From: Aggregatilineales bacterium | GTDB taxonomy: Bacteria; Chloroflexota; Anaerolineae; Aggregatilineales; UBA2796 | Assembly (NCBI GenBank): GCA_038239365.1 | Contig: JBBSEU010000001.1 | Location: forward strand, 9,688 to 73,687 | DNA: 64,000 nucleotides | Direction of reading: 5' to 3' | Shown here: in pieces, positions 1 to 64,000 of the stretch | Layout of the letters: each line of letters starts with the position of its first letter | Numbering within the stretch: position 1 is the stretch's first letter | Notes under the pieces: model-generated | Databases searched by the model: none | The model's input: the letters and a program-made list of their open reading frames with translations, nothing else | What the model was told of the DNA's origin: nothing | Program-made: the position numbers and the translations under genes

Positions 1-383
1 GAACGATGCAAGGCCAGATCAATCAAGACAGCAAATATGATTAGCAGCGTCAATGCGGAAAACGCGATTTGTGCCACGCGCTGAACATCAACCATGTGCT
101 GCAATTCGCGTTCGTTGTAGAACGGCCTGCCATTTGGAAAGGTCAGATCGCGCAAATAGCGGATGTCCTGATTGTTGACCATATAATCGAGCGCATAAGG
201 TCCATAATGCAGCCGATCTGCCAGCGTGAAGCCATACTCATCCGCTGGAAAATCCGGCTTGTTATACTCAAATGATAAGTAAAGTGGGCTGATCATCAGG
301 CGCGTGACGAGCAGCACCAATATGACTGGCACCAGTAGCGTCTTGAGGATCGAGAGCAGATTGAGCAGTAGAGGGTTTTTCAT
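1..383 (-). CDS. Partial CDS (first 127 codons, runs off the left edge): small membrane protein, possibly TIGR01906/DUF1461-like
   Basis: Not in the ORF track (no stop inside window). Reverse strand has ATG at 383..381 overlapping the upstream stop (ATGA), then MKNPLLLNLLSILKTLLVPVILVLLVTRLMISPLYLSFEYNKPDFPADEYGF...FYNERELQHMVDVQRVAQIAF, open to position 1. One N-terminal TM helix and an E-x-x-H-M-x-DV string that I associate with DUF1461 proteins (family call tentative). Confidence 0.4.
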   Translation of the reverse strand, partial: MKNPLLLNLLSILKTLLVPVILVLLVTRLMISPLYLSFEYNKPDFPADEYGFTLADRLHYGPYALDYMVNNQDIRYLRDLTFPNGRPFYNERELQHMVDVQRVAQIAFSALTLLIIFAVLIDLALHR

Positions 384-2005
384 CGGATAAATTGGTTCGC
401 GCCGCCATCCGTCAGGAAATCGATCACCATCGAGTCAACAATCGTCTCGACCGGGGCACGATCATCCGTGAATAATACATCGGACTGAACCGAAGGACGC
501 ATATTTTTGACGGCAGCATCCAACACCGTTCGCAAAACCGGGTTGGCGTTCGCTGGCAGTGCAGCCAGATTCGCGGCCAGATTCGCCGGATCGGTCTTCT
601 GGCGTGTCCCAACCAGGATCGTGTTGAATGAGCCGGGTACATCTATTGTGTACACGTTTGGGTAAACGGTTTGCATGGTATGCGTCATCGCTTCGATCAA
701 GCGCCGATCCTGCTGTTTGGTGCTGCTGTTTACTGTGCGCCCGACATTGATCACAACCACGCCGTTTGACGTCAAGTGATCGCGTACATCCTGAAAAAAC
801 TCGACGGTGGTCAGATTCCAGGGCACGTACGGCACGCGATACGCATCAATCCCGACCACGTCGTACTTTTGCTCGGAACGATGCAGCGCCAACCGTCCGT
901 CTTCGATGATCACATTCAGGTTGGGTTCGGTCATCTCGAAATATTGTTGACCAGCCTTGACGATTTCCGGGTCAATCTCAATGCCGTCAATGGCTACCGG
1001 CCCGAACACCGCCGTATACTGCCGCGCAATCGTGCCCGCCGCCAACCCGACAATACAGACCTTCTTGATCGTGGTGGGGGCATAGGGCGGCGCATTGAAG
1101 AACGGCGCGACCATGAAAAAATCCCAGGTGCGCCCGTAATAGATCGCTTTGTCGTTCCACTGTGAATGAATGCCCTGTCCTTCGTTCAATAACAGGATGC
1201 GCGTTTTGCTTCCGTCGCGGTCTGGATACTCGGCCACCTGAATGTAGTTGTAGGCCGATTCTTTTTCGTAGAGCAGAGTCATGCCTGTTGGCGGCGGGCG
1301 CAGCGGGTTATTCAAGGCCAGAACGGTCAATCCGATCAGCAAAATCGGCATCCAGGCGAGTCGCAGTGCGGCGCGGCGGCTCTGTGTCGCCAACCCGATC
1401 AGGCCAATGATCAACAGTGCCAAACTAAAAATCAGGAACGTAAGCGTCGTGCCCAGTTCCGGGATCATGTACAGTGTCGGTAAGAACGTACCGAAGATGC
1501 TCCCCAACGTCGAGATCGCGTACATCCGTCCCGATGTTTTGCCCGCATCCTGAACACCGCCAATCGCCAATCGAATGGCAAATGGTGAGACACAGCCCAA
1601 TAACGTGATCGGAATCGCAAACAGGATCAGCACTGCCGCGAAAGAGCCAATCGCCACGCTTGCCCGAAAGGTAAGCATCGCACTTCCTGCCGCACTCAAC
1701 ACGGGGCGCGCGATCAACGGCATCAAACCGCTGCTGAATCCGCCAAAGACGATGATGTGATACAGTGTTGCAAGGCGCGGCGAACGATCCGCCCAGCGCC
1801 CACCAATAAAATAGCCCGCCGTCAGGTAGATGAGCGTCAGGCCAATGATGCTTGCCCAGACCGGGTTGCTTGTGCCGAACACATAGCCGAGCAGCCGTGA
1901 CGTTGAAACTTCGACGGCCAGTGAGGTCATGCCGCTGGCAAATACCGCGATGTAGAGCATTCGGCGCTGCCCTGAAACAGTGGTGTGCGGTGCTGGTTCA
2001 ACCAT
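380..2005 (-). CDS. Fused multi-TM membrane domain / spermidine-synthase-like (SAM-MTase fold) protein
   Basis: ORF track 380..2017 (TTG at 2017, first ATG at 2005). N-terminal half is hydrophobic multi-TM (FASGMTSLAVEVSTSRLLGYVFG...). C-terminal half carries VCIVGLAAGTIARQY, GIEIDPEIV, DVVGIDAY, typical of polyamine aminopropyltransferase-like folds. Confidence 0.8.
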   Translation of the reverse strand: MVEPAPHTTVSGQRRMLYIAVFASGMTSLAVEVSTSRLLGYVFGTSNPVWASIIGLTLIYLTAGYFIGGRWADRSPRLATLYHIIVFGGFSSGLMPLIARPVLSAAGSAMLTFRASVAIGSFAAVLILFAIPITLLGCVSPFAIRLAIGGVQDAGKTSGRMYAISTLGSIFGTFLPTLYMIPELGTTLTFLIFSLALLIIGLIGLATQSRRAALRLAWMPILLIGLTVLALNNPLRPPPTGMTLLYEKESAYNYIQVAEYPDRDGSKTRILLLNEGQGIHSQWNDKAIYYGRTWDFFMVAPFFNAPPYAPTTIKKVCIVGLAAGTIARQYTAVFGPVAIDGIEIDPEIVKAGQQYFEMTEPNLNVIIEDGRLALHRSEQKYDVVGIDAYRVPYVPWNLTTVEFFQDVRDHLTSNGVVVINVGRTVNSSTKQQDRRLIEAMTHTMQTVYPNVYTIDVPGSFNTILVGTRQKTDPANLAANLAALPANANPVLRTVLDAAVKNMRPSVQSDVLFTDDRAPVETIVDSMVIDFLTDGGANQFIR

Positions 2006-2047
2006 GAACTTTAGCAACCACGCCTTTTTGCTTCACGGGTACCAGAC

Positions 2048-4345
2048 CTATATGAAATAAATACGGATTGGCACATTTGCCAGACGGATTTCGTCGCCGC
2101 TTTTTAGCGGATACGGTTCATTTGGCTTTATGGCGACGCCGTTAATAAATGTGCCATTGGTACTCCGCAAGTCCTCAATTTGTAACCCGTCGGGGTTGTG
2201 CTGAAGCCGGGCGTGGATACGTGAAACACCAAAGCTATCAGCCTGAAAATCCGTCAGATCGATGTGTTCATCCGGGTTTGCCTCCGGGTTGTGACGACCC
2301 AACGTTATTTGTGAGCCGACAGTGTATGTCAAAGGCATACCAGAATTGTTGACGAACACGACGATTGATAGACCTTCAATCACCTGCGTCGAGTTATTCA
2401 ATGCCTGCCGTTTACTGTCGCTGCTGCCTGTAGCCTTCATTCGATTTGAAGTCGCTTTCCGTGCCAGTATTTCAGCCGCAAGTGCTGCTTCGTCGGTTCG
2501 TGTCAGCGTAGAACTCTCGGCGGAAAGCTCATTTTGATGACCGGATGGCACTACGTTGGCGGGTAACATATCCGGTGCTGCGGTCACTGGCTCAGATACT
2601 TTGGCTTGTTCCGCCGATTTAACGTAGCCAACCTGTACCGTCCAGGGATCAACGCGATTTAGCAGAACACCAGTCACAGGCAGGGATAAGCCACTCAGAT
2701 AACGCTGCGCGCGAACGGCTGCGGCGCGGGGGGTATGCCCGGCGTCAATAACCAGAATGACCTCTGATGTGGTTAACTTGGCGATCAGTGCTGCATCTGC
2801 CTGTTCCAACAAGGCTGGTGCATCGAAAATGATGACATCATACGATGTATCTTTTGCCAGATTCTCCATAAACTGCCGCATTTCCGGCGAGTCGATAAGG
2901 CCTGTTCGGTCAGGCACGGCGACACCTGCCGTGATCACAGACAGACAAGTAATCTCAGTGGGCTTCGCCAGCCTCTCCATCAACTCAGACCAGCGATTTG
3001 TATCTTGTAGTCCATCCTCATATGCCTCCGTTGGCAGTGGGGGCAAAAGCCGAGTTGTCATGGAACCGTTCGTATGAGGCGCTTCTAACTGTTTTACGCC
3101 TTGAGCTTCGGGTTGGCGTGAAACAGTGGTCAAGGCTGTTTCTTCGAGATTCAGAGTCAGAACCGTTGATAGTCCCTGTTCGTTGGACAACTTGAAGATT
3201 TTATGCAATGTTGGATGACGCAAATTCGTATCAACCAGCAAAACCCGTAGTCCGGTCAATGCAAAGGTCACCGCCAGATTAGCTGCATTAATGCTTTTCC
3301 CCTCTTTGGGGTGGGGACTGGTAACGGTATAGCGTAGATGAAGCTGATCGCTTTTTTTCCTCTGCAAAAGCAGATTAAGATACAAAATGCGATAGGCCTC
3401 GGATACTGCCGAAATGGGATTCAGGTACGCGATCAGCTTTTTGTTGTAGGCGCGTCTTCGGCCAAAAGGCGTGATCATGCCGATGAGTGAAAGCCCCAAC
3501 AATGACTCGATTTCTGAGGGTAGACGAATTCCATCCGTCAGGTACTCAACGACGAACACAATGCTCATCGAAAAGACTAACCCGGCGACGAGCGCCACCA
3601 ATGTATTGAGAGTTGCAGACGGCCCGGTGGACTTAACCGGCGTATAGGCCGCCTCAACAACGGTCAGCGTATTGACAGCGTTGGCGTCTTGCAGCTTGAT
3701 TAAGATGCCAAGCTGGTCATTGAGGATAGTTTGTGCGGCAAAGATACGATCATTCAACTCGCTTCGGCGTGTCGTCAACGCCGCTGCATCGGTTGGGCTA
3801 TTCGCAAGCGCCTCAGTAACCTGGTTTAACTCGTCATGGAGGCCTTTCAATTGAGCCTGTGTCTTATCCAGCTCATCCTTGACAACCCGTATCTGATCCT
3901 GCTGTTCAATAGCGATCTTGGTCGGGCTGTTGACAATCAGCTCATCGGCCAGGGCATTGGCGATGCTGGCCGCCAGCACCGGGTTGGAGTTGCTGACAGT
4001 GATGGTAAATAAAGCCGTGTTGGCGCGTGTCTTGACCTGAAACATCTTATCGAGTGCGTCTGCCGTCAGATTGAGGTGCAGACGGTCAATCACGACATTT
4101 AGCGTATTCCGCGTCCGCACGATAAAGATGTAGGTATCTGCCAGTTCGCGGGGGAGCGTCACGGTGGGGCTGTCCAGGTTCGGGTTGCCTGCGCGTGCGG
4201 ACCCAATCTCAAGCGTTGTTGCGGCCTCGTAAATTGGGGGTTGTGCCTTTGTAAAGATGAAGGCGCTGCCGCCTGCCAGAAGCAGCGATAATCCGATTAA
4301 CCAGAACCAGCGACGAAGAATGGAGACATACGTCAGAAATTGCAT
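2048..4345 (-). CDS. Polysaccharide co-polymerase (Wzz/PCP) fused to BY-kinase-like P-loop domain and a C-terminal FHA domain
   Basis: ORF track 2048..4351 (GTG 4351, ATG 4345). TM1 WFWLIGLSLLLAGGSAFIF, long helical ectodomain, TM2 LVALVAGLVFSMSIVFVV. P-loop TSPHPKEGKS, Walker A-prime LLVDTNLR, Walker B VIIFDAPA. C-terminal FHA strings LGRHN, GVSRIHARL, STNGTFINGV, GDEIRL. Confidence 0.85.
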   Translation of the reverse strand: MQFLTYVSILRRWFWLIGLSLLLAGGSAFIFTKAQPPIYEAATTLEIGSARAGNPNLDSPTVTLPRELADTYIFIVRTRNTLNVVIDRLHLNLTADALDKMFQVKTRANTALFTITVSNSNPVLAASIANALADELIVNSPTKIAIEQQDQIRVVKDELDKTQAQLKGLHDELNQVTEALANSPTDAAALTTRRSELNDRIFAAQTILNDQLGILIKLQDANAVNTLTVVEAAYTPVKSTGPSATLNTLVALVAGLVFSMSIVFVVEYLTDGIRLPSEIESLLGLSLIGMITPFGRRRAYNKKLIAYLNPISAVSEAYRILYLNLLLQRKKSDQLHLRYTVTSPHPKEGKSINAANLAVTFALTGLRVLLVDTNLRHPTLHKIFKLSNEQGLSTVLTLNLEETALTTVSRQPEAQGVKQLEAPHTNGSMTTRLLPPLPTEAYEDGLQDTNRWSELMERLAKPTEITCLSVITAGVAVPDRTGLIDSPEMRQFMENLAKDTSYDVIIFDAPALLEQADAALIAKLTTSEVILVIDAGHTPRAAAVRAQRYLSGLSLPVTGVLLNRVDPWTVQVGYVKSAEQAKVSEPVTAAPDMLPANVVPSGHQNELSAESSTLTRTDEAALAAEILARKATSNRMKATGSSDSKRQALNNSTQVIEGLSIVVFVNNSGMPLTYTVGSQITLGRHNPEANPDEHIDLTDFQADSFGVSRIHARLQHNPDGLQIEDLRSTNGTFINGVAIKPNEPYPLKSGDEIRLANVPIRIYFI

Positions 4346-4395
4346 ACTCACCCGTCTTGTTAACCAATTGCGAAGGTTTAGATGGCACGATTGAA

Positions 4396-4884
4396 TTACT
4401 CTAGCCGATCAGGAATTACATTGCCCTGAACGGTCAAAATCGGCATCTGAATGGGTTTGGCACCCATCCGTCGTACCGTTTCCTGTAAGCCCGTTTTCCG
4501 ATCTTGCTGAACGTAAAGGCGCAGTGCCGTTACATAGATGTTCACCGTGACCTGTACATGCTTTTTCCAGTTATCGAGTTCGGAACTTCCCAGTCCCTTG
4601 CCCAGTTCGGCAATAGCCTGATGAGCACTGTTGATCTCCGTGATGAAGCGTTCGTTGCGTAATGCCTGCCAGTTATCGGAAAGAACCAGCGTGGAGACAA
4701 CAAGCAGTGTATTGTTCAGATCGAGCATAGCATTGAGCAGTGACTGCCAAACCTGAAGCTGAGCATGAATAATGGTAAGCACCTTGTGCCGTTCGAGATC
4801 ACACAGGGCTTCCTCATACTCATCGCGCAGCTTGCGGCGCTCTGCCTCCGTAAAATGGAGATCAAGCGTATGCTCATTATCCAT
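4396..4884 (-). CDS. Hypothetical helical protein (no family recognised)
   Basis: ORF track 4396..4908 (TTG). First ATG at 4884 is preceded by a GAAGGT Shine-Dalgarno-like string. Sits directly upstream of and co-directional with the Wzz-like gene. Predicted soluble, helix-rich. Confidence 0.5.
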   Translation of the reverse strand: MDNEHTLDLHFTEAERRKLRDEYEEALCDLERHKVLTIIHAQLQVWQSLLNAMLDLNNTLLVVSTLVLSDNWQALRNERFITEINSAHQAIAELGKGLGSSELDNWKKHVQVTVNIYVTALRLYVQQDRKTGLQETVRRMGAKPIQMPILTVQGNVIPDRLE

Positions 4885-5125
4885 TGCACTACCTTCATGG
4901 CTATTCAAGAAGCGTTATTTCGTCGTATTTTATCACGAGATAGAGCTTTTCGTAGCGCGTTTCGGCAGCCCGATATGTTTGGATATTGATACTTTTCTGT
5001 AATGAAAAGCTACCATATTTAGTACCCTGGTCTCATTGTGTGACCCCCCAAAAACCGGGATACTGAAGATTGTAAAGAAAGCATTGTGTCTTTACGGTTC
5101 GACAACGCACAGGAGAGGATGGCCC

Positions 5126-7171
5126 ATGATTTTTCGGCCTATTGTGAAGTTTTTACTCATCGTTTGTTTGATACAGTTAGGTGCTTCGGTGGCCTGGGCG
5201 GCCCCTGATCGGTTGACACAACCGTTGGCAACTGCCCGGACTTACTATGTCGCAACCAATGGCAGCGACGCCAACGCTGGGACACAAAACCAGCCATTCC
5301 GCACGCTTAACACAGCCGTAAGCGTCCTTCAACCGGGCGATACCCTGCTCATTGGCTCGGGTACCTATGCCGAGTACCTGAATAATGTCATTCCGTCCGG
5401 GCAATCATGGAGCGTACCCGTCACGGTTGCCTCAGTGCCCGGTAGTATCGTGATCATCAAGCCACCTGTGGGCGCGGACAATGTTGTGCGCTTCAAAGAC
5501 AACAGCCAGTTCATTATCTTATCCGGGCTGGTGTTTGATGCCGCCAATGCAACCTACTTTGGGATCAAGTTCGATGTGAACCCCGGTCAGCCGACACCCC
5601 ATCACATCCGCATTATCAATTCCGAGGTCAAGAATGGCAATATTCAGGGCATTATCACTTCGCCCGACGCCAATTATCTGGAATTTATCAATCTGAGTGT
5701 TCACGACAATGGGCATAACGACTTTCAACATGGTATCTACCTGGAAGGCAGTTACAACACCATTTCGGGCTGCACCTTCTACAACAATGCGGGTTGGGGG
5801 ATTCATCTTTACGGTGGCACTGACAGCTTCAATGTCATCTACAACAACCGTATCTATGATAATGCACACGTCGGCACACGCGGCTTCGGCATCGGTGTGT
5901 ATATAGGCCAGGGCAACCTTGTTTATAACAACCTGATCTGGGGCGGCAACGACGGTGGTATCAACGTTGACTTTGGCGCGACAAACACAAAAGTCTATGC
6001 CAACACCCTCTACAACAATCGTGACTATGGCATTTTCGTTGGCAGTGCGAGCGTCGGCACAGAGGTGAAGAACAACATTATTGTTCAGGCGTCAGGGATC
6101 GCGCTGACCGATCACGGCGCAGGCACACAGCTCGCCAGCAACTTGCTGACCGACCCACTGTTTGTAGATGTAAGTGCCGCGAATTTCCATTTGAGGGCGG
6201 GCAGTCCGGCGATTGATCGCGGATCCACGTTGCCGGAAGTGCCTGTCGATTTCGATGGTGTATCGCGTCCCCAGAACGGCGTTTATGATATTGGCGCTTA
6301 TGAGTTCAGCAGTGGTGCAAGTGTTCGTCGTGCCGACACGATTGGTGTCTATAGTAATGGCGTATTCTACCTGCGAAACAGCAACACGCCGGGTTCAGCC
6401 GACATCATTGTACCGTTCAATCCATTCAATGTTCCCGCCTCTCGGCTGCGCCCGGTGACAGGCGATTGGAATGGCGACGGCATTGACTCGATTGGTGTTT
6501 ATGACACACAAACAGGCGTTTTCCTGCTGCGGAACAGTAACACGGGCGGCGCTGCTAATTACACCTTCGTACTGGGTAATCCCGGTGATACCCCCGTTGC
6601 AGGCCGCTGGGACGCTTCGATGACGGGCGATGGGGCAGGTGTTTTCCGGCCTTCAAACGGCTTGTTGTACCTGAAGAAATCGCTGGTCTCAGGTTTCGCC
6701 GATTACACGATGGTGCTGGGCAATCCGGGCGACAGCGGTATCGCTGGTGACTGGGATGGTAACGGTTACGCAAGCATTGGCGTTTTCCGACCTTCTGGCA
6801 CCATGTTCTATCTGAGCAACACAGTAGGGGGTACGACGGGTATTCCAAAGATCGTGTTCAGTGATTACAATTTCGTTCTTGGCTCTATTGTGGGTCAACC
6901 AATAGCCGGAGACTGGACTGCAAGTGGTCAGACGCGGGTTGGCCTGTATCTGAATGGAGTCATGTATTTGCGTAATTCGCTCACTGTGGGTGCGCCAGAT
7001 GCCGCCATTGCCTTTGGAGCGCCCGGTGCGTACCCCGTCGCCGGCCACTGGACAAGCGCCGTAAGCAGTCCGACATCACTCGAATCAGTCCTTGTAGCGC
7101 CTGCCCAATCCGCATCCAAGCCAAACGCTGCGACGCCGTCAACCTCAGATGATAGTAGTCGATACGACTGA
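5126..7171 (+). CDS. Secreted right-handed beta-helix protein with five C-terminal FG-GAP/VCBS-like repeats
   Basis: ORF track 5036..7171. ATG at 5126 follows AGGAGAGG (5111..5118) and opens a signal peptide MIFRPIVKFLLIVCLIQLGASVAWA. YYVATNGSDANAGTQNQPFRTLNTAV...PGDTLLIGSGTY plus repeated N-x-I/V-x-G turns indicate a pectate-lyase-like beta-helix. 6332..7054 encodes five ~45-55 aa repeats (GVY/F..G.FYLRNS....AD..F.LG.PGD.P.AGDW.G.G). Confidence 0.8.
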   Translation: MIFRPIVKFLLIVCLIQLGASVAWAAPDRLTQPLATARTYYVATNGSDANAGTQNQPFRTLNTAVSVLQPGDTLLIGSGTYAEYLNNVIPSGQSWSVPVTVASVPGSIVIIKPPVGADNVVRFKDNSQFIILSGLVFDAANATYFGIKFDVNPGQPTPHHIRIINSEVKNGNIQGIITSPDANYLEFINLSVHDNGHNDFQHGIYLEGSYNTISGCTFYNNAGWGIHLYGGTDSFNVIYNNRIYDNAHVGTRGFGIGVYIGQGNLVYNNLIWGGNDGGINVDFGATNTKVYANTLYNNRDYGIFVGSASVGTEVKNNIIVQASGIALTDHGAGTQLASNLLTDPLFVDVSAANFHLRAGSPAIDRGSTLPEVPVDFDGVSRPQNGVYDIGAYEFSSGASVRRADTIGVYSNGVFYLRNSNTPGSADIIVPFNPFNVPASRLRPVTGDWNGDGIDSIGVYDTQTGVFLLRNSNTGGAANYTFVLGNPGDTPVAGRWDASMTGDGAGVFRPSNGLLYLKKSLVSGFADYTMVLGNPGDSGIAGDWDGNGYASIGVFRPSGTMFYLSNTVGGTTGIPKIVFSDYNFVLGSIVGQPIAGDWTASGQTRVGLYLNGVMYLRNSLTVGAPDAAIAFGAPGAYPVAGHWTSAVSSPTSLESVLVAPAQSASKPNAATPSTSDDSSRYD

Positions 7172-7198
7172 GCTTTAAGTCACCAACAGCCTGATAGA

Positions 7199-7235
7199 GC
7201 AGCCGAACTGTTTACGGCTCGGCTGCCTGTTTTTG
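7199..7235 (+). terminator. Candidate rho-independent terminator after the beta-helix gene
   Basis: GCAGCCGA (7199..7206) pairs with TCGGCTGC (7219..7226), followed by CTGTTTTTG. Overlaps the last codons of the convergent minus-strand gene. Confidence 0.4.
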
Positions 7236-8705
7236 CCTCGTTGCGGCTTGCAATCCCGCAGAGCTGCCTGCCAGAGCCTGGCTTTTCTCTTGTTGATACA
7301 ATACCCACAAGGCGGTACTGATGCCTGCGAACATCCAGATTGGCTTGTAATACTGTGTGGTTGAGGTCAGGCCGTGAATACAAAAGGCGATGAACGTGGT
7401 AAACCAGGTGGCACTGAGTCCGACCATTTCGCGCGATTTGGAACGAAGCATAATCCGCAACAGATCCCAGCAGCTAGCAAGCAGCCAAAGCAGATAAATG
7501 ACAGCGCCAACAACGCCTGTTTCGACCAGAACGGTCAAATACATATTGTGCGGAACCTTATCTACATAGTGCGAGAAATCGGCATTGATGTAGAACCGAT
7601 TATATTCCGTAAATTGACCTATACCCACGCCCACAATTGGATAGTCGCGCCACATGCGAATGGCGCTGTCCCAGAGCGCGTAGCGTACCACGCTGGTATC
7701 ATTCCAGGATGTGGTGCCCACATCGCGTGTTGGGACGCCGGACATTCGGATCGTCTCCTCCAGAATCTGCCAGTAGCTGCCCGGCACGATCACCAATGCA
7801 ACTAATCCTACGCCAACGACCCAGATCATCCGGGAGCGTATGAGTGCCAAATAGGATTTCGGTTCTTTGGCAAAAGACGGCAGCAGCAAAAACATCAGCA
7901 CCAGCACCGCAACCAGCATGATGAAGCCAGTTCGAGAAACGGTCACGACGATACCGAGTGATAGCAGCGCGATGATTAGCGGGAAGAGGAAACGAGTCCA
8001 GTTCTTGGCTTTGGCTCCCAGATACATGGCAAAGGCCAGGGCGAAAATCAGAAACAAGGCCGTCTCGTCCTGGTTTCCAGTCAAATCTGCGCCACCGCGC
8101 ACTGTTGTGACCAGCGAACCTGTAATATGCGCTTCGGGAATTGACAGCGCCGCATTTAAACAGCCAGTGGCGATGCAGCAGATCATCAGGATGTGCTGTT
8201 TGTCCGGCGGGATTAGCTCTGCCGACAGCCAGACTAACATCAACAACTGAACGTAAGTCCACAGCCAGTTCCGCGATGCTCCAGCCGTAGCCGCCTGGAC
8301 ATTGGTGAAGGTCATCCACAAAATGAACGCCAGACCCAAAAGAAACTGTGGACGCAGCAGATAGCGCACTTCAAATTGAAGGCGATTCTGAAATAGATGC
8401 CCGGCCAACGTCACTAATCCAACCAATGACAGAACTGAACTGAAAATCGGCACATCGGGATACTTGGCTTGCAAGGGCATACTTGCTAACAGAAAAACCA
8501 GACCAAAGAACGGCCTGAAAAAGAGCAGTCCGGCGAAAAGGACACCCGCTACCCCAAGCAGCAAAACGGGGACAATATCGGGCCCATTCTGGGCAATGAG
8601 CAGCCCCAAAATGACGGCCCCAGCCAGCGTTGCCAGCGCCACAACAAAGATGAGTGCCTGGGACGAGGCCAGTTTAAGACTTTGCCTAAGTGGTTGCAGA
8701 AGCAT
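7212..8705 (-). CDS. O-antigen ligase/polymerase family (Wzy_C-type) integral membrane protein
   Basis: ORF track 7212..8948. ATG at 8705 (MLLQPLRQSL...) avoids a 260 nt overlap with the upstream gene. About 12 TM segments with VSRTGFIMLVAVLV and PHNMYLTVLVETGVVGAVIYLLWL strings typical of the family. Confidence 0.8.
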   Translation of the reverse strand: MLLQPLRQSLKLASSQALIFVVALATLAGAVILGLLIAQNGPDIVPVLLLGVAGVLFAGLLFFRPFFGLVFLLASMPLQAKYPDVPIFSSVLSLVGLVTLAGHLFQNRLQFEVRYLLRPQFLLGLAFILWMTFTNVQAATAGASRNWLWTYVQLLMLVWLSAELIPPDKQHILMICCIATGCLNAALSIPEAHITGSLVTTVRGGADLTGNQDETALFLIFALAFAMYLGAKAKNWTRFLFPLIIALLSLGIVVTVSRTGFIMLVAVLVLMFLLLPSFAKEPKSYLALIRSRMIWVVGVGLVALVIVPGSYWQILEETIRMSGVPTRDVGTTSWNDTSVVRYALWDSAIRMWRDYPIVGVGIGQFTEYNRFYINADFSHYVDKVPHNMYLTVLVETGVVGAVIYLLWLLASCWDLLRIMLRSKSREMVGLSATWFTTFIAFCIHGLTSTTQYYKPIWMFAGISTALWVLYQQEKSQALAGSSAGLQAATRQKQAAEP

Positions 8706-9798
8706 GACGAATCGGTTCCCTGTGGATAAGCTGCCGTAAACAATCCACATAACTTTCGGAGTTACGATACAGATCGCCGCGATTGCGTGCCGTGATGAGA
8801 TTATCATGCCAGGCGCGCTGCCGGAGCGCCAGATTGGTGATCGCTTCAACAGCCGCTTCCGCGACGGTTGCGGGTTCGATGTTGTCCAGAAGCAGACCCG
8901 TTTTGCGATGCTCGATCCAATAGCGATTGGCTGCATTATCCGGCACAATCGGCATGAGGCCGACGGACATAGCCTCTATCAGGGATGATGATACCCCATC
9001 GGAAGGTATCAGGCTGATATACAGATTATGTTGTGCCAGGATCGTGGGCAGTTGATCGTTCGGGACGAAACCCAGAAAACTGACATACTGCTGCACATCA
9101 AGCTGCTGTGCCAGCGCCATCAGATTAGCACGTTCCGGGCCATCCCCCGCAATGGTCAGATGTGCTTCAAAGCCGCGCTGCCGCAGGGTATGGATCACAC
9201 GGATCAGGCGGTCATTGTTGTAGCGCGCCTGCAAAGAGCGCGTACAGACAATGCGGATGGGTTCTCCCAAAACGGGCGGCGCACAGCGCGTTTTGGCAAA
9301 TTCCTCAACGGGAATACCCAGTGGAATAATAGCGATTCGGTCTTCTGCAACGCCTAACTGATGAATGGCATCCGCCATGTGAGGTGCCAGTGCCGTCGTC
9401 ATATCTGCGCGTGACAGATTAAACTGGATGACGCGTCGCATGATCGGGTTTTGGGGCGACACGAGAATGTCACTCCCGGCTGTCGATAGCACGAGCGGGC
9501 GGTAACCTGCTAAAGCCGCCAGCGTGCCATAACCAGTGATGTAATAGGCAATCACCATATCCGGCTTGATTTCTTGAATCTGGCGGCGTACATAGGGCAG
9601 CGCCGCCAGATATTGCAATTTCTGCAAACGCGGCGGTATCGGAATGGGGAGAGCCTGTGGGAGCTTGCTGCCGCCGCTGCGGAAGGAAAGCAGATGAAGT
9701 TCTGCCCCGGCTTTTTCCAGTGCTTTGTACCAGCGTTGCACGTCCACATGACCCGCATCGGCCAACCAGACGATTCGCAGCGGGCGTTTTTCATTCAT
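8686..9798 (-). CDS. Glycosyltransferase, GT4-like (GT-B fold)
   Basis: ORF track 8686..9828 (TTG), ATG at 9798 (MNEKRPLRIVWLADAG). C-terminal SDGVSSSLIEAMSVGLMPIV resembles the E-x7-E sugar-donor motif. Confidence 0.8.
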   Translation of the reverse strand: MNEKRPLRIVWLADAGHVDVQRWYKALEKAGAELHLLSFRSGGSKLPQALPIPIPPRLQKLQYLAALPYVRRQIQEIKPDMVIAYYITGYGTLAALAGYRPLVLSTAGSDILVSPQNPIMRRVIQFNLSRADMTTALAPHMADAIHQLGVAEDRIAIIPLGIPVEEFAKTRCAPPVLGEPIRIVCTRSLQARYNNDRLIRVIHTLRQRGFEAHLTIAGDGPERANLMALAQQLDVQQYVSFLGFVPNDQLPTILAQHNLYISLIPSDGVSSSLIEAMSVGLMPIVPDNAANRYWIEHRKTGLLLDNIEPATVAEAAVEAITNLALRQRAWHDNLITARNRGDLYRNSESYVDCLRQLIHREPIRHASATT

Positions 9799-9877
9799 AA
9801 ATTTGGCGCAGGAGACCCCCGTTTTCAAACCAGGGAGGAATGCGCGCTAGCTCCTTTCCGTATGATCAACATCCAGT

Positions 9878-11008
9878 TTAGGCGGGAAGCGTCGATTTCT
9901 TTTGAACTTCGCCCGTTTCCAGCAAATTCTGGTAAATCGTGCTAAAGGCTTCGGTGAAAACATCCAGGCTGTAGAGTTGTGAACGTTCTTTGCCCTTCTC
10001 ACCCATCTGCCGACGGAGTGTTTCATCGCCAAGCAGGGTGCAGATATGAGCGGCCATCGCGTCATCATCACCGATAGGGACAACGAAGCCCGTCACGCCG
10101 TTCAGAACCAGTTCGCGGCAGCCCCCACTATCGGTCACGACACAGGGCAGCCCGGAAGCCATCGCTTCGATGATGGCGTTGGGTGAGCCTTCCACGCGGG
10201 AAGTCAGGATAAACATACTCATCGCCTTGAGCAAATCAGGCACATCGCGGCGTTCACCAATAAGCTGAACGACATCCGTTACCCCCAACTCATCGCGCAA
10301 TGCTTCCACCACTGGCCGCAACGGCCCTTCCCCCACAAAAACAAAGCGCGCATCCGGGTACTTTTTGACCACTTGCGCTGCAACCCGGATGAAGTTTTCC
10401 GGGCTTTTGTTGTTGGTCAGGTGGGCAACCGTCCCGATAATCGGCTTACCGCGCCATGTTTCCGGCAGCGGCCAGTTACCGGTTACGCTGCCCAGAAACT
10501 TATTGATATCCAGTCCGTTGAACACAACCCCGGCTTGTTGAGGGCGTATCATGTGGTGTGCCAGCATGTAATCGCGGGCGATATAGGAATTGGCGATAAC
10601 GGCTTTCACATCACGATTTAAGAATGGCAGCAGATTTTGGTACCATTGTGGGTGATATGTCGGGTGATTGCCTTCGTTGACAATGAAGCGGGTGTTTCTT
10701 GCCAGCATCACAGCAAGTCTGCCGTACAGACCGCTAACGCTATCCAGAAACAAATGCGTGATGTCCGGCTTGAGTGTGCGGATCAGGTGGTGGACTTGCC
10801 GCAAACGCTGTACCTCAAGGCGATGGTGGCGCTCTAACTCGATAACCTGATAACCAAGCTGGCGGATCGGTTCAGCCCAGTAGCCACCGGGTGAGAAGGA
10901 GACAACAGTGGCGCGCGGGTGAAGGCGTGCCAACAGATGATAAAGCTGCTGTTCAGCGCCACCCCGATCCAGTTGTCCAATCAAGTAGAGTACGGAATAA
11001 TCATTCAT
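9878..11008 (-). CDS. Glycosyltransferase, GT4-like
   Basis: ATG start. LYLIGQLDRGGAEQQ N-terminus and SRVEGSPNAIIEAMASGLPCVVTDSGG (E-x7-E). Confidence 0.85.
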   Translation of the reverse strand: MNDYSVLYLIGQLDRGGAEQQLYHLLARLHPRATVVSFSPGGYWAEPIRQLGYQVIELERHHRLEVQRLRQVHHLIRTLKPDITHLFLDSVSGLYGRLAVMLARNTRFIVNEGNHPTYHPQWYQNLLPFLNRDVKAVIANSYIARDYMLAHHMIRPQQAGVVFNGLDINKFLGSVTGNWPLPETWRGKPIIGTVAHLTNNKSPENFIRVAAQVVKKYPDARFVFVGEGPLRPVVEALRDELGVTDVVQLIGERRDVPDLLKAMSMFILTSRVEGSPNAIIEAMASGLPCVVTDSGGCRELVLNGVTGFVVPIGDDDAMAAHICTLLGDETLRRQMGEKGKERSQLYSLDVFTEAFSTIYQNLLETGEVQKKSTLPA

Positions 11009-11109
11009 AGGTAAACCGTGTGGTCAATCCTTTTGTGTATACTATGTAGTCGGACGAGTAGATTTTCGACGAACCTTGCTCAGTTAGAACATTGCAAAAA
11101 GGGAGAAGC

Positions 11110-12174
11110 ATGCCCACCTATTCACCATCTCAGCGCGTGAACAGCTTCGATGCAGCGGACACGCCGCAGCAATTGCGTCAGGTTAGTGTCGTGATGCCAA
11201 TCCGCAACGAGGCAAATACGATCAGCCGCTGCCTTGAAGCCGTGTTGAACCAGGATTATCCCCATAGCGACATGGAAGTATTCGTCATTGACGGCATGTC
11301 TACCGATAATACCAGAGATATTATTGCCTCTGTCGCCAGTCGATACCCGGATGTGTCGGTGACGATTCTGGATAATCCGCGTCAAATTGTAGCACCGGGA
11401 CTGAATGCCGCCCTCGATCAAGTCAATGGCGACATCATTGTTCGCATTGATGGACATTGTGAAATCGATCCCGATTACATTTCGCGCTGCGTGGCCTACC
11501 TGCAAACAGGTGACATCGACGGTGTAGGGGGGCCTATCCAGACCATCGGAAAAACCCCCCTCAGCGAAACGATTGCGCTGGGGATGAGTTCCAAGTTTGG
11601 TGTCGGAGGTTCGGCCTTCCGCACCGTCACTGATAAGGCGATGATCGTTGACACCGTCGCTTTTCCGGCTTACACCCGCCGCATTGTTGAGCAAGCGGGC
11701 AAGTTCGATGAAGAATTGGTTCGCAACCAGGATGATGAGTACAACTACCGCATTCGCGCGCTGGGCGGCACGATATTTCTGGCTCCTGATATTCACTCCC
11801 GTTACCACAGTCGCGGTACGCTCCCTTCGTTGTGGCGGCAGTATTTCCAATATGGCTATTGGAAAGTGCGTGTCATGCAGAAACATCCACGACAGATGAG
11901 CCTTCGCCAGTTTGTGCCACCCACGTTCGTCGGTGTTTTGCTGGTGAGTGGTCTCCTGTCCCCGTTCAACCGAACGATGCGCCGTTTAGGTTTTGGCGTC
12001 GCGCTGCTGTATGCGGCGGCAAATCTTGGTGCCTCAATATGGACTGCGAATAAACATGGCCGCCAACATCTGGCGCGTTTGCCAGCCGTGTTCGCGGCAC
12101 TACACGTGAGCTATGGATTAGGATTTTTGGTGGGACTGGCTCGGTTTGCCAACCGCTGGCGGGAGCGGCGCTGA
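11110..12174 (+). CDS. Glycosyltransferase family 2 with C-terminal TM segments
   Basis: ORF track 11092..12174 (TTG), ATG at 11110 after GGGAG. VSVVMPIRNEANTISRCLEAVLNQDYP...VIDGMSTDNT is a GT-A/GT2 signature. One of only two plus-strand genes inside the glycan locus. Confidence 0.85.
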   Translation: MPTYSPSQRVNSFDAADTPQQLRQVSVVMPIRNEANTISRCLEAVLNQDYPHSDMEVFVIDGMSTDNTRDIIASVASRYPDVSVTILDNPRQIVAPGLNAALDQVNGDIIVRIDGHCEIDPDYISRCVAYLQTGDIDGVGGPIQTIGKTPLSETIALGMSSKFGVGGSAFRTVTDKAMIVDTVAFPAYTRRIVEQAGKFDEELVRNQDDEYNYRIRALGGTIFLAPDIHSRYHSRGTLPSLWRQYFQYGYWKVRVMQKHPRQMSLRQFVPPTFVGVLLVSGLLSPFNRTMRRLGFGVALLYAAANLGASIWTANKHGRQHLARLPAVFAALHVSYGLGFLVGLARFANRWRERR

Positions 12175-12798
12175 AGCCAGTCCGCTGTCTGTTTCAGATT
12201 TGAACAACGCTTTGACCGTTTGCGACAAGATGCCAATGTCGCGCCAGACGGTCACGTTGTTCAGATACTCCAGGTCAATGGCAAGTTTGGCGGGCAGAAT
12301 CGAATGGATATAGCGATCTTCCCAGTCGGGGCCGGTGAGGAGCGCCTCCTCATGTCGGAAGCGGACACTTGCCAGACTGGTAATGCCGGGGCGCACTTCC
12401 AACAGTTTGCGTTGTTCCGGCGTATACAGTGCCACATAGCGCAAATCCTCTGGACGCGGACCGACCAGACTCATGGTGCCTGTCAGCACATCAAACAGTT
12501 GGGGTAGTTCATCGAGTTTCGTCCGACGCAGAATGCGCCCCACCGACGTGATACGTGGATCGTGCGATTTTGTGATGCCAGCCCCGATTTTATCCGCATT
12601 CACAACCATCGTTCGGAACTTATGGACTTTAATTTTGGCCCCATGTAACCCGGCACGAGTCGCCGCGTACAAAATAGGGCCGGGTGCTGTCAACTTGATC
12701 GCCAGAGCGATAATCAGCAGCACAGGTGACAAAATGAGCAGCACAACGGCGCTGACCACAATATCGAAAGCGCGTTTCAGGAGTCGCGGACGTGGCAT
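12118..12798 (-). CDS. Small monotopic phosphoglycosyl transferase (bacterial sugar transferase, PglC/WbaP-C-like)
   Basis: ATG start. N-terminal re-entrant helix AVVLLILSPVLLIIALAI. Signature KFRTM...DELPQLFDVLTGTMSLVGPRPE. Confidence 0.9.
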   Translation of the reverse strand: MPRPRLLKRAFDIVVSAVVLLILSPVLLIIALAIKLTAPGPILYAATRAGLHGAKIKVHKFRTMVVNADKIGAGITKSHDPRITSVGRILRRTKLDELPQLFDVLTGTMSLVGPRPEDLRYVALYTPEQRKLLEVRPGITSLASVRFRHEEALLTGPDWEDRYIHSILPAKLAIDLEYLNNVTVWRDIGILSQTVKALFKSETDSGLASAPLPPAVGKPSQSHQKS

Positions 12799-12801
12799 TG
12801 C

Positions 12802-13989
12802 TTATCTCCTATACTGCTTCACAATATCCATTACCGCGGCCACCACATCATACACATCCTCGTCGGTCAGTTGTGTATTGAGCGGCAATGAGAAGCTGCG
12901 TAGATATTCCCGATACGAAATAGGGCATGTATCCGGCTGCCAGCCATATTTATCCCGATAGTAGGGGTGCAGATGCAATGGAATAAAATGCACGCTGCTG
13001 CCGATATTGCGCGTTTTCAGGTGTTCGATGAACTGGGCGCGATCAATGGTCAACTGATCGAGGTGCAGGCGCAAAATATACAGATGGTTGGCGTGTTCGA
13101 CGTTGGGGCGCTGTGTAGGCCGCTCAATCGCTTCGACATCGGCAAAGGCGGCATTGTAGAGGTCGACGATCTGCTTGCGGCGCATCTGTAGCTGGGTTAG
13201 CCGTTGAAGTTGGACAAGACCCATGGCGGCTTGAATATCGGTCATATTGTATTTGAAACCGGGCGCAACCACTTCGTAGTACCAGGAGCCTTCATTGCTG
13301 TATCGCTTCCAGGCGTCCCGATTCATCCCATGCAGACTAAACAAACGCGCCCTGTCCAGAAATTCGGGGCTGCCCGTCAGCATTCCACCTTCGGCAGTGG
13401 TCAGGTTTTTTGTGGCGTAAAAGCTGAAAGCAGTCGCATCGCCGATGGTTCCGATCTTTTTGCCGTTGTAGGAGGCAGGCAGCGAATGCGCCGCATCCTC
13501 AATAATCGACAGGTTGTGTTTCCGGGCTAAGTCCAGCAGCCCATCCATCATGGCGGGGTGACCCGCGAAGTGAACTGGCATGATCGCTTTGGTGCGCGGC
13601 GTGATCTTTTCCGCGACTTTTGCCGGATCGATAGTCATAATGTCGGCTTCGATGTCAGCCAGGACGGGCGTTGCGCCAACGTGTTCGATGACATTGGCCG
13701 TTGCACAAAAGGTAGTCGGCGTCGTAATCACTTCGTCGCCTGGGCCGATATTGAGTGCGGCCAGTGCCACATGCAGCCCACCGGTGCAGGAATTTAGCGC
13801 CAATGCGCCAGGGGCACCGATAAAGCTGGCAAACTCAGTCTCGAATTTCTTGGTTTTAGGTCCCGTAGTGATCCAGGATGAACGCAGCGTATCAACGACA
13901 GCCTCGATCTCGGCCTCAGTAATATCGGGCGGGGAAAACGGTAAAAATGTAGTGCGAGTCCGGTTGGAAAGCGATGTTGGAATGACCAT
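12802..13989 (-). CDS. DegT/DnrJ/EryC1/StrS-family sugar aminotransferase (PglE-like)
   Basis: ORF track 12802..14028 (TTG), ATG at 13989. DITEAEIEAVVDTLRSSWITTGPK and FSFYATKNLTTAEGGML (PLP-lysine region). Confidence 0.9.
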   Translation of the reverse strand: MVIPTSLSNRTRTTFLPFSPPDITEAEIEAVVDTLRSSWITTGPKTKKFETEFASFIGAPGALALNSCTGGLHVALAALNIGPGDEVITTPTTFCATANVIEHVGATPVLADIEADIMTIDPAKVAEKITPRTKAIMPVHFAGHPAMMDGLLDLARKHNLSIIEDAAHSLPASYNGKKIGTIGDATAFSFYATKNLTTAEGGMLTGSPEFLDRARLFSLHGMNRDAWKRYSNEGSWYYEVVAPGFKYNMTDIQAAMGLVQLQRLTQLQMRRKQIVDLYNAAFADVEAIERPTQRPNVEHANHLYILRLHLDQLTIDRAQFIEHLKTRNIGSSVHFIPLHLHPYYRDKYGWQPDTCPISYREYLRSFSLPLNTQLTDEDVYDVVAAVMDIVKQYRR

Positions 13990-14067
13990 TAGTGTTTGCG
14001 GTGATGCGCCTGCCGATGGGCAGCACAAACCGCGTTCTCCTTTCGTACAGATAACGGTAGTTAATTG

Positions 14068-15129
14068 TTAGCGGCCACGCAGGATGTCGGCAGCGGCTCT
14101 AAAGCGCCCCATGACCTGCTTAAGAGTCGGTCCCCAACGCTGGGGGACTATGAAATGCCGTGCCAAAAGCAGCGTATCGACACTCCATGCGTAGACAAAC
14201 CAAAATTTATCATGAAGGGTGTGCTGCGGCAGCGCCCGGCGGTGAATGGCATACTTGTTGTAAATCTCCATATAACCCAGCTTTGCATAGTTCGGGCGGC
14301 CTGCCGGATCATGGAAGTGCAGGACGTGTGCCGCACCTGCCAGCAGAAGTTTTCCTTTCTGGCGGGCACGAAGACTGAATTCCAGGTCTTCACCTAACCC
14401 ATAGCCATGAAAGTTCTCCAAAAAACCGATTTCGAGCGGGACGACAGTTTTCCACATCGCCACCCCGCCTTGCAGCCAATCGCCTTCGATGGCTGCCTCC
14501 GTCGGTTGCAGCGCATTCCAAGGGATCGAAATGCCAGAATGGTAATAGCGACCCGGTTGCAGGGCGGGCACCAAATATAGCAGACGCGCGATACGCCAAT
14601 AGAGCGTCATCATACGACTGTCGATCTGGTTTTCGATAAAAGCTGCTACTCCAACAACGTTATCACCTCCCGTGCGATGCACTTTTTCAAGAGTCGCCAG
14701 ACAGCCTGGCCGCAGGACAATATCATCATCAAAAAACGCAACCAGATCAGTGGAAACCCAGGTCAGAGCAAAATTGCGCTGGCGGGTTAAACCCCGTAAG
14801 GGTTCAGCTACACGCCAATAGATAAGCTGATGACTCAGTCGGTCAAGATCGGTTCGCTGCCGCAGACTTCGCTCCGTGCTGTCGTCGATACTGGCATCGA
14901 CGATGATGAGTTGATCAGGTCGCCGATCATGTTCACTCAGCGAATCCAGAAAACGGTTGAGGCTGGCCGCACGCATGTAGGTGCAAACGACAACCGCGCA
15001 GCCGGGAACGAGCGATTGAGGAGTTGGCGTCGTCCAATTAGAAGCCAATGGAGGCCGGGAAAAGCCGCTGAGGACGTTTTCAGGCATCGTATGTATTGCC
15101 GTTTGTGGCGCAGTCACGTTCTCAAGCAT
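14068..15129 (-). CDS. Glycosyltransferase family 2
   Basis: ORF track 14068..15195. ATG at 15129 gives an 8 nt ATGCTTGA overlap with the upstream stop. CAVVVCTYMRAASLNRFLDSLSE...LIIVDASIDDST and FFDDD (DxD). Confidence 0.8.
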   Translation of the reverse strand: MLENVTAPQTAIHTMPENVLSGFSRPPLASNWTTPTPQSLVPGCAVVVCTYMRAASLNRFLDSLSEHDRRPDQLIIVDASIDDSTERSLRQRTDLDRLSHQLIYWRVAEPLRGLTRQRNFALTWVSTDLVAFFDDDIVLRPGCLATLEKVHRTGGDNVVGVAAFIENQIDSRMMTLYWRIARLLYLVPALQPGRYYHSGISIPWNALQPTEAAIEGDWLQGGVAMWKTVVPLEIGFLENFHGYGLGEDLEFSLRARQKGKLLLAGAAHVLHFHDPAGRPNYAKLGYMEIYNKYAIHRRALPQHTLHDKFWFVYAWSVDTLLLARHFIVPQRWGPTLKQVMGRFRAAADILRGR

Positions 15130-16288
15130 TGGAAAGTGCCCTGTCAATTTGCGGTGGAGTGAGGCAGCTTTGATAAAAGCGTTCGTTGTCGGCAAGCAGC
15201 GTCGTTAGCGCGAAGTTTTGCCGGACGTGTGCCTGTCCTGCTTTGCCCAACTGATCAGCCAGATTTGGATTGCCCAAAATGCAGGTTATTGCCGACACGA
15301 TTTCATCTGGCTGATCAGGATCGATCAGTAACCCGGTTTTGTTGTCTTCGATCAATTCTGGCCCACTACAGCGCCGGGTATAAACCATTGGGCAGCCGCA
15401 GGCCATTGCCTCCAAGGGCACCAACGCAAAGGCCTCGGCATAAGACGGCAAAACGGCAAGTGCGGCTTCCTGATAGGCGCGGCGTAGTTCGCTCTGCGTG
15501 ATATGACCGTGAAAAACTACCGACTTTTGAGCGAGCGGCGTAAGCTGATCAAGCAGGTAAGCGCGCATCGACTGACGCGCTTCGGTGAAGCCATCTTTGC
15601 CGTAGATGTGCAATTCCGCGTCAGGCATTGCTGCCAACACCTGGGGCCAGGCTTGAACGAGTGCAATGATCCCCTTCTTTGCGGTCAGCGTTCCAGCAAA
15701 CACCACGCGATTTGTAGATCGTGTCACGGTATCCTGTTCAGAGATGAATTCGGCTGCATTGTAGAGAATCTGGCTGCACGGACGGCGGGGTTTCAATAGC
15801 TGCTGCGTTTTGCGGGCAGTATATTGACTGACAGAACACCATGCTTCGGCGCGGCCTAATGAGGCTTGTTCCAACCAGAAGGTGAGCCGGTCAGTTGGCT
15901 TTGCCAGTTCTACCGCGAAGTAGGTGGAGCAGCCATGCAGCCGAACGACCAACGGTACGGACAGCTTCGGCCAGAAAGCCGCCCATCCGTGCCAATCGGG
16001 GACTTCCACGAGATCGATCTCACCCTGCCGACTCCAGGCGGCGATAGTGCGATAGAGGCGATAGCGCGCTGAGACCCAACCCAGACGCGCACTGGAATGT
16101 CGCAGCCGCCAGACCTGAACCCCTTGATCCACTTCGTATTCGGCTTCTGGCGTGGTGGGGGCGTAAATCCCCACGACACGAACCTGGTGACCCGCCTGAA
16201 CCAGTGCCCGCCCGAAACGCTGAACGAAGCTGCCAATGCCGCCATGTGAGGATGGCGGATATTCGGAGCAGACAAAACACAGCCTCAT
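15122..16288 (-). CDS. Glycosyltransferase, GT4-like
   Basis: ATG start in an ATGA overlap with the upstream stop. MRLCFVCSEYPPSSHGGIGSF and SYAEAFALVPLEAMACGCPMVYT (E-x7-E). Confidence 0.85.
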   Translation of the reverse strand: MRLCFVCSEYPPSSHGGIGSFVQRFGRALVQAGHQVRVVGIYAPTTPEAEYEVDQGVQVWRLRHSSARLGWVSARYRLYRTIAAWSRQGEIDLVEVPDWHGWAAFWPKLSVPLVVRLHGCSTYFAVELAKPTDRLTFWLEQASLGRAEAWCSVSQYTARKTQQLLKPRRPCSQILYNAAEFISEQDTVTRSTNRVVFAGTLTAKKGIIALVQAWPQVLAAMPDAELHIYGKDGFTEARQSMRAYLLDQLTPLAQKSVVFHGHITQSELRRAYQEAALAVLPSYAEAFALVPLEAMACGCPMVYTRRCSGPELIEDNKTGLLIDPDQPDEIVSAITCILGNPNLADQLGKAGQAHVRQNFALTTLLADNERFYQSCLTPPQIDRALSNA

Positions 16289-17829
16289 CGTGCAGAGTTC
16301 ATTTCAAGGCTTGCGGTCTGCACGATTGGCGGCAGGGCGTTCGATGCAGCCGATGGCCTTATATCCACATGAACCAGGCGGGTGATTAGCCCGGCAATAC
16401 GTTCAGCCGTTTTGCCATCAACGAGGCCGCAGTCAGTGGCCGCCAGCTTTTCGCGTTGGTGCTGATCGCGTGTCCGATCCGCCACATAAGCGGTGACTTC
16501 GGTGACGAGTTGATCCATATTTTGTGCCAGCCGCACGCCGCCACTTTCGATGATCGGCGCGTAAAAGTCTGTTTCATAGGCCATGTGGCAAAAACGATCC
16601 TCTTTGCTGCCCGCTTCTAATGCAAATCCCACACAAACGGCGGGTGTGCCCACTGCCGCCGCATCAAGGCTCATGGTTGACCACATGTTGAGGCAAACAT
16701 CAGCATAGCGCAGACTGTTAACAAGCAATGCCTGTTCTTCGGCCTTGCTGAAATGCCAACTGCGCGTGGTCGGCTGGCTAACCACGAGGTTAGGCGCGTT
16801 CATCAGTTTTCCAGCCCACCGTTGATAATTGTCCTGGGGGTGAAGCCGGGTAACGATCATGTGGTTGCACAATTTCAGTGAACGTTTGCAACGCTGCGCG
16901 AATTCTGCGATCAAATCGGCCTCTGTCGGCGTTTGATGAAATGAATTGGCCGCATAGAGAACGTAACGAGTTCCCGGCGGCAAACCCAGCCGAGTGAGCG
17001 TTTCCTCGCGTGTCCAGCGAAATTCATCGCGCCCATGAAAGTCAAATTGTGGTGCCCCGGTGATGTGTACACGAGACTTAGCAACCTGGGGATGAAAGGT
17101 CAGCAGTTGATTTTGCATACGTTGATTCCAGACTGAGAAATCATCGCAGGGCGCAATTTGTGGCCGACTGGTGAGTGCATCAAAACTTTGGATACAGCCG
17201 AGCGTTGGAATACCCAGATCGCGGGCAGCCATAATATACGCTTCTTCAGCCCAGATAACGCAGCTTGTGGCGACAACCAGCGATGGACGCAATTGTTTCA
17301 GTTGTTCTCGCGCCTGCTCAAAATTCCATTGTTGGTACTTGGAATGTTGCAACGCCTCGTTTTGCCAGCCAAAGAAAGGATCGTGGCTGCCTACAATAGA
17401 AAGCGCCTGAGCCGCCTGATTCCGTATCTTTTCCCAGAGCGAAACATTGCGAAAATACCACCAGCGGGTGACCCGATCATTATTCAGGTGATAGCGCCGG
17501 AAGAAAGAAGCCCGCTGGATGGCACCCAACGTGGCGGCCCCGCGCTGCTGTCTCACCAGGGGTGGTGCGGTTAACACAGACCACCCTTCCACACCATCAT
17601 AGTCCTGATGTTCTAAAGGGTTAACCTTCGTATTCCGAAAAGCCGGAAGATAATTTTCCATCGTTTCGGGCGTTCCAATGAGCAAATGCGAACGGATGCC
17701 GTGTTGCCGTAAAAGTCGGGCTACTCCGGTATGCACCATATTTCGGATACCGAGATGTACCGGGCACAGGAATACCACAGGGCCAAGTGCTTTTGCATCC
17801 GTAGTAGTCGGTAGAGATTGAGAGTGCAT
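16285..17829 (-). CDS. Uncharacterised 514 aa protein, possibly a GT-B-like transferase
   Basis: Long ATG-initiated ORF, translationally coupled on both sides inside the glycan operon. No family motif I can name with confidence. C-terminal half (VLYAANSF...VTRLHPQD...MWSTMSLDAAAVGTPAVCVGF) resembles the nucleotide-sugar-binding half of GT-B/capsule transferases. Confidence 0.55.
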   Translation of the reverse strand: MHSQSLPTTTDAKALGPVVFLCPVHLGIRNMVHTGVARLLRQHGIRSHLLIGTPETMENYLPAFRNTKVNPLEHQDYDGVEGWSVLTAPPLVRQQRGAATLGAIQRASFFRRYHLNNDRVTRWWYFRNVSLWEKIRNQAAQALSIVGSHDPFFGWQNEALQHSKYQQWNFEQAREQLKQLRPSLVVATSCVIWAEEAYIMAARDLGIPTLGCIQSFDALTSRPQIAPCDDFSVWNQRMQNQLLTFHPQVAKSRVHITGAPQFDFHGRDEFRWTREETLTRLGLPPGTRYVLYAANSFHQTPTEADLIAEFAQRCKRSLKLCNHMIVTRLHPQDNYQRWAGKLMNAPNLVVSQPTTRSWHFSKAEEQALLVNSLRYADVCLNMWSTMSLDAAAVGTPAVCVGFALEAGSKEDRFCHMAYETDFYAPIIESGGVRLAQNMDQLVTEVTAYVADRTRDQHQREKLAATDCGLVDGKTAERIAGLITRLVHVDIRPSAASNALPPIVQTASLEMNSAR

Positions 17830-17843
17830 TTATCTTTTTCCTA

Positions 17844-19133
17844 TCAAAAAGAATGAGTAGAACGGGATGATGGTGACAGTGTATTCAGCTGTTGATAAGC
17901 GGCCTGTCCCAACTCGATTTGCCGGAGCGCAGCATCCAGTAATATCGGACGGATTTGGTCGGCATGAGTCCAGGCATTCTCCATTGCTGTGCGTAAAGAC
18001 TGTGCCCAATCTGCATCGCTTAGAAGGATCATTTCGCAACCTTCCCCAAATTGATCGCGCAGCCCGACAAATTTATCGACGTAGTATTGGGATTGCGCGA
18101 GGCAGATCGTTGGAATGCCCTGTGAGAGTGCGAATACGGCGGCATGGTAGGCACCCGTAACAACAATGCGGCAGCGGCCTGCCAGTTCAATCGCCTGTGT
18201 CGGGCGTGTGATGGTCAGGCCGTCCGTTACAGAATTTTCGTAGCCCATCAAAAGACTTTGAATATGGCACGGATCATCTACCCCCACGTGAAGCGCGATG
18301 GGAATTGGGATCAGCGGCGCTTGATGCGTCCTGGCGAACTCATGCAAAATCGGGCGCAGCTTCTCAATCATGGTCAGGCCGATCTCCGCGTAAGCTGCCA
18401 CCCGCAGGTTAATGCCGACGCCATTGGAAAGCGTCGATGGGTGGGCATTATAGGCCAGTTCAATCGCATCATCGCCAGTCGTCACGATGCGTTCAGACGG
18501 GACACCCAGAGCCTCGAGCAAGGGGCGGGCAGTCACTTGTTCGCGGATCGCAATCAGGTTCACATGAGGCAGCACAGCACTGACTCTAGCGCGTAATTGA
18601 GGGTCGTCCATGGGGCCAATGCCCTGACCAAACAAGGCAGTCGGTATTCCCCGGCGGATCGCCATGTCGAGTGTTTCCAGCACCAGATATGTCCAACTCT
18701 TTGCGGAGTCGGTGAAGCCCCCTGTTCCACTGACCAATAGCCAGTCAGCATTTTTCAGGGTATCCAGAAACGGGCGTGGATCACCTTGAGGGTTTCGCAG
18801 CCGCGCTTTCAGGCAAATGGCCGACTCGACCAGAAAAGGCTGTGTGCGCTCTATCTGACGTTTGAGCACGCCCAACTGATGCGAACGACGGGGCGGTAAA
18901 CGATTATGTACAGCGCCTAGCAGGTAGTCATCGGCCAACCAGCTATAACGGCTTAGTTCGTGGAGCGGCGTGGCTTCGGGGCAGTGCTTGAGCAGAGTTT
19001 CTGGCACGCGCGTCAATACTTTCAGATTGGCTTGCGGCCACATGATACACAGCCGGTGCAGCATCACCTGAAGCATTGCCAGATCGCCTAAATTATCGCA
19101 ATTTGAATTATCGGAGTCAATCAAAATTTGCAT
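17844..19133 (-). CDS. Polysaccharide pyruvyl transferase family protein (CsaB/WcaK-like)
   Basis: ATG start. N-terminal NLGDLAML and C-terminal IVVTGAYHAAVFALSQGIPTICLAQSQYYVDKF match the PS_pyruv_trans pattern as I recall it. Confidence 0.7.
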   Translation of the reverse strand: MQILIDSDNSNCDNLGDLAMLQVMLHRLCIMWPQANLKVLTRVPETLLKHCPEATPLHELSRYSWLADDYLLGAVHNRLPPRRSHQLGVLKRQIERTQPFLVESAICLKARLRNPQGDPRPFLDTLKNADWLLVSGTGGFTDSAKSWTYLVLETLDMAIRRGIPTALFGQGIGPMDDPQLRARVSAVLPHVNLIAIREQVTARPLLEALGVPSERIVTTGDDAIELAYNAHPSTLSNGVGINLRVAAYAEIGLTMIEKLRPILHEFARTHQAPLIPIPIALHVGVDDPCHIQSLLMGYENSVTDGLTITRPTQAIELAGRCRIVVTGAYHAAVFALSQGIPTICLAQSQYYVDKFVGLRDQFGEGCEMILLSDADWAQSLRTAMENAWTHADQIRPILLDAALRQIELGQAAYQQLNTLSPSSRSTHSF

Positions 19134-19154
19134 GATCCCCCGTTTGACAGGTTT

Positions 19155-20222
19155 TCAACTTTTGGCGATATGCTCCCAGCTAAGCGGCGTGCCGCGCGGG
19201 AGGTCGCGTGTGGCCTGGCAACCCAGGATTGAATGCAGATACTTCGGCGGCAAGCCATTGCCCGGACGGATCGAGCGAACATTCGCTGACGTGAAGACCT
19301 CGCCTGCTTTGAGATCAGCCACCACGAACAATGAACGGCGGAAAATGCCGCTTTTCCGCTCTTCCTCGCCAACTTCATAGTGAACCGTGCCGAGTGCTTT
19401 CTCAGCCGTGCGGATCGCTTGAACCATCTGCTTGAACTCATCCGGTTCAAGGGAAAAGGTGCTGTCCGGCCCAGGAATGGAACGTGACAGGGTGAAATGT
19501 TTCTCAACGATGCACGCACCCAGCGCCACCGCCGCGACGGGCACCGTCGTACCCAGAGTGTGATCCGACAGGCCAATTGGCACACCAAAGGTCTGGCTCA
19601 GGTGCGGGATCGTGTTCAAGTTCATTTCTTCGGGTGGTGAGGGATAAGCACTGGTACATTTAAGGAGTGCCAGTTGCGTCGCCCCGCCTTCGGACGCTGC
19701 GCTGACGGCATCTTGAATCTCTGCCAGATTTGCCATGCCTGTCGAGATGATCATCGGCTTGCCCGTTCGAGCGATGTACTGGATCAAGGGCAAATCGATC
19801 ATCTCAAAGGACGCCACTTTGTAAAACGCGACATTGAGCGATTCCAGGAAATCGACAGCCGTTTCATCGAACGGTGTTGAGAAAAAATCCAGCCCACACG
19901 ACTCGGCCACTGCCTTAAGTTTGGGGTGCCACTCCCAGGGGGTGTACGCTTCACCATACAGATCGTACAGGTTGCGGCCTTCCCAGAGCGACCCGGCACC
20001 GATCTGGAAATATTCGTTATCGCAATCAATAGTGAGCGTGTCCGGTGTGTAGGTCTGTAGCTTTACCGCATCGGCACCCGTTTCTTTGATGGCATGAATG
20101 ATCCGCACGGCTTCATCGAAATCCTGGTTGTGGTTCGCCGACATCTCGGCAATGATGTACACCGGTTCACTGGGTCCGATCTTTCGGCCATTGATCGTCA
20201 AATGAGTCGATAACGTGTTCAT
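19155..20222 (-). CDS. pseI: Pseudaminic acid synthase-type nonulosonic acid synthase (NeuB family, SAF C-terminal domain)
   Basis: IIAEMSANHNQDFDEAVRIIHAIKETGADAVKLQTYTPDTLT, GLSDHTLG, C-terminal SAF-like VVADLKAGEVFTSANVRSIRPGNGL. ATGA overlap with the upstream gene. Confidence 0.85.
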   Translation of the reverse strand: MNTLSTHLTINGRKIGPSEPVYIIAEMSANHNQDFDEAVRIIHAIKETGADAVKLQTYTPDTLTIDCDNEYFQIGAGSLWEGRNLYDLYGEAYTPWEWHPKLKAVAESCGLDFFSTPFDETAVDFLESLNVAFYKVASFEMIDLPLIQYIARTGKPMIISTGMANLAEIQDAVSAASEGGATQLALLKCTSAYPSPPEEMNLNTIPHLSQTFGVPIGLSDHTLGTTVPVAAVALGACIVEKHFTLSRSIPGPDSTFSLEPDEFKQMVQAIRTAEKALGTVHYEVGEEERKSGIFRRSLFVVADLKAGEVFTSANVRSIRPGNGLPPKYLHSILGCQATRDLPRGTPLSWEHIAKS

Positions 20223-22369
20223 AAAGCACTCCGGGTGTATTCGACCAATCCATGTTGGCGCAGCACATCAATTGTTTGTTTGGCCGCGTCGAAGGTAATG
20301 CCCAATGTGCTGGCGATCTGGGCAATGGTGCGCGTACCATCAATCAGGAACATGATGTCGAACAGGGCTTTGTTGCCTGCCGGATTGGTGTAGGCGTCAA
20401 TGTGGATGCCGTAACGGGAAGCGAATACTTCGCCCTGAAAATGATTGAGCGGGATGAAGTTATTTTCGAGTGTGTCGATCATGCCCAGCACCAGATCGCG
20501 CGAGTCCTCAAGCCGCCGGATTGAGGTGTACTCCGGCGTATCGAAGCTCGAATGATATTCACGGTACGGCCATTCGGGTGAAGACGGCGGCAAAACGCGC
20601 GAAATGGAGAGCATCGGTACGCGCACGCCAGGGCCGTTGAATTGGCGCTCGTCGTTGCCGATCACGGTTCGGAAGGCACCTGACCAGCTATGAAAATCGC
20701 GCTGTTTCATCGCCAGTGTGAAGCATTCATCAAGCTCTGTCTGACCATCAAAGGAAAGCTGTAAAGCGTGTGGGTATTGCAGCCCCAACATCTCCAGGAA
20801 CAGCCCGCCCTTCATCTTTGGGATGAGCGCCTCGTGGTGACTCAGATAGGCAACGGAGCCAATCGTTTCTGGCACAATCAGAAAACGATAAGTGTAGTAC
20901 GGCTTCTCCCGCTGCAGCAGCGCCCGCATCACCTCCATACCGACAACGACGCCGCTCAGGTCATCGTTGACCATTGCCGGATGGCACAGATGGGCACACA
21001 GGATAATGTTCTGATCGGTTTGGCCGGGCACAACCACTTCGCCAACTTTTAGATTGCCATAGCTGAATGTCGTTCGGATCACGACGCGGTAGCGATCCGC
21101 AGTGAGTGAGTCCTTAAGCCGTTTTGAGCAGCACAACCCCCAATCCCGTTCGTAATACTTGAACTGAAACGGGATCGCATCCGCGATCAATGGATGGACA
21201 TGCAGGTGGTTAAACAACTCCTGGCGTGATACTTCGCCTTCGTAAGGCAGTGAATAGGACACCACATGCAGCGGATTATCGGCATAGGAGAAGATGCGCT
21301 GGCCGTCGAGCGTTTCCAGATAGGCTTCGTAACACGTCCATTTTTCAGGAACGATCCAGCTCCAACTTTCTGTGCCGGTGGGGTAATTTAGAATGGTCAT
21401 CGGAAGCTGCGTCGCCAGTGCGTTCAAAGCATCGTCATAGCCTTGCGAAACGATCTGACGCGGCAGTTTCCAAAGCGCATCGATCATTTGCGTCATGCTG
21501 GCCTTTTCAGGAAGATGAACTTCATGTGTTGGTTCAGCCACTCGTGCCTGTTCCAATGCAATGGGATCGCCGGCTGGCCCTTTGGCGGTAAACCAACGAT
21601 CCGATTCAATGGCGGCACTCACGAAGTCGAAATAGGGTTGACTGTCCACACCCCAGATTTCGCCACAGCCAACCTGGGCAACCTTACAGATATGCTCACG
21701 ACTGGCGCTTTGTTCCAGGCGGCTGCCGTCCGGGAAGCCATTCTCGGCCATAATGCGGACGTTATACAGCCAGCCCGTTTTTCGCTGCACACCGTTGTTA
21801 CGAATAGTGCCTGTGAACAGTTTTTGGTAGCGGAAGGGCACGCCGATCATTTCTTCAACATGGTGTTGGAAGGTCGCTTCATGCAGGCCAACGCCGATCA
21901 TACAGATTTTGCCGTTGGCCTGCTTTAAGCGGTCATGGATGCTGCCCGAACCGAAGCACGTCGCAGGTACATCCGTAAGCAGTTCCGCTGCCCGCGGCCC
22001 CAAACCAGCCACTGAATGGATCGGATCAGTCGAGCGCACAACGCCCGGCTGCGCGCGAAAGTATTCCAGAAATTCAACCGATGTACTCCAGGGGCCGCCC
22101 TGTGTCGGTGTGTTCTGAACGTCAAATATCGCCTGCTGACAAAACGAAAAAGTGTACGTTGGGATCAGGATCGTGCCTGCATCGGTCAGCACCTTCTTGA
22201 GAGCAGCCAGCACCAGATCGCTGCGCTGCTTCACGTCTGAAACGTCTTTGGCCTGTCCCAGCGTATCCAAACAGAGGTGAAAATAAACGGTGTCACCCGC
22301 TTGAAGCCCTGCTTTATGCAGTCCGTCGATCAGGTCAGACTGAGTGTAGTGCCATTCGGTGGTTGTCAT
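20219..22369 (-). CDS. Fusion protein: AAC(3)-like N-acyltransferase domain + DUF2172/DUF4910 aminopeptidase-like domain + C-terminal winged helix
   Basis: Residues 1-280: GDTVYFHLCLDTLG...AGTILIPTYTFSF...RSTDPIHSVAGLGPRA...ICMIGVGLHEATFQHHVEE (aminoglycoside 3-N-acetyltransferase fold pattern). Residues ~290-716: LWKLPRQIVSQGYDDAL...NPLHVVSYSLPY...IPFQFKYYERDWGLCCS...LCHPAMVNDDLSG...YRFLIVPETIGSVAYLS (DUF4910-type). Confidence 0.8.
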   Translation of the reverse strand: MTTTEWHYTQSDLIDGLHKAGLQAGDTVYFHLCLDTLGQAKDVSDVKQRSDLVLAALKKVLTDAGTILIPTYTFSFCQQAIFDVQNTPTQGGPWSTSVEFLEYFRAQPGVVRSTDPIHSVAGLGPRAAELLTDVPATCFGSGSIHDRLKQANGKICMIGVGLHEATFQHHVEEMIGVPFRYQKLFTGTIRNNGVQRKTGWLYNVRIMAENGFPDGSRLEQSASREHICKVAQVGCGEIWGVDSQPYFDFVSAAIESDRWFTAKGPAGDPIALEQARVAEPTHEVHLPEKASMTQMIDALWKLPRQIVSQGYDDALNALATQLPMTILNYPTGTESWSWIVPEKWTCYEAYLETLDGQRIFSYADNPLHVVSYSLPYEGEVSRQELFNHLHVHPLIADAIPFQFKYYERDWGLCCSKRLKDSLTADRYRVVIRTTFSYGNLKVGEVVVPGQTDQNIILCAHLCHPAMVNDDLSGVVVGMEVMRALLQREKPYYTYRFLIVPETIGSVAYLSHHEALIPKMKGGLFLEMLGLQYPHALQLSFDGQTELDECFTLAMKQRDFHSWSGAFRTVIGNDERQFNGPGVRVPMLSISRVLPPSSPEWPYREYHSSFDTPEYTSIRRLEDSRDLVLGMIDTLENNFIPLNHFQGEVFASRYGIHIDAYTNPAGNKALFDIMFLIDGTRTIAQIASTLGITFDAAKQTIDVLRQHGLVEYTRSAL

Positions 22370-23136
22370 TGCTGCTCCTGATCTTCGTAGGATAGATTGA
22401 GACGCAGGTATATTTTGCGTCCGTCGTGGCGAAAATAGGCTGAGGCGTAAGGCGGATAGGTACGCGCCCGCAAAAGATTGATCAGTTCACGCCCGGTGTA
22501 GGTTCGATCCAGGTCAATCTCATCAATCTGCTCAACATCTTTCACGCGATGTGTCGTGCCCGCGCTGGCTGGCTGCGAAAGACGAACCGCGCGCCCAGCG
22601 CGAAGCAGCGGCCAACTTTGCTTAAACAGGTCAACCGAGGCCTGCTCCAACTTTTTGTAAAGACTTTCGCCTGTATCGACTGGTTCAACCGGAACGATCT
22701 GCTGGGCAATAATATCGCCTGTATCAACGCCCACATCCATGTAGTGCAGTGTCACACCCGCCGGAGTGTCTTCGATGATGCTCCAAACGTTGGGGTACGC
22801 GCCCCGGTTATAGGGCAAATAGGCCGGATGGAGATTGATACAGGGCATCAATTCCAGAATGGGTTGACGCAGGATGTAGCCAAAAAAGACGGAGACGCCA
22901 ATCTCTGCGCCAAGTGCCCGTAACGCCTCAATCTGTGCCGGGTCGTTGAGCCTTGAGCCATCAAAGACCTGTGAGGGTGGTAACGCCGCGCTGGACAGGA
23001 TTTCGTCGCCATACTTGCGCTTCTGATCGGGATGCAGAACCAGACCCACAATCTCGTCGCCTTCGGCCTGTTGGGTTCGCAACCATTCAATGATCTGCCA
23101 GGCTGCCCAATTGTTACCAAAAAACAGGATACGCAT
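22366..23136 (-). CDS. Formyltransferase-fold protein (Fmt/sugar N-formyltransferase-like)
   Basis: MRILFFGNNWAAWQIIEWL, INLHPAYLPYNRGAYPNVW (His loop), TLHYMDVGVDTGDIIAQ (Asp). ATGA overlaps on both sides. Confidence 0.8.
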   Translation of the reverse strand: MRILFFGNNWAAWQIIEWLRTQQAEGDEIVGLVLHPDQKRKYGDEILSSAALPPSQVFDGSRLNDPAQIEALRALGAEIGVSVFFGYILRQPILELMPCINLHPAYLPYNRGAYPNVWSIIEDTPAGVTLHYMDVGVDTGDIIAQQIVPVEPVDTGESLYKKLEQASVDLFKQSWPLLRAGRAVRLSQPASAGTTHRVKDVEQIDEIDLDRTYTGRELINLLRARTYPPYASAYFRHDGRKIYLRLNLSYEDQEQQ

Positions 23137-23142
23137 CGCCCC

Positions 23143-24192
23143 TCAGCATTCGCTTTCATTCGATAATAACAGCCGCGCGACTCGTTCAACGCCCAGACCA
23201 TCCACAAACGACTGTGCTTTCTGGCTCATCTCACGACGTAGCTCCGTGTCGACGATCAGATGGTGTACTTGTTCGGCCAACGCATCTGCCGTTAAACTGG
23301 CGAACCAGCCCGCATCCAACGCTACGCCAGCATCGAGCAGCCCTTTGGCGATCTTCACCTGATTATCAGCCAGCGTGATTGTCACCATCGGCACGCCAAA
23401 AAAAGCCAGTTCCCAGCAGGTGCCGCCCGCCGCCGAAATAGCAACTTCTGCCCAGTTCATCAAAGTTGGCATATCTGTCACGGCAACCAGCAGTTCAATC
23501 GCAATGGGTGAAGCATTGATCGCCTGCGAGAGGCTGTCCTGATAGCGATTTGCCGCCCCAATCACGACTTTGCTTTGTAGCCCAGGATGACGTTTGGACA
23601 ACTCAGCCAGCGCCTCGATCACGTAGAGCGTCGTATTGTCAGGATCGCTGCCGCCCAACGTGATCAGGATACGCCGGGGATCAGCGGCAATGCTGCGCGT
23701 TCGGTCCGGCCAATGCCGAAATTCACGGCGCAAAAGGGCATAATGCGCCCCAAGCAGCAGTTGAGTAGTGGGCGCACGCTGTTGATAAAAAGCCTGATCC
23801 GCATAGATTTGTGGGTTCAGCACAAAATCCGCATCATAGCGTTTGGCGTGCCCATAATCATCAATGAACAAGACCGATAGACCATGTGCTTTCAGTGCTT
23901 TTTGATAATTGGCATCGAAGTCATAGCCATCCACAACGATCCATTTTGCACCAAACTGCTTTGCCAGATCAGCGGTTTGATCGGCATCTTGGGTAGTGTC
24001 TGAAGGCAGGCAGTCTACCCGCATTTTTTCGGTGACGAGGCGCTCAACCAGCGCGGGCGTATCCGTGATCAAGACGAACAACACGTCCCCGCCCATATCC
24101 TGATACGCCTGCGCGATTGCCAGACAGCGCATTAAATGCCCTGTACCCAACCGGGCGTTTGCGTTACATCGAATCAGCAGGTGATTTACCAT
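23143..24192 (-). CDS. pseG: UDP-2,4-diacetamido-2,4,6-trideoxy-beta-L-altropyranose hydrolase-like (PseG)
   Basis: N-terminal LIRCNANARLGTGHLMRCLAIAQAY (the RxDxxxxxGxGHxxR pattern of PseG) and a GT-B C-terminal half with GGTCWELAFFGVPMV. Confidence 0.75.
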   Translation of the reverse strand: MVNHLLIRCNANARLGTGHLMRCLAIAQAYQDMGGDVLFVLITDTPALVERLVTEKMRVDCLPSDTTQDADQTADLAKQFGAKWIVVDGYDFDANYQKALKAHGLSVLFIDDYGHAKRYDADFVLNPQIYADQAFYQQRAPTTQLLLGAHYALLRREFRHWPDRTRSIAADPRRILITLGGSDPDNTTLYVIEALAELSKRHPGLQSKVVIGAANRYQDSLSQAINASPIAIELLVAVTDMPTLMNWAEVAISAAGGTCWELAFFGVPMVTITLADNQVKIAKGLLDAGVALDAGWFASLTADALAEQVHHLIVDTELRREMSQKAQSFVDGLGVERVARLLLSNESEC

Positions 24193-24965
24193 GCCGAAAA
24201 ACCACCGTCAACCATCAGGGACTCTCCGGTAATGTAGGACGCTTCGTCAGAAGCCAGAAACGCGACTGCATTTGCAATTTCGTCAGGCTGCGCCATGCGA
24301 TTTAGCATCGTTTTGTTGCTGTAGTTAGTCACGAACTCGTCCGATTGACGTTGGGACGAACGTACTCCCCCGGCCACTACCGCATTCACCCGCACACCTT
24401 GTTCGCCCCATCTGGCAGCCAGCGTGCGCGTCAGTGACAGAAGTGCCGCTTTTGCCGCGCTGTACTGTGGTGGGGTGGGTGCCATCCCTGCTGGATAGAT
24501 GCGTTGATCAACGGCATTCACGGCGTAAATCGAAGACAAAATAACAAAGCTGGCGGCCTGACCAGCCAACTGTTTGATCAGTTCTCGCGCACAGATGAAG
24601 TGTCCGGCAACGTCCACGTTATACAAACGGCTGAAACTTGCGTGATCAAGCTCATCAAAGGGTGTTGCCAGCCCATCGCGCAGTGAGGCATTGGCGATCA
24701 ATATTGTCGGTATACCAACCGTCTCGGCCAAATGATTCAGGGCGTTGGCAATGCTTTGTTCATCGCCCAATTCGAGGGGAATGCCGATCAACTTAGCAGT
24801 GCCGGGGACAGACTGATCGGCTGCCCAACTTTCGGCTTTTTCGGCAGTGCGTGATGTGATCACTACCGTTGTGCCCTCAGCCAGCAAGCGCCGAACAACT
24901 GCACTGCCGATCAAGCCACTGCCACCCGTAACTAAGGCCACTCGACCTGCTAAGCCCTTCATCAT
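24186..24965 (-). CDS. Classical short-chain dehydrogenase/reductase
   Basis: VALVTGGSGLIGSAV (TGxxxGxG), NASL, YSAAKAAL (YxxxK). Confidence 0.9.
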   Translation of the reverse strand: MMKGLAGRVALVTGGSGLIGSAVVRRLLAEGTTVVITSRTAEKAESWAADQSVPGTAKLIGIPLELGDEQSIANALNHLAETVGIPTILIANASLRDGLATPFDELDHASFSRLYNVDVAGHFICARELIKQLAGQAASFVILSSIYAVNAVDQRIYPAGMAPTPPQYSAAKAALLSLTRTLAARWGEQGVRVNAVVAGGVRSSQRQSDEFVTNYSNKTMLNRMAQPDEIANAVAFLASDEASYITGESLMVDGGFSAW

Positions 24966-25720
24966 TGTTTCTCTCCGCTATTGGGAAAAGGGCTTTTGTG
25001 AATAGGCTCAAGCGGCGAATGACCATCACGGGCGTGCAGGCCGCGTACCAGCAGTTCGGCCAGTTCAAACTCCTCAGCGCGATCAATGTCGATTCCCCGG
25101 TTGCCATCCATCGCGGCCACATAGAACGGATCGCCATAAAAGGCGTGCTGCCGGATGAAATCTGGCACGCGCACCCACCAAACCGCACCCGTCGGGCACA
25201 TCGGCACACCAAGCTGTTGACTTGGCACAAGGTAGTTACCAAAAACCCAGCGCCCCTGCTGTGCTTCGTTTGCTGTGAGCGCCCAGTGTGGATAAACACC
25301 ACGATAGGGCACAACCGAAATCTGGCAGGGGCGTTCTTCCTGCTCGAAGCTACGGTAGAGCGCCACAACATCTTCACTGCGACGTAACGGACAGTTCGGC
25401 ATCAACTGACACAATGCCGTTGGCTCGACGCCGCGCGCTTTGAGGGTATTCAGGACATGTTCGGCAACGTCCACAAGTGTCGCCTCGTCGGTTGCCAGTG
25501 CCGCCGGGCGAGGCAGGTATTCAGCGCCATACCACTCTGCGATCTCACCCGTAGCCGGATCATCTGTTGAAACGATAATATGTGAGAAAAGATTGCTATT
25601 CTGCGCTGCGACAATTGCGTAGGCCAGCGCCGGATGACCAAAAAAGGGGCGTGTGTTTTTGCCGGGCAAACGTTTGGAGCCGCCGCGTGCAGGGATCAGT
25701 GCAACCCGTTCGTGCGTCAC
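24962..25720 (-). CDS. Acylneuraminate cytidylyltransferase family protein (paralog 2)
   Basis: ORF track 24962..25783. GTG at 25720 lies just after the upstream TAA (25722..25724) and gives VTHERVALIPARGGSKRLPGKN, the canonical N-terminus. The ATG at 25783 would overlap the upstream gene by 62 nt. Confidence 0.75.
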   Translation of the reverse strand: MTHERVALIPARGGSKRLPGKNTRPFFGHPALAYAIVAAQNSNLFSHIIVSTDDPATGEIAEWYGAEYLPRPAALATDEATLVDVAEHVLNTLKARGVEPTALCQLMPNCPLRRSEDVVALYRSFEQEERPCQISVVPYRGVYPHWALTANEAQQGRWVFGNYLVPSQQLGVPMCPTGAVWWVRVPDFIRQHAFYGDPFYVAAMDGNRGIDIDRAEEFELAELLVRGLHARDGHSPLEPIHKSPFPNSGEKQ

Positions 25721-25721
25721 G

Positions 25722-26417
25722 TTACGCGCCTTGCCGTGATAACAAAAATGCGGCCAGATCAAAATCGAACGCTTCCGCAACATGCACGCTGCGTTCTTCG
25801 GGAGTTTGATAAACGGCTAAATGCGGGCCAAAAAAATTACGGTGTTCAAGCAGGGGGTCAGCGCGCCCAATTTTGATCGAGCCGTTTGGACGGAAGACTG
25901 GTGGCAGGAGCGGCCTCTCGATCATGTACTGATCGCCAAAATACATCGCCCAATCACTATCCTGATCACCGTTTTGTTGCACTGCCCAATGAAAGTAGTG
26001 GGGATCAATGGGCGTCACAGAAACCAGGTAATCGGCCTTACTGAGGCAAAACATCTCCCATGATCCGCAAATATCCTGGGCATTTCGCAGGGGTGAGGAT
26101 GGCTGCAGGCAGATGATCGCGTCGTAGGTTTCTCCGGCGGTCTGAAGCACCTGGAACACTTCGATGCAGACATCGGTTGCGCTAACCAGATCACCAGCCA
26201 ATTCGGGTGGGCGAAGATGGAAACGCGCGCCAAATCGTTCGGCAATCGCGCCGATTTCTGTGTCTTCCGTCGAAACGTAGACCGTTTCAAACAAACCGCT
26301 GTGCAGCGCCGCTTCGATGGAATAGGCAAGCATCGGTTTGCCAGCAAGGGGTTTGATGTTCTTGAGCGCCAGACGTTTTGAGCCGCGTCTCGCCGGGATC
26401 ACACACAATGGTTTCAC
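25722..26417 (-). CDS. Acylneuraminate cytidylyltransferase family protein (paralog 1, PseF-like)
   Basis: GTG start. MKPLCVIPARRGSKRLALKNIKPLAGKPMLAYSIEAALHSGLFETVYVSTED matches the CMP-nonulosonate synthetase N-terminal pattern. Confidence 0.8.
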   Translation of the reverse strand: MKPLCVIPARRGSKRLALKNIKPLAGKPMLAYSIEAALHSGLFETVYVSTEDTEIGAIAERFGARFHLRPPELAGDLVSATDVCIEVFQVLQTAGETYDAIICLQPSSPLRNAQDICGSWEMFCLSKADYLVSVTPIDPHYFHWAVQQNGDQDSDWAMYFGDQYMIERPLLPPVFRPNGSIKIGRADPLLEHRNFFGPHLAVYQTPEERSVHVAEAFDFDLAAFLLSRQGA

Positions 26418-26436
26418 GTTAACTTTACCTACTCGC

Positions 26437-27414
26437 TTAAGCGGATACTAAAATTGGATACGTTTTCGCGGTCAGAGCGATCTGCAGCGCCGCCAAACCG
26501 TGCTGCAAGTTGCTAAAGGTTGGCGTGCCGCTCTCGATGTGTTCCATAAAGTAGCGTAGTTCATCGACGTACATCTGATTCACCGTCCAATCCGAAGGCT
26601 GCTCAATGAGTGTAGGGCTGCCTGTCGCCGCATAGCAGTAAATTTTGCCCTCGCTAAAACGCCAGTAGAGGCTTCCTTCGCTGCCGATTATTTCACAGCC
26701 GCGATGATAATCACGCTGAATAAAATTCAAGTGGACGCTCGATAACACACCGGAGTCATGGCGCAGCAGCACTTCCAGCAATCCCTCGACTTCCAAACCG
26801 ATGCTTTCAGCAGGCAGCTTGACCGCGTATTGCACCACTGCCGGGCCAAAGTACCAGAGTGCCAGATCGATCTCGTGGATACAGTCCAGGATTGCGCCGC
26901 CACCCTGAACTGCGGAGGCGCTGTAACTCTGCCGATAATCGACACCGGGACGCCACGTCGGCAAATAGGAGCCGGTATAGATGCGGGCAGCGATGACCCG
27001 CCCGATCTGCCCTTGATCGAGCAGTGCTTTCACCTTTGCAGGGCCGGGATGAAAGCGCATGTTGCAGCCCACCATCGAGATCAAATTGCGTTCGTCAACC
27101 TCTGAACACAACGTTTCTACATCTGCCAGTGAATGGGACAGCGGTTTTTCGATAAACAAATGACAATTATAACGGGCGGCGGTCAGTGCCAGAGCGATGT
27201 GTTGATTGGAAGGGGCGGTCACCAGCACAACCTCGGGTTTTTGCGCCCAAACGTCTTCGAGCGCCGCACAACCGACTGCGCCACTTTCAACCTGAGCCTG
27301 ATCACGCGCGGCGGCGGACGGATCAAAGGCCAGAAGATCAGCGTAGCCCAATGCGCGCAGATTTCGCAGATGACGCCGACCAATTGAGCCACAACCCAGC
27401 ACAGCAATTTGCAT
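26437..27414 (-). CDS. Gfo/Idh/MocA-family NAD(P)-dependent oxidoreductase
   Basis: MQIAVLGCGSIGRRHLRNLRALGY Rossmann start and EKPL motif (LFIEKPLSH). Confidence 0.85.
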   Translation of the reverse strand: MQIAVLGCGSIGRRHLRNLRALGYADLLAFDPSAAARDQAQVESGAVGCAALEDVWAQKPEVVLVTAPSNQHIALALTAARYNCHLFIEKPLSHSLADVETLCSEVDERNLISMVGCNMRFHPGPAKVKALLDQGQIGRVIAARIYTGSYLPTWRPGVDYRQSYSASAVQGGGAILDCIHEIDLALWYFGPAVVQYAVKLPAESIGLEVEGLLEVLLRHDSGVLSSVHLNFIQRDYHRGCEIIGSEGSLYWRFSEGKIYCYAATGSPTLIEQPSDWTVNQMYVDELRYFMEHIESGTPTFSNLQHGLAALQIALTAKTYPILVSA

Positions 27415-27448
27415 TGCGGACAGCCTTTACGCTTTATCGAGTCAGATG

Positions 27449-28657
27449 TTACGCGCTTGTGCCGATGGGTGAACCGACCTGCAATACTTTATGGAGCGCC
27501 TTGAGTACATCATCGACATCCGCATCGGTCATACGTGGGAAGATAGGCAGCGAAACGATCCGCTCATAGGCCGCCTCTGCTACCGGGCACAAACCGGGGC
27601 GTGTGCCGAAACGCTTCTGATAAAAGGGGTGAAGATGCACAGGAATGTAGTGGACATTGACCCCGATCCCTTCCTTACGCAACGCCTGAAAGATCGCCAT
27701 GCGCGTTTGCTGAGCGGCTTCCAGGTCAAGACGGACGACGTACAAATGATAGGCGTGGGCAGCCTCCGGGCGCTTGCTGAGCGGCGCGATCATGGGCATT
27801 TCAGCAAAGGCCGCATCGTAACACTGTGCGATGCTTTGGCGTCGGCTGACCCAATCGGGCAATTTGCGGAGTTGACTGATCCCCAACGCACATTGCAAAT
27901 CGCTCAGCCGATAGTTGTAGCCAAGATCGACCATTTCATAGAACCATGATCCCTGGGCTTCTCGCTGGCGATGATCGCTGGTGATACCGTGATTGCGGAA
28001 AACACGCATCCGACGCGCCAGTTCTGGATCATCCGTCGTGATAACGCCGCCTTCACCCGTCGTGATATGCTTGACCGGATGGAGGCTGAACGTATTCAGA
28101 TCGGCCAGTGTTCCAACCGGATGCCCTGCATAACGGCCACCGACAGCGTGGCAGGCATCGGCCACAATTGCCAGATCATGTTTCGCGGCGATAGCGCGCA
28201 AATTATCGTAATCACAGGGCTGCCCGGCATAGTCCACCGCGACGATGGCGCGGGTGCGTTCGGTGATGCGGGCTTCGACCTGTGCCGGATCGATAAGCAG
28301 TGTGTCTGGATCAACGTCACAAAACACAGGCGTTCCACCCTGGTAGACAACGCAGTTCGCGCTGGCCGCAAAGGTCATCGCCGGAACAATGACTTCATCG
28401 CCCGGAACAATATCAAGTGCATACATCGCGGCGTGCAAGGCGGCAGTCCCGTTCGAGACGGCGACTGCCTCAGCGGCACCCGTGAATGCGGCGAAGGCCT
28501 GCTCAAATTCGCCAACTTTTGGACCCGTGGTTAGCCAATCGGAACGAAGGACATCAATCACCGCATTGATGTCATCGTCATCGATCCACTGACGACCATA
28601 GGGCAGCAGCGTCTCACGAACCGGCTTATCGCTGGACAAGGGTGGGTTGTAATTCAT
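27449..28657 (-). CDS. pseC: UDP-4-amino-4,6-dideoxy-N-acetyl-beta-L-altrosamine transaminase-like (PseC, DegT family)
   Basis: ORF track 27449..28669 (TTG), ATG at 28657. LLPYGRQWIDDDDINAVIDVLRSDWLTTGPKVGEFE and FSLHPVKHITTGEGGVITT. Confidence 0.85.
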   Translation of the reverse strand: MNYNPPLSSDKPVRETLLPYGRQWIDDDDINAVIDVLRSDWLTTGPKVGEFEQAFAAFTGAAEAVAVSNGTAALHAAMYALDIVPGDEVIVPAMTFAASANCVVYQGGTPVFCDVDPDTLLIDPAQVEARITERTRAIVAVDYAGQPCDYDNLRAIAAKHDLAIVADACHAVGGRYAGHPVGTLADLNTFSLHPVKHITTGEGGVITTDDPELARRMRVFRNHGITSDHRQREAQGSWFYEMVDLGYNYRLSDLQCALGISQLRKLPDWVSRRQSIAQCYDAAFAEMPMIAPLSKRPEAAHAYHLYVVRLDLEAAQQTRMAIFQALRKEGIGVNVHYIPVHLHPFYQKRFGTRPGLCPVAEAAYERIVSLPIFPRMTDADVDDVLKALHKVLQVGSPIGTSA

Positions 28658-29660
28658 GCTGATCTTCAATCAACTCTTGCAGTTCGGAAATGGCTAGCCA
28701 TTCCGTGTTAGCGTCACTGGTGTACTGAAAATTTTCTGGCAGCGCACGGCCTTCGCTCCAGTTTTCGCTGAACCACCAGGGGTACAACGGTTTGACGATA
28801 TACATGTTGTCCAGTTCCAGGGTATGGCGTGCCTCGTCTTCGGAAATCAGTATTTCGTGCAGCTTTTCGCCGGGGCGAATGCCGATCATGTCAATCTGGC
28901 AGTCAGGAGCCACTGCAGTGACGACATCTATCAGGCTCATACTCGGAATTTTGGGGATGAAAACTTCGCCGCCCTGCATTTGCTCAAGGCAGTTTGTCAC
29001 AAACCGTACTACCTGATCGAGCGTCAACCAAAAGCGTGTCATGCGTTTATCAGTCACGCTGACCTTACCGGTTTTGCGCTGCTTCAAGAAAAGCGGAATG
29101 ACGCTGCCACGACTGCCAACAACGTTACCATAACGCACACAACTGAAGCGTGTCGGGCCTTCGCCACTGTAGGCATTGGCCTGTACAAATAGTTTTTCGG
29201 CCACGAGCTTGGTGGCCCCATATAAATTGGTGGGACTCACGGCCTTATCGGTGCTGATCGCCATGACGCGCTTGACTTTCATATCGAGTGCCGCTTCGAT
29301 CACATTCTTAGCACCCATGATATTCGTCATCACGGCTTCAATGGGATTGTATTCACAGGCGGGCACATGCTTGAGCGCCGCCGCATGGATGACAATATCG
29401 ACGCCGTTCATGGCACGACGAAGGCGGTCAACATCGCGCACATCGCCAATGAAGTAGCGCATTGGCGATCCCTCAGTATCGGGAAAGACCTGACGCATTT
29501 CATGCTGCTTAAGTTCATCCCGACTAAAGATAATCAGGCGTTTGGGATGATAGGTATTCAGAATAAACTCGGTGAGTTTTTTACCCATCGAGCCAGAGCC
29601 GCCAGTAATAAGAACGGATTGCTGTTTCCAATCAATCGGTTCGAGGTTCGAGGTTGACAT
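28626..29660 (-). CDS. pseB: UDP-N-acetylglucosamine 4,6-dehydratase (inverting)-like (PseB/FlaA1)
   Basis: ORF track 28626..29912. ATG at 29660 gives MSTSNLEPIDWKQQSVLITGGSGSMGKK and removes an 84 aa W/R-rich extension that would overlap the ABC gene. YGATKLVAEK (YxxxK), HEILISEDE. Confidence 0.9.
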   Translation of the reverse strand: MSTSNLEPIDWKQQSVLITGGSGSMGKKLTEFILNTYHPKRLIIFSRDELKQHEMRQVFPDTEGSPMRYFIGDVRDVDRLRRAMNGVDIVIHAAALKHVPACEYNPIEAVMTNIMGAKNVIEAALDMKVKRVMAISTDKAVSPTNLYGATKLVAEKLFVQANAYSGEGPTRFSCVRYGNVVGSRGSVIPLFLKQRKTGKVSVTDKRMTRFWLTLDQVVRFVTNCLEQMQGGEVFIPKIPSMSLIDVVTAVAPDCQIDMIGIRPGEKLHEILISEDEARHTLELDNMYIVKPLYPWWFSENWSEGRALPENFQYTSDANTEWLAISELQELIEDQHELQPTLVQR

Positions 29661-29688
29661 AGGTTGTTCCTTTGAAGTGCCCAATCTT

Positions 29689-31587
29689 TTATGGTAATGT
29701 CTCAAGTTGAACAGTGTTCGATGCTTTAACTTCCATGGGGAGGTTATCCAGGATTTGATGACTCCACAGGGACTGGTAGGTCTTGCAAGTTTGTTGCAAT
29801 TCCTGATGGGTGCCGAACCCCACCACCTGCCCATTTTCCAGCACCAGAATACGATCCGCGCGCCGAAGTGCAGAGAAACGATGGGTGACAACGAAGGTAG
29901 TACGACCTTCAATCAGATGCTCCAAAGCGATCTGGACAGAATGCTCCGAAACCGCGTCCAGGTTACTGGTTGCTTCGTCCAGGAAAAGAATTGGCGCGTT
30001 TTTGAGTAAGGCAGCCGCGATACAGATACGCTGTTTTTGCCCAACCGATAGGCCGCGCCCTTCCTCACCGATGCCGAGCATCGTCTCGTAGCCTTTTTCC
30101 ATTTGCATGATCTCATCGTGGATGTTCGCCGCTTTGGCCGCCTCAATGACTTGTTCCATTGAAGCAGTGGGCCGCCCCATCCGAATATTATCAACGACGC
30201 TATCGACAAACAGGATCGGCTCCTGTAGGACAATGCTGCACTGATCCATCAAATCGGTGTAGCGTATGTCACGCAGATCAACACCATCAAACAAAATTTT
30301 GCCGCCAGTATTTTCATAGAAGCGCAGCAGCAGAGAGATGAAGGTCGATTTTCCCGCGCCAGATGGACCCACAATACCAATCGTTTCGCCCCGATGAAAG
30401 ACGGCGGAAACATTCTTTAGAACAGTTTGATCATTGTAGGCGAAGGAGACGTTCTGGAATTCAATCGTCTTGGGGCCTTGCTTCAACGAAACCGGATTGG
30501 ATCGATCCTGAAGGGCGGTAGGCATCGCCATCACCCGCTGCACATGTTCGATATTCGGGATTGCTCCGCGCAGTGTCGAGTATGTTTGTAGCAGACTCAC
30601 AATCGGTGAATAGACAGCCAGGACCGCAATTAACAGGCTGAGCAGTGATTGCCAGTCAAGACGCCCGGCGGCAATATCCTGCCCGCCAAAGGCCAGCACC
30701 ATAACCAGACCAATCGCCGAGACAACCTCTAGCATGAGACGCGCCAATCCGCGATTACGCGCCTGTTGTGTCACCAACTGATAAAGCGTTTCCGCAATAT
30801 CACGGGCTTTGGCAAGAATGCGTTCTTCGGCGCGATTAACCTTTACCGCGCGGATGCCCTGTGAGACTTGAAGAAAGCTATCATGCCAACTGGCAAGCCC
30901 TATGCGGCGTTTGCGGGCGGCCAGTGTAATACGCTGCCCAAACCAGCTAGCGGGCAAAGCGATGAGTGGCACCGCTACGAAACCAATAAAAGCCAGCTTG
31001 GGACTGATAAGAACCGCCACAACTGCCAGCGAAGCCAGCCGTGTGCTGTACAGGATCGCTCGCCCGGCTTCTTCGGTTGCCCAGCGCAGCCCCTGAATAT
31101 CCTGGTAGGAACCCATCACCATATCGCCCTGGTTGCTCTTTTCAAAATAGCGCACCGGCAGCGTCAGCACTTTTGCCAGCAGCCGCCACATCGACTCAAT
31201 TTCGATGCGGTGTCCAAGTTGAACCGAAGTCAATTCGGCAATGAAGGTACCAATCGACTGAAGCAGGCTGAACACCAGGATGATCCCGGAAGCAACCAGT
31301 AGAGTGGTAATTGAACCGCCCTCTGAGGTGCTGAATAACAGAATCGCCTGCCGAAGCCCCCATACTAGCAGCGCCTGAAAAACACCCTGCAGCGCAGTTC
31401 CCAGCAGGAACATGGCCGTTAATCGGGGGTAGCGCAGCATAGATCGAAAACCCATCCATAGGGCAGAGAAGAAGCTCGTTGTTGAGTAGATATTCAAAGA
31501 TGAGACCCTTCCGATCAAGCCGTGTATTGCAGATAAAGAACGGAGATTCTTAAAGCTCCGCAGTACCGACACACTTGAACAGTGCAT
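29689..31587 (-). CDS. ABC exporter, fused permease/ATPase (MsbA/PglK-like)
   Basis: Six-TM N-terminal half. Walker A GPSGAGKST, signature LSVGQKQR, Walker B ILFLDEATSNLD. Start uncertain (ATG at 31587, in-frame Met codons at 31455 and 31440). Confidence 0.85.
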   Translation of the reverse strand: MHCSSVSVLRSFKNLRSLSAIHGLIGRVSSLNIYSTTSFFSALWMGFRSMLRYPRLTAMFLLGTALQGVFQALLVWGLRQAILLFSTSEGGSITTLLVASGIILVFSLLQSIGTFIAELTSVQLGHRIEIESMWRLLAKVLTLPVRYFEKSNQGDMVMGSYQDIQGLRWATEEAGRAILYSTRLASLAVVAVLISPKLAFIGFVAVPLIALPASWFGQRITLAARKRRIGLASWHDSFLQVSQGIRAVKVNRAEERILAKARDIAETLYQLVTQQARNRGLARLMLEVVSAIGLVMVLAFGGQDIAAGRLDWQSLLSLLIAVLAVYSPIVSLLQTYSTLRGAIPNIEHVQRVMAMPTALQDRSNPVSLKQGPKTIEFQNVSFAYNDQTVLKNVSAVFHRGETIGIVGPSGAGKSTFISLLLRFYENTGGKILFDGVDLRDIRYTDLMDQCSIVLQEPILFVDSVVDNIRMGRPTASMEQVIEAAKAANIHDEIMQMEKGYETMLGIGEEGRGLSVGQKQRICIAAALLKNAPILFLDEATSNLDAVSEHSVQIALEHLIEGRTTFVVTHRFSALRRADRILVLENGQVVGFGTHQELQQTCKTYQSLWSHQILDNLPMEVKASNTVQLETLP

Positions 31588-31645
31588 CGTGATGGTTGAG
31601 ACGACAAGTTGTGGAACAACCTACAAGTTACGGACACGACGAACG

Positions 31646-32191
31646 TCAATGAGCCGGAGCAATGTCTTTCACATTGATTTCGGCACGGACTGAGCGGCCC
31701 AGCAGTTCTAACAAAATGTGGACACGTTCAGAGCCAGTCAGATAGCGATTGAACAAACCCACATAGCCCGCAAAAGCACCGCCGACGATCATTACCGAGT
31801 CGCCGGGCTGCAATGGTTTTTCAGCTTCGGCGCTCAGCGAAGGCTGAGAAGCAAGCTGGCTTAAAAAATGCTGCAACTGCACAATGACATTTTCGGGAAC
31901 AATCGCGGGCTGGCCGTCGAACTGAACCAATCCTATCGAACCTGGTGCCCAGCGCAAGCGATCAACATCGACAGTTCCCAGGTTAAGCTGGATAAACAGA
32001 TAACCTGGAAAATACGGACGAACTCTGGCAGCGCGCGGATTCACCGGCTTAACATGAAGGACGGGCGCGAAAACGTGAATGTCTTCTGAAGACAGATAGT
32101 CGCTCAAGTGCCTTTCGTGATGCGGCTTACTCTGTAGAGCGTACCAGCTACGCTCTACGACTGCCGGAGAGGTATCCATATGACTGTCCAT
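31646..32191 (-). CDS. Specialised NusG paralog (RfaH/UpxY/LoaP-like transcription antiterminator)
   Basis: NGN domain SWYALQSKPHHERHLSDYL...RPYFPGYLFIQ...GSIGLVQFDGQPAIVPENVI and KOW-like GDSVMIVGGAFAGYVGLF. Embedded in a polysaccharide operon. Confidence 0.8.
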   Translation of the reverse strand: MDSHMDTSPAVVERSWYALQSKPHHERHLSDYLSSEDIHVFAPVLHVKPVNPRAARVRPYFPGYLFIQLNLGTVDVDRLRWAPGSIGLVQFDGQPAIVPENVIVQLQHFLSQLASQPSLSAEAEKPLQPGDSVMIVGGAFAGYVGLFNRYLTGSERVHILLELLGRSVRAEINVKDIAPAH

Positions 32192-32194
32192 TCC

Positions 32195-34165
32195 TCAGGC
32201 CAGTACCGCCACCGGTAAGGCAACCGGGTCTACCTTGATATTGCTCGGCTCACTCAGTTCCACTTGAAGCGGTTCTCTGCCGTTCTGAATAAGCATATTC
32301 ATCTGGCTTGGGTTGTTGCCCAGGCCATAGCGGAGCAGTTCATCCAGATGTTTGATAAACGACTCTGCATTGAAATGAGCCAGTTTGTATTCAACGCGCA
32401 TGATTCCAGGGTGAATGGTATCCATGAGCGATTCAGACTCGCTATGGAGCTGCTCGTCCAACTTTTCGCCGGGGCGAACGCCAGTGAACTGAATGTCGAT
32501 GTCTTTGTAGGGGCGCAAGACGCGCAACCGAATCATTCGTTCAGCCAGATCAACGATACGAACCACATCACCCATTCGCAGAATAAACGCATCGCGGCCA
32601 GTCGTCATACACGCGGCATGAATCACCAGATTGGCGGCTTCTGCAATGCTCATGAAATAGCGGGTCATATTCGGGTGAGTCACCGTTATGGGGCCGCCAT
32701 TATCAATTTGCTGATTAAAGGTAGGTACAACGCTTCCACGACTACCCAGCACGTTCCCAAAGCGCACTGACGCAAAATAGATGGCGTTGTGTTTCTGGCT
32801 CAGGGCATGAAGGATAAGTTCACACACACGCTTGCTGGTGCCCATGACGCTGGACGGGTTGACCGCCTTATCCGTCGAGATCAACACAAAGCGTTCAACT
32901 TTGTATTCACAGGCAAGGCGTGCTAGCAAGTAGGTGCCGCCCACATTAACGCGCAGCGCCTCATCCGGGAAACGCTCCAACATGGGGACATGCTTGTAGG
33001 CCGCCGCATGAAAAATAACCTGCGGCCTATAAGACTCGAACATCGCCCGCAGCGATTCTTCAACGGTAATATCCGTTAGCACAGACGTTGTTTTGACATG
33101 CGGAAACTTCGCCATCAGTTCAACACTTAAATCGTGTAAACTGCTCTCGTTGTTGTCGAGCAGGATAAGCTCACGAACCTGATAGGTGTACAACTGGTGG
33201 CACAGTTCTGAACCAATTGATCCCGCCGCGCCCGTCACCAGGACGCGCTTATCCTTTAGCGGTGTCAGGTCAACGCCCTTTTGGTGCGTGATCGCCGTCC
33301 GCCCAATCAGGTCTTCAGGGGTAATATCGCGTAGCAGCGTTGTACTGGTGCTGATACCCATCATCGCCACGACATCGGGTGCTATTTTGATGCGCGCCGT
33401 CGTTCGCTCACAATAACTTAAAAGCTGGCGGAATTCTGCGCCAGAGACTTTATTCATGGCAACGACGATCAAATCTATGGCGTAGTCTTCGGCAAGGCGC
33501 GGAATATCCGCGTAACCGCCTAGAACAGGTGACCCCTCGATGTATAGTCCGTGCATTTCGGGCTTTTGATCGATAAAGCCGACAACCACATAGATATGTT
33601 CATTATTGTGGGGATGATGTTTAAGCTGAATCGCCAGTTCCTGTGCAGGGTTGCTGGCCCCAACAATGACCACGCGCGTTACTGACTTTGGAAATTCATA
33701 GTTCATAACGGCCCGCCACCGCCACGAAAACCCGGTCAGCAGACGTGACCGAAAACGTGTTGCCACAAAGCCAAAGAGCGCCAGCAGATTGCCCAACAAG
33801 ACAATGCTAATTGGCAACGGGTGTTGAATGGGCGCAATATCCAGCGGAACGATGATAACCGTCGCAATCAAGACGGCTTTTATTAGCAAAGAAACGCCAT
33901 AGCCGCTGGTCATTGACCAGAGGCGGCGATAAACGCCTGAAACAAAGAGGATGCTGACCACAATGAAGGTCGCGGCAGCAGTCATGCCAAAGCTGTCGAT
34001 ATAATCGAGCGGTGTGCTGGCTGCCCGAACGAAAAACGCCGTCAGGTAAGCGACTTGCACCACAAGAATATCAATCAGCATCGAAAGTAAGGCACGCCTA
34101 AGTTGATTAGAACTTATCAGTTGAGAAACGACTGTTCGAGGCGACGGTACTGTGTTATTTCTCAT
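32195..34165 (-). CDS. Membrane-anchored polysaccharide biosynthesis dehydratase (CapD/WbpM/PglF-like)
   Basis: ORF track to 34168 (TTG), ATG at 34165 preceded by GAGGTG. Four to five N-terminal TM helices, VLVTGAAGSIGSELCHQL, MGTSKRVCE (YxxxK-equivalent region), VRFGNVLGSRGSV. Confidence 0.9.
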   Translation of the reverse strand: MRNNTVPSPRTVVSQLISSNQLRRALLSMLIDILVVQVAYLTAFFVRAASTPLDYIDSFGMTAAATFIVVSILFVSGVYRRLWSMTSGYGVSLLIKAVLIATVIIVPLDIAPIQHPLPISIVLLGNLLALFGFVATRFRSRLLTGFSWRWRAVMNYEFPKSVTRVVIVGASNPAQELAIQLKHHPHNNEHIYVVVGFIDQKPEMHGLYIEGSPVLGGYADIPRLAEDYAIDLIVVAMNKVSGAEFRQLLSYCERTTARIKIAPDVVAMMGISTSTTLLRDITPEDLIGRTAITHQKGVDLTPLKDKRVLVTGAAGSIGSELCHQLYTYQVRELILLDNNESSLHDLSVELMAKFPHVKTTSVLTDITVEESLRAMFESYRPQVIFHAAAYKHVPMLERFPDEALRVNVGGTYLLARLACEYKVERFVLISTDKAVNPSSVMGTSKRVCELILHALSQKHNAIYFASVRFGNVLGSRGSVVPTFNQQIDNGGPITVTHPNMTRYFMSIAEAANLVIHAACMTTGRDAFILRMGDVVRIVDLAERMIRLRVLRPYKDIDIQFTGVRPGEKLDEQLHSESESLMDTIHPGIMRVEYKLAHFNAESFIKHLDELLRYGLGNNPSQMNMLIQNGREPLQVELSEPSNIKVDPVALPVAVLA

Positions 34166-34388
34166 CAAGGCTAAATCACCTCATACCTATACGTTTCGTG
34201 GACGATGCAAGCGACTTGACAATTTCAATGATGGCTGGATGGAAAACGATTTGTCAATTTTAGATAGGTGTCAATGTGTTCAAGAGAAATTTGAATTCAT
34301 CGACAAATAGTCTTAAAGTCACACCTCAGCTTAGAGAACCAGAGAGACTAAAGCAACTATACTATTATTGTTTTGAAAGATCAAGAGC

Positions 34389-34418
34389 ATTATCTATAAG
34401 GCGTCAGATATTTTACAA
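34389..34418 (-). promoter_or_regulatory. Weak candidate sigma-70-like promoter for the minus-strand glycan operon
   Basis: Reverse strand reads TTGTAA (34418..34413), 18 nt spacer, GATAAT (34394..34389). Would give a ~220 nt leader before the WbpM-like gene. Pattern match only. Confidence 0.25.
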
Positions 34419-34545
34419 GTTTTAAGAAAAGATAAAGAATAGGGCTGTCAAAGCTCTGAACTTAACCATATTTTGTAGGTGAGACGGAAGAATTATTAAG
34501 AACGTATTGGCTCTGAGTGCAACCAGAGGTCGCACGTCAAAACGC

Positions 34546-34574
34546 TTGACAACATACTGTACACTGTATACAAT
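34546..34574 (+). promoter_or_regulatory. Sigma-70-like promoter of the sugar ABC transporter operon
   Basis: TTGACA (34546..34551), 17 nt spacer, TACAAT (34569..34574). The spacer holds the repeated ACTGTACA/CTGTATACA string, a possible operator. Confidence 0.55.
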
Positions 34575-34724
34575 ATTTTTGTGCTTAAGCAGATTGCATG
34601 TACCGAAAGGAAAAGATGCTATCAAGAAAGGCAGGTGCGACTTATCATCGACTGCGCCCAAAAGTTCGTTGTGTGTACAGCCCTAACCAGTCCTTCTCAG
34701 GTCTTAGTTCTTAGGAGATTTAAA

Positions 34725-35771
34725 ATGCAAAGACTTTTCGCCAGGATCAGCGTGCTTATGCTCGCACTCCTTCTGATTATTACGGCTGCCATTGTTCCAT
34801 CGGCGCGTACCAAAGCCCAGGCCGGAACGAAAATTTGTTTTGGCTTTCAGGATTTGGAGACGGAGTTCTGGGTAGCAGGCCATAAAGCGATTACCGAGAC
34901 ACTCCGTAAGCAGGGTATCGACGTTCTTGAATACAACGCCAACGAAGACCCGAACAAGCAGCTTGAGCAGGTACGCGACTGCATCTCGCAGGGTGTTAGT
35001 GGGATCATCATCATCCCGCAGGACGGCGACAGCGCCAACACCATTGTGAAGGAAGCACAGTCGGCAGATATTCCAATCGCCGTATTTAACCGTCCTCCCA
35101 ACGATAAAACCAAGGGGATCGTCGTGGTCGCCGATAACGTCAGCGCCACCGAGCAGGCGGTTGAATTTATCGCTCAGAAGGCGCTGCGCCAGTGGGAAAT
35201 TACCCAGAAGCCGATCACGCCGCTGATCCTCGTCGGCGCGCTGCAAGACACCAATGCGATTGGTCGTCGGGATGGTTTCTTCAACGTCGTTAACCGCTAT
35301 AATAAGCGTTATCCGGGTATGTTTGCCAAGCCGATTGAAGTGGCCTCGGAATGGGACGCAAAGACCGCACTGGCGAACCTGGAAGCAGCAATTACGGCCA
35401 ATCCGAACGTTGATTTTATGTTCACCTCGTCGGATTTCCTGTTCCCCACCATTCGTTCCGTGCTGGAACCACGCAAAAAGTGGCTGCCTGCCGGTCAACC
35501 CGGACACGTGCTTCTGGCCGGGCTGGATGGGGACGTAACCGCTTGCAAGCTGATTGGTGATGGTCTTGTGGATGCGACGGGTGTACAGGACCTTTTCCTG
35601 GAAGCCAAATTGACGATGGATCGTTTACTAAAGGCGATCAATGACAAGGAAAAGACCCCCAATCAGGTGCTGCTTGATCCGGGCTTCGCGCTCTCGGCAG
35701 GTAACTACCCCTGGCAGCGGTCTAACATGTGGGGCTGCCAGCTTCTGGATGCTGGATCGAAAGCCAAATAA
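34725..35771 (+). CDS. Sugar ABC transporter substrate-binding protein (type I PBP, RbsB-like)
   Basis: ORF track 34581..35771. ATG at 34725 follows AGGAG (34713..34717) and opens a signal peptide MQRLFARISVLMLALLLIITAAIVPSARTKAQAG. Periplasmic-binding-protein pattern GFQDLETEFWVAGHKAI...IIIIPQDGDS. Confidence 0.85.
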   Translation: MQRLFARISVLMLALLLIITAAIVPSARTKAQAGTKICFGFQDLETEFWVAGHKAITETLRKQGIDVLEYNANEDPNKQLEQVRDCISQGVSGIIIIPQDGDSANTIVKEAQSADIPIAVFNRPPNDKTKGIVVVADNVSATEQAVEFIAQKALRQWEITQKPITPLILVGALQDTNAIGRRDGFFNVVNRYNKRYPGMFAKPIEVASEWDAKTALANLEAAITANPNVDFMFTSSDFLFPTIRSVLEPRKKWLPAGQPGHVLLAGLDGDVTACKLIGDGLVDATGVQDLFLEAKLTMDRLLKAINDKEKTPNQVLLDPGFALSAGNYPWQRSNMWGCQLLDAGSKAK

Positions 35772-35793
35772 CGTTTCCTGACGCCTGACCATA

Positions 35794-35830
35794 AAAACGG
35801 GGAGAACACGAACTGCTCTCCCCGTTTTCA
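35794..35830 (+). terminator. Stem-loop with U-run after the binding-protein gene (partial terminator/mRNA stabiliser)
   Basis: AAAACGGGGAGA (35794..35805) pairs with TCTCCCCGTTTT (35817..35828). Lies between the SBP and permease genes. Confidence 0.6.
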
Positions 35831-35881
35831 GGTAAAATGACTTAAGATCATCAGTGACGCATTTTTGTAAGGGGCTATCGC

Positions 35882-37063
35882 GTGTCAATACTTAATGAGC
35901 AGGCCAACGGGGAACGCCTTTCAGTGAGTGCCAGGCCTTCTACACCGCGCGTCAGATTTTCATTATTAACACCGATCCGAACCCTCCTGATTTCTGATTA
36001 TTTCGTTCTATATCTGACGGCTCTTTTCTTTTTCGTTTCCGCACTCTTTTTCCCATCGCTTGGTGCCCCTGTCAACATTGCAAATCAGATTCAAAATATG
36101 TGGCCGCTGCTGGCCGTAGCGATTGGAGAAACCTTCGTCCTAATTCTGGGCGGCATTGATCTTTCGGTGGGCGCAACGATGGGACTCACCAGCGTCGTCG
36201 GCGCGATTGTAATGGCGAATAAATTAGACCCCGCCTTTTTTGACAAGAGTCCCGTGTGGGGAATCCTGATGCGGCCTGAAGGTGGCATTCTGACCGGAAG
36301 CGCCTGGGCAGTTCCGGGTGCCATCGCAGCCATGCTGATTGTCGGTATGCTGGTCGGCTTTCTAAACGGCTATGCAGTCACGCGCTTCAATCTGGCACCG
36401 TTCATGGTGACACTGGTCACATCCACATTTGTCAGTGCATTTGCGCTCTGGTTGACACAATCACGTAACATTTCTGGGATTCCCGACGCATTTGTCACGC
36501 TCGGCAAAGGGGATATTATTTCAATTTATCTGGGGCCGAAGCTGACCTCGGATATTGCGCGGCGAGATATTTTGCCGCTGATTACCTACCCCTTCGTTAT
36601 TTCGGTTGGGTTAGCTGTGACGGCTCAGTTCATACTTGGCCGTACTGTATTTGGGCGACGCATGTTCTCGATTGGTACCAGCCGCCGCACTTCGGAAGTT
36701 TCCGGTCTACCGAATGGGCGGGTCATCACGCTTGTTTACACATTCAGCGGCTTATGCGCTGCGGTTGCGTCTATTCTCTATTCGGCGCGGCTGGCAATCG
36801 GGCAGCCCTCTTTGGGCGCGGGGAACCTGCTGCTGGATGTCATAGGCGCTGCGGTCATCGGTGGCACCAGTTTGTTCGGCGGCAAAGGCTCGGTGCGGGG
36901 CACTTTTTTTGGCGTGGCATTCTTCGTTCTTCTGCTCAATATCCTGAATGCCATGCGGCTGTCTCCGTTCGTCATTGATGCGATCAAAGGTCTGGTCATT
37001 CTCCTCGCGGCATTGTTGGATGTCACCCGCACGCGACTGATCAATATGGAAAACCGTACTTGA
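35882..37063 (+). CDS. Sugar ABC transporter permease (RbsC/AraH-like)
   Basis: GTG start. About 10 TM segments. GGIDLSVGATMGL and GGTSLFGGKGSVRGTFFG strings typical of CUT2 permeases. Confidence 0.85.
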   Translation: MSILNEQANGERLSVSARPSTPRVRFSLLTPIRTLLISDYFVLYLTALFFFVSALFFPSLGAPVNIANQIQNMWPLLAVAIGETFVLILGGIDLSVGATMGLTSVVGAIVMANKLDPAFFDKSPVWGILMRPEGGILTGSAWAVPGAIAAMLIVGMLVGFLNGYAVTRFNLAPFMVTLVTSTFVSAFALWLTQSRNISGIPDAFVTLGKGDIISIYLGPKLTSDIARRDILPLITYPFVISVGLAVTAQFILGRTVFGRRMFSIGTSRRTSEVSGLPNGRVITLVYTFSGLCAAVASILYSARLAIGQPSLGAGNLLLDVIGAAVIGGTSLFGGKGSVRGTFFGVAFFVLLLNILNAMRLSPFVIDAIKGLVILLAALLDVTRTRLINMENRT

Positions 37064-38622
37064 ATACTTTGCTCGAGCTGCATAACATCACAAAGACATT
37101 TTTTGGGGTTGCGGCAGTTAAGGACTTGAGCCTTTCCGTCGATAATGGACAGGTACTTGGGCTAATCGGACAGAACGGTGCAGGCAACAGTACGCTGATG
37201 AATCTGATCGGCGGCGTTGTTCAGCCCGATAAGGGTGAGATAATTTTCAAATCGCGCCCCTATCATCCGCGACAGCCAGCCGATGCCCAGGACAGCGGTA
37301 TCGCGTTCATTCATCAGGAATTGAATTTGTTTGCGAACCTGACCATTGCTGAAAATGTTTTTATCAGCAAGTTCCCGCGAAAAGGGCTTTTACGGACAAT
37401 AGATCGCACTGAGTTGCATCAACGCACGACTGAACTGCTGCAGGCTGTCGGTTTGGATGTCAGGCCAGACACGCTCATTGAACGCATCTCGCCGGGCGAA
37501 CGGCAGCTTGTCGAAATCGCAAAGGCGCTGTATCAGAATGCCTCGCTGATTATCTTCGATGAACCGACGACTTCACTGACGGCGCGCGAAACGGAGCGAT
37601 TATTTGGCATTATCAAGCAACTGAAAGCCCAGGGAAAAGCCCTGATCTATATTTCGCATATTCTCAGCGAAGTTTTGAACCTGTCGGATGCCATTGCGGT
37701 GATGCGGGATGGACAGTTAGTGGCCTATGACACCGTCGATAAATTCGACATCAACCGTATGATCAGCCTTATGGTAGGGCGGAGCATCGAGCAATTGTAT
37801 CCGCCGCGCCTTTCGACTCCGACACAGAAACGGGTATTGGAGTTGAAGCAGGTATCATCGCCTGGTATCGTAGACAACATCAACCTGACCTTGCATGAGG
37901 GCGAAGTGCTGGGCGTGTTTGGGCTGATGGGTTCGGGACGAACCGAGTTGGCAAGAATGATCTTCGGGCTTGATCCATTTGAGCAAGGGCAAATCCTTGT
38001 TGACGGGCAGGTTATGCAAGACCCCTCGGCGCGCCGCAGCATTCGCCATCACATGGCTTTCGTCACGGAAAACCGACGTGAGGAAGGTCTGCTAATGAAC
38101 ATTGATATTGCAAACAACATTGGTCTGGTCGCACTCCCGACCTTTTCTCATACGGCGCTGAAAATCCTGGATCGCCAAAGTTTAGTGAGTGCCGCGCGCG
38201 AAATGGTGAGTGCCCTGCAACTACGCAGCGGCAACATCGAACAACAGCCAGCCAAAAACCTGAGTGGTGGTAATCAGCAGAAGGTTGTGATTGCCAAATG
38301 GCTGCTCTCCAAACCGACTATATTCATTATGGATGAGCCGACACGCGGCATTGATGTGGGTGCCAAATACGAAATCTACTCGATCATCAACCAGATCGCG
38401 GTAGAGGGCAGTGCGATCCTGATTATCTCGTCAGAATTAGAAGAACTGATCGGCATGTGTGATCGAATCCTGGTGATGAGTCGCGGAGAGATTTACGGTG
38501 AGTTCGCCCGTGATCAATTCCACGATGAACGGATTCTACGCGCCGCCTTCCGTGAACAGGACTTACCCGGTCTGGATGTACATCAGCACGGCGAACTCAC
38601 ACAGCCGGAGCCATCAGCATGA
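37060..38622 (+). CDS. Sugar ABC transporter ATP-binding protein, tandem NBDs (RbsA-like), with non-canonical first Walker A
   Basis: TTG start overlapping the permease stop. NBD1 GQNGAGNST (Asn where Lys is expected), LSPGERQLVEIAKAL, IIFDEPT. NBD2 GLMGSGRTE, LSGGNQQKVVIAKWL, FIMDEPTRGID. Confidence 0.85.
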   Translation: MNTLLELHNITKTFFGVAAVKDLSLSVDNGQVLGLIGQNGAGNSTLMNLIGGVVQPDKGEIIFKSRPYHPRQPADAQDSGIAFIHQELNLFANLTIAENVFISKFPRKGLLRTIDRTELHQRTTELLQAVGLDVRPDTLIERISPGERQLVEIAKALYQNASLIIFDEPTTSLTARETERLFGIIKQLKAQGKALIYISHILSEVLNLSDAIAVMRDGQLVAYDTVDKFDINRMISLMVGRSIEQLYPPRLSTPTQKRVLELKQVSSPGIVDNINLTLHEGEVLGVFGLMGSGRTELARMIFGLDPFEQGQILVDGQVMQDPSARRSIRHHMAFVTENRREEGLLMNIDIANNIGLVALPTFSHTALKILDRQSLVSAAREMVSALQLRSGNIEQQPAKNLSGGNQQKVVIAKWLLSKPTIFIMDEPTRGIDVGAKYEIYSIINQIAVEGSAILIISSELEELIGMCDRILVMSRGEIYGEFARDQFHDERILRAAFREQDLPGLDVHQHGELTQPEPSA

Positions 38623-39605
38623 AACCACGAAATATTCAACAATTTCTCTTAAACAACTCAACCATTGTTCTGTTTATCATCATGTTTATTGTTTTTGGCC
38701 TCTGGTCACCACGTTTCTTTCTGCCGGAAAATATGGTGAACATTGTCAAGCAGGCGGCATTCACTGGCATTGTGGCCGTCGGCATGACGTTCGTCCTGCT
38801 CACCGGCGGCATCGATCTGTCGGTAGGCTCCAACATGTATCTGTCAGTTGTCGTCAGTGGATTGCTGATGCGATCTTCTCTGGAACTTGGTGTGCTGCCT
38901 GCCCTGCTCATTGCGCTTCTTGTGGGTGTCCTCATCGGTGCATTCAACGCATTTTGTATCGTGCGGCTGCGGATCATCCCGTTTATGACAACATTTGCGA
39001 CGCTGGTTATCGCGCGCGGAATTGGCACCGCCCTGACTTCCTCTCAGCAAATTGATTTTCCTGATAAACTGGATGCGTTTGGACAGTTTCACTTGTTGGG
39101 TATCCCCGTTCCCGTTATTGCATTCCTGATCGTGATTGGCTGTGCGTACTTTATCCTCACTCAGCTACCACTCGGACGGCAAATTTATTCGATTGGAAAC
39201 GATCCCGAAGGTGCCAAAAAAGCTGGTGTCAACACGGATCGTGTACTGACCAGTGTCTATATCATCTCTGGTCTCTGTGCGGGTCTGGCGGGTTTTGTCC
39301 TTGTCTCACAGCTTGGCGGGCGGATGGATCGAAGTTTTGGCTCAGGAAGCGAATTTGACGCGATTGCTGCAGCGGTGTTGGGTGGAACCAGCCTGTTTGG
39401 TGGTGTGGGCAATGTATTCGGTACTGTCGTTGGCGCACTGTTGATCCAAATGGTGCAAACGGGGTTGGCCTTTAATCTGGTCAATCTATACTTGCAGCCG
39501 ATGGTTCAGGCCGTGATTATCTTCCTGGCGATCTTTTTCGACAGCCTGCGTGAGGCTAATCTCAAGAAACTTAAACGCCGTTTCATTCGGCCTGTTGAAG
39601 CATAA
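38619..39605 (+). CDS. Sugar ABC transporter permease (second subunit)
   Basis: ATGA overlap with the ATPase stop. GGIDLSVGSNMYL and GGTSLFGGVGNVFGTVVG. Confidence 0.85.
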   Translation: MKPRNIQQFLLNNSTIVLFIIMFIVFGLWSPRFFLPENMVNIVKQAAFTGIVAVGMTFVLLTGGIDLSVGSNMYLSVVVSGLLMRSSLELGVLPALLIALLVGVLIGAFNAFCIVRLRIIPFMTTFATLVIARGIGTALTSSQQIDFPDKLDAFGQFHLLGIPVPVIAFLIVIGCAYFILTQLPLGRQIYSIGNDPEGAKKAGVNTDRVLTSVYIISGLCAGLAGFVLVSQLGGRMDRSFGSGSEFDAIAAAVLGGTSLFGGVGNVFGTVVGALLIQMVQTGLAFNLVNLYLQPMVQAVIIFLAIFFDSLREANLKKLKRRFIRPVEA

Positions 39606-39644
39606 ACTGTATTTCCAGTTTTAGATAAAGTCGCATCACAGACT

Positions 39645-40799
39645 CTAGACGACGTTGAATTCGCGGACGAGTCGCCCCTGCCCGAAGCGCGCCGCATCCA
39701 ACGCTGAAATGTCAACCGTGTGTGCTTGGCCGTCAAGGATTTGTTCGGCAACCAGCAGCCCCGCGATTGGCCCGTGCATGAAGCCGTGACCACTGAACCC
39801 GGTCACGACGTATAAGCCCTTCACCGCCGGGATCGAACCAATGATCGGGTGTGCATCGGGCGTCACTTCGTAGAGTCCTGCCCATTCGGTCAACTTGCCC
39901 GCCGTTTCAAGAATCGGCAGTCGCTCCATCGCCCGATCCATGTGCTGCAATGTCCAGGACGGATCGATCACCTGCTCGAAGGTGGACGGTTTGCCGACGA
40001 TCCCCTGTCCAGTCAGCAGGCCGCCGCCCTCACGATGAAAGTACAACCGCTGATGAAAATCGATCACGAACGGAAAATCGGCGGGAATATCGGGCATGGG
40101 CGTTGTCACCAGAATTTGTTGGCGCTCCGGTGTTACAGGTAGATCAACGCCAACCATCGCGCACAACGGCGCTGACCAGGGACCCACCGCGTTCACGAGA
40201 AGGTGTGTTTCGATGCGCCCCTGTGAGGTTTGCACGGCCATGATCTCGCCGTCGTGCGTTTCGATCCCGGTCACTTCGACGTTGTTCAAGGTCTGCACGC
40301 CCAGATTGCGCGCCGCCGTGATATAGCCATTCACCACGCCAGATGGATCAGCAATGCCATCTTTGCCGTAATACGTGCCGCTGATGATTCCATCCAGGTT
40401 GAGCAGCGGCACACGCGCCGCGATCTGATCGGGCGTCCAGATTTCGGAGAGGATGCCGTGTTCGTGCTGCTTGGCGACATTGCGCTCGAACTGCGCCATT
40501 TCTTCGGGCGTGGAGAGCAGAAACAGATAACCGGTTAGTTTGAGATCAATTGGCTGACCGGTATCCTGCTCAAACCGTTCCAACATGGCGATGCTCTTGA
40601 TCGAAAGTTCAATGTTCACATCGGTTGAGAACTGATGGCGAATGCCGCCCGCACAACGCCCGGTTGATCCCTGCCCAAAGAACGCTTCACGCTCCAGCAG
40701 CACAATGTCATGCACGCCGCGTTTTGCCAGATGAAAAGCAGTGCTTGCGCCCATGACGCCGCCGCCGATGATCACAATTTCCGCATGGTCTCGTAGCAT
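39645..40799 (-). CDS. FAD-dependent oxidoreductase (DAO family, sarcosine/glycine oxidase-like)
   Basis: ORF track to 40844 (GTG). ATG at 40799 gives MLRDHAEIVIIGGGVMGASTAFHLA (GxGxxG dinucleotide fold) and avoids overlap with the XRE gene. C-terminal GFSGHGFMHGP. Confidence 0.85.
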   Translation of the reverse strand: MLRDHAEIVIIGGGVMGASTAFHLAKRGVHDIVLLEREAFFGQGSTGRCAGGIRHQFSTDVNIELSIKSIAMLERFEQDTGQPIDLKLTGYLFLLSTPEEMAQFERNVAKQHEHGILSEIWTPDQIAARVPLLNLDGIISGTYYGKDGIADPSGVVNGYITAARNLGVQTLNNVEVTGIETHDGEIMAVQTSQGRIETHLLVNAVGPWSAPLCAMVGVDLPVTPERQQILVTTPMPDIPADFPFVIDFHQRLYFHREGGGLLTGQGIVGKPSTFEQVIDPSWTLQHMDRAMERLPILETAGKLTEWAGLYEVTPDAHPIIGSIPAVKGLYVVTGFSGHGFMHGPIAGLLVAEQILDGQAHTVDISALDAARFGQGRLVREFNVV

Positions 40800-40821
40800 G
40801 TTGACTCCGTTCAGGCTGTTT

Positions 40822-41160
40822 TTACTTGGACAACTGCTCGCCACCCAGCCGAATCACACCCGGCCAGCCATTTCGGCGGAAAGTATCGACTATTTGTCGT
40901 TCTTCATCAGATAAAATGCCACCACCAACATGCCCTAACGGCTCATCTGTCCCACCGAGTAGATAATCTACGCTTATGTGTAATTGATCGGCAATCAGTT
41001 TGAGTGTGCTTGACAATGGATCAGTCTGCCCTGTCTCGTATTTGTGAATTAGGGTAGCACCGATCCCACATAAACGGCCAAGTTCCCGTTGTGACCATCC
41101 CTTTTGTTCACGTGCTTTACGGAGTCGATCCGTTCTTAGGGCAATTCCTATATCTGGCAT
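40822..41160 (-). CDS. XRE-family HTH regulator, module 1
   Basis: ORF track to 41190. ATG at 41160 gives MPDIGIALRTDRLRKAREQKGWSQRELGRLCGIGATLIHKYETGQTDP (Cro/C1-type HTH). Paralog of 51605..51982, including the C-terminal TFRRNGWPGVIRLGGEQLSK tail. Confidence 0.8.
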   Translation of the reverse strand: MPDIGIALRTDRLRKAREQKGWSQRELGRLCGIGATLIHKYETGQTDPLSSTLKLIADQLHISVDYLLGGTDEPLGHVGGGILSDEERQIVDTFRRNGWPGVIRLGGEQLSK

Positions 41161-41180
41161 GTAAAAACGCAAAAACCTAC

Positions 41181-41209
41181 TTGACAGCATTCAAGGAACA
41201 ATATATGAT
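41181..41209 (+). promoter_or_regulatory. Sigma-70-like promoter for the module 1 small ORFs
   Basis: TTGACA (41181..41186), 17 nt spacer, TATGAT (41204..41209). Lies 20 nt from the divergent XRE start. Confidence 0.6.
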
Positions 41210-41216
41210 ATTCCAT

Positions 41217-41244
41217 AAATTAGGAACGAAGTCATTCCTAATTT
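41217..41244. promoter_or_regulatory. Perfect 10 bp inverted repeat (candidate operator or 5-prime UTR hairpin)
   Basis: AAATTAGGAA (41217..41226), 8 nt spacer, TTCCTAATTT (41235..41244), immediately downstream of the -10 element. Confidence 0.5.
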
Positions 41245-41299
41245 GGCAGCAAGCCCACTTTAATAAACTTGCCGCCAAAAAACAGAAAGGATTCTATCC

Positions 41300-41599
41300 G
41301 TGAACATTTTACCCGATTTCGCGTCTGCTTCATATTCCCAGTTTCCGGCAGCACAATTGATGCTGCCCGCGCCCCGTATTGCCGGACTGCTCTCGGCGCG
41401 TGTTCCTTCTTCGCAACAGGTGATCGTCACCAAACCGCGCGAGTCGCTCCTGGATCGCCAGCGGGCAATCTGGGCAGCACAGGACGCCGAGCTAGAGGAA
41501 TTTCTAATCGGCGCACGCCAGCGGATTGCCGCCGTGATCGCCGAAATCGAACATGATCGTACAACACGCCGTCCGTACCTTTGGGAGATCACGTCATGA
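41300..41599 (+). CDS. Small hypothetical protein (module 1, ORF a)
   Basis: GTG start after GAAAGGATT. The N-terminal 36 aa share 24 identities (counted by eye) with the ORF at 51114..51473 (ASYS.FP...LML.APRIAGLL.A.VP). ATGA coupling to the next ORF. Confidence 0.6.
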   Translation: MNILPDFASASYSQFPAAQLMLPAPRIAGLLSARVPSSQQVIVTKPRESLLDRQRAIWAAQDAELEEFLIGARQRIAAVIAEIEHDRTTRRPYLWEITS

Positions 41600-42030
41600 G
41601 TCCATCCGAGATGCCGCCATTTCTGCCTTTTACCGACGAGGAAGGCTACTATGTGCGTGATCCAAAAGCGGTGTTCAACCGTACCGATGCTGAGTTCCGC
41701 GCGTTTGAGACACACTTTCAGGCGCTCCTGGACGGTGTGCAGCGGCTTGACGCTAACCGTTCGCCAGAGCAGCAGGCGATCATTGAGCAGCTAAAAAACG
41801 ATTTACAACTGACGCAGGGCAGCACCAAACTGCTGCTATCCCTGATGCGTGAACTTGCCACCTATAACACGCGCCTGACCGAACAACGCCAATCGGCGCG
41901 CAAGGCATTCGAGACTGGCTGGGAAGCCCGCTATATGGACATTCTGAGTCAGCTTCACCCGGAAGATCAGCGGATGCTGCGCTGGATTATTGAGCATATT
42001 GCCGCCACTGACTCATCGGACGAACTGTGA
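41596..42030 (+). CDS. Small hypothetical helical protein (module 1, ORF b)
   Basis: ORF track 41581 (TTG). ATG at 41596 overlaps the ORF a stop (ATGA), the same architecture as module 2. No family recognised. Confidence 0.55.
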   Translation: MSPSEMPPFLPFTDEEGYYVRDPKAVFNRTDAEFRAFETHFQALLDGVQRLDANRSPEQQAIIEQLKNDLQLTQGSTKLLLSLMRELATYNTRLTEQRQSARKAFETGWEARYMDILSQLHPEDQRMLRWIIEHIAATDSSDEL

Positions 42031-42079
42031 TAGTAGCGATCAAGATGATTGGATTGTCTATTCTGACGAATCGCCAATT

Positions 42080-42107
42080 TTGACAGCGCCGTACAGCCCT
42101 ATATAAT
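42080..42107 (+). promoter_or_regulatory. Sigma-70-like promoter of the Liv-type ABC operon
   Basis: TTGACA (42080..42085), 16 nt spacer, TATAAT (42102..42107). Confidence 0.55.
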
Positions 42108-42126
42108 CTTCATCACTCCGCAATAG

Positions 42127-42156
42127 GATGATCAGGTGTTTACCATCCTGATCATC
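42127..42156 (+). promoter_or_regulatory. Leader stem-loop followed by a U-rich tract upstream of the binding-protein gene
   Basis: GATGATCAGG (42127..42136) pairs with CCTGATCATC (42147..42156), followed by GGTTTACTTTTT and then the AAGGAGAG RBS. Confidence 0.4.
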
Positions 42157-42181
42157 GGTTTACTTTTTAAGGAGAGTAGTT

Positions 42182-43594
42182 ATGAAGATCGTTAAGCTGT
42201 TTACCGTCGTTATCGTTCTGACACTCCTGGCGCAACTGCATGGGGCAACCCCAACACGCGCTCAGGGCACTGTTATCAAGATCGCCTCACATAGCCCACT
42301 TTCGGGCGGACAATCACAGCCGGGTAACGCCATCAAGAACGGCGTCGATCTGGCTATTCAACAACTGAGCAAGCCGATCAAGGATTTGGGCTTCACGGTT
42401 GAACTCGCGCCGTTCGACGATCAGGCAGACCCCAAAGTTGGCCCCGTCAACGCACAAAAGATCGTCAGCGATAAGGCAATTGTGGCCGTCGTTGGTCACT
42501 ACAACTCCGGTGTAGCGCGTCCATCGTCGGTGATCTACAACGATAACAATCTGGTCATGGTCTCGCCCGCCAACACCGCCGTCGATATTACGGATCGCGG
42601 TTTCCCAACGGTCAATCGCGTTTGCGGACGTGATGACGCTCAGGGCGCGGCAGGTGCAGATTACGCCGCCAACACGCTCAAGATCAAGTCCGTGTATGTC
42701 ATCAATGACAAGACGGTCTACGGCGCGGGCGTCGCCAAGTTCTTTGTCCAGTCGATCACGGCTGCGGGCGTGAAGGTGCTGGGCAACGAAGGCACGGAAG
42801 AAAAGAGCAACTTCGACGCCGTGATCACCCCGATCCTGAGCCTGAAGCCGGATATGGTCTACTTCTCCGGTATCTATGACCAGGGCGCGCTGTTCTTCAA
42901 GCAAGCCCGTGCGAAGGGTGTGACTGCCCAGTTCATGGGGCCGGATGGTTTGGATGCCCCGGATACCGCCCAAATCGGTGGTGATGCAGTGGTGGGTCTG
43001 GTCTACACGACGACTGCCGCTCCTGCCGCACTCTCGCCCGACTCGAAGCAGTTCCGCGATGATTACAAAGCCAAGTTCGGCTCAGACGCCCCGGCCTATG
43101 GCCCCGAAGCCTATGTTTCAACGGCCATTGTGTTGAAGGCGATTGAAAAAGTCATCAAGGACAACGGCGGCAAGTTCCCGGATCGTAAGGCGATTTCGGA
43201 CGCCGTTCGCGCCACGAAAGACTTCAAGAGCATCCTCGGCACGATCACCTTTGATAAGAATGGCGATCCACAGGTTGCGACGTACTATGTCCTGAAGGTC
43301 AAGTCTGCCGATCCAAAGAACTGGACAGGCAACGAACCGGTTGCGTCCAGCAAGGCCAATTCGCCGCTGACGCCTGCCACTGGTGCCGCCGCAAGCGCGA
43401 CAATGGCTGCTACGATGGCGGCCACCGCTGGTGGTGCAGCACCCACAAATGCGCCTGCCCCTGCGACCATGGCACCAACAATGGCTGCTACGATGGGGGC
43501 AACGACGACACCCGCTACGAAGGCAGCAACCATGCCTGCCACGATGGCTCCAACGATGGCCGCCACCATGGCTCCAACGATGGCCGCCAAGTAA
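42182..43594 (+). CDS. Branched-chain amino-acid-type ABC substrate-binding protein (LivJ/K-like) with a Met/Ala/Thr/Pro-rich C-terminal tail
   Basis: Signal peptide MKIVKLFTVVIVLTLLAQLHGATPTRAQG. PBP type I pattern IKIASHSPLSGGQSQPGN...AVVGHYNSGV. The last 76 aa are low complexity with ten Met residues (ATMAPTMAATMA...). Confidence 0.85.
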   Translation: MKIVKLFTVVIVLTLLAQLHGATPTRAQGTVIKIASHSPLSGGQSQPGNAIKNGVDLAIQQLSKPIKDLGFTVELAPFDDQADPKVGPVNAQKIVSDKAIVAVVGHYNSGVARPSSVIYNDNNLVMVSPANTAVDITDRGFPTVNRVCGRDDAQGAAGADYAANTLKIKSVYVINDKTVYGAGVAKFFVQSITAAGVKVLGNEGTEEKSNFDAVITPILSLKPDMVYFSGIYDQGALFFKQARAKGVTAQFMGPDGLDAPDTAQIGGDAVVGLVYTTTAAPAALSPDSKQFRDDYKAKFGSDAPAYGPEAYVSTAIVLKAIEKVIKDNGGKFPDRKAISDAVRATKDFKSILGTITFDKNGDPQVATYYVLKVKSADPKNWTGNEPVASSKANSPLTPATGAAASATMAATMAATAGGAAPTNAPAPATMAPTMAATMGATTTPATKAATMPATMAPTMAATMAPTMAAK

Positions 43595-43626
43595 GCAGTC
43601 GGGTCTGGCAACGCAACGACCCTACA

Positions 43627-43649
43627 GGGGGAGACGAACTGTCTCCCCC
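43627..43649 (+). other. Intercistronic GC-rich stem-loop (no U-run)
   Basis: GGGGGAGAC (43627..43635) pairs with GTCTCCCCC (43641..43649), between the binding-protein and permease genes. Confidence 0.4.
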
Positions 43650-43678
43650 GCGCATTCTCGACTCGCAAGGAGTTCCGC

Positions 43679-44818
43679 ATGACCTTTTCCACGCGCGCAG
43701 CCAACTGGACGTGGACTTATATCCTCAGACCGTTTTTACAAATTCTGCTGTTTGTCCTCGGTTCGGCTGCCCTGATGTCCGTCATTGCCGTAATTGTGAG
43801 CCTGATCTTTCGTACTCCGGCCTCACGTGGCGCAACACTCGAAATAGATTTATTTGAGCAACTCCTTAAGCAACTGCCTGATACGCTCATCGACGGGATC
43901 ACAATTGGCTTTTTGTACGCCGTGATCGCGCTCGGCTATACAATGGTCTATGGCGTCTTGAAGTTCATCAACTTCGCGCACAGTGAAATCTTCATGGTGG
44001 GCGGCGTGATCGGCTTCGAGGTGATGATTCGGCTGCGCGATGGCAGTTTGCTGACGACGTTTCCGCCAGTGCTATTGGTCATTTTGATGATCGTAGCGGC
44101 CATGGCTTTTTCGGGCACGTTGGCCGTCGTAATCGAACGGTTCGCGTACAGGCCGCTGCGTAATGCGCCGCGCTTGGTGCCGCTCATCTCAGCGATTGGT
44201 ATCTCGTTGTTTCTACAAGATGCGGTACGTGCTTTGGAAGGGTTGGGGCGTAACCAGTTCAATTTGGCCTATCCGACGGACAGCGTCCCCTTCCTGACAC
44301 AGCGCCTACCGATTGGGCCAACAGTGACGATCAGTGTCACGGCGATCATCATCGTGATTAGTGCGATTATCATGGTACTTGGCCTGAATTATTTCGTGAA
44401 TGCCACCAAAATCGGCAAAGGTATTCGCGCCGTTTCACAGGATCAGGCGACGGCCAGTCTGATGGGGATCGACGTGAACCAGATGATTGCGATCACGTTT
44501 CTGGTGGGCGGCGCATTAGGTGGCGCGGCAGGCGTGCTGTTTGGGTTGAAGGCGGGCAATATTTCGCCGTTTTCGGGGTTCATTCCTGGCCTCAAAGCAT
44601 TCACGGCGGCGGTGTTAGGCGGAATCGGTAATATCACGGGCGCGTTGCTCGGTGGCATTCTGCTAGGGCTGATCGAAGCCTTTTTTTCGTCGCTGCTGCC
44701 TTTTTTCCCTTCGTTCGGCACCAGTTACAGCGATATTTTTGCTTTTATGATCCTGATTCTGATCTTAATATTCCGACCTACCGGGCTGCTCGGTCAGCGC
44801 GTTGATGAGAAAGTGTAG
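43679..44818 (+). CDS. livH: Branched-chain amino-acid ABC permease (LivH-like) with N-terminal extension
   Basis: GITIGFLYAVIALGYTMVYGVLKFINFAHSEIFMVGG is the LivH signature. About 60 extra N-terminal residues include one TM helix. Confidence 0.85.
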   Translation: MTFSTRAANWTWTYILRPFLQILLFVLGSAALMSVIAVIVSLIFRTPASRGATLEIDLFEQLLKQLPDTLIDGITIGFLYAVIALGYTMVYGVLKFINFAHSEIFMVGGVIGFEVMIRLRDGSLLTTFPPVLLVILMIVAAMAFSGTLAVVIERFAYRPLRNAPRLVPLISAIGISLFLQDAVRALEGLGRNQFNLAYPTDSVPFLTQRLPIGPTVTISVTAIIIVISAIIMVLGLNYFVNATKIGKGIRAVSQDQATASLMGIDVNQMIAITFLVGGALGGAAGVLFGLKAGNISPFSGFIPGLKAFTAAVLGGIGNITGALLGGILLGLIEAFFSSLLPFFPSFGTSYSDIFAFMILILILIFRPTGLLGQRVDEKV

Positions 44819-44823
44819 CCGAT

Positions 44824-46239
44824 ATGACCGTACAGCAAACGATAAACGCGCCGCCTGATAACCTGCTTCGGCGCTACGGAATACTGGCAGCGGTGATCAT
44901 CTTCGTGGCGGCGATGTTCCTCATCCTGATCACGATGGACAACAGTCTGACATTTTCGCCGTTGTGGACAGCATTGGCTTTCCCGGCACTGGCGATTTCG
45001 CCGTTTTTGATCTTGCGTCTGAACGTGAGTCGGCAGATCAAAGCGTTTTTGATCCTGATCATGCTGCTGATCCTGATGCCCGTGTTGGGCGTTCATGACA
45101 GTTTTTACTTCACGCTGGCAACGCAGATCGGCATTTTCGCGGCGATGGCGCTTGGCCTGAACATCGTCGTCGGCTTCGCCGGGCTGCTTGACTTGGGTTA
45201 TGTGGCATTTTTCGCGGTGGGCGCGTACCTGTGGGGTATTTTCACGTCGCAGACCGATAATTATATTCACGCCATTGGCCTGACCGCGCCCGCCTGGATG
45301 TTTTATGTGTTCCTGTTTTTGGCGGTGATTGTGGCCGCTTTCGCCGGGATTTTACTGGGATTACCCGTTTTGCGCTTGCGCGGCGATTATCTGGCAATCG
45401 TGACGCTCGGCTTCGGTGAGATGATCCGCATCCTATTCAAGAATCTGGATCACCCGGTGAACATCACGAACGGGACGCTGGGCTTGGATGGGTTGGCGTC
45501 GCCGCCGCTGCCCCCGTTTATAGGGAGCATCACCGATTGGCTGGTGACGACGTTCAAGCTGGAAGTTGGTAATCCGCAGGTGTTGGCTTATCAGTTGTTT
45601 TTCTATCTGTTGGTGCTGGCGATTTGCGGCGCAGCGATTTTAGTGGCTGGGCGGCTGGACGACTCCCCAATTGGGCGGGCATGGACGGCGATTCGTGAGG
45701 ACGAGACGGCGGCGCTGGCAATGGGCGTGCCGCTGGTACGCATGAAGCTGCTGGCCTTCGCAATGGGCGCATCATTCGCGGGCGCGATGGGCGTGGTATT
45801 CGCCGCTAAGTTCAAATCCCTGACGCCGGATGCGTTCGATTTCAACCAGTCGATTTTCATTCTAGCAATTGTGATCGTCGGCGGCATGGGCAGCATTCGC
45901 GGCGTGCTGTTGGGCGCGATTGTTGTTTCGCTGCTCAACCTGCAAATTCTGCAAAGTCTGTCGAGCTTGATCAATAACCTGAAAAATCAGAACGCGGTGA
46001 TCCCGGTCATCAACTTTGCGTTTAAGGATTGGCCGAATCAATTGGCCGTCGAAAATTATCAACGCTTTGTGTTCGGTATTCTGCTGATCGTGATCGTATT
46101 GTTCCGACCTGCCGGGATTCTGCCTGCCAGTCGGCGCAAAACCGAACTTGAGGATCGAGATGATGTGCCGCCCGACCTGACCGAAATACCGCCGGATATG
46201 TCCCTGACCGAAAGCGGAGGTGACGGCCATGCTGCTTGA
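44824..46239 (+). CDS. livM: Branched-chain amino-acid ABC permease (LivM-like) with N-terminal extension
   Basis: GLNIVVGFAGLLDLGYVAFFAVGAY and LRLRGDYLAIVTLGFGEMIR signatures. About 100 aa N-terminal extension with extra TM helices. Confidence 0.85.
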   Translation: MTVQQTINAPPDNLLRRYGILAAVIIFVAAMFLILITMDNSLTFSPLWTALAFPALAISPFLILRLNVSRQIKAFLILIMLLILMPVLGVHDSFYFTLATQIGIFAAMALGLNIVVGFAGLLDLGYVAFFAVGAYLWGIFTSQTDNYIHAIGLTAPAWMFYVFLFLAVIVAAFAGILLGLPVLRLRGDYLAIVTLGFGEMIRILFKNLDHPVNITNGTLGLDGLASPPLPPFIGSITDWLVTTFKLEVGNPQVLAYQLFFYLLVLAICGAAILVAGRLDDSPIGRAWTAIREDETAALAMGVPLVRMKLLAFAMGASFAGAMGVVFAAKFKSLTPDAFDFNQSIFILAIVIVGGMGSIRGVLLGAIVVSLLNLQILQSLSSLINNLKNQNAVIPVINFAFKDWPNQLAVENYQRFVFGILLIVIVLFRPAGILPASRRKTELEDRDDVPPDLTEIPPDMSLTESGGDGHAA

Positions 46240-47005
46240 AGTACGGGGCGTGATCAAGAAGTTTGGCGGTCTGACGGCGGTTCAAAACGTCGAATATACG
46301 CAGGAAGCGCGCACGATTTGCACGATCATCGGGCCAAACGGTGCGGGCAAAACGACGTTTTTCAACATCCTGACCGGGATTTACAAGCCGGATGGTGGCA
46401 GCGTCACCTTTGGCGGTAAGAACATGGTTGGCTTGCGACCAGACCAGATCAACGCGGCGGGGATTTCGCGCACCTTTCAGAATATCCGCCTGTTCAACAG
46501 CATGTCCGTCCTTGAGAATATCATGGTTGGGATGCACTCACGCTTGCGGATCAATCTGTTCGATACGATTATCCGAACGCCGCGCTTCAATCATCAGGAA
46601 GAATCGGTTCGGCGCAAAGTGGGCGATATTCTGGATTTCGTGAACCTGAGCGATAAGAGTAACGAGATCGCGCGCAACCTGCCCTATGGCGATCAGCGGC
46701 GGTTGGAGATCGGGCGGGCGCTTGCCAGTGACCCCAAATTGATCCTGCTCGATGAACCCACCGCCGGGATGAATCCGCAGGAAAGCGTCGAGGCGATGGC
46801 CTTGTTCCGGCGCGTGCGGGACGAACTGGGCATCACGGTGCTGCTGATCGAACATGATATGCGTGTCGTGATGGGCATTTCGGATCGGATCACGGTGCTT
46901 GACTACGGTCAGAAGATCGCCGAAGGATCGCCCGATGAAGTGCGCCGTGAACCGCGCGTGATTGAGGCGTATCTGGGACGCGGTAGTCAAACGGATGCGT
47001 TGTGA
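46229..47005 (+). CDS. livG: Branched-chain amino-acid ABC ATP-binding protein (LivG-like)
   Basis: ORF track 46220 (GTG). ATG at 46229 after GGAGG gives MLLEVRGVIKKFGGLTAV. GPNGAGKTT, LPYGDQRRLEIGRAL, LLDEPTAGM. Confidence 0.9.
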   Translation: MLLEVRGVIKKFGGLTAVQNVEYTQEARTICTIIGPNGAGKTTFFNILTGIYKPDGGSVTFGGKNMVGLRPDQINAAGISRTFQNIRLFNSMSVLENIMVGMHSRLRINLFDTIIRTPRFNHQEESVRRKVGDILDFVNLSDKSNEIARNLPYGDQRRLEIGRALASDPKLILLDEPTAGMNPQESVEAMALFRRVRDELGITVLLIEHDMRVVMGISDRITVLDYGQKIAEGSPDEVRREPRVIEAYLGRGSQTDAL

Positions 47006-47094
47006 GAAGAAGGTATCAGCAGTCAGGTATCAGCTATCAGCAAAAGACAGATAGGATTATTCCCCGGCGTAAATAAGTAGGGACGGGCACTTGC

Positions 47095-47805
47095 ATGGCG
47101 CTTCTTAAACTGGAAAATGTACATACTTACTACGGCCATATCCACGCGCTCAAAGGTATCTCGCTGGAAGTGAATGAAGGCGAAGTCGTGACGCTGATCG
47201 GCTCGAATGGTGCGGGCAAAAGTACCACCTTGCGAACGATCAGCGGATTGGCGCGGCCACGACTCGGATCGGTCACGTTCGCGGATAAGTCGATTGGTGG
47301 TTTGAAACCGCACGAGATCACCAAACTGGGATTAGGACATGTCCCCGAAGGTCGGCGCATTTTCCCACTGCTGACTGTGCGCGAAAATCTTGAGATCGGG
47401 GCGTATACAGTGGCACGGCGCGAAGTGGAACCGCGCATCGAGGCGGCACTGGTACTTTTTCCGCGTCTGCGCGAACGGCTTACGCAAATGGGCGGCACGC
47501 TCTCCGGCGGTGAGCAGCAAATGTTGGCGATGGCGCGCGGGCTGATCCTTGAGCCGCGTATTTTGCTGCTCGATGAACCGTCGATGGGACTTGCGCCGGT
47601 GCTGGTTGATGCGATTTTTGACATCATTCAGGAGCTTCACGCCAAAGGCACGACGATCCTGTTGGTTGAACAAAACGCCCGACTCGCGTTGCAAGTTGCG
47701 GATCGCGGTTATATTTTGCAGACCGGGATGATCGTCTTACAGGACAGCGCCGAAAATTTGCGTTCCAGTGATACCGTCCGCAAAGCGTACCTGGGCGAAT
47801 CCTGA
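47095..47805 (+). CDS. livF: Branched-chain amino-acid ABC ATP-binding protein (LivF-like)
   Basis: GSNGAGKST, LSGGEQQMLAMARGL, LLLDEPSMGLAP. Confidence 0.9.
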   Translation: MALLKLENVHTYYGHIHALKGISLEVNEGEVVTLIGSNGAGKSTTLRTISGLARPRLGSVTFADKSIGGLKPHEITKLGLGHVPEGRRIFPLLTVRENLEIGAYTVARREVEPRIEAALVLFPRLRERLTQMGGTLSGGEQQMLAMARGLILEPRILLLDEPSMGLAPVLVDAIFDIIQELHAKGTTILLVEQNARLALQVADRGYILQTGMIVLQDSAENLRSSDTVRKAYLGES

Positions 47806-47870
47806 ACGCGCCATCACCGCTCCTGCGCGGCGCGTTTTATGGGCTGGCCGCGGGCGCGATCTGGGGCGGG

Positions 47871-48689
47871 ATGTACGTCGTCAGCGAACAGGTGCTGCGC
47901 GTCATTCCATCATTTACGCTGCTTTCACTGCGCCTGATCATCGGATCGGCCATCCTCGGCACGATATTGGCGGCGCGCGGCGAACTTCGTATCGAACGGC
48001 ACGACGCTATCAGACTGTTGGGCGTGGGAATCGTCGGCTCAGGCTTGAGTCTGGGCGCGCAGTTCGTTGGGACACATCTCGCCTCCGCGATCAATGGCGC
48101 AGTTGTGACCAGCGCCTCACCTGCTTTCACATTGTTGTTCGCGTGGCTGCTTTTGCGTGAACCACTCAGCCTGACGCGAATCGGAGCAGTGCTGCTGGCG
48201 ACCATTGGCGTTTTGGCGGTACTGGATTTGTCGAAGTTCGATCTGGAGTCGAGCGCCGTGCTGGGCAATCTTGCGTTGATCTTCGCCGCACTGACGTGGG
48301 GCTTGTATTCGGCGCTGGTACGGCTGGTCTCGAAACGTTACCCGACGCTCACGATCAGTTTTTATGCGCTGGCAGGTGGATTGATTATTTCGATTCCGGC
48401 GGCAGGTTTGGAATTATCCAGTCAAACGATCAGCGACGTTTCATTGGGGACGATTTTGGGTGTGCTGTACCTGGGCGTCGTGTCCTCGGCATTGGCACTG
48501 CTGCTCTGGAATCGTGCGTTTGCGTTGGTAGAGGCAAGTGTAGCGTCACTGTTCTTTTTCGCGCAACCGCTGGTGGGCGTGATCCTTGCTGCGATTATCC
48601 TGCATGAACCAATCACCTTGAATCTACTCATTGGCGGCTTTTTGATCGTGTTGGGTGTGCTGTTATCGATCACACGCAGTCACTCATAA
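47871..48689 (+). CDS. EamA/DMT-family transporter (start uncertain)
   Basis: Two EamA-like halves, about 10 TM. The in-frame upstream codons (47823..47870: LRGAFYGLAAGAIWGG) look like the missing start of TM1, but the frame has no ATG/GTG/TTG back to the livF stop. Confidence 0.7.
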   Translation: MYVVSEQVLRVIPSFTLLSLRLIIGSAILGTILAARGELRIERHDAIRLLGVGIVGSGLSLGAQFVGTHLASAINGAVVTSASPAFTLLFAWLLLREPLSLTRIGAVLLATIGVLAVLDLSKFDLESSAVLGNLALIFAALTWGLYSALVRLVSKRYPTLTISFYALAGGLIISIPAAGLELSSQTISDVSLGTILGVLYLGVVSSALALLLWNRAFALVEASVASLFFFAQPLVGVILAAIILHEPITLNLLIGGFLIVLGVLLSITRSHS

Positions 48690-48711
48690 ACTACTTGATC
48701 CAAAATAGCAA

Positions 48712-48739
48712 TTGCCAATTAGCCGGATTCCGCTAGAAT
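48712..48739 (+). promoter_or_regulatory. Weak candidate promoter for the redox gene trio
   Basis: TTGCCA (48712..48717), 16 nt spacer, TAGAAT (48734..48739). Pattern match only. Confidence 0.3.
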
Positions 48740-48775
48740 TATATAGACTGGTCTATTTAATGAAGGCAAATAAAA

Positions 48776-49408
48776 ATGAAGTTAGCGATTTTTGGCGCGA
48801 CGGGTCGTACCGGAGTGCCTTTAGTGCAACAGGCGCTTGACGCGGGACATGAAGTCGTCGCGCTGGTTCGTAATCCAGCCAAAATGACTATCAAAAATGC
48901 GCGCCTGTCCTTGATTCAGGGCGATATAATGAATGCCGCCGATGTCGAGAAGGTGATTAGTGCTGATGTCAGTGCAGTAATCGCCGTTCACGCGCCAAGC
49001 AAAGAGTCGCCCAAGACGCTGCTCACAAGCGCAGCCGATAACATTCTGGCGACCATGAAACGGCACAAGGTCAAGCGCATCATTTACATGACAGGCGCGG
49101 GTGTCGATATGCCGGGCGATAAGCCGAAGCTGATCAACCATGTAATCAAGTTTGCGCTCAAGACGATGGCGGGCGATGTTTTGAAACAGTCCGAGGAAGC
49201 CGTTCGCAAGGTACAGAACAGCGGGTTAGATTGGACAATCGTCCGTGTGCCGATGTTGAATGAAGATCCGCACAGCGGCAAGTATCGGGTTGGGATGGTG
49301 GGTGTCGGCACGGGGCCGCGCCTGAGTCGTGCCGATGCTGCCGATTTCATCCTGAGCGCGCTGAAGGATAGCAAGTATCTAGGCCAGTCGCCCGTAATCA
49401 GCAATTAA
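48776..49408 (+). CDS. NAD(P)H-binding atypical SDR (NmrA/flavin-reductase-like)
   Basis: MKLAIFGATGRTGVPLVQQALDAGHEVVALVRNPAKM Rossmann start. Confidence 0.85.
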   Translation: MKLAIFGATGRTGVPLVQQALDAGHEVVALVRNPAKMTIKNARLSLIQGDIMNAADVEKVISADVSAVIAVHAPSKESPKTLLTSAADNILATMKRHKVKRIIYMTGAGVDMPGDKPKLINHVIKFALKTMAGDVLKQSEEAVRKVQNSGLDWTIVRVPMLNEDPHSGKYRVGMVGVGTGPRLSRADAADFILSALKDSKYLGQSPVISN

Positions 49409-49422
49409 AGGAGACTCGACTT

Positions 49423-49884
49423 ATGCAAAACCGATCCTGGGAGTGGACGCCGCCGCCTACAATGAACCGCGTTATGTCTACCGTTTTACGGCTGCCGGTG
49501 CTGCATCGCATGATGAGCAAGGAAATTTTGCTGCTCACTTTTACCGGGCGCAAGTCTGGCAAAAAGTTCACAACGCCTGTTGGCTACTTCCGTGAGGGGA
49601 ATACCGTCACGCTGCTGACCAAACAGTTCCGCCCCTGGTGGCGCAACTTTATCAATGCTGCCCCGGTTCAGATGCGGATGGAAGGTAAAACAGCCAAAGG
49701 AACGGCCAAAGCCTTGACTGATACGGCAACCATCACGCCCATTATCGCTAATCTCATGGAAAAGCACCCGCGCGAGGCACAAATTTACGGCGTTGGCTTG
49801 CTGCCAGATGGCAAACCAAATATGGATGATGTGAACCGTATCGCGCCGAAAGTGGTCATCATCCAAATTACCCTTGAGAAGTGA
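49423..49884 (+). CDS. Deazaflavin (F420H2)-dependent oxidoreductase family protein (DDN/DUF385-like)
   Basis: ILLLTFTGRKSGKKFTTPVGYFREGNTVTLL...RPWWRNFINAAPVQMRMEG matches the split beta-barrel TGRKSG...P.WxRN pattern. Confidence 0.7.
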   Translation: MQNRSWEWTPPPTMNRVMSTVLRLPVLHRMMSKEILLLTFTGRKSGKKFTTPVGYFREGNTVTLLTKQFRPWWRNFINAAPVQMRMEGKTAKGTAKALTDTATITPIIANLMEKHPREAQIYGVGLLPDGKPNMDDVNRIAPKVVIIQITLEK

Positions 49885-49957
49885 TGGGCAACCCTCGTCA
49901 GATCGAAAACCCGGCCTATAATCGATCCGGTTCATAGTCGATATCAACAAGGGATGG

Positions 49958-50737
49958 ATGATGACAGGTTTTCGTGTTGGGGTTCAGCTTCACCCGCAGC
50001 TAACAACGTATGCTTCGTATGCGGACGCGGTTCGCCAATCTGAGGCGATGGGTGTCGATAGTATCTGGAACTGGGATCACTTCTTTCCGCTGTATGGCGA
50101 CCCGAATGGCAATCACTTCGAGGGCTGGACGCTGCTGACGGCAATGGCGACGCTGACGCAGCGTGCCCAGATCGGGTGTCTGGTGACGTGCAACACCTAT
50201 CGCAACCCGGCGCTGCTGACGCACATGGCAAAGACGATTGATCACATCAGCGGCGGACGGTTGATCATTGGGTTGGGCGCGGGTTGGTTTGAGCGCGATT
50301 ACAAAGAATTTGGTTACGAGTTCGGCACAGCGGCGGATCGGCTGCGCGCGCTAGGTGAGTCGCTGCCGATTATCAAGCAGCGCATGGCCGCCGAAGTACC
50401 CGCGCCAGTACGCAACCCGATCCCGATTCTGATTGGTGGCGGTGGCGAAAAAGTGACACTTAAGCTGACTGCTCAATACGCTGATCTGTGGAATAGTTTT
50501 GGCCCGGCTGAACAATGGCAGCATAAGAACAACGTCCTGAATGAATGGTGTGAAAAAGTGGGTCGCAATCCGGCAGAGATCGAACGCACGATTGCGGTTT
50601 CGGCAGAAGACCCGGCAGACGCCCTTGATCAGTTCGCCAACGCGGGCGCAACGCACATGATTATCTCGATGGGACATCCCTGGGATTTCAAGCGAATCGA
50701 ACAAGCAATTCAGTGGCGTGACGCGGCAAATAAGTAA
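49958..50737 (+). CDS. Luciferase-like (LLM class) F420-dependent oxidoreductase
   Basis: FRVGVQLHPQ...MGVDSIWNWDHFFPLYGDPNGNHFEGWTLLTAMA...GGRLIIGLGAGWFERDYKEFGYEF. Confidence 0.8.
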   Translation: MMTGFRVGVQLHPQLTTYASYADAVRQSEAMGVDSIWNWDHFFPLYGDPNGNHFEGWTLLTAMATLTQRAQIGCLVTCNTYRNPALLTHMAKTIDHISGGRLIIGLGAGWFERDYKEFGYEFGTAADRLRALGESLPIIKQRMAAEVPAPVRNPIPILIGGGGEKVTLKLTAQYADLWNSFGPAEQWQHKNNVLNEWCEKVGRNPAEIERTIAVSAEDPADALDQFANAGATHMIISMGHPWDFKRIEQAIQWRDAANK

Positions 50738-50750
50738 ATCAGTTCTAGCG

Positions 50751-50783
50751 GGTGGGCTTCAACAAAGGAAGCCCACCGTTTTC
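50751..50783 (+). terminator. Rho-independent terminator between convergent genes
   Basis: GGTGGGCTTC (50751..50760), 7 nt loop, GAAGCCCACC (50768..50777), then GTTTTC. Confidence 0.6.
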
Positions 50784-50808
50784 GGATCAAACGCTCTGAT
50801 TGAATACT

Positions 50809-51117
50809 CTATTCGCCGCGCATCGCCCTTAGCTGTGCCAGGATCGCCCGATAGGCGGCCACCGCTTCGTGACGCTGTGCCAGCATCTTATCAGACAGTT
50901 CGACGGCTTGCCGCGTGGTTTCGCGCGCCATGCCAATATCGGTATACACTTCGTCGGCGCGCTGCTCGATGTTGCTGAGGAAGTCGTAGATGGCAGATGT
51001 ACTTTCTTCGCCGGTCCGCATCATCTCACGCGCCATATCGATCTGTTCAAACAGGCGCAGCAGTGATTGATCGGCCTGATCCAGCGGATCGCTGTGCAGA
51101 AAACTTGAAGGTTTCAT
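50809..51117 (-). CDS. Small hypothetical helical protein (module 2, ORF b)
   Basis: ATG at 51117 overlaps the stop of ORF a (ATGA). Helix-rich and acidic. Positional equivalent of 41596..42030, though sequence similarity is not obvious. Confidence 0.55.
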   Translation of the reverse strand: MKPSSFLHSDPLDQADQSLLRLFEQIDMAREMMRTGEESTSAIYDFLSNIEQRADEVYTDIGMARETTRQAVELSDKMLAQRHEAVAAYRAILAQLRAMRGE

Positions 51118-51473
51118 GAACCACGCTCCGCCTGTGCGCGCTGCTGCCAGCGTTCACGTACTGCCTGCCGCTGTCGTTCCACATCATCACACAGCGCGAC
51201 ATAGCGTGCTTGTGCCTGCTCGAATATGGCGTACAGATCGGCGTCCATTTCGTCGGGCGTGCGGAACAGGCGATGTGTTTGCAAGCCTGTGTCCTGGCTA
51301 TTCTTTTTGAGTAGCAATTCCTGACCGGGCGCGAGTCCGGTACGAAATACGGGCGGCTCAGCGCCGGGGACTTGTGCCGGGAGCAGCCCGGCGATTCGGG
51401 GCGCGGCCAGCATCAACAAGGGCGGCGGGAAATGGGAATATGAAGCGGGCGCAGATTGAGGTACAATTTGCAT
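51114..51473 (-). CDS. Small hypothetical protein (module 2, ORF a)
   Basis: ATG preceded by GAAAGGATT, the same string as upstream of 41300. N-terminus MQIVPQSAPASYSHFPPPLLMLAAPRIAGLLPAQVP is paralogous to module 1 ORF a. Confidence 0.6.
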   Translation of the reverse strand: MQIVPQSAPASYSHFPPPLLMLAAPRIAGLLPAQVPGAEPPVFRTGLAPGQELLLKKNSQDTGLQTHRLFRTPDEMDADLYAIFEQAQARYVALCDDVERQRQAVRERWQQRAQAERGS

Positions 51474-51549
51474 CGGAAACTAATCCTTTCTTGTGCGGCG
51501 AATCGCTCGTGTCTGGGTGTTCGCCGTGCATCACTCAACATTCAATTAG

Positions 51550-51578
51550 ATGATACGTTAGTTATTCTGGCTTGTCAA
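51550..51578 (-). promoter_or_regulatory. Sigma-70-like promoter for the module 2 small ORFs
   Basis: Reverse strand reads TTGACA (51578..51573), 17 nt spacer, TATCAT (51555..51550). Same geometry as the module 1 promoter. Confidence 0.55.
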
Positions 51579-51604
51579 GTAATTCCTCATTTTCAGGTCG
51601 CAGC

Positions 51605-51982
51605 GTGAAAACACGGATCGGAATCCGCATAGATCGGCTTATCAAACTGCGTGAAGAACGTGGTTGGTCACAACGGGAACTTGCTCGACGTTGCGATTTA
51701 AGCGACTCGATGGTTCAAAAGTACGAGACGGCGGCTAGTGATCCTACATCTTATACTATCATTCTTTTGGCAGGTACATTAGACGTAAGTACCGATTATT
51801 TGTTAGGTGTGACAGATGATCCACGAAGAAATGTTAGTGATGGCGCGCTCGATCAGGTAGAACGCTTCCTGGTAGAAACCTATCGGCATAAGGGCTGGAG
51901 CGGTATCGCTCATTTAGGCGTCGAGGAATTATCGAAGTTTGCGCCCGATGCCCAAAGACGCACCGGGAAACGATCAGATTGA
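51605..51982 (+). CDS. XRE-family HTH regulator, module 2
   Basis: ORF track 51572 (TTG inside the divergent -35). GTG at 51605 gives VKTRIGIRIDRLIKLREERGWSQRELARRCDLSDSMVQKYETAASDP, colinear with module 1 XRE. C-terminal TYRHKGWSGIAHLGVEELSK. Confidence 0.75.
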   Translation: MKTRIGIRIDRLIKLREERGWSQRELARRCDLSDSMVQKYETAASDPTSYTIILLAGTLDVSTDYLLGVTDDPRRNVSDGALDQVERFLVETYRHKGWSGIAHLGVEELSKFAPDAQRRTGKRSD

Positions 51983-52395
51983 TGTCGCAAATCAGCAATG
52001 CCGCGCTCATCGAAAAGGCCGCCGCCGTCCTTAACCCGATCAAGCTGGCTGATCATTGGGTGGGCGATGTGGGCAGCGCACTCATCACCGATCAGGGCAA
52101 TATTTACCTGGGTGTGTGCATGGACATCAGTTCGGGCATTGGTTTTTGTGCCGAACATAGCGCCATCGCCGCGATGGTCACGGCAGGTGAATACCGGATC
52201 GAAAAGATCGTCGCCGTCTGGAAAGATGACAAAGGGCTTTACGTGCTATCTCCCTGTGGGCGCTGCCGAGAGTTCATCCGCCAGATTCACAAGGATAATT
52301 TGCAGACCGAAGTGATCTTAGACGTGGATAAAGTGGCGCGGCTGGCCGAACTGCTGCCCTACCACGATTGGTTTCATCCCCTGTCGAAGGGTTAA
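51982..52395 (+). CDS. Small cytidine/deoxycytidylate deaminase-fold protein (blasticidin-S-deaminase-sized)
   Basis: Zinc-ligand motifs CAEHSAI (C/H-A-E) and SPCGRCREF (PCxxC). ATG shares one base with the XRE stop (TGATG). Confidence 0.8.
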   Translation: MSQISNAALIEKAAAVLNPIKLADHWVGDVGSALITDQGNIYLGVCMDISSGIGFCAEHSAIAAMVTAGEYRIEKIVAVWKDDKGLYVLSPCGRCREFIRQIHKDNLQTEVILDVDKVARLAELLPYHDWFHPLSKG

Positions 52396-53375
52396 CCCCA
52401 CACAATTACCGTATTATCTTTGCTACCGGATGCGATCCGCGCGCCATCACTCGAAAACGCAATGCTATGCACCTTATCAGTGTGCCGCCGCAAGACCCCA
52501 ATCGGATAAGGGCGGCGGTCATCAATACGCCATAAACGGATCGTATGGTCACTTGAGGCAGACGCTAGTCGCAAGCCGTCCGGCGAAAAAGCCACGCATT
52601 GAACGCAGTCTTCATGCGCGCGGAGCGTGATCGGCACGGCATAGCGAAGCGTCGTCAGATCGTGTGGCAACAGCGATAAATCCCAGATTTTGACGGTGCC
52701 ATCATAACTGCCCGATGCCAGCCGCCGTCCGTCAGGTGAAAAGGCGGCACTCGTCACACCATCGGTATGGCTGCGAAGGGTCACCAACGGTGCGGTAGTT
52801 TGCCTGTTCAGGATAGCGCGCAAATCCCACAACAGCAGCGTATTATCCATGCTGGTCGAAATCAACCAGCGCGCGTTAGGTGATACTACCACCTGATAAA
52901 CATGACCGTTGTGCCCACTCAGAGCAATCGGCGGGCGCTGCGGCTTTTCCAGATCGATCAGCCGCACAACGTTGTCCGTGCCGCCGGAGATCAGCCAGCG
53001 TTCATCGGGAGTGAAGGTCACACTGTAGACCGCGCCCGAATGCGCTTCCAGTCCGAGTCGCAACCAGGCGGCCAGTCTGCGCCGAAGGGCAAGCTGCCAT
53101 AAGCGAACCCGGTGATCATTGCTGCCTGTCGCCAGCCAACTGTGTCGTGGCGAAAAAGTGACGCTGGAAACTGAACCCGCGTGCCCTTCGAGTGTTGAGT
53201 CAAGTCGCTCCGCCGATAAATCCCACAGTTTGACCGTGTTATCGTAGCTGCCAGAGGCCAGATAGCGAGGGTTTGCAGAAAGGCTTGCAAAGGCGACGCT
53301 GTACACCGTTTGAGTGTGGCCGCGTAGCGTCATGAGCGGCTCAAATTTCCCGGATCGGCTGAGTGGCGCAACCAT
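52392..53375 (-). CDS. Stand-alone seven-blade WD40 repeat protein
   Basis: Seven repeats ending VKLWDL, VRLWQL, VRLIDL, LLLWDL, VKIWDL, IRLWRI, VIVWG, each preceded by GH-type starts (LRGHTQTVYSVAF, LEGHAGSVSSVTF...). Confidence 0.85.
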   Translation of the reverse strand: MVAPLSRSGKFEPLMTLRGHTQTVYSVAFASLSANPRYLASGSYDNTVKLWDLSAERLDSTLEGHAGSVSSVTFSPRHSWLATGSNDHRVRLWQLALRRRLAAWLRLGLEAHSGAVYSVTFTPDERWLISGGTDNVVRLIDLEKPQRPPIALSGHNGHVYQVVVSPNARWLISTSMDNTLLLWDLRAILNRQTTAPLVTLRSHTDGVTSAAFSPDGRRLASGSYDGTVKIWDLSLLPHDLTTLRYAVPITLRAHEDCVQCVAFSPDGLRLASASSDHTIRLWRIDDRRPYPIGVLRRHTDKVHSIAFSSDGARIASGSKDNTVIVWG

Positions 53376-53405
53376 AAGCGTTTGCCTGATTCTAGTGAAT
53401 GTTAC

Positions 53406-54647
53406 CTAGCGTTCCGAAATCTCCGTTTCTGAGAGGAAATAGACGTGCATTCGCAGCCCACCCAACCGTATTTCATCGCCATTTTTAAGAGGATGCGGCT
53501 GATTCGGCATCAGCGAATAACCGTTAACAAAAGTGCCATTGGCGCTGTTGTTATCCTCGACCTCAACGTTTGCGCCAACGCGCCGTATCGTTGCATGGAC
53601 ACGTGAAACGCCTTTATCAAACGCCTGATATGACTCCAGATCAACATGCGCTTTGGCTGACTGCCCGGTAAGCTGCCGTCCGAGTGTCAACTGCGGCTGC
53701 ACCACCGCGGTCAATGGTTCGCGGAAATTATCAATAAATAACACAATCGTGTCTTTGCGCGTCTCTGCCGGGATGAAGTCGAGCCGGGCAGTACCCGTGA
53801 GTCGTTTGGTCTTCATCGACGGGTTAGCCGCTTCGCTGCTATAGACAAGCGTGCTGATCACCCGCGTCAGTTCTTTCCAATCGACGGGTTTTGCTATGAA
53901 AACATCTGCACCCGCTTCCATCGCACCACGAACCGATTCTTTATCGTTCAGGGCGCTCACCACAATAATCGGAATCGAGGGTAGCTGCGTATCACGGCGC
54001 ACGTAACGGCACAGTTCCAGGCCGCGAATGCCGGGCAGCATCAGATCAAGCATGATCGCGCTGGGTGTCAGATGATTGAGCGCACGAATGGCAGTAACCA
54101 GTTCGCGCGCCGACTGCACTACATAACCGCCGCGCTCTAAGGCCACACGAAACATTTCGGAGAGGTTTTGATCGTCCTCGACAACGAGTATGCGCTGTCC
54201 CGTGCCTTTGGTGGGCACACCTGCAAACGATAGTTCCTCACGCATAGCCAGGATACTGGTTTTGCGGGGGCGTGCCCGAAGGCTGATTTCCCCCTTCATA
54301 TGACCCAGGTACAGAATATCGCCCGTTGAGATACGGACGGGTTCGTTGGGGGTCAACACATCGCCATTCAGGACGCTGCCATTACCCGCGCCCAGGTCTT
54401 GATAGCTCAGTGACGTGCCATCATTCGTGACGATCCCATGTTTGCGCGAAACACCAAGCTCTACGCCGTTGTAGTCGGTCAGATCGACGCTGGGCATTTC
54501 GGCCTGACCGTTGGGGGTACGGCCTAGCAGCAGTTCATGTTCAACCGTGAAGTGAACCACCTGCGGCGGATCCTCGATCTTAAAATCAACGTCCCAATCC
54601 AGTTCCGCAGAAGCCGCTTTTTTGCCCTGCTCGATCTTACCGGACAT
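53406..54647 (-). CDS. FHA - receiver (REC) - FHA three-domain protein
   Basis: N-terminal FHA LLLGRTPNG...GVSRKHGIV...AGNGSVLNG. REC ILVVEDDQN...AIMLDLMLPG...IIVVSAL...FIAKP (acidic pocket, phospho-acceptor Asp, Ser/Thr and Lys all present). C-terminal FHA LTLGRQ...GVSRVHATI...SANGTFVNG...GDEIRL. Confidence 0.85.
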   Translation of the reverse strand: MSGKIEQGKKAASAELDWDVDFKIEDPPQVVHFTVEHELLLGRTPNGQAEMPSVDLTDYNGVELGVSRKHGIVTNDGTSLSYQDLGAGNGSVLNGDVLTPNEPVRISTGDILYLGHMKGEISLRARPRKTSILAMREELSFAGVPTKGTGQRILVVEDDQNLSEMFRVALERGGYVVQSARELVTAIRALNHLTPSAIMLDLMLPGIRGLELCRYVRRDTQLPSIPIIVVSALNDKESVRGAMEAGADVFIAKPVDWKELTRVISTLVYSSEAANPSMKTKRLTGTARLDFIPAETRKDTIVLFIDNFREPLTAVVQPQLTLGRQLTGQSAKAHVDLESYQAFDKGVSRVHATIRRVGANVEVEDNNSANGTFVNGYSLMPNQPHPLKNGDEIRLGGLRMHVYFLSETEISER

Positions 54648-56594
54648 TTATATAACCTTTATTGTGTGCAGGATAAACAGGCCGACAGCGGCGGCAATGA
54701 TCAACAGCACCAGTATCACGACGACCAGGATTATGGGGCTGCGTCCCTGTTTTTTCGGTTTTATGTCTTCGGGGCGCGGCGCGGCCATCATACCGGTGAG
54801 GCCGCTTCCGCCATCCAGCATATTGCGCTTGAGCGATGAACGCCGCATAAAATCCGTGCGATATTGTTCTTCCAACTGGCGGGCGGTGGTCGGCTGCGCG
54901 CCAGCCGCGCTGGGCGGCACAGACGCATATTTGCTAAAGTCGTATGGCTTCGATTCCGGCGGTGCGGATGGCTGCGCGCCTGGATAAGACGACATTGGCA
55001 TATCCGGCATGGTCTTGTCCATGCCGGGTGTCCCTGGCCGGGAGTAACCCGGTGTTTCCGGTTGGGGGCGTTGCGGGACATAGGGCGCTGAGTAGGGCGA
55101 ACTATCCGCCTTCGCATCATTGCGCTGTGCCGATGGTGATACATAGGGCGCAGCATAGGGCGGCTCTGGCGCACGCGCAGCAGGTGAAACGTAGGGCTGC
55201 TGATAGGGTTCTGGCTGCGGTGTGGGTGGTGGTGTTGGTGCCCCGCCGATAAATGTATCCAGTTCTGGTTCTTTTGCGGGCTGACGCAGTTGATCAACCG
55301 AAAACCCTTCGGGCATCGTCCGATCCATTGCCATTGGCTCAGGTTGCGGCGCACGAGTCGGTGGTGGCACGGGAGTCGGTGGTGGGGTTGGCGGCGCGGC
55401 AGCCTGACGTAATTGATCAACCGAAAACCCTTCAGGCATCGTCCGATCCATCGCCATTGGCGGCGGTTCAGGCGCACGAGCCGGTGGTGGCGCGGGAGTT
55501 GGTGGTGGGGTTAGCGGCGCGACAGCCTGACGTAATTGATCAACCGAAAACCCTTCGGGCATTGTGCGATCCATCGCCATTGGCGGCGGTTCTGGCGCAC
55601 GGGCTGGTGGTGGCGCGACAGCCTGACGTAATTGATCAACCGAAAACCCTTAGGGCATTGTGCGATCCATCGCCATTGGCGGCGGTTCTGGCGCGCGAAC
55701 AGGCGCGGCAAGTGGCGCTATTGACGGCGCTGACAGAGTACGGAGTGCCTCGGTCAGCGCGCCAATGTAATCGGCATACGATGAATAACGCTGCGATGCG
55801 TCTTTTGCCAGCCCGCGCGTGATGATCGGCGTCAGCACTGCCAACGATGGATCAATCACTGCCGGAGTCGGGATCGGCGCACCGGTGTGTTGAGCAATGA
55901 CCTGTTGCGGGGTGCTGGCTGTGTAGGGTGGCTGCCCCGTGACCATCTCGTAGAGCAGTGCGGTGAGCGAATACTGATCGGAAAGTGCCGTAATCGGTTG
56001 CCCGCGCACAACTTCGGGCGCGGCGTAATAGGCCAGCGAGAGATCATCAGTCAACGCTTTGGGAAGTCTCAAACCGATCAGTGGCGCAAATCCCACATCA
56101 CCTAACAGGGGACCCCGTTTGCTGCTGACCGTGATCGACAGCGGCGAAAGGCTGCCATGCAGCATCGCGTTTTGGGCGGCGTAAGCCAACGCTTCGGCCA
56201 AAATTTGCGTATATTCCAGGGCGGTGTTGAGCGCAATTCGCCCGTCTTCATCAAGTTTGCGGCGCAGCGTAGGCGATTTATGATATTCAGCGACGACGTA
56301 GAAGGTCTCGTTGTCGTTGCCGTAATCATATAGCTTGAGCAGGTACGGTGAATTAAAGCCGAGCAGTGTCTTGATCGTCTCCCGAAAGCGTACCTGAAAG
56401 CCGGGCTGTGCAGTCAGGGAAGGAGTCAGTATCTTGAGCGCGATCTTGAGTTTGACGGCTTCGTGGGACGCCAGATAAGTATCCAACACCGCATTCGAGG
56501 TCACCAGTTCGAGAACTGAATAGGTGATGGGCATGGTATCCACCATATGATGAACCGTCTGCCCAACAAGTGATCGCTTATCCTGATTCGCCAC
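54648..56594 (-). pseudogene. Kinase-like (predicted pseudokinase) protein with a 4x tandem repeat, Pro-rich region and C-terminal TM anchor. One in-frame TAA at 55652..55650 splits it into ORFs 55650..56594 and 54648..55580.
   Basis: Both ORFs share one frame. The stop sits where the other three repeat copies have GAA (MAMDRTMP-E-GFSVDQLRQ). The kinase fold is recognisable (IALKIL, RETIKTL, GDVGFA, AAPEV), but HRD is HGS and there is no Gly-rich loop. The C-terminus RSPIILVVVILVLLIIAAAVGLFIL is a TM helix. Could also be a sequencing error or two functional genes. Confidence 0.65.
55281..55700 (-). repeat. In-frame tandem coding repeat, 4 copies (periods 96, 123, 123 nt)
   Basis: Core CTGACG(T/C)A(A/G)TTGATCAACCGAAAACCCTT..GGCAT.GT.CGATCCAT.GCCATTGG recurs with the 18 aa cores at 55676..55623, 55580..55527, 55457..55404 and 55334..55281, encoding MAMDRTMPEGFSVDQLRQ plus Pro/Ala-rich spacers. 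Confidence 0.85.
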
Positions 56595-56630
56595 AGCCGT
56601 AATCCTCAGCCACTTGACACAATTGATTGA

Positions 56631-58946
56631 TTAGTAATCCAGATCAAACCTGAATTCGAGCGATCCGAGGCGGATCAGATCGCCATTTTTCAGGTGTTTG
56701 GGCACGTCGGGCAGCATTTTCACATTATTGACGAATGTTCCATTGCGGCTGGCCCGATCTGTGATGTAAAAACCGTCTTCGCCGATGCTAATCTCGGCAT
56801 GTCGCCGCCCAATCAGAACGGGTTCGCCATCCAGCAGCATATTCGCCAGATCAATATCCGGGAAGTAACCAATTTCCGGTATTGCTCGCCCGATCACCGT
56901 CTCCCGATCCTTGTTGATCGGGAACGACTTGCCGCCCGACTGCGTCCAGATCAGGTAGACGCGCATATCCATTCGCATTTGACGATGTGCATTATACAGC
57001 TTTTCTAAAAGACGGCGCGTGTCCGGGCTGATCAATCGCTGGCGGCTGGCACGTCGATCCGCGTCTGGTGTGGGGCGTCCGGGGTCACGAATACCTGACC
57101 AGCGTACTTTCAACTCCTGGATCGTTTCCATGATCTTATCGACGTTTTCCATCTGGATCACGCCGCCCTGTTCGGGGTTACGCTTGACGCGCCGATCCAA
57201 CTCGCTGAGCGTATCGCCCATCAGATACGAGATCACACGCTTGAACTCTTCGTCGCTTGCCAGATCATCGGAAGGCAGCAGAATATATTGACGTAGCATT
57301 TCCAGATCGCTGGCAACGCCGGGTTGCGGGTGGAAATCTTCGATACGAAGGCGATCTGTTGTGCGTTTGTCGCGGAAAAATTCGGCCAGATAAGGTTCGC
57401 CAGTCTTAGGATCAATGGGCGAGTCGAACTGCTCCACCTGTTTTTCATCAGCCGACATTTGCAGCCGGAACAACGGCACCACTTCGACTTGCAGCTTATC
57501 GGCTTCCATATCCGGCTCCATCGAGCGAATCCAGCCCAATTCGCTGATACGGCGGCCACCATCGGCCTGACGTTCGGCATGGATGACCAGTTGGAAAGCG
57601 TTGTAAATGTGCCCGACGATCTCCGCTTCATTCTGGACGCCCGCGTTGGACATACGTACCAGCGCCTGCAAACGGCTGACGGCGTACTGTGGGCCGCTGG
57701 AGTGAATTGTACAAATCGAGCCGTCATGCCCGGTGTTCAACGCCTGGAGCATATCCCATGCTTCCGCGCCGCGCACCTCACCCACGATGATCCGACGCGG
57801 TGAAAGGCGCAGCGAATTGATCACCAGATCGCGCATGGTGTAGCTGGTGCCTTCACGAGTGCTGGCTGTTTTGGTCAGCAGCGAAACGACGTTCTTTTCA
57901 TCCACATCCAAATTGCTGATGCGCGCCAAATCTTTAACGTCGATTTCGCCCGCGCCGTCGCCGTTTCGATCTCCGGTGAGCTGCAATTCCTGGGTGTCTT
58001 CAATGGTCACAACGCGCTCATGTGCCGGGATGAAACCCGCGATCACGTTGAGCAGAGTCGTTTTACCCGCGCCAGTGCCGCCCGTCACCAGAATATTGAA
58101 GCGCGAACGCACAACCAGCCCCAAAAGCGCCATCAGCCGCACATTGTACACGCCGCGCAAGAGCAAATCGCGCCAGTTCCATGTCCCGACGTGTTTACGA
58201 ATGGTGATGTACCACAGGCCATCGGCGGCAATCGGTGGGATCGTGATGTTGATACGGTGTTCGGTGTTGGGCAGCTTAGCATCGAGGATCGGGGAGTTTT
58301 CGTCAACGCGACGGTTGATCTCCGATAGGTTGCGGTAGACCACGTTTCGCAGGTGTTCGTGGCTGCGAAAGTGAATCGTTTCATCCACTGAGCCGAGGCG
58401 CGGACGCTTGCTGCGAACCTGTCGCACGCGGTCTTCGGCGCGCGTCTTGACCAACACCTGATTCCAGCCGATCACGTAAATATCTTCGGCCATCTCGTCT
58501 TCATTATCGCGCTCGTAGTCAGTAACCAGTTCTTCGAGCGGACCAAAACCAACCATATCGTCCAGGATTTCTTCTGACCAGGCCGTGATCGCGTTGCGGC
58601 GGCCTAACTCATCCTGAGCGCGCATCCGCTTGATCAGGTCAAGTGCGATGTGATCCAGTTCATCATCGTTGAGCAGTTCGACGCATGTTTTGCGGATGAT
58701 AGGGGTCAGCAGGCGGCGGCGTTCAGCCTTCGACATGGTCATTAACGAGGCGTCATCGGCAAAACCGGGCACGATCAAGCCTTTGAGTGGCGCTTTACGG
58801 ACAGCCTGGCCGCGCGGTTTGTAATCGATCATCGTGCCCATACGCGCCATTTGTGCCAGCCGCCGGGCTGCCGCACGTTTCAGTATTTCGACTTCGCTGT
58901 CTGTGTACGTGAGCGCCTGCTGCTCGGTTTGCTCCATGACTGCCAT
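56631..58946 (-). CDS. cpaF: CpaF/TadA-type secretion ATPase with long N-terminal extension and C-terminal FHA domain
   Basis: Walker [14 protein letters not shown], Asp box [12 protein letters not shown], Walker [14 protein letters not shown], His box [13 protein letters not shown]. Residues ~680-771 carry VIGRA...IGRRHAEI...[10 protein letters not shown]...GDLIRLG (FHA). 771 aa in total. Confidence 0.9.
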
Positions 58947-58998
58947 TAAAAATTTTCCCTGTCTAAACGCCCATGTTGAAAGCTGATAATATTATAGC

Positions 58999-59997
58999 TC
59001 ATGGCGTCAGTGGAATGTTAGCGACAAACAAGCCGACACTGGCAAGCAGCGTCAGCATCAAGGCCAGCACAAGCAGCGATTGAGGATAAACAATCGTAAC
59101 GCGCGCCGTGGAGGCCGCTTGTTCCGCCGCTTTGAGTCGTCCATTACGCACGCGATCCACGATTTCGGGCAGGGTATCGCGCAGTGAACTACCCACTTCC
59201 TGGGAGAGCGTGACGGCCTGTGTCAGTTCGTCCCAGAGCGTGACCGCCGCATCGCTGAACTCGTTTTCGTCGCCTTCTTTACGCATGGTGGCGCGCAATC
59301 CCAACGAATCCATAAAATCGGCACGGGAGACGCCCATATTACGTTCAAACAAGGCTTGTGCCAGTTCGATTCCAAGTGGATATTGATCGGGCTTGAGCAG
59401 ATAGCGATCATAAATCGTGCGCCCCGCCGTTTCAAGCGCCTGATCGAACTCTGCCCCGGCGCGCATCGTGATCGCCATCAGCTCCAGTAGGTCGGCCAAT
59501 TGCAGTAGAAGGCGCTGTTTGCGCTGCTCAACGCGGCGCTTGAGGGCAATTGTCGGGAAGCGCCAACCCAGAAAGCCCAGCCCCAACGACAGAACAACCG
59601 CCACGCTCAGGACAAAATCAGCGGGTGCAGGTGGATTTTCCAGATTTTGTTTGGCCTGAACGGTCATACCAGGCAGACTCGCGTCGGTGAAAGTGGGCAC
59701 TTCGGACAGCCAGCCCGCCGCTGAACAGGCCAGAAAAATCCCCAGCACCGCCCCCGCCCCTTGCAGCCAACGGTAACGCCAGGGAGTGGCTCGGAATGGA
59801 TCGTTCAAATAGGACAGCCGCTGCTCCATTTCCGCATCCTGGCGGCGGCGTAATGCTGTCGGCATCAAAAAGACGATGAGCGCGGCGGGCACGCGCCCCA
59901 ACAGCCCGAACGCGCGGCGACGTGGCCGTGAGTTCCACAACCCGGTAGCGAATAAGACCATCAAAATGACCGTCGCAAACATTCCGTACTGACCCAT
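58999..59997 (-). CDS. Type II secretion system F-family membrane protein (TadC-like)
   Basis: Position after the tadB-like gene. N-terminal TM, cytoplasmic helical domain (LLLQLADLLELMAITMRAGAEFDQALE), C-terminal TM pair. Confidence 0.75.
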   Translation of the reverse strand: MGQYGMFATVILMVLFATGLWNSRPRRRAFGLLGRVPAALIVFLMPTALRRRQDAEMEQRLSYLNDPFRATPWRYRWLQGAGAVLGIFLACSAAGWLSEVPTFTDASLPGMTVQAKQNLENPPAPADFVLSVAVVLSLGLGFLGWRFPTIALKRRVEQRKQRLLLQLADLLELMAITMRAGAEFDQALETAGRTIYDRYLLKPDQYPLGIELAQALFERNMGVSRADFMDSLGLRATMRKEGDENEFSDAAVTLWDELTQAVTLSQEVGSSLRDTLPEIVDRVRNGRLKAAEQAASTARVTIVYPQSLLVLALMLTLLASVGLFVANIPLTP

Positions 59998-60008
59998 AAT
60001 GATCCCTG

Positions 60009-60920
60009 CTACACGTCCGTCGAATTAATCTGAATGATCCAATATACGCTGATGCCAATGGCGGTGAAGGCCAGGATCAATACAAAACGCCCAAAATAGG
60101 TACCATACAGCAGCCCACTGAATAATGGAAAAGCCGTCAGGCCAAGAAATAGCCCAACGATGATCACCACGAGCGACGTGGCGGCCTGCCTTCCCGGAGC
60201 AAGCTGCGTGCGAATTTCGCGCTCAGTGGCTTCGCGCTGATGCAGCAGTCGGGATAAATCATTGAGCAGTTCACCCAGATCGCCGCCCAATGGTCGTACT
60301 ACCGAAATGGTGAGCGCCGCCTGATCGAGTGCGTCACTTTGATACAGTGGGTTTTGCGCGATCTCAGCCAGAGCTTCGTCAATCGAGATCAGGCCGCCGC
60401 TTGCCACCATTTTAATCAGTGCATCGCCAAATTCCTGGCTGATCGGCTTGCCAAACTGAGTCGCCACGCGCTGAACGGCGGCTTCGACAGAGTGCCCGGC
60501 GGCGATCTCGTCACCCATAATGCCCAGGGCTTCGGGCAGCAAGCGCGCCATATTCTTTTGGGCAGCGCGATTGTAGAGCGAGTTGCCCACCAGGATCGCA
60601 AAGATGACGCCAATGACGCCGAACAGCAGCAGGAAGACAAGTCCGAAGCGCAATGAATCATCACCCGAACCGGCCAACAATGTCGAGACCAGCACAGCCA
60701 CGACTCCAAACCCGATCCAAAACGATCCGGCGGTCAGGTGTGTGCCGCGCGTGAGTTCCAGATAATCGGCAACTCGTTCCATCGAGGCGGCAATGCGTTG
60801 ATACAGACCGGGCTTGCCGTTGGCAGTTCGCAGCAACACCACGTTCAAGCCATCGATCATGCGGCGCAGCAAGCCAAGTCGCCACACGATATACAGCGCG
60901 ATTAGCTCTACAACCAGCAC
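60009..60920 (-). CDS. Type II secretion system F-family membrane protein (TadB-like)
   Basis: GTG start. LPEALGIMGDEIAAGHSVEAAVQRV...LGGDLGELLNDLSRLL helical domain flanked by TM helices. Confidence 0.75.
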   Translation of the reverse strand: MLVVELIALYIVWRLGLLRRMIDGLNVVLLRTANGKPGLYQRIAASMERVADYLELTRGTHLTAGSFWIGFGVVAVLVSTLLAGSGDDSLRFGLVFLLLFGVIGVIFAILVGNSLYNRAAQKNMARLLPEALGIMGDEIAAGHSVEAAVQRVATQFGKPISQEFGDALIKMVASGGLISIDEALAEIAQNPLYQSDALDQAALTISVVRPLGGDLGELLNDLSRLLHQREATEREIRTQLAPGRQAATSLVVIIVGLFLGLTAFPLFSGLLYGTYFGRFVLILAFTAIGISVYWIIQINSTDV

Positions 60921-60938
60921 GCTCTAGACTCCATTTCT

Positions 60939-61697
60939 TTAAAAGAACTTGGTGATTAGATTTAGCGTATCAACATCATCCGCTTTGTCAACACACCAGC
61001 CTGTCAGTTTGGCACTGGCATAGTAGACCTGCCACCAGCGCAGCCCATTGGCGAAGACCGGGCCGCCGACAATGACCGCCGTCTTGCCATTCGGGATGAT
61101 GAAATACGTATCGCCTTTCAAGCCGGGCTTACGACGGATGTTCAGGCTGTCGCCCGCTGTCGTCCGAATGCGAACGAAATCCCCATAGTGAAAATCGAAG
61201 GGCGGCGGTTGGGGCAGCGCAAAACGCATCGGCTCATGTTCGATCATCACGATAGAGCGCGAACCTAACGGCACATTCAAGGCGATGCCGGGTCCGGCCA
61301 TCGGGATTTGCGCCACGATCTCGACACTCAGGCGCGTCCCGATCTTGCGCTGTTTGGCATCTATCGGATCGAATTTGATCTTGATTTTGTTGCTGCAACC
61401 GTCGTTTTGCAGCGTGCAGTGTTCCGGGTCAGTGCAGCCGTCGGCAACCAGACTGCACGCTTCCTTGAGGATGCGTTCAATCTCATCGTTGCTGTTGGTC
61501 ATCGCGCCCCACTGCGCCGCCCGCGCCACGATGTCGATCACCTGCTGCTGCAAGAAAATAGCGCGAATGACGATCACGCCGCCGCCCATCGTGGACATGA
61601 TCAGCATGATCACGAGTGCGAACTCAACCAGTGCCTGACCGCGCCGAGATCGTTGTGCCAGACCGCGCCAACGCCGGAAAACACGAGGCAGGATCAT
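60939..61697 (-). CDS. TadE-like pseudopilin with Cys-rich insert and C-terminal bacterial SH3 domain
   Basis: N-terminus RRGQALVEFALVIMLIMSTMGGG (TadE/class III signal pattern). CSLVADGCTDPEHCTLQNDGC. C-terminal GDFVRIRTTAGDSLNIRRKPGL...GLRWWQVYY...LTGWCVD is SH3b-like. Confidence 0.75.
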   Translation of the reverse strand: MILPRVFRRWRGLAQRSRRGQALVEFALVIMLIMSTMGGGVIVIRAIFLQQQVIDIVARAAQWGAMTNSNDEIERILKEACSLVADGCTDPEHCTLQNDGCSNKIKIKFDPIDAKQRKIGTRLSVEIVAQIPMAGPGIALNVPLGSRSIVMIEHEPMRFALPQPPPFDFHYGDFVRIRTTAGDSLNIRRKPGLKGDTYFIIPNGKTAVIVGGPVFANGLRWWQVYYASAKLTGWCVDKADDVDTLNLITKFF

Positions 61698-61698
61698 C

Positions 61699-62226
61699 TT
61701 AGAAAAACTCCCGTGTTGGTGCTGCCGTGACGCGCGGCTCCATCCGTGCTGTTGCCTTCGTGCCGAGCCGTACCGTCAGGTCTGGCAAAAACGGGCCGAC
61801 AAGCTGCATATCGTAGGTCACTTCGACGCTCACCGGGTTATCCGGGATATTGTTCGGATCGAGTAGTGCCGCCGGGTCAGGTGTAATCGTGGACGGTGCT
61901 TTGCCTGTGACGGGGATCGGTGTGGGCGTCACATAACGTTTGAAGACTGGCTTTTCGGGCGTAAAAACCACGCGCAAACGGGCTGCATTGACTCCCGGCA
62001 AATTGTCCAGCACAAGCTGACGCGCCACCGTCGTATCGCCAGTCAATGCAACGGCGCGCACGGCGATATCCGCCGCGTTGTTGACCGAGTACCAGGTGTT
62101 GAGGATCAACAACATCCGCACAATCGACAGGATCAAAATGAGCAGCACGGGCAGCAGCACCGCGAACTCGACGAGCGATTGTCCAGGCCGGATGCGCCGA
62201 AATAAACTGGGAAAACTTAGGAACAT
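61699..62226 (-). CDS. TadE-like pseudopilin
   Basis: ORF track to 62331. ATG at 62226 gives MFLSFPSLFRRIRPGQSLVEFAVLLPVLLILILSIV (TadE N-terminal motif). Confidence 0.75.
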   Translation of the reverse strand: MFLSFPSLFRRIRPGQSLVEFAVLLPVLLILILSIVRMLLILNTWYSVNNAADIAVRAVALTGDTTVARQLVLDNLPGVNAARLRVVFTPEKPVFKRYVTPTPIPVTGKAPSTITPDPAALLDPNNIPDNPVSVEVTYDMQLVGPFLPDLTVRLGTKATARMEPRVTAAPTREFF

Positions 62227-62267
62227 GATGAATAAGCGTAGCACAGCTAACCCGGCTCGGCAAGCGG

Positions 62268-62276
62268 TGATACAAT
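62268..62276 (+). promoter_or_regulatory. Candidate extended -10 element for the two-component operon
   Basis: TGATACAAT (TGn + TACAAT at 62271..62276) in the 70 bp divergent intergenic region. No good -35. Confidence 0.3.
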
Positions 62277-62296
62277 GATCGATCAAGGTGTTTAAT

Positions 62297-63010
62297 ATGC
62301 AGCAAAACAAATCAACGCGCGTGCTGATCATTGAAGATCAGGTCAAAATTTCTCACTGGCTAAGCACATTTCTGCAACAGGCGGGCTTCGAAGTGCTTTC
62401 GGCGGCCAACGGCGCGCACGGTCTGGCACTGGCACGCACTGAACAACCGGACGTGATCGTTCTGGATTTGATGCTGCCCGATATGGATGGCCTGGATGTG
62501 TGCCGCGCTATTCGACGTAACTCCGATGTATTCATTATTATGCTGACAGCGCGCGTTGAAGAAACGGATCGGCTGATCGGGTTGGAGATGGGCGCGGATG
62601 ATTATGTCACCAAGCCGTTCAGTCCGCGCGAAGTGGTTGCCCGCATTCGGGCGCTGCTGCGGCGTGCCAATGGTGGATTGGCGACGGGTACGGTCACAGC
62701 GAAGCCGCTGGTGTGTGGGGCGCTCACACTCGATCCGACGCGCCGAACCTGCACATTGGCTGATCAGTCGATCTCACTGACGCCGACGGAATTTTCGATC
62801 CTGGAAACGATGATGCGACAGCCGGGTATTCCCTTCACGCGCGAACGGCTCATCTCTGAGGCACTTGGCTACGATTATGCGGGTTACGAACGGACGATTG
62901 ACGTTCACATTCGCAATTTGCGGCGCAAACTCGAAGACGATCCGCAAAATCCACATTTTATCCTGACCGTGTTCGGCGTTGGCTATCGGTTTGCGGAGGA
63001 TAGGCCATGA
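62297..63010 (+). CDS. OmpR/PhoB-family response regulator
   Basis: ORF track 62288 (GTG), ATG at 62297. VLIIEDQ, VIVLDLMLPDMDG, IIMLTAR, YVTKPF. Winged helix LTPTEFSILETMM...GVGYRF. Confidence 0.9.
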   Translation: MQQNKSTRVLIIEDQVKISHWLSTFLQQAGFEVLSAANGAHGLALARTEQPDVIVLDLMLPDMDGLDVCRAIRRNSDVFIIMLTARVEETDRLIGLEMGADDYVTKPFSPREVVARIRALLRRANGGLATGTVTAKPLVCGALTLDPTRRTCTLADQSISLTPTEFSILETMMRQPGIPFTRERLISEALGYDYAGYERTIDVHIRNLRRKLEDDPQNPHFILTVFGVGYRFAEDRP

Positions 63011-64000
63011 ACTTCTGGCGCAGTCGATTACGCTGGCAACTGATGCTCAGCTATTTACCGTTAATCGTCGTGCCGGTGCTGCTGATCGGGTTGGTGACTT
63101 CACGGTTGGCCGAACAGGGTTTGACGCTAATCATTACGCAGGGGGCACAGCACAAAGCAAGCGAACAGGCCACGCAATTCGCGCAATATTATGCTGACCA
63201 CGGCTCCTGGGATGGCGTTTCGCAGCTTTTTGTGATCCCGCAGCGCCCGCCCTGGCTGCCGATTCTCAGGCCGCTTGACCCGGACAAACCCAGAGGTGAA
63301 GGCCCCGGTTTTGGTGAACTGTTCTCACCGGAGCAGCTTCTGATCACCGATCTGAACGGCACGGTGATTGCCAGCGACAGTAATAAAGGTTTGGGACAAT
63401 CTCTGGCGGAAGGGGCACTGCGGCGCGGCGCACCGATCATCGTCAAGGGTAAGCAGATCGGGACGCTGGTCATTGGCGCGGCGTTCGGGCTGCTCGATCA
63501 GCAGCAGCGCCAACTACTGGATGCGGTGAATACGGCGCTGGTTTTATCGGGGTTTGTTTCCGTCGTACTGGCGATTGTTTTGGGGCTGTGGTTGTCGTGG
63601 CAGATCACGCGGCCAGCGCAGCAGTTGATGATCGGCGTGCGGCGACTCTCGCAAGGGGAGTGGACAGAGCCGTTGGAAGTGCAATCCAACAATGAATTTG
63701 GTGATCTGACGCGCGCCTTCAACACAATGGCAAGCGAAGTGACTCGCCAGCAGCAGCTTCGCCGCCAAATGGTGGCTGATGTGGCACACGACTTGCGAAC
63801 GCCGCTCAGTGCCATGACCTTAGAGATCGAAGCAATTGAAGCAGGCTTTCAGACGCCCGAAGAAGCAACGGCCAGTTTACGTGAGGAAGTTAACTGGTTA
63901 CAGCAGCTTGTGGATGACCTGCGAACGCTGTCACTGATGGATGCCGATCAGGTGCAGTTACAGCCGATTGTCACGCCGCTCTATCCGTTTTTGTGCAGCG
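63007..64000 (+). CDS. Sensor histidine kinase, partial (runs off the right edge)
   Basis: Not in the ORF track (no stop). ATG at 63007 overlaps the regulator stop (ATGA). TM1 LMLSYLPLIVVPVLLIGLV, periplasmic segment, TM2 LVLSGFVSVVLAIVLGLWL, HAMP (RPAQQLMIGVRRLSQGEW...FGDLTRAFNTMASEV), H-box MVADVAHDLRTPLSAM. Confidence 0.85.
   Translation, partial: MNFWRSRLRWQLMLSYLPLIVVPVLLIGLVTSRLAEQGLTLIITQGAQHKASEQATQFAQYYADHGSWDGVSQLFVIPQRPPWLPILRPLDPDKPRGEGPGFGELFSPEQLLITDLNGTVIASDSNKGLGQSLAEGALRRGAPIIVKGKQIGTLVIGAAFGLLDQQQRQLLDAVNTALVLSGFVSVVLAIVLGLWLSWQITRPAQQLMIGVRRLSQGEWTEPLEVQSNNEFGDLTRAFNTMASEVTRQQQLRRQMVADVAHDLRTPLSAMTLEIEAIEAGFQTPEEATASLREEVNWLQQLVDDLRTLSLMDADQVQLQPIVTPLYPFLCS

Follow-up and report, generated by a model that had tools for sequence, protein, structure and literature searches.

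The window analysed here, a stretch of 64,000 nucleotides on a metagenome-assembled contig of an Aggregatilineales bacterium (Chloroflexota), carries a row of nine ORFs on the minus strand (52392-62226), the gaps between the genes being 0-52 nt. In order, they encode two TadE proteins, TadB, TadC, a CpaF/TadA-type ATPase with a C-terminal FHA domain, a pseudokinase (in two ORFs), an FHA-REC-FHA protein, and a seven-blade WD40 protein. Domains were called with Pfam and, for TadE, also with NCBIfam. This profile annotation confirmed the gene types, strand, and coordinates given in an earlier note on this DNA; that note had counted eight genes, and the additional ORF is the one of 310 aa at 54648-55580. 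All relatives with which the window was compared (loci and contigs labelled L001-L014) likewise stem from metagenome assemblies.

61699..62226, minus strand: TadE-like minor (pseudo)pilin 1 (Pfam TadE, 1.2e-9; NCBIfam TadE_Rv3655c, 8e-5)
60939..61697, minus strand: TadE-like minor pilin 2 (Pfam TadE, 1.4e-3, under the gathering score)
60009..60920, minus strand: TadB-like inner-membrane platform protein (Pfam T2SSF, 1e-9)
58999..59997, minus strand: TadC-like inner-membrane platform protein (Pfam T2SSF, 5e-5, slightly below the cut-off)
56631..58946, minus strand: CpaF/TadA-type hexameric motor ATPase, 771 aa (Pfam T2SSE, 4.7e-36; C-terminal FHA, 3.4e-14)
55650..56594, minus strand: pseudokinase domain, N-terminal part of the ancestral gene (Pfam Pkinase, 1.2e-21; alignment to PknB)
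55281..55694, minus strand: tandem DNA repeat encoding DRTMPEGFSVDQLRQ units (Tandem Repeats Finder, periods of 96 and 123 nt)
55650..55652, minus strand: in-frame TAA interrupting the pseudokinase gene (read from the sequence; the other repeat copies have GAA, Glu)
54648..55580, minus strand: C-terminal part of the pseudokinase gene, a 310-aa ORF from an internal Met in the frame of the kinase ORF
53406..54647, minus strand: FHA-REC-FHA adaptor (Pfam)
52392..53375, minus strand: stand-alone seven-blade WD40 beta-propeller (Pfam WD40, 1.6e-83, 7 repeats)
62288..63010, plus strand: OmpR-type response regulator, divergently transcribed (Pfam)
within 62288..63999, plus strand: HAMP-HisKA histidine kinase that overruns the window end (Pfam)

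The frame of the first TadE gene stays open to 62331, and its likely start is the ATG at 62226. A scan for the G/XXXXEF motif found a class-III signal in the first TadE-like protein (RPG/QSLVEF, followed by a hydrophobic helix) and the corresponding signal RRG/QALVEF in the second, which shares 28% identity with the second TadE in L014. The second protein additionally has a C-terminal domain of ~90 aa, possibly SH3b-like; the SH3b domain that the earlier note had placed there is weakly supported by an SH3_3 match below the cut-off (E=0.004, 17.7 bits vs 27), and the single-sequence AlphaFold model has a pLDDT of 40. TadB orthologues occur in L008/L009 and L012 (69-70% identity), and in L008 and L012 they are followed by TadC orthologues (69-71% identity). 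Flp pilin, A24 prepilin peptidase, RcpC/CpaB, secretin, and TadZ/CpaE were not found in the window by Pfam scans of 59 ORFs (the whole ORF list except three short ORFs), a class-III signal motif scan, or tblastn with a Caldilineaceae Tad locus, so that the absences listed in the earlier note hold within the window. The same Pfam scans found neither an active Ser/Thr kinase nor a PP2C phosphatase. Both TadE proteins retain the G/XXXXEF processing site, which implies that genes for a major pilin and a prepilin peptidase should lie elsewhere. That flp and tadV are missing in cis is usual in the clade; a 41%-identical relative of like gene order (TadE-TadE-TadG-TadB-TadC-ATPase, with neither FHA nor kinase) also lacks both.

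The assignment of the ATPase as a CpaF/TadA relative is upheld by its sequence and its predicted fold, as the best Foldseek matches of the AF2 model (pLDDT 78) are the TadA/CpaF structures 8rjf, 8rkd, and 9e24 (E about 1e-28). It is 74-88% identical to its relatives, and the Walker A/B, Asp-box, and His-box motifs are invariant among the orthologues, due to which the enzyme looks catalytically intact and active. Of 11 ATPase orthologues, 10 have canonical phosphate-binding residues in the FHA domain. In the window ATPase, the phosphate-contacting Ser is replaced by Gly (IGRRH), a change that is unique to the window when compared with 10 orthologues.

The pseudokinase is encoded by one ancestral gene of ~648 codons that is cut by the single in-frame TAA, while the intact orthologues are each one uninterrupted protein of 518-875 aa. 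The ORF at 54648-55580 has a linker rich in proline and tandem DRTMPE repeats, and it ends in a transmembrane tail anchor; its identity with the L010 tail is 44%. On alignment, the pseudokinase is derived from a PknB-like Hanks kinase. Its catalytic motifs, correctly described before as degenerate, have lost the Gly loop as well as the catalytic Asp, Lys, and Mg-binding Asn (HRDvKpaN in PknB reads HGSlSplS in the window, i.e., HRDxKxxN has become HGSLSPLS), but the VAIK Lys, the alpha-C Glu, and the DFG Asp are retained in the window and in most orthologues (L005 lacks the VAIK Lys). Of the 11 family proteins checked, 10 have HG[SLI]L[STA]P in place of HRDxKxxN (the pattern search did not match L010, the closest relative), and the pseudokinase state is thus, as far as sequences tell, recurrent across the family and not a sign of decay. 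A full HMMER search delivered at least seven further full-length members in separate 50%-identity clusters.

The linker of every family protein checked contains 5-9 copies of the motif [DG][RK]-T-M-[PA]-[ED]-M-[PS]. T-[MI]-x-[ED] motifs are likewise found 5-9 times per protein, whereas 0.1-0.3 are expected from shuffled sequences. The motif flanks vary by lineage, yet the residues at -2 (D/G), -1 (R/K), +1 (M), and +3 (E/D) are conserved. In the window, the copies of the tandem repeat are 90-98% identical, and the reconstructed gene has five T-M-x-[E/D] motifs, the first of which is interrupted by the stop. The pT-x-x-[D/E] sequence is a classical type of FHA ligand.

In the adaptor, two FHA domains with canonical phosphothreonine-binding residues flank a canonical phosphorylatable receiver. 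Across 116 family members, the key residues vary little or not at all; the phospho-acceptor Asp, acidic pocket, Ser/Thr, and Lys of the receiver and the phosphate-binding residues of FHA2 are invariant throughout. In Anaerolineae the family is widespread, and members of 41-60% identity are encoded by stand-alone genes in unrelated contexts, which suggests that FHA-REC-FHA may serve many targets. The idea that this protein replaces TadZ is not supported, given its canonical receiver, the lack of a ParA/MinD domain, and the broad, often solitary occurrence of the family.

Among related Aggregatilineales contigs, the pseudokinase lies directly downstream of the ATPase-FHA orthologue in six of seven lineages. 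FHA-REC-FHA comes next in 4/7 lineages (after the pseudokinase in L001, L005, and L010), and the WD40 orthologue in 3/7 (at the same position in L001 and L010, with 66% and 80% identity). This neighbourhood check bears out the previously proposed linkage of the signalling genes to the motor, and, going by gene order, their link to the ATPase across genomes is not accidental. The least conserved link is that to the Tad machine: TadB/TadC adjoin the ATPase in only two of the seven lineages, the window and L008/L009, where they directly precede it. In the other five, the ATPase-pseudokinase pair is located amid unrelated housekeeping genes with TadB/TadC not nearby, and in the L007 MAG TadB/TadC lie on a different contig from the ATPase.

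We put about even confidence in the reading of the row as a Tad-like (type IVc-like) operon, specific to its lineage, for the assembly of a pilus or pseudopilus, in which the CpaF/TadA motor has acquired both its FHA tail and a dedicated membrane partner. An unlinked, active Hanks-type kinase would phosphorylate the motif threonines, and the phosphorylated array would form a multivalent docking strip beneath the membrane that could bind the FHA domains of both proteins, six in the hexameric motor and two in the adaptor. Docking might then recruit, hold, or release the motor at the TadB/TadC platform. The canonical receiver of the adaptor would bring in histidine-kinase input, the WD40 propeller would be an additional scaffold, and the major pilin and prepilin peptidase would be encoded outside the row. 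A phosphothreonine-based link between pseudokinase and motor is plausible because of the canonical FHA residues in 10/11 ATPase orthologues and the conserved Thr motifs. The phosphothreonine gating put forward in the earlier note is plausible on the same grounds, but the nonsense codon and the Ser-to-Gly change in the ATPase FHA domain count against the assembly-operon reading and suggest that in the window itself the phospho-link may be weakened or rewired. The absence from the window of an active kinase or phosphatase gene and of a major pilin or prepilin peptidase gene, the TadB/TadC adjacency in only two lineages, the broad, often solitary occurrence of FHA-REC-FHA, and the metagenomic origin of all relatives also speak against it. 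The overall interpretation in the earlier note was partly supported: the signalling genes are linked to the motor, but the Tad link was overstated and the TadZ substitute is not supported.

To call the system unprecedented would go too far. CpaF proteins fused to FHA (class III) and the Tad-like Kil system of Myxococcus, which is rich in FHA domains, have been published, and both are FHA-linked Tad systems. The combination of an FHA motor with a membrane (pseudo)kinase is a recurrent theme in T7SSb-f, and the pseudokinase MviN, once phosphorylated by PknB, recruits the FHA protein FhaA (PMC12599244). The wiring of secretion or pilus motors to Ser/Thr phospho-signalling is already known, and the window system varies it. 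What is new is that the ATPase-FHA is nearly always paired with a membrane-anchored dead kinase bearing 5-9 threonine motifs.

The pseudokinase could instead be a phosphorylation-independent scaffold whose folded domain is bound directly by the motor FHA, as with EssC/YukB and EssB/YukC in T7SSb, the Thr repeats serving otherwise (e.g., as a spacer, or to bind the WD40 propeller). From E. coli, a host without Hanks kinases, the FHA domains of YukB are purified together with the pseudokinase domain of YukC (PMC9600267), and both the missing phosphate-contacting Ser in the window and the lack of a kinase or phosphatase gene nearby fit this view. Unlike in EssC, however, the phosphothreonine-binding signature is complete in 10/11 ATPase orthologues and in both FHA domains of the adaptor, the pseudokinase is derived from PknB and lies outside the YukC family, and the invariant Thr, Met at +1, and acidic residue at +3 are hard to explain unless the Thr is read; we regard such a scaffold as unlikely. 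Comparably doubtful is that the window module is decaying or an assembly artefact, with the pseudokinase a pseudogene, the FHA link dead, and the row a relic. The TAA at a position where the repeats have GAA, the Gly found in this genome only, and the metagenomic origin of the contig would agree with this. The remaining ORFs are nevertheless intact and well conserved, with the ATPase 74-88% and the WD40 protein 80% identical to relatives, and an error in sequencing or consensus calling could account for the lone G-to-T difference. It is the first repeat that contains the stop, and translation could restart 24 codons further downstream at an in-frame Met to give a tail-anchored protein (three full repeats and a degenerate copy) beside a soluble pseudokinase domain.

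We consider it rather improbable that the ATPase-FHA, pseudokinase, adaptor, and WD40 genes make up an independent unit for signalling or transport that is not a pilus motor and adjoins tadE, tadB, and tadC incidentally. The five lineages with the pair among housekeeping genes and the failure to find Flp pilin and prepilin peptidase in the window favour this unit, but TadB/TadC orthologues of ~70% identity stand immediately ahead of the ATPase gene in another lineage, the distant relative retains the TadE-to-ATPase order, the intergenic gaps in the window are 11-52 nt, and the ATPase groups with TadA/CpaF by fold and sequence. The MAG with the split arrangement, too, has TadB-TadC without a downstream ATPase, its upstream side ending at a contig edge. 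Least probable, and in our view very unlikely, is a non-canonically active kinase that phosphorylates its own repeats, which would give the module a complete kinase-FHA switch of its own, similar to PpkA-Fha1 in T6SS. Nucleotide binding is possible because the VAIK Lys, alpha-C Glu, and DFG Asp are kept in most orthologues, but the window copy lacks the catalytic Asp, the catalytic-loop Lys, the Mg-binding Asn, and the Gly-rich loop, the HRD-loop substitution is common to 10/11 family proteins checked, the L005 orthologue lacks even the VAIK Lys, and a partner PP2C phosphatase was not found in the window.

Finally, the divergent response regulator-histidine kinase pair (62288..63999) is a candidate both for regulating the row and for acting as donor to the REC domain of the adaptor. 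In the Caldilineaceae locus L013, a comparable pair stands ahead of the Tad genes, but its response regulator is only 34% identical.

The minus-strand row that runs from a tadE-like gene to a WD40 gene (52392-62331) is present in the tight arrangement described in the earlier note, with intergenic gaps of 0-52 nt and with its domains recovered by Pfam and NCBIfam. All eight genes named there were found, but the count has to be corrected by a ninth ORF at 54648-55580, which shares its frame with the kinase ORF.

Genes of the row, in order of transcription, with the basis of each assignment
61699-62226 (open to 62331), minus strand: TadE-like protein; Pfam/NCBIfam
60939-61697, minus strand: second, weaker TadE-like protein with an extra C-terminal domain; Pfam/NCBIfam
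60009-60920, minus strand: TadB, T2SSF platform protein; T2SSF, 1e-9
58999-59997, minus strand: TadC, T2SSF platform protein; T2SSF, 5e-5, 23.6 bits, just under the 25.2-bit cut-off
56631-58946, minus strand: ATPase of 771 aa, T2SSE with a C-terminal FHA domain; Pfam/NCBIfam
55650-56594, minus strand: protein-kinase domain; Pfam/NCBIfam
54648-55580, minus strand: ninth ORF, 310 aa, proline-rich, with a C-terminal transmembrane helix; ORF list, no Pfam match
53406-54647, minus strand: FHA-REC-FHA protein; Pfam/NCBIfam
52392-53375, minus strand: seven-blade WD40 protein; Pfam/NCBIfam

The two TadE-type proteins carry class-III signals (G/QSLVEF and G/QALVEF), each followed by a hydrophobic helix, and six-frame scans revealed no further class-III signals in the window. 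For the second of them an SH3b domain had been proposed. The extra C-terminal domain exists, but the SH3b call is weak (SH3_3, E=0.004, below the gathering score), because the single-sequence AlphaFold/AF2 model of the protein was unusable (pLDDT 40.6) and a PDB sequence search with the domain gave no match. The WD40 gene is followed downstream by housekeeping genes and ABC transporters that are unrelated to the row. At the other end, upstream of the first tadE gene and divergent from it, are the genes of an OmpR-type response regulator and a HAMP-HisKA histidine kinase (62288-63999, plus strand), a candidate regulator pair for the row; the listed response-regulator ORF overlaps the longest ORF of the first tadE gene. 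A promoter and terminator scan gave counts close to those of shuffled sequences, and each listed site fell within a coding region.

The kinase ORF and the ninth ORF are separated by nothing but a TAA codon (55650-55652), which sits in the first copy of a 96/123-nt tandem repeat, whose other copies read GAA at this position. The intact orthologues are each a single protein of 518-875 aa, so the gene in the window is an interrupted one. As previously noted, its kinase motifs are degenerate: compared with PknB, the protein has lost the Gly-rich loop and reads HGSLSPLS in place of HRDVKPAN. This removes the catalytic Asp, the loop Lys, and the Mg-binding Asn; three residues survive, namely the VAIK Lys, the alpha-C Glu, and the DFG Asp. 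Of 11 family proteins checked by pattern search, 10 show the altered loop as HG[SLI]L[STA]P, and the one without a match to the pattern is that of the closest relative, L010. A full HMMER search extended the family by seven or more full-length members that fall into separate 50%-identity clusters; a word-indexed search with the kinase domain was less sensitive and recovered two orthologue clusters. Among Pfam models, Pkinase and PK_Tyr_Ser-Thr were the only ones to match, and the NCBIfam model PknB_PASTA_kin matched at 1.6e-40, which is far under its cut-off. Judged by these motifs and profiles, the protein is a maintained pseudokinase of PknB-like descent rather than a decaying kinase.

C-terminal to the kinase domain there is a proline-rich linker, in which Pfam recognizes no domain, followed by a basic stretch and one transmembrane helix at the extreme C-terminus. 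The pseudokinase is tail-anchored and lacks an ectodomain. Its linker contains a repeated threonine motif with Asp or Gly at position -2, Arg or Lys at -1, an invariant Thr, Met at +1, Pro or Ala at +2, and Glu or Asp at +3, often followed by Met-Pro or Met-Ser, with repeat flanks that vary between lineages. Each pseudokinase has 5-9 T-[MI]-x-[ED] motifs, compared with 0.1-0.3 expected from composition-preserving shuffles (maximum of 3 in 2000). In near-identical metagenomic strains (L002, L003, L004, and L019) the repeat number differs, giving proteins of 518, 556, and 594 aa in steps of one 38-aa unit, which points to an array that is polymorphic on short time scales.

The best NCBIfam match of the ATPase is the TadA-family model, under its equivalog cut-off, and Pfam assigns T2SSE at 4.7e-36. 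With an AlphaFold model of the ATPase (pLDDT 78) as query, Foldseek ranked TadA/CpaF structures highest (8rjf, 8rkd, and 9e24; E 2.5e-28 to 2.8e-27), followed by archaeal GspE/FlaI and VirB11. Ten more 90%-identity clusters, one of them named Aggregatilineales, hold relatives that are 73-88% identical, all of about 770 aa and with the T2SSE and FHA domains, beyond which identity falls sharply to 41%. Walker A, the Asp box, the Walker B/Glu motif, and the His box are invariant in the family, and the motor looks catalytically competent from these signatures. The FHA domain occupies residues 684-761 of 771, beyond the ATPase core and a helical extension; an N-terminal FHA domain is not present, and Pfam finds no domain in the N-terminal 199 aa.

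The phosphothreonine-binding residues of FHA domains lie in Gly-Arg, Ser-x-x-His, and Asn-Gly elements. In an alignment of the ATPase FHA domains, the phosphate-binding residues are canonical in 10 of 11 orthologues. The exception is the protein of the window, which reads IGRRH where the ten other orthologue clusters have ISRxH, so that the phosphate-contacting Ser is replaced by Gly only here. Together with the nonsense codon in the neighboring pseudokinase gene, this substitution may be a sign that phospho-coupling has been relaxed or rewired in the strain.

The neighborhoods of seven ATPase lineages, mapped by tblastn, were compared.

Gene order around the ATPase (FRF, the FHA-REC-FHA adaptor; L-numbers, contigs of relatives)
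Window: TadE-TadE-TadB-TadC-ATPase-kinase-FRF-WD40, the kinase copy being split by a stop codon
L010 (88% identical): ATPase-kinase-FRF-WD40
L001/L020: ATPase-kinase-FRF-WD40
L005/L006: ATPase-kinase-FRF
L007: ATPase-kinase
L002-4/L019/L021: ATPase-kinase
L008/L009: TadB-TadC-ATPase, no kinase

The idea that the signaling genes are linked to the ATPase, whose conservation the earlier note wanted to see examined in related genomes, stands for the pseudokinase (six of the seven lineages) and to a lesser extent for the FHA-REC-FHA gene (four) and the WD40 gene (three), and the platform genes tadB and tadC adjoin the ATPase in two. The pseudokinase is thus a near-constant partner of the ATPase. 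By tblastn, WD40 orthologues were located in L001 (15591-16541, 66% identical to the window protein) and L010 (9291-10220, 80%); the precomputed Pfam column is empty for both genes, and an empty field does not equal the absence of a domain. A metagenome search with the ATPase led to four loci and a genome-contig search with TadB to one locus. Paired TadB/TadC orthologues were found in L008, L012, and L014. In the metagenome-assembled genome (MAG) of L007, TadB-TadC orthologues (69% identical) lie on a separate contig with no ATPase gene downstream and with the upstream side ending at the contig edge, an arrangement that fits a motor and a platform cooperating though encoded apart. A 69-aa ORF upstream of the L007 ATPase was considered as a pilin and rejected. 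In L008, two DUF3160 proteins (555 and 193 aa; 4956-7254) take the place of the TadE genes of the window, in front of TadB-TadC-ATPase and with no pseudokinase.

The FHA-REC-FHA protein has a wider distribution. With 383 matches in Anaerolineae and other Chloroflexota, its family far exceeds the ATPase-FHA family in breadth, and homologues at 60%, 48%, and 41% identity stand alone among unrelated neighbors. Among 116 sequences, the second FHA domain is invariant at all phosphate-binding positions and the first is about 81% conserved; the acidic pocket, the phospho-acceptor Asp, the Ser/Thr, and the Lys of the receiver are invariant as well. The receiver is an ordinary, phosphorylatable one and differs in this from TadZ/CpaE, where an atypical receiver is combined with a ParA/MinD ATPase. 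The suggestion that the REC protein substitutes for TadZ was consequently abandoned, as its receiver is canonical, a ParA domain is missing, and the family is broad and often stand-alone. The protein makes more sense as a general adaptor that has come to sit, in this lineage, beside one of its clients.

Like the Tad/Flp (type IVc) systems, including those of the Chloroflexota genera Chloroflexus, Roseiflexus, and Litorilinea, the window has a CpaF/TadA-type ATPase, TadB, TadC, and TadE-type minor pilins with a G/XXXXE[FY] signal. Unlike them, it lacks Flp, TadV, TadZ, and RcpC in cis and co-encodes the pseudokinase, the FHA-REC-FHA protein, and the WD40 protein. The absences listed in the earlier note hold: Pfam scans of 59 ORFs (all listed ORFs of the 64-kb window except three short ones) detected no Flp, A24 peptidase, RcpC/CpaB, secretin, or TadZ/CpaE, and neither an active Ser/Thr kinase nor a PP2C phosphatase. 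Six-frame motif scans and tblastn with the Flp-like ORFs of L013 (the Caldilineaceae MAG contig JAXLWB010000005.1) likewise found no Flp-type major pilin in the window, tblastn with the A24 protein of L013 found no TadV/CpaA prepilin peptidase, and tblastn with the components of that complete Caldilineaceae Tad locus added nothing. The lack of a secretin accords with a monoderm-like envelope. L014, whose ATPase is 41% identical and has no FHA domain while sharing much of the C-terminal extension, shows the order TadE-TadE-TadG-TadB-TadC-ATPase, matching the window, and also has no flp or tadV nearby; the absence of these genes in cis is therefore a property of the clade and not a peculiarity of the window.

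The Tad loci described from Chloroflexota reportedly carry rcpC-tadZABC, or tadZ and flp, and the account of these pili names neither FHA domains nor kinases (bioRxiv 10.1101/2025.08.19.671072). The L013 locus comprises an A24 peptidase, a tandem-double CpaF, TadB/TadC, Flp-like pilins, and RcpC, and has two Pkinase genes beside it, one with an intact HLDIKPDN catalytic loop; the cluster further includes a PP2C, a large FHA protein, and an OmpR/histidine-kinase pair. Ser/Thr signaling hence adjoins Tad genes in at least one other Chloroflexota lineage. The L013 ATPase (10001-12442) consists of two complete CpaF modules fused in 813 aa, with halves 34-38% identical to the window ATPase. It is preceded by Pkinase, FHA, Pkinase, PP2C, OmpR-type response regulator, histidine kinase, and A24 peptidase genes, and followed by TadB/TadC, Flp-like ORFs of 75 and 65 aa, a 470-aa protein with a pilin-type N-terminus, and RcpC. 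As in the window, a response-regulator/histidine-kinase pair precedes the Tad genes.

FHA-fused Tad motors as such have already been published. The class III CpaF proteins, mostly from betaproteobacteria, bear an N-terminal FHA domain (PMC12019362), and the clusters for the Kil Tad-like killing apparatus of Myxococcus, with KilF, include several FHA proteins, for which an upstream phospho-signaling cascade was proposed (PMC8460266). In class III CpaF, the FHA domain is joined to a three-helix bundle and the NTD through a disordered region, whereas in the window it is C-terminal and lies past the helical extension. The host here is a chloroflexotan, there is no secretin, and the motor is paired with a tail-anchored, Thr-repeat-bearing pseudokinase, a partner not reported for class III CpaF or Kil.

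The mechanism proposed here, with moderate confidence, is a phosphothreonine-based docking of the motor. Peptides of the form pT-x-x-[D/E] are a classical ligand type of FHA domains (Rad53 FHA1). A kinase encoded elsewhere would phosphorylate the motif threonines, and the resulting phospho-array beneath the membrane would bind the FHA domains that the motor hexamer and the adaptor carry, such docking governing the engagement of the motor with TadB/TadC. A bolder version, possible but held with rather low confidence, is that the tail-anchored pseudokinase, with its 5-9 phosphorylatable [DG][RK]-T-M-[PA]-[ED] motifs, acts as a tunable, multivalent "phospho-Velcro" that catches or releases a whole type IV-filament motor, a mode of control not described before. 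The 5-9 motifs per pseudokinase nearly match in number the six FHA domains that a CpaF hexamer has, and a varying repeat number could set the capture threshold. Input would come from an unlinked Ser/Thr kinase and phosphatase and, through the adaptor, from a histidine kinase: the receiver of FHA-REC-FHA would contribute a two-component input, for which the neighboring HAMP-HisKA histidine kinase is a candidate phosphoryl donor. The WD40 propeller would contribute a scaffold surface.

Scaffolding that does not depend on phosphate, in the style of EssB-EssC in type VII secretion, is a possible alternative by analogy. The Ser-to-Gly exchange in the ATPase FHA domain of the window favors it, but the canonical FHA domains of the other members of that family (10 of 11 orthologues) and the invariant motif Thr speak against it. 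It could also be that the ATPase-pseudokinase unit has nothing to do with pili, against which speak the second lineage with TadB-TadC-ATPase, the gene order in L014, and the CpaF fold.

The copy in the window could, moreover, be in decay, since it combines a nonsense codon with an FHA substitution; yet an in-frame Met 24 codons past the stop could give a tail-anchored repeat protein. Residual kinase activity of the pseudokinase is unlikely judging from its sequence, with Asp, Lys, Asn, and Gly loop all gone.

A functional parallel to an FHA-bearing motor ATPase encoded beside a membrane-anchored kinase-fold scaffold comes from T7SSb-f (PMC9600267; PMC11217815). [quoted passage not shown] The motors differ in family, FtsK/SpoIIIE in T7SS and PilT/VirB11-like here, and the EssC FHA domains are devoid of the phosphothreonine-binding residues that the ATPase-FHA family keeps. 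Membership of the pseudokinase in the EssB/YukC family was rejected, as Pfam and NCBIfam place it with PknB-like kinases and no YukC family match was obtained. EssB/YukC has a central transmembrane helix and an extracellular C-terminal domain and no Thr-motif array, whereas the PknB-derived pseudokinase has its helix at the extreme C-terminus and no ectodomain; the resemblance is functional and architectural only.

In mycobacteria, PknB phosphorylates a tail Thr of the MviN pseudokinase in trans, upon which FhaA is recruited (PMC12599244). The membrane-tethered pseudokinase with an FHA partner is common to both systems, but MviN has one phospho-site as opposed to 5-9 repeats, its target is a lipid II flippase rather than a pilus motor, and its pseudokinase family (ActPs3, with VALT and neither HRD nor DFG) is a different one. 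The analogy favored in the earlier note was the T6SS switch PpkA/PppA/Fha1, which combines an active kinase (PpkA), its partner PP2C phosphatase, and a separate scaffold (Fha1). Assembly of a membrane nanomachine through FHA domains and phosphothreonine is the logic proposed for the window as well, but the linked active kinase and PP2C have no counterpart there: the kinase fold is dead, a linked phosphatase is missing, and the motor carries the FHA domain in its own polypeptide.

Nothing relevant turned up in a literature search for pilus ATPases with a C-terminal FHA domain, and neither Chloroflexota nor pili figure in a 2025 review of bacterial pseudokinase families. The features that appear to be new are an FHA domain placed at the C-terminus, a dedicated pseudokinase partner that is tail-anchored and PknB-derived, and the conserved multi-copy Thr motif. 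Tad pili drive adhesion, biofilm formation, and contact-dependent killing; to our knowledge, the on/off switching and localization of their single bifunctional motor are largely unknown, and we know of no ligand identified for the previously noticed FHA domains of CpaF and KilF. The Thr motif of the pseudokinase, encoded beside the motor gene, is a concrete candidate ligand for a CpaF FHA domain. Should the phospho-Velcro reading be right, the Tad-like machines of Chloroflexota would have a new family of motor-receptor pairs. With this family, the pairing of an FHA motor with a membrane kinase-fold scaffold reaches beyond type VII secretion into the type IV filament superfamily, which suggests convergent solutions in monoderm-type envelopes. 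The practical value is limited for now because all members come from uncultured Aggregatilineales, to which the system is confined; known here through sequence alone, it will mainly interest specialists in type IV filaments and bacterial phospho-signaling.

Elsewhere in the window, a large polysaccharide and nonulosonic-acid cluster extends over about 2000-34200, mostly on the minus strand. It encodes NeuB, two CMP-sugar cytidylyltransferases, two DegT aminotransferases, and an N-formyltransferase, as well as several GT2/GT4 glycosyltransferases, a pyruvyl transferase, Wzy_C, Bac_transf, Polysacc_synt_2, and a NusG-like antiterminator. Its Wzz-type polysaccharide co-polymerase (2048-4351, minus strand, 767 aa) has a BY-kinase/Wzc-like architecture with the only ParA-like (ParA/CbiA-like) P-loop in the window, 48 kb from the row; it was considered as TadZ and rejected given that architecture and its place in the polysaccharide cluster. 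The same protein ends in a canonical FHA domain (PF00498, 5.7e-17) that is 45% identical to the second FHA domain of the adaptor. Two membrane-machine NTPases with a C-terminal FHA domain in one window suggest that FHA gating of envelope machines is a theme here.

Follow-up and report, generated by a model that had tools for sequence, protein, structure and literature searches.

FHA domains on the motor ATPases of Tad pili have been described before. The published 'class III' architecture of CpaF carries an N-terminal FHA domain; it is mostly betaproteobacterial (for example Achromobacter E3HIW0, with the arrangement FHA-IDR-CpaF), and the CpaF of C. crescentus has a disordered N-terminal region of 79 residues (PMC12019362). 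The Myxococcus xanthus motor KilF also bears its FHA domain at the N-terminus; FHA proteins are over-represented in this Tad-like Kil system and a signalling cascade is suspected (PMC8460266). Outside the type IV filament machines, the secretion ATPase EssC/YukB possesses N-terminal FHA domains that lack the pThr-binding residues and bind without phosphorylation (PMC9600267). For type VI secretion, PMC3953482 describes a pathway of PpkA kinase, Fha/TagH and phospho-Thr on TssL or Fha, in which an FHA protein switches assembly. Fusion of FHA to CpaF is already known; the C-terminal position of the FHA domain, described here, is unreported, and a literature search for a pilus ATPase with C-terminal FHA returned nothing relevant.

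The gene that we describe belongs to Aggregatilineales (Chloroflexota) and was found in a stretch of 64,000 nucleotides, which we call the window (Table 1). Its 771-residue reading frame had been reported in an earlier, sequence-only reading and is borne out; its location on the minus strand had been left unstated. The frame encodes a motor of the CpaF/TadA type with a genuine FHA domain covalently attached. The same reading claimed all CpaF motifs, and all four are present: Walker A (GGTGAGKTT, at residue 289), Asp box (IEDTQEL, at 315), Walker B (IIVGEVRG, at 386) and His box (TGHDGS, at 405). Pfam T2SSE covers residues 189-450 (E 4.7e-36; 124.7 bits against a cut-off of 24.9). The best solved relatives in a phmmer search of the PDB are structures of C. 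crescentus CpaF (8rkd/9e24, E ~1e-55), as against 6e-21 for VirB11 and 7e-5 for PilT; together with Foldseek this places the fold of the N-domain and ATPase domain nearer to CpaF than to PilB, PilT or VirB11. Foldseek matches CpaF 8rjf with E 8e-26 and TMt 0.70, the full-length AF2 model having mean pLDDT 80.6 and pTM 0.75. None of the NCBIfam equivalogs reaches its trusted cut-off for the motor ATPase: the best, TIGR03819, scores 188.5 bits against 373.15, and the VirB11 model TIGR02788 scores 167 bits against 249.95. Such a shortfall is expected because an insertion, described below, splits the match. The ATPase is an ordinary CpaF core that looks catalytically competent.

Table 1. Features of the FHA-CpaF operon, in window coordinates
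Feature	Coordinates	Strand	Basis
CpaF/TadA-family ATPase with C-terminal FHA, 771 aa	56631..58946 (stop codon included)	minus	ATG-initiated ORF, Pfam, PDB, Foldseek, AF2
Clade-specific N-terminal helix and hairpin (about aa 16-53), then three helices (73-131); aa 1-131	58554..58946	minus	AF2; CpaF alignment begins at q125
Canonical CpaF N-domain and ATPase domain, aa 132-480	57507..58553	minus	PDB alignment, motifs, Foldseek
Acidic insertion of ~25 aa, aa 325-351	57894..57974	minus	HMMER-block gap against CpaF, pLDDT <50
Beta-hairpin and C-terminal motif as in ordinary CpaF, aa 481-535	57342..57506	minus	69-homolog consensus; AF2 strands 487-508
Conserved helical region specific to the clade (5-6 helices), connecting ATPase and FHA, aa 536-656	56979..57341	minus	Orthologs, AF2
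FHA domain, aa 657-771	56634..56978	minus	Pfam, Foldseek, invariant residues
Codon GGG (Gly713) replacing the phosphate-binding Ser of FHA S-x-x-H	56808..56810	minus	Aligned to GarA 'VSRRHAEF'
Two TadE-like pseudopilin genes, operon start	60939..61697, 61699..62331	minus	Pfam TadE E 1.4e-3, 1.2e-9
TadB/CpaG-like platform protein (T2SSF)	60009..60920	minus	Pfam E 1e-9
TadC/CpaH-like platform protein (T2SSF)	58999..59997	minus	Pfam E 5e-5, 23.6 bits, just below 25.2 cut-off
Tail-anchored predicted pseudokinase, 649 codons, one in-frame stop	54648..56594	minus	Translation, PknB alignment
PEPPPMAMDRTMPEGFSVDQLRQA repeated four times in tandem, Thr invariant; putative multivalent docking sites for FHA	55254..55703	minus	Translation
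In-frame TAA within first DRTMPE repeat (repeats 2-4 have GAA)	55650..55652	minus	Translation
FHA-REC-FHA protein, 413 aa	53406..54647	minus	Pfam FHA x2 E 9e-28, Response_reg E 6e-24
Seven-blade WD40 protein, last gene of operon	52392..53375	minus	Pfam WD40 E 1.6e-83, 7 stretches

Profile and fold agree on the C-terminal FHA domain that had been proposed. Pfam locates it at residues 684-761 (E 3.4e-14; 53.4 bits against a cut-off of 20.7), and Foldseek aligns the modelled region (pLDDT 80-90) with the FHA domains of Rv0020c, GarA and OdhI at TMt 0.80-0.87 and rmsd 2.0-2.6 Å (Rv0020c, 3poa: 0.87 and 2.2 Å; GarA: ~0.8), those of RNF8 and Rad53 being among the further matches. The sequence-only reading had named a C-terminal segment without the FHA fold as the result that would speak against it; Pfam and the model both return that fold, an 11-stranded beta-sandwich. 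A weak NCBIfam match to TIGR03354 (TagH) was also obtained.

Canonical binding of pThr by FHA uses Gly-Arg (beta3-4), Ser-x-x-His (beta4-5) and Ser/Thr-x-Asn (beta6-7). Residues G686, R687, H716, S733 and N735 are invariant across the clade. A phmmer pairing of the Gly-Arg of GarA with 'GY' at 693-694 was rejected in favour of G686-R687, because the Pfam profile aligns its GR there and both residues are invariant. The 'RRH' motif reported earlier stands as regards H716; the canonical Ser of S-x-x-H preceding it is missing, since the window copy reads IGRRHA with Gly713. Position 713 is Ser in 10 of 11 clade sequences, all ten orthologs reading ISRxHA, so the canonical pThr-binding set is complete for the clade and the window copy misses the Ser. 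The replacement needs two nucleotide changes (TCG to GGG, TCG being the codon in the four orthologous loci read). Loss of such a Ser, as in Rad53 FHA1 S85A and GarA S95A, reportedly abolishes pThr binding in most cases. Because the phosphate-contacting Ser is Gly713, phospho-dependent binding by the window copy is doubtful. As a separate observation, all four FHA domains in the window have a loop after GR that is ~9 residues longer.

Two additions to the motor that had been described earlier turn out to be in large part ordinary CpaF. What was taken for an N-terminal extension of ~250 residues is mostly the normal three-helix bundle and N-domain: residues ~125-260 match the canonical CpaF N-domain in the PDB alignment, and helices 73-131 occupy the position of the bundle in the AF2 model and in Foldseek. 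Only ~60 N-terminal residues are extra; they form a helix and hairpin without a match to FHA (Pfam, AF2). The supposed ~200-residue linker is really the usual CpaF C-terminal motif followed by a conserved helical region of ~120 residues. The insertion reported between Asp box and Walker B does exist, as the alignment with CpaF 8rkd/9e24 falls into two blocks (q125-324 and q351-480, HMMER against PDB) with a gap between them. It starts after ELQL(T), past the Asp box, and lies just ahead of the strand, C. crescentus beta9, by which the platform-contacting pore loop is reached. Residues 325-349 have pLDDT below 50 and are predicted to be disordered. The insertion occurs at the identical site in homologs P0014 and P0022-24 and is missing from the consensus of ordinary CpaFs (69 homologs).

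The helical region between ATPase and FHA (residues 536-656) is conserved in 11 orthologs. Its pLDDT is ~90 in the full-length model as against 50-70 when it is modelled without the ATPase, and we propose from the models that it packs against the ATPase. When the C-terminal 296 residues were searched among 1.84 billion representatives, no relatives of the helical region were found outside the clade: apart from the protein's own cluster and a single fragment, every match is to FHA only. Ten of the best long matches with a late FHA domain are proteins other than secretion ATPases, namely multi-FHA proteins, fusions of FHA to pyridine-nucleotide oxidoreductases and one kinase-FHA fusion. Foldseek gave no convincing fold match for the region in the PDB. 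EmbR, with a helical domain and FHA, was the top match and was rejected as a homolog (rmsd ~19-20 Å, TM ~0.3), because the resemblance reflects only helices followed by FHA.

CpaF with C-terminal FHA is found in about 11 orthologs from Aggregatilineales/Anaerolineae, the closest of which (locus L009) is 88% identical to the window protein, and in a degenerate form in one other, distant lineage (P0022/P0023), where the Ser is now His and the Asn is now Arg. Our architecture survey of the homologs also recovered N-terminal-FHA CpaFs (P0027, P0041, P0073 and P0099, with FHA at residues ~23-88). Core identity to these proteins is 38-40%, not above that to FHA-less CpaFs, so that the present fusion is an independent one.

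The genomic surroundings fit a Tad-like machine. Two TadE and two T2SSF genes lie directly upstream of the motor gene with gaps of 1-52 nt, and the second T2SSF gene, adjoining the first, supports the TadC/CpaH-like call. Gaps in the whole operon are 0-52 nt if the 69 nt separating the two pieces into which the pseudokinase ORF is broken are set aside. T2SSF genes are upstream of the motor gene at locus L005 too, and at several ortholog loci tadB/C are not adjacent. Genes for an Flp pilin, a prepilin peptidase and TadZ were looked for in the 64-kb window and not found, and a regular expression for the Flp-type N-terminal motif gave nothing in six frames. Two small upstream ORFs (63189..63473 and 63498..63815, minus strand) were considered as Flp pilins and rejected, also as genes, because they are Cys/Arg-rich, have no Pfam match and run antisense to a sensor-kinase ORF. 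Neither the tRNA scan nor the composition scan pointed to a mobile element in the surroundings of the operon. On the downstream side, a kinase-like gene directly follows the motor gene in six of seven distinct genomes (the window, L001, L002/L003, L004, L006 and L009, the near-identical contigs L002 and L003 being counted once); a neighbouring pseudokinase is missing at one ortholog locus, L005/L007. An FHA-REC-FHA protein, both FHA domains of which retain GR, SRxH and NG, is encoded downstream of the pseudokinase in four genomes (the window, L001, L004 and L009), and WD40 orthologs occur in L001 and L009.

The kinase-like neighbour matches the Pfam Pkinase family with 77.7 bits and consists of a kinase-like domain (residues ~24-280), a Pro-rich region and a C-terminal TM helix. 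In alignment with PknB, the Gly-loop GFGGMSEV is replaced by TSNAVLDT and HRDVKPAN by HGSLSPLS, so that Ser stands in for Lys as well as Asn of the catalytic loop; of the catalytic residues, VAIK Lys (ALKIL) and DxG Asp (GDVG) alone survive. HG followed by S, L or I takes the place of HRD in six orthologs, as in the window. We therefore predict from the sequence that the neighbour is a pseudokinase, and for this reason a docking platform is likelier than a writer of the mark. Its Pro-rich region contains four DRTMPE repeats and one degenerate copy. The extended form of the repeat is (D/G)RTM(P/A)(E/D); its R-T-M core does not vary among the orthologs read (save for one copy with His for Arg) and the Pro-rich spacers diverge, a pattern typical of a short linear docking motif. 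The gene is uninterrupted in L001, L002, L003, L004, L006 and L009. These intact orthologs are 557-701 residues long (557 and 595 in L002/L003), and every one of them has the C-terminal TM helix and 3-6 repeats.

The explanation that we favour, and to which as a whole we give about an even chance, is that the gene product is a hexameric ATPase acting as the motor of a pilus-like machine of the Tad (type IVc) kind, with FHA serving as its docking and regulatory module. A clade-specific C-terminal appendage, the helical region and then FHA, would have been added to CpaF. The FHA domain would tie the motor to phospho-Thr in the DRTMPE repeats of the co-encoded membrane-anchored pseudokinase; we infer the binding of pThr, and the repeats are put forward as ligand from their adjacency and motif conservation. 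Such docking might determine the site and time of the motor's engagement with the TadB/TadC platform. At the same phospho-sites, the FHA-REC-FHA protein could act as a competitor or a bridge, controlled by His-Asp input, and the kinase writing the pThr mark would be encoded elsewhere. Recruitment by a pThr-bearing partner had been suggested already in the sequence-only reading. The motor-FHA fusion, the pThr-binding residues of the clade and the adjacent kinase-like gene speak for it; Gly713 of the window copy, the predicted inactivity of the neighbour and the TAA weaken it. For the family, a pThr-bearing partner is a reasonable inference because the clade keeps these residues and a kinase-like gene is adjacent in six of seven genomes. 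In the window genome, the link between FHA and pseudokinase looks weakened, since Ser713 has become Gly and the pseudokinase carries a TAA.

Several alternatives deserve consideration. FHA might be a phospho-independent scaffold that binds the folded pseudokinase domain or another surface, in the way that EssC/YukB FHA binds EssB/YukC. The same three ingredients occur in both systems (an FHA domain, a secretion-type ATPase bearing it and a co-encoded membrane pseudokinase), and the interaction of YukB FHA with the YukC pseudokinase was seen in E. coli, a host that lacks Hanks-type kinases (PMC9600267). The missing Ser of the window FHA and the loss of both Ser (to His) and Asn (to Arg) in P0022/P0023 point the same way. 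We nevertheless hold it to be unlikely, as 10 of 11 clade members keep all canonical pThr-binding residues, unlike EssC/YukB, and the repeats with their invariant Thr would be left without a role. Least probable in our opinion, and very much so, is autoregulation in cis or trans, in which FHA would bind phospho-Thr of the motor itself, for example in the pore loop (residues 358-370), and thereby lock or release the hexamer. GarA-type FHA proteins are said to bind their own phosphorylated tail; 2kfu, named 'Rv1827 pThr 22', is among our PDB matches. The equivalent of the C. crescentus pore loop T325-T337 is Ser or Thr in 8 of 13 residues here and is predicted by AF2 to be flexible. However, the TMRD after the loop is conserved in FHA-less CpaFs, hence structural, and both the conserved pseudokinase repeats and the FHA-REC-FHA protein would stay unexplained.

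The effect of the appendage might also be mainly steric. It would then cap one face of the hexamer, the motor being extension-only or its retraction being gated by FHA engagement. In C. crescentus, a C-terminal mCherry fusion or the substitution R387A on the C-terminal face blocks retraction (preprint 10.64898/2026.02.24.707734). Here a natural appendage of ~235 residues is modelled to pack on the ATPase, and the equivalent of R387 is Gln420 (Gln or Pro in orthologs). Still, the inversion model comes from a recent preprint and is built mostly on AlphaFold3 models, and the usual CpaF C-terminal motif is partly retained; we judge a cap to be slightly less probable than a phospho-independent scaffold. 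More speculative, and improbable in this explicit form, is the combination of such a cap with phospho-docking: the appendage would be a phospho-Thr-operated gate on the hexamer face proposed for retraction, six FHA domains docking on pThr repeats of the pseudokinase and so fixing orientation or uncovering the face, with FHA-REC-FHA modulating the process under His-Asp control. Comparably improbable, we think, is that the window lineage is losing the whole FHA/pseudokinase layer, leaving a plain CpaF with a vestigial tail. Two independent lesions, Gly713 and the nonsense codon, do fall in one predicted interaction, and the closest relative (L009) has neither. On the other hand, the remaining FHA and the helical region are intact, and the window FHA gives no indication of relaxed constraint in its FHA/core identity ratio (about 74/98 to P0002, similar to about 68/88 in other ortholog pairs). 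The downstream part of the pseudokinase retains an ATG, three repeats, the TM anchor and the reading frame. Moreover, the TAA sits in near-identical tandem repeats of ~120 nt, the number of which varies between the near-identical contigs L002 and L003, so that an assembly or consensus error is plausible.

If FHA only tethers the motor, what we describe adds modestly to the known CpaF architectures. If the gate exists, a signalling cascade would choose between extension and retraction of the pilus. In this lineage a wiring that might serve the switching, positioning and reversal of a single Tad motor is spelt out in an unusually explicit and testable form: FHA at the motor end lying on the proposed retraction face, an adjacent membrane pseudokinase with 3-6 copies of a motif with invariant Thr, and a double-FHA response regulator.

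Compared with C. crescentus CpaF (8rkd/8rjf/9e24), the window protein has the same Walker A, Asp box, Walker B and His box, the same plan of N-domain and ATPase domain, and a T2SSF pair and TadE-like genes beside it, at ~28-29% identity over the Foldseek alignment. It differs by the ~25-residue insertion before beta9, a basic insertion of ~14 residues in the N-domain (about residues 169-190), a Ser/Thr-rich pore loop, Gln420 (Gln or Pro in orthologs) in place of R387 and the ~235-residue helical-plus-FHA appendage at the C-terminus. With class III CpaF and KilF it shares an FHA domain covalently fused to a Tad motor; there, the domain sits at the opposite end and is joined through a disordered instead of a folded helical region, and class III is mostly betaproteobacterial whereas the present fusion comes from Chloroflexota. 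The T6SS pathway is similar in that an FHA protein reading pThr on a membrane component switches assembly of an envelope nanomachine. In T6SS the FHA domain resides on a scaffold protein of its own and the pathway has an active kinase; in the present system it is built into the motor, and the kinase-like neighbour is predicted to be inactive. A parallel in overall arrangement is offered by T7SSb, where an FHA-bearing secretion ATPase (EssC/YukB) is co-encoded with a single-pass membrane pseudokinase hub (EssB/YukC) (PMC9600267). The ATPases belong to different superfamilies, FtsK/SpoIIIE in T7SSb and PilT/VirB11-like here, and in contrast to T7SSb the clade keeps its pThr-binding residues and its predicted pseudokinase bears repeats with an invariant Thr. 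The recurring pairing of FHA-secretion ATPase and membrane pseudokinase, familiar from type VIIb secretion, is hereby extended to the type IV filament machines, and by analogy this points to the same control logic having been used convergently in both.

[quoted passage not shown] The FHA-bearing CpaF-type motor described by the sequence-only reading is real, and the four secretion-ATPase motifs it named are present (Walker A, Asp box, Walker B and His box at aa 289, 315, 386 and 405). [quoted passage not shown] Because the alignment with CpaF splits into two blocks, q125-324 and q351-480, the insertion claimed for the ATPase is confirmed as about 25 residues after ELQL(T); a second one, of about 14 residues, lies in the N-domain at about aa 169-190. 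An AlphaFold2 model with 69 homologs as input (mean pLDDT 80.6, pTM 0.75) has CpaF as its top Foldseek match (E 8e-26, TMt 0.70), and pLDDT drops below 50 in the insertion (325-349) and in the next loop (358-365). Residues 358-370 are the counterpart of T325-T337 of C. crescentus CpaF, the "extended pore loop" that touches the platform; in the motor they are Ser/Thr-rich to an unusual degree when set against TRPPNLEGSGAVT, and this is kept across the clade formed by the motor and its ten orthologs. Three other Chloroflexota CpaF homologs, P0012 (1156 aa), P0018 (813 aa, Caldilineaceae) and P0026 (1173 aa), carry two to three T2SSE units per polypeptide and look like covalently fused motor subunits.

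What had been taken for an N-terminal extension of about 250 aa is mostly ordinary CpaF, the true addition being only a helix and a hairpin of some 60 residues in all. Residues 125-260 align with the CpaF N-domain, helices 73-131 occupy the place of its three-helix bundle, and the N-terminus of C. crescentus CpaF is itself disordered over 79 residues. Nor is the ATPase followed by a free linker of ~200 aa. The stretch from aa 481 to 535 corresponds to the hairpin and motif at the C-terminal end of the ordinary CpaF consensus, and aa 536-656 form a clade-specific helical region whose mean pairwise identity among orthologs is 66%, against 68% for the FHA domain. As pLDDT in this region is about 90 in the full-length model and only 50-70 when it is modelled without the ATPase, we take that to mean that it packs on the ATPase. 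An exhaustive phmmer search (1.84 billion representatives) gave no relatives of the region outside the clade, and Foldseek gave no convincing fold match.

The FHA fold is borne out by structural matches to solved FHA domains, namely that of Rv0020c (3poa; TMt 0.87, rmsd 2.2 A, Foldseek) and those of GarA, OdhI, RNF8, Ki67 and Rad53 FHA1. G686, R687, H716, S733, N735 and G736 are invariant across the 11 members of the clade. Position 713 aligns to the phosphate-contacting Ser of S-x-x-H (GarA 'VSRRHAEF'), and is Ser in all ten orthologs and Gly in the window's copy (IGRRHA). Its codon is GGG here versus TCG in the four orthologous loci read; since this takes two substitutions, Gly713 is not a single-base miscall. 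Loss of this Ser, as in Rad53 FHA1 S85A or GarA S95A, usually abolishes phosphopeptide binding. The window holds a second envelope-machinery NTPase with a C-terminal FHA (aa 682-757, E 6e-17), a 767-aa protein whose P-loop domain is Wzc/BY-kinase-like; a long loop after GR is common to its FHA and the window's three other FHA domains.

The motor gene lies in a minus-strand operon in the order TadE-like (two genes), T2SSF (TadB/TadC-like; two genes), CpaF-FHA, kinase-like, FHA-REC-FHA and seven-blade WD40 (Pfam), with gaps of 0-52 nt, except for 69 nt between the halves of the broken kinase-like frame. The gene immediately after the motor is the kinase-like one in the window and at loci L001, L002/L003, L004, L006 and L009; among the loci compared it is absent only from L005/L007. 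FHA-REC-FHA lies downstream in the window, L001, L004 and L009, and the WD40 gene in the window, L001 and L009. Of the loci compared, the window and L005 alone have tadB/C genes next to the motor. Judged by gene order, the conserved core is thus the motor, the kinase-like protein and usually FHA-REC-FHA. By eye, the receiver of the latter has the acidic pocket expected of such domains (VVEDD, LDLMLPG), with Ser (VVSA) and Lys (AKP), and the protein suggests that His-Asp and Ser/Thr-phospho signalling converge on the pilus motor. The response regulator and histidine kinase genes, divergent from the tad operon, are its candidate transcriptional regulator.

Features of the window, and one of locus L011
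Feature	Coordinates	Strand	Remarks
Surface-glycan cluster (large)	~380..34168	mostly -	Wzy_C ligase/polymerase, several GT4 and GT2 glycosyltransferases, two DegT aminotransferases, NeuB (nonulosonic-acid synthase), N-formyltransferase, pyruvyl transferase, two Polysacc_synt_2 dehydratases, ABC exporter
Second FHA-bearing NTPase	2048..4351	-	767 aa; Wzz aa 7-90, ParA/CbiA-type P-loop aa 343-572
FHA-REC-FHA protein	53406..54647	-	413 aa; FHA residues canonical
Kinase-like gene	54648..56594	-	649-codon frame
In-frame TAA	55650-55652	-	GAA in other repeats
CpaF-FHA motor	56631..58946	-	771 aa
Ser/Thr-rich loop	57837..57875	-	motor aa 358-370
OmpR-type response regulator	62288..63010	+	
Sensor histidine kinase	~63003..>64000	+	runs off window; TM segments, HisKA H-box 'VAHDLRTPLS' (sequence inspection)
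562-aa protein and the kinase start after it (locus L011, that of P0022)	5777..7860		

Compared with PknB, the kinase-like domain has TSNAVLDT in place of GFGGMSEV, without a Gly-rich loop, and HGSLSPLS in place of HRDVKPAN, so that the catalytic Asp, Lys and Asn are missing; the VAIK Lys and the DxG Asp are retained. HG[S/L/I] is found in all six kinase-like orthologs read, and the protein is a predicted pseudokinase. C-terminal to this domain, a Pro-rich region carries four tandem repeats in the window (PEPPPMAMDRTMPEGFSVDQLRQA) and three to six in orthologs, with an invariant R-T-M core (consensus DRTMPE), divergent spacers and two variants (GRTMADM in L004; His for Arg in one L009 copy). 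As the only TM helix lies at the extreme C-terminus, the pseudokinase is predicted to be tail-anchored and otherwise cytoplasmic. With an invariant Thr, a repeated short motif, variable disordered spacers and at least three FHA domains nearby, the repeats look as an FHA docking platform would. The single TAA cuts the window's frame in two: a kinase-like part of 314 aa and, from an in-frame ATG on, a repeat-plus-TM part of 310 aa; orthologs are uninterrupted. Either this stop codon is a genuine nonsense mutation, or the ~120-nt tandem repeats contain an error of the consensus. The near-identical contigs L002 and L003 have three and four repeats, one whole DRTMPE repeat apart; either the array gains and loses repeats, or the assembly has collapsed it, and the difference marks the region as assembly-prone.

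We suggest that the C-terminal FHA would tether the Tad motor to phospho-Thr on the pseudokinase repeats, or be regulated by it; FHA-REC-FHA would be an adaptor that competes or bridges, and the gene of the writer kinase would lie elsewhere. The facts fit this account, which is the most likely one and has about an even chance of being right. Control by a pThr-bearing partner, as proposed from the sequence alone, is reasonable for the family, although it is not new in principle and not secure for the window's copy. Decay of the control layer in the window's genome is improbable in our estimate. By analogy with T7SSb YukB/EssC, whose FHA was shown to bind the pseudokinase YukC/EssB without phosphorylation (PMC9600267), the motor FHA might bind the pseudokinase domain phospho-independently; Gly713 and the degenerate pocket of the distant P0022 lineage agree with this, but the Thr repeats argue against it, as does the pocket, which is canonical in 10 of the 11 members of the clade, and we consider it rather unlikely. 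That the FHA binds a phosphorylated site of the motor itself, for which the Ser/Thr-rich loop equivalent to the pore loop would speak, is very improbable.

A further possibility concerns the direction of the motor. A 2026 preprint proposes that CpaF turns its N-terminal face to the platform for extension and its C-terminal face for retraction, and reports that a C-terminal mCherry fusion or R387A stops retraction (10.64898/2026.02.24.707734). In the CpaF alignment (query = CpaF + 33 after the insertion), P386 corresponds to P419 and is kept, and R387 corresponds to Gln420 (Gln or Pro in orthologs). As the motor naturally carries a C-terminal appendage of ~235 residues ending in a phospho-reader, it is a candidate for an extension-only motor, or its appendage for a regulated gate at the face used in retraction; in its strong form this is hardly probable.

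New are the C-terminal placement of the FHA with a folded helical adaptor, and the conserved partnership with FHA-REC-FHA and a tail-anchored pseudokinase bearing invariant-Thr repeats; our literature search found no description of a C-terminal-FHA CpaF. The ten orthologs from the protein search (73-88% identity, 768-798 aa) all combine T2SSE and FHA, and the assignable ones come from metagenome-assembled genomes of Aggregatilineales or Anaerolineae. A distant pair, P0022 and P0023 (~35% identity), carries the insertion at the motor's site and aligns by hhalign up to column 577, which takes in part of the helical extension. Their tails, scanned alone, end in a weak FHA (29.2 and 20.3 bits; gathering score 20.7) with His at the Ser position and Arg at the Asn position. 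At least two lineages therefore have this architecture: the pocket is canonical in the clade of the motor and degenerate in that of P0022 and P0023. Downstream of P0022 lie a 562-aa protein (signal peptide/TM, large extracytoplasmic part, second TM helix, FHA-like cytoplasmic tail) and then the start of a kinase with a Gly-rich loop (GVGGMG); the FHA/kinase association recurs in the wider CpaF family. In the other FHA-bearing homologs (P0027, P0041, P0073, P0099) the FHA is N-terminal (aa ~23-88), as in the published "class III" CpaF (PMC12019362) and in the Myxococcus Kil motor KilF (PMC8460266). Because such N-terminal-FHA CpaFs share only 38-40% core identity with the motor, no more than FHA-less CpaFs do, the C-terminal fusion is independent of the N-terminal one.
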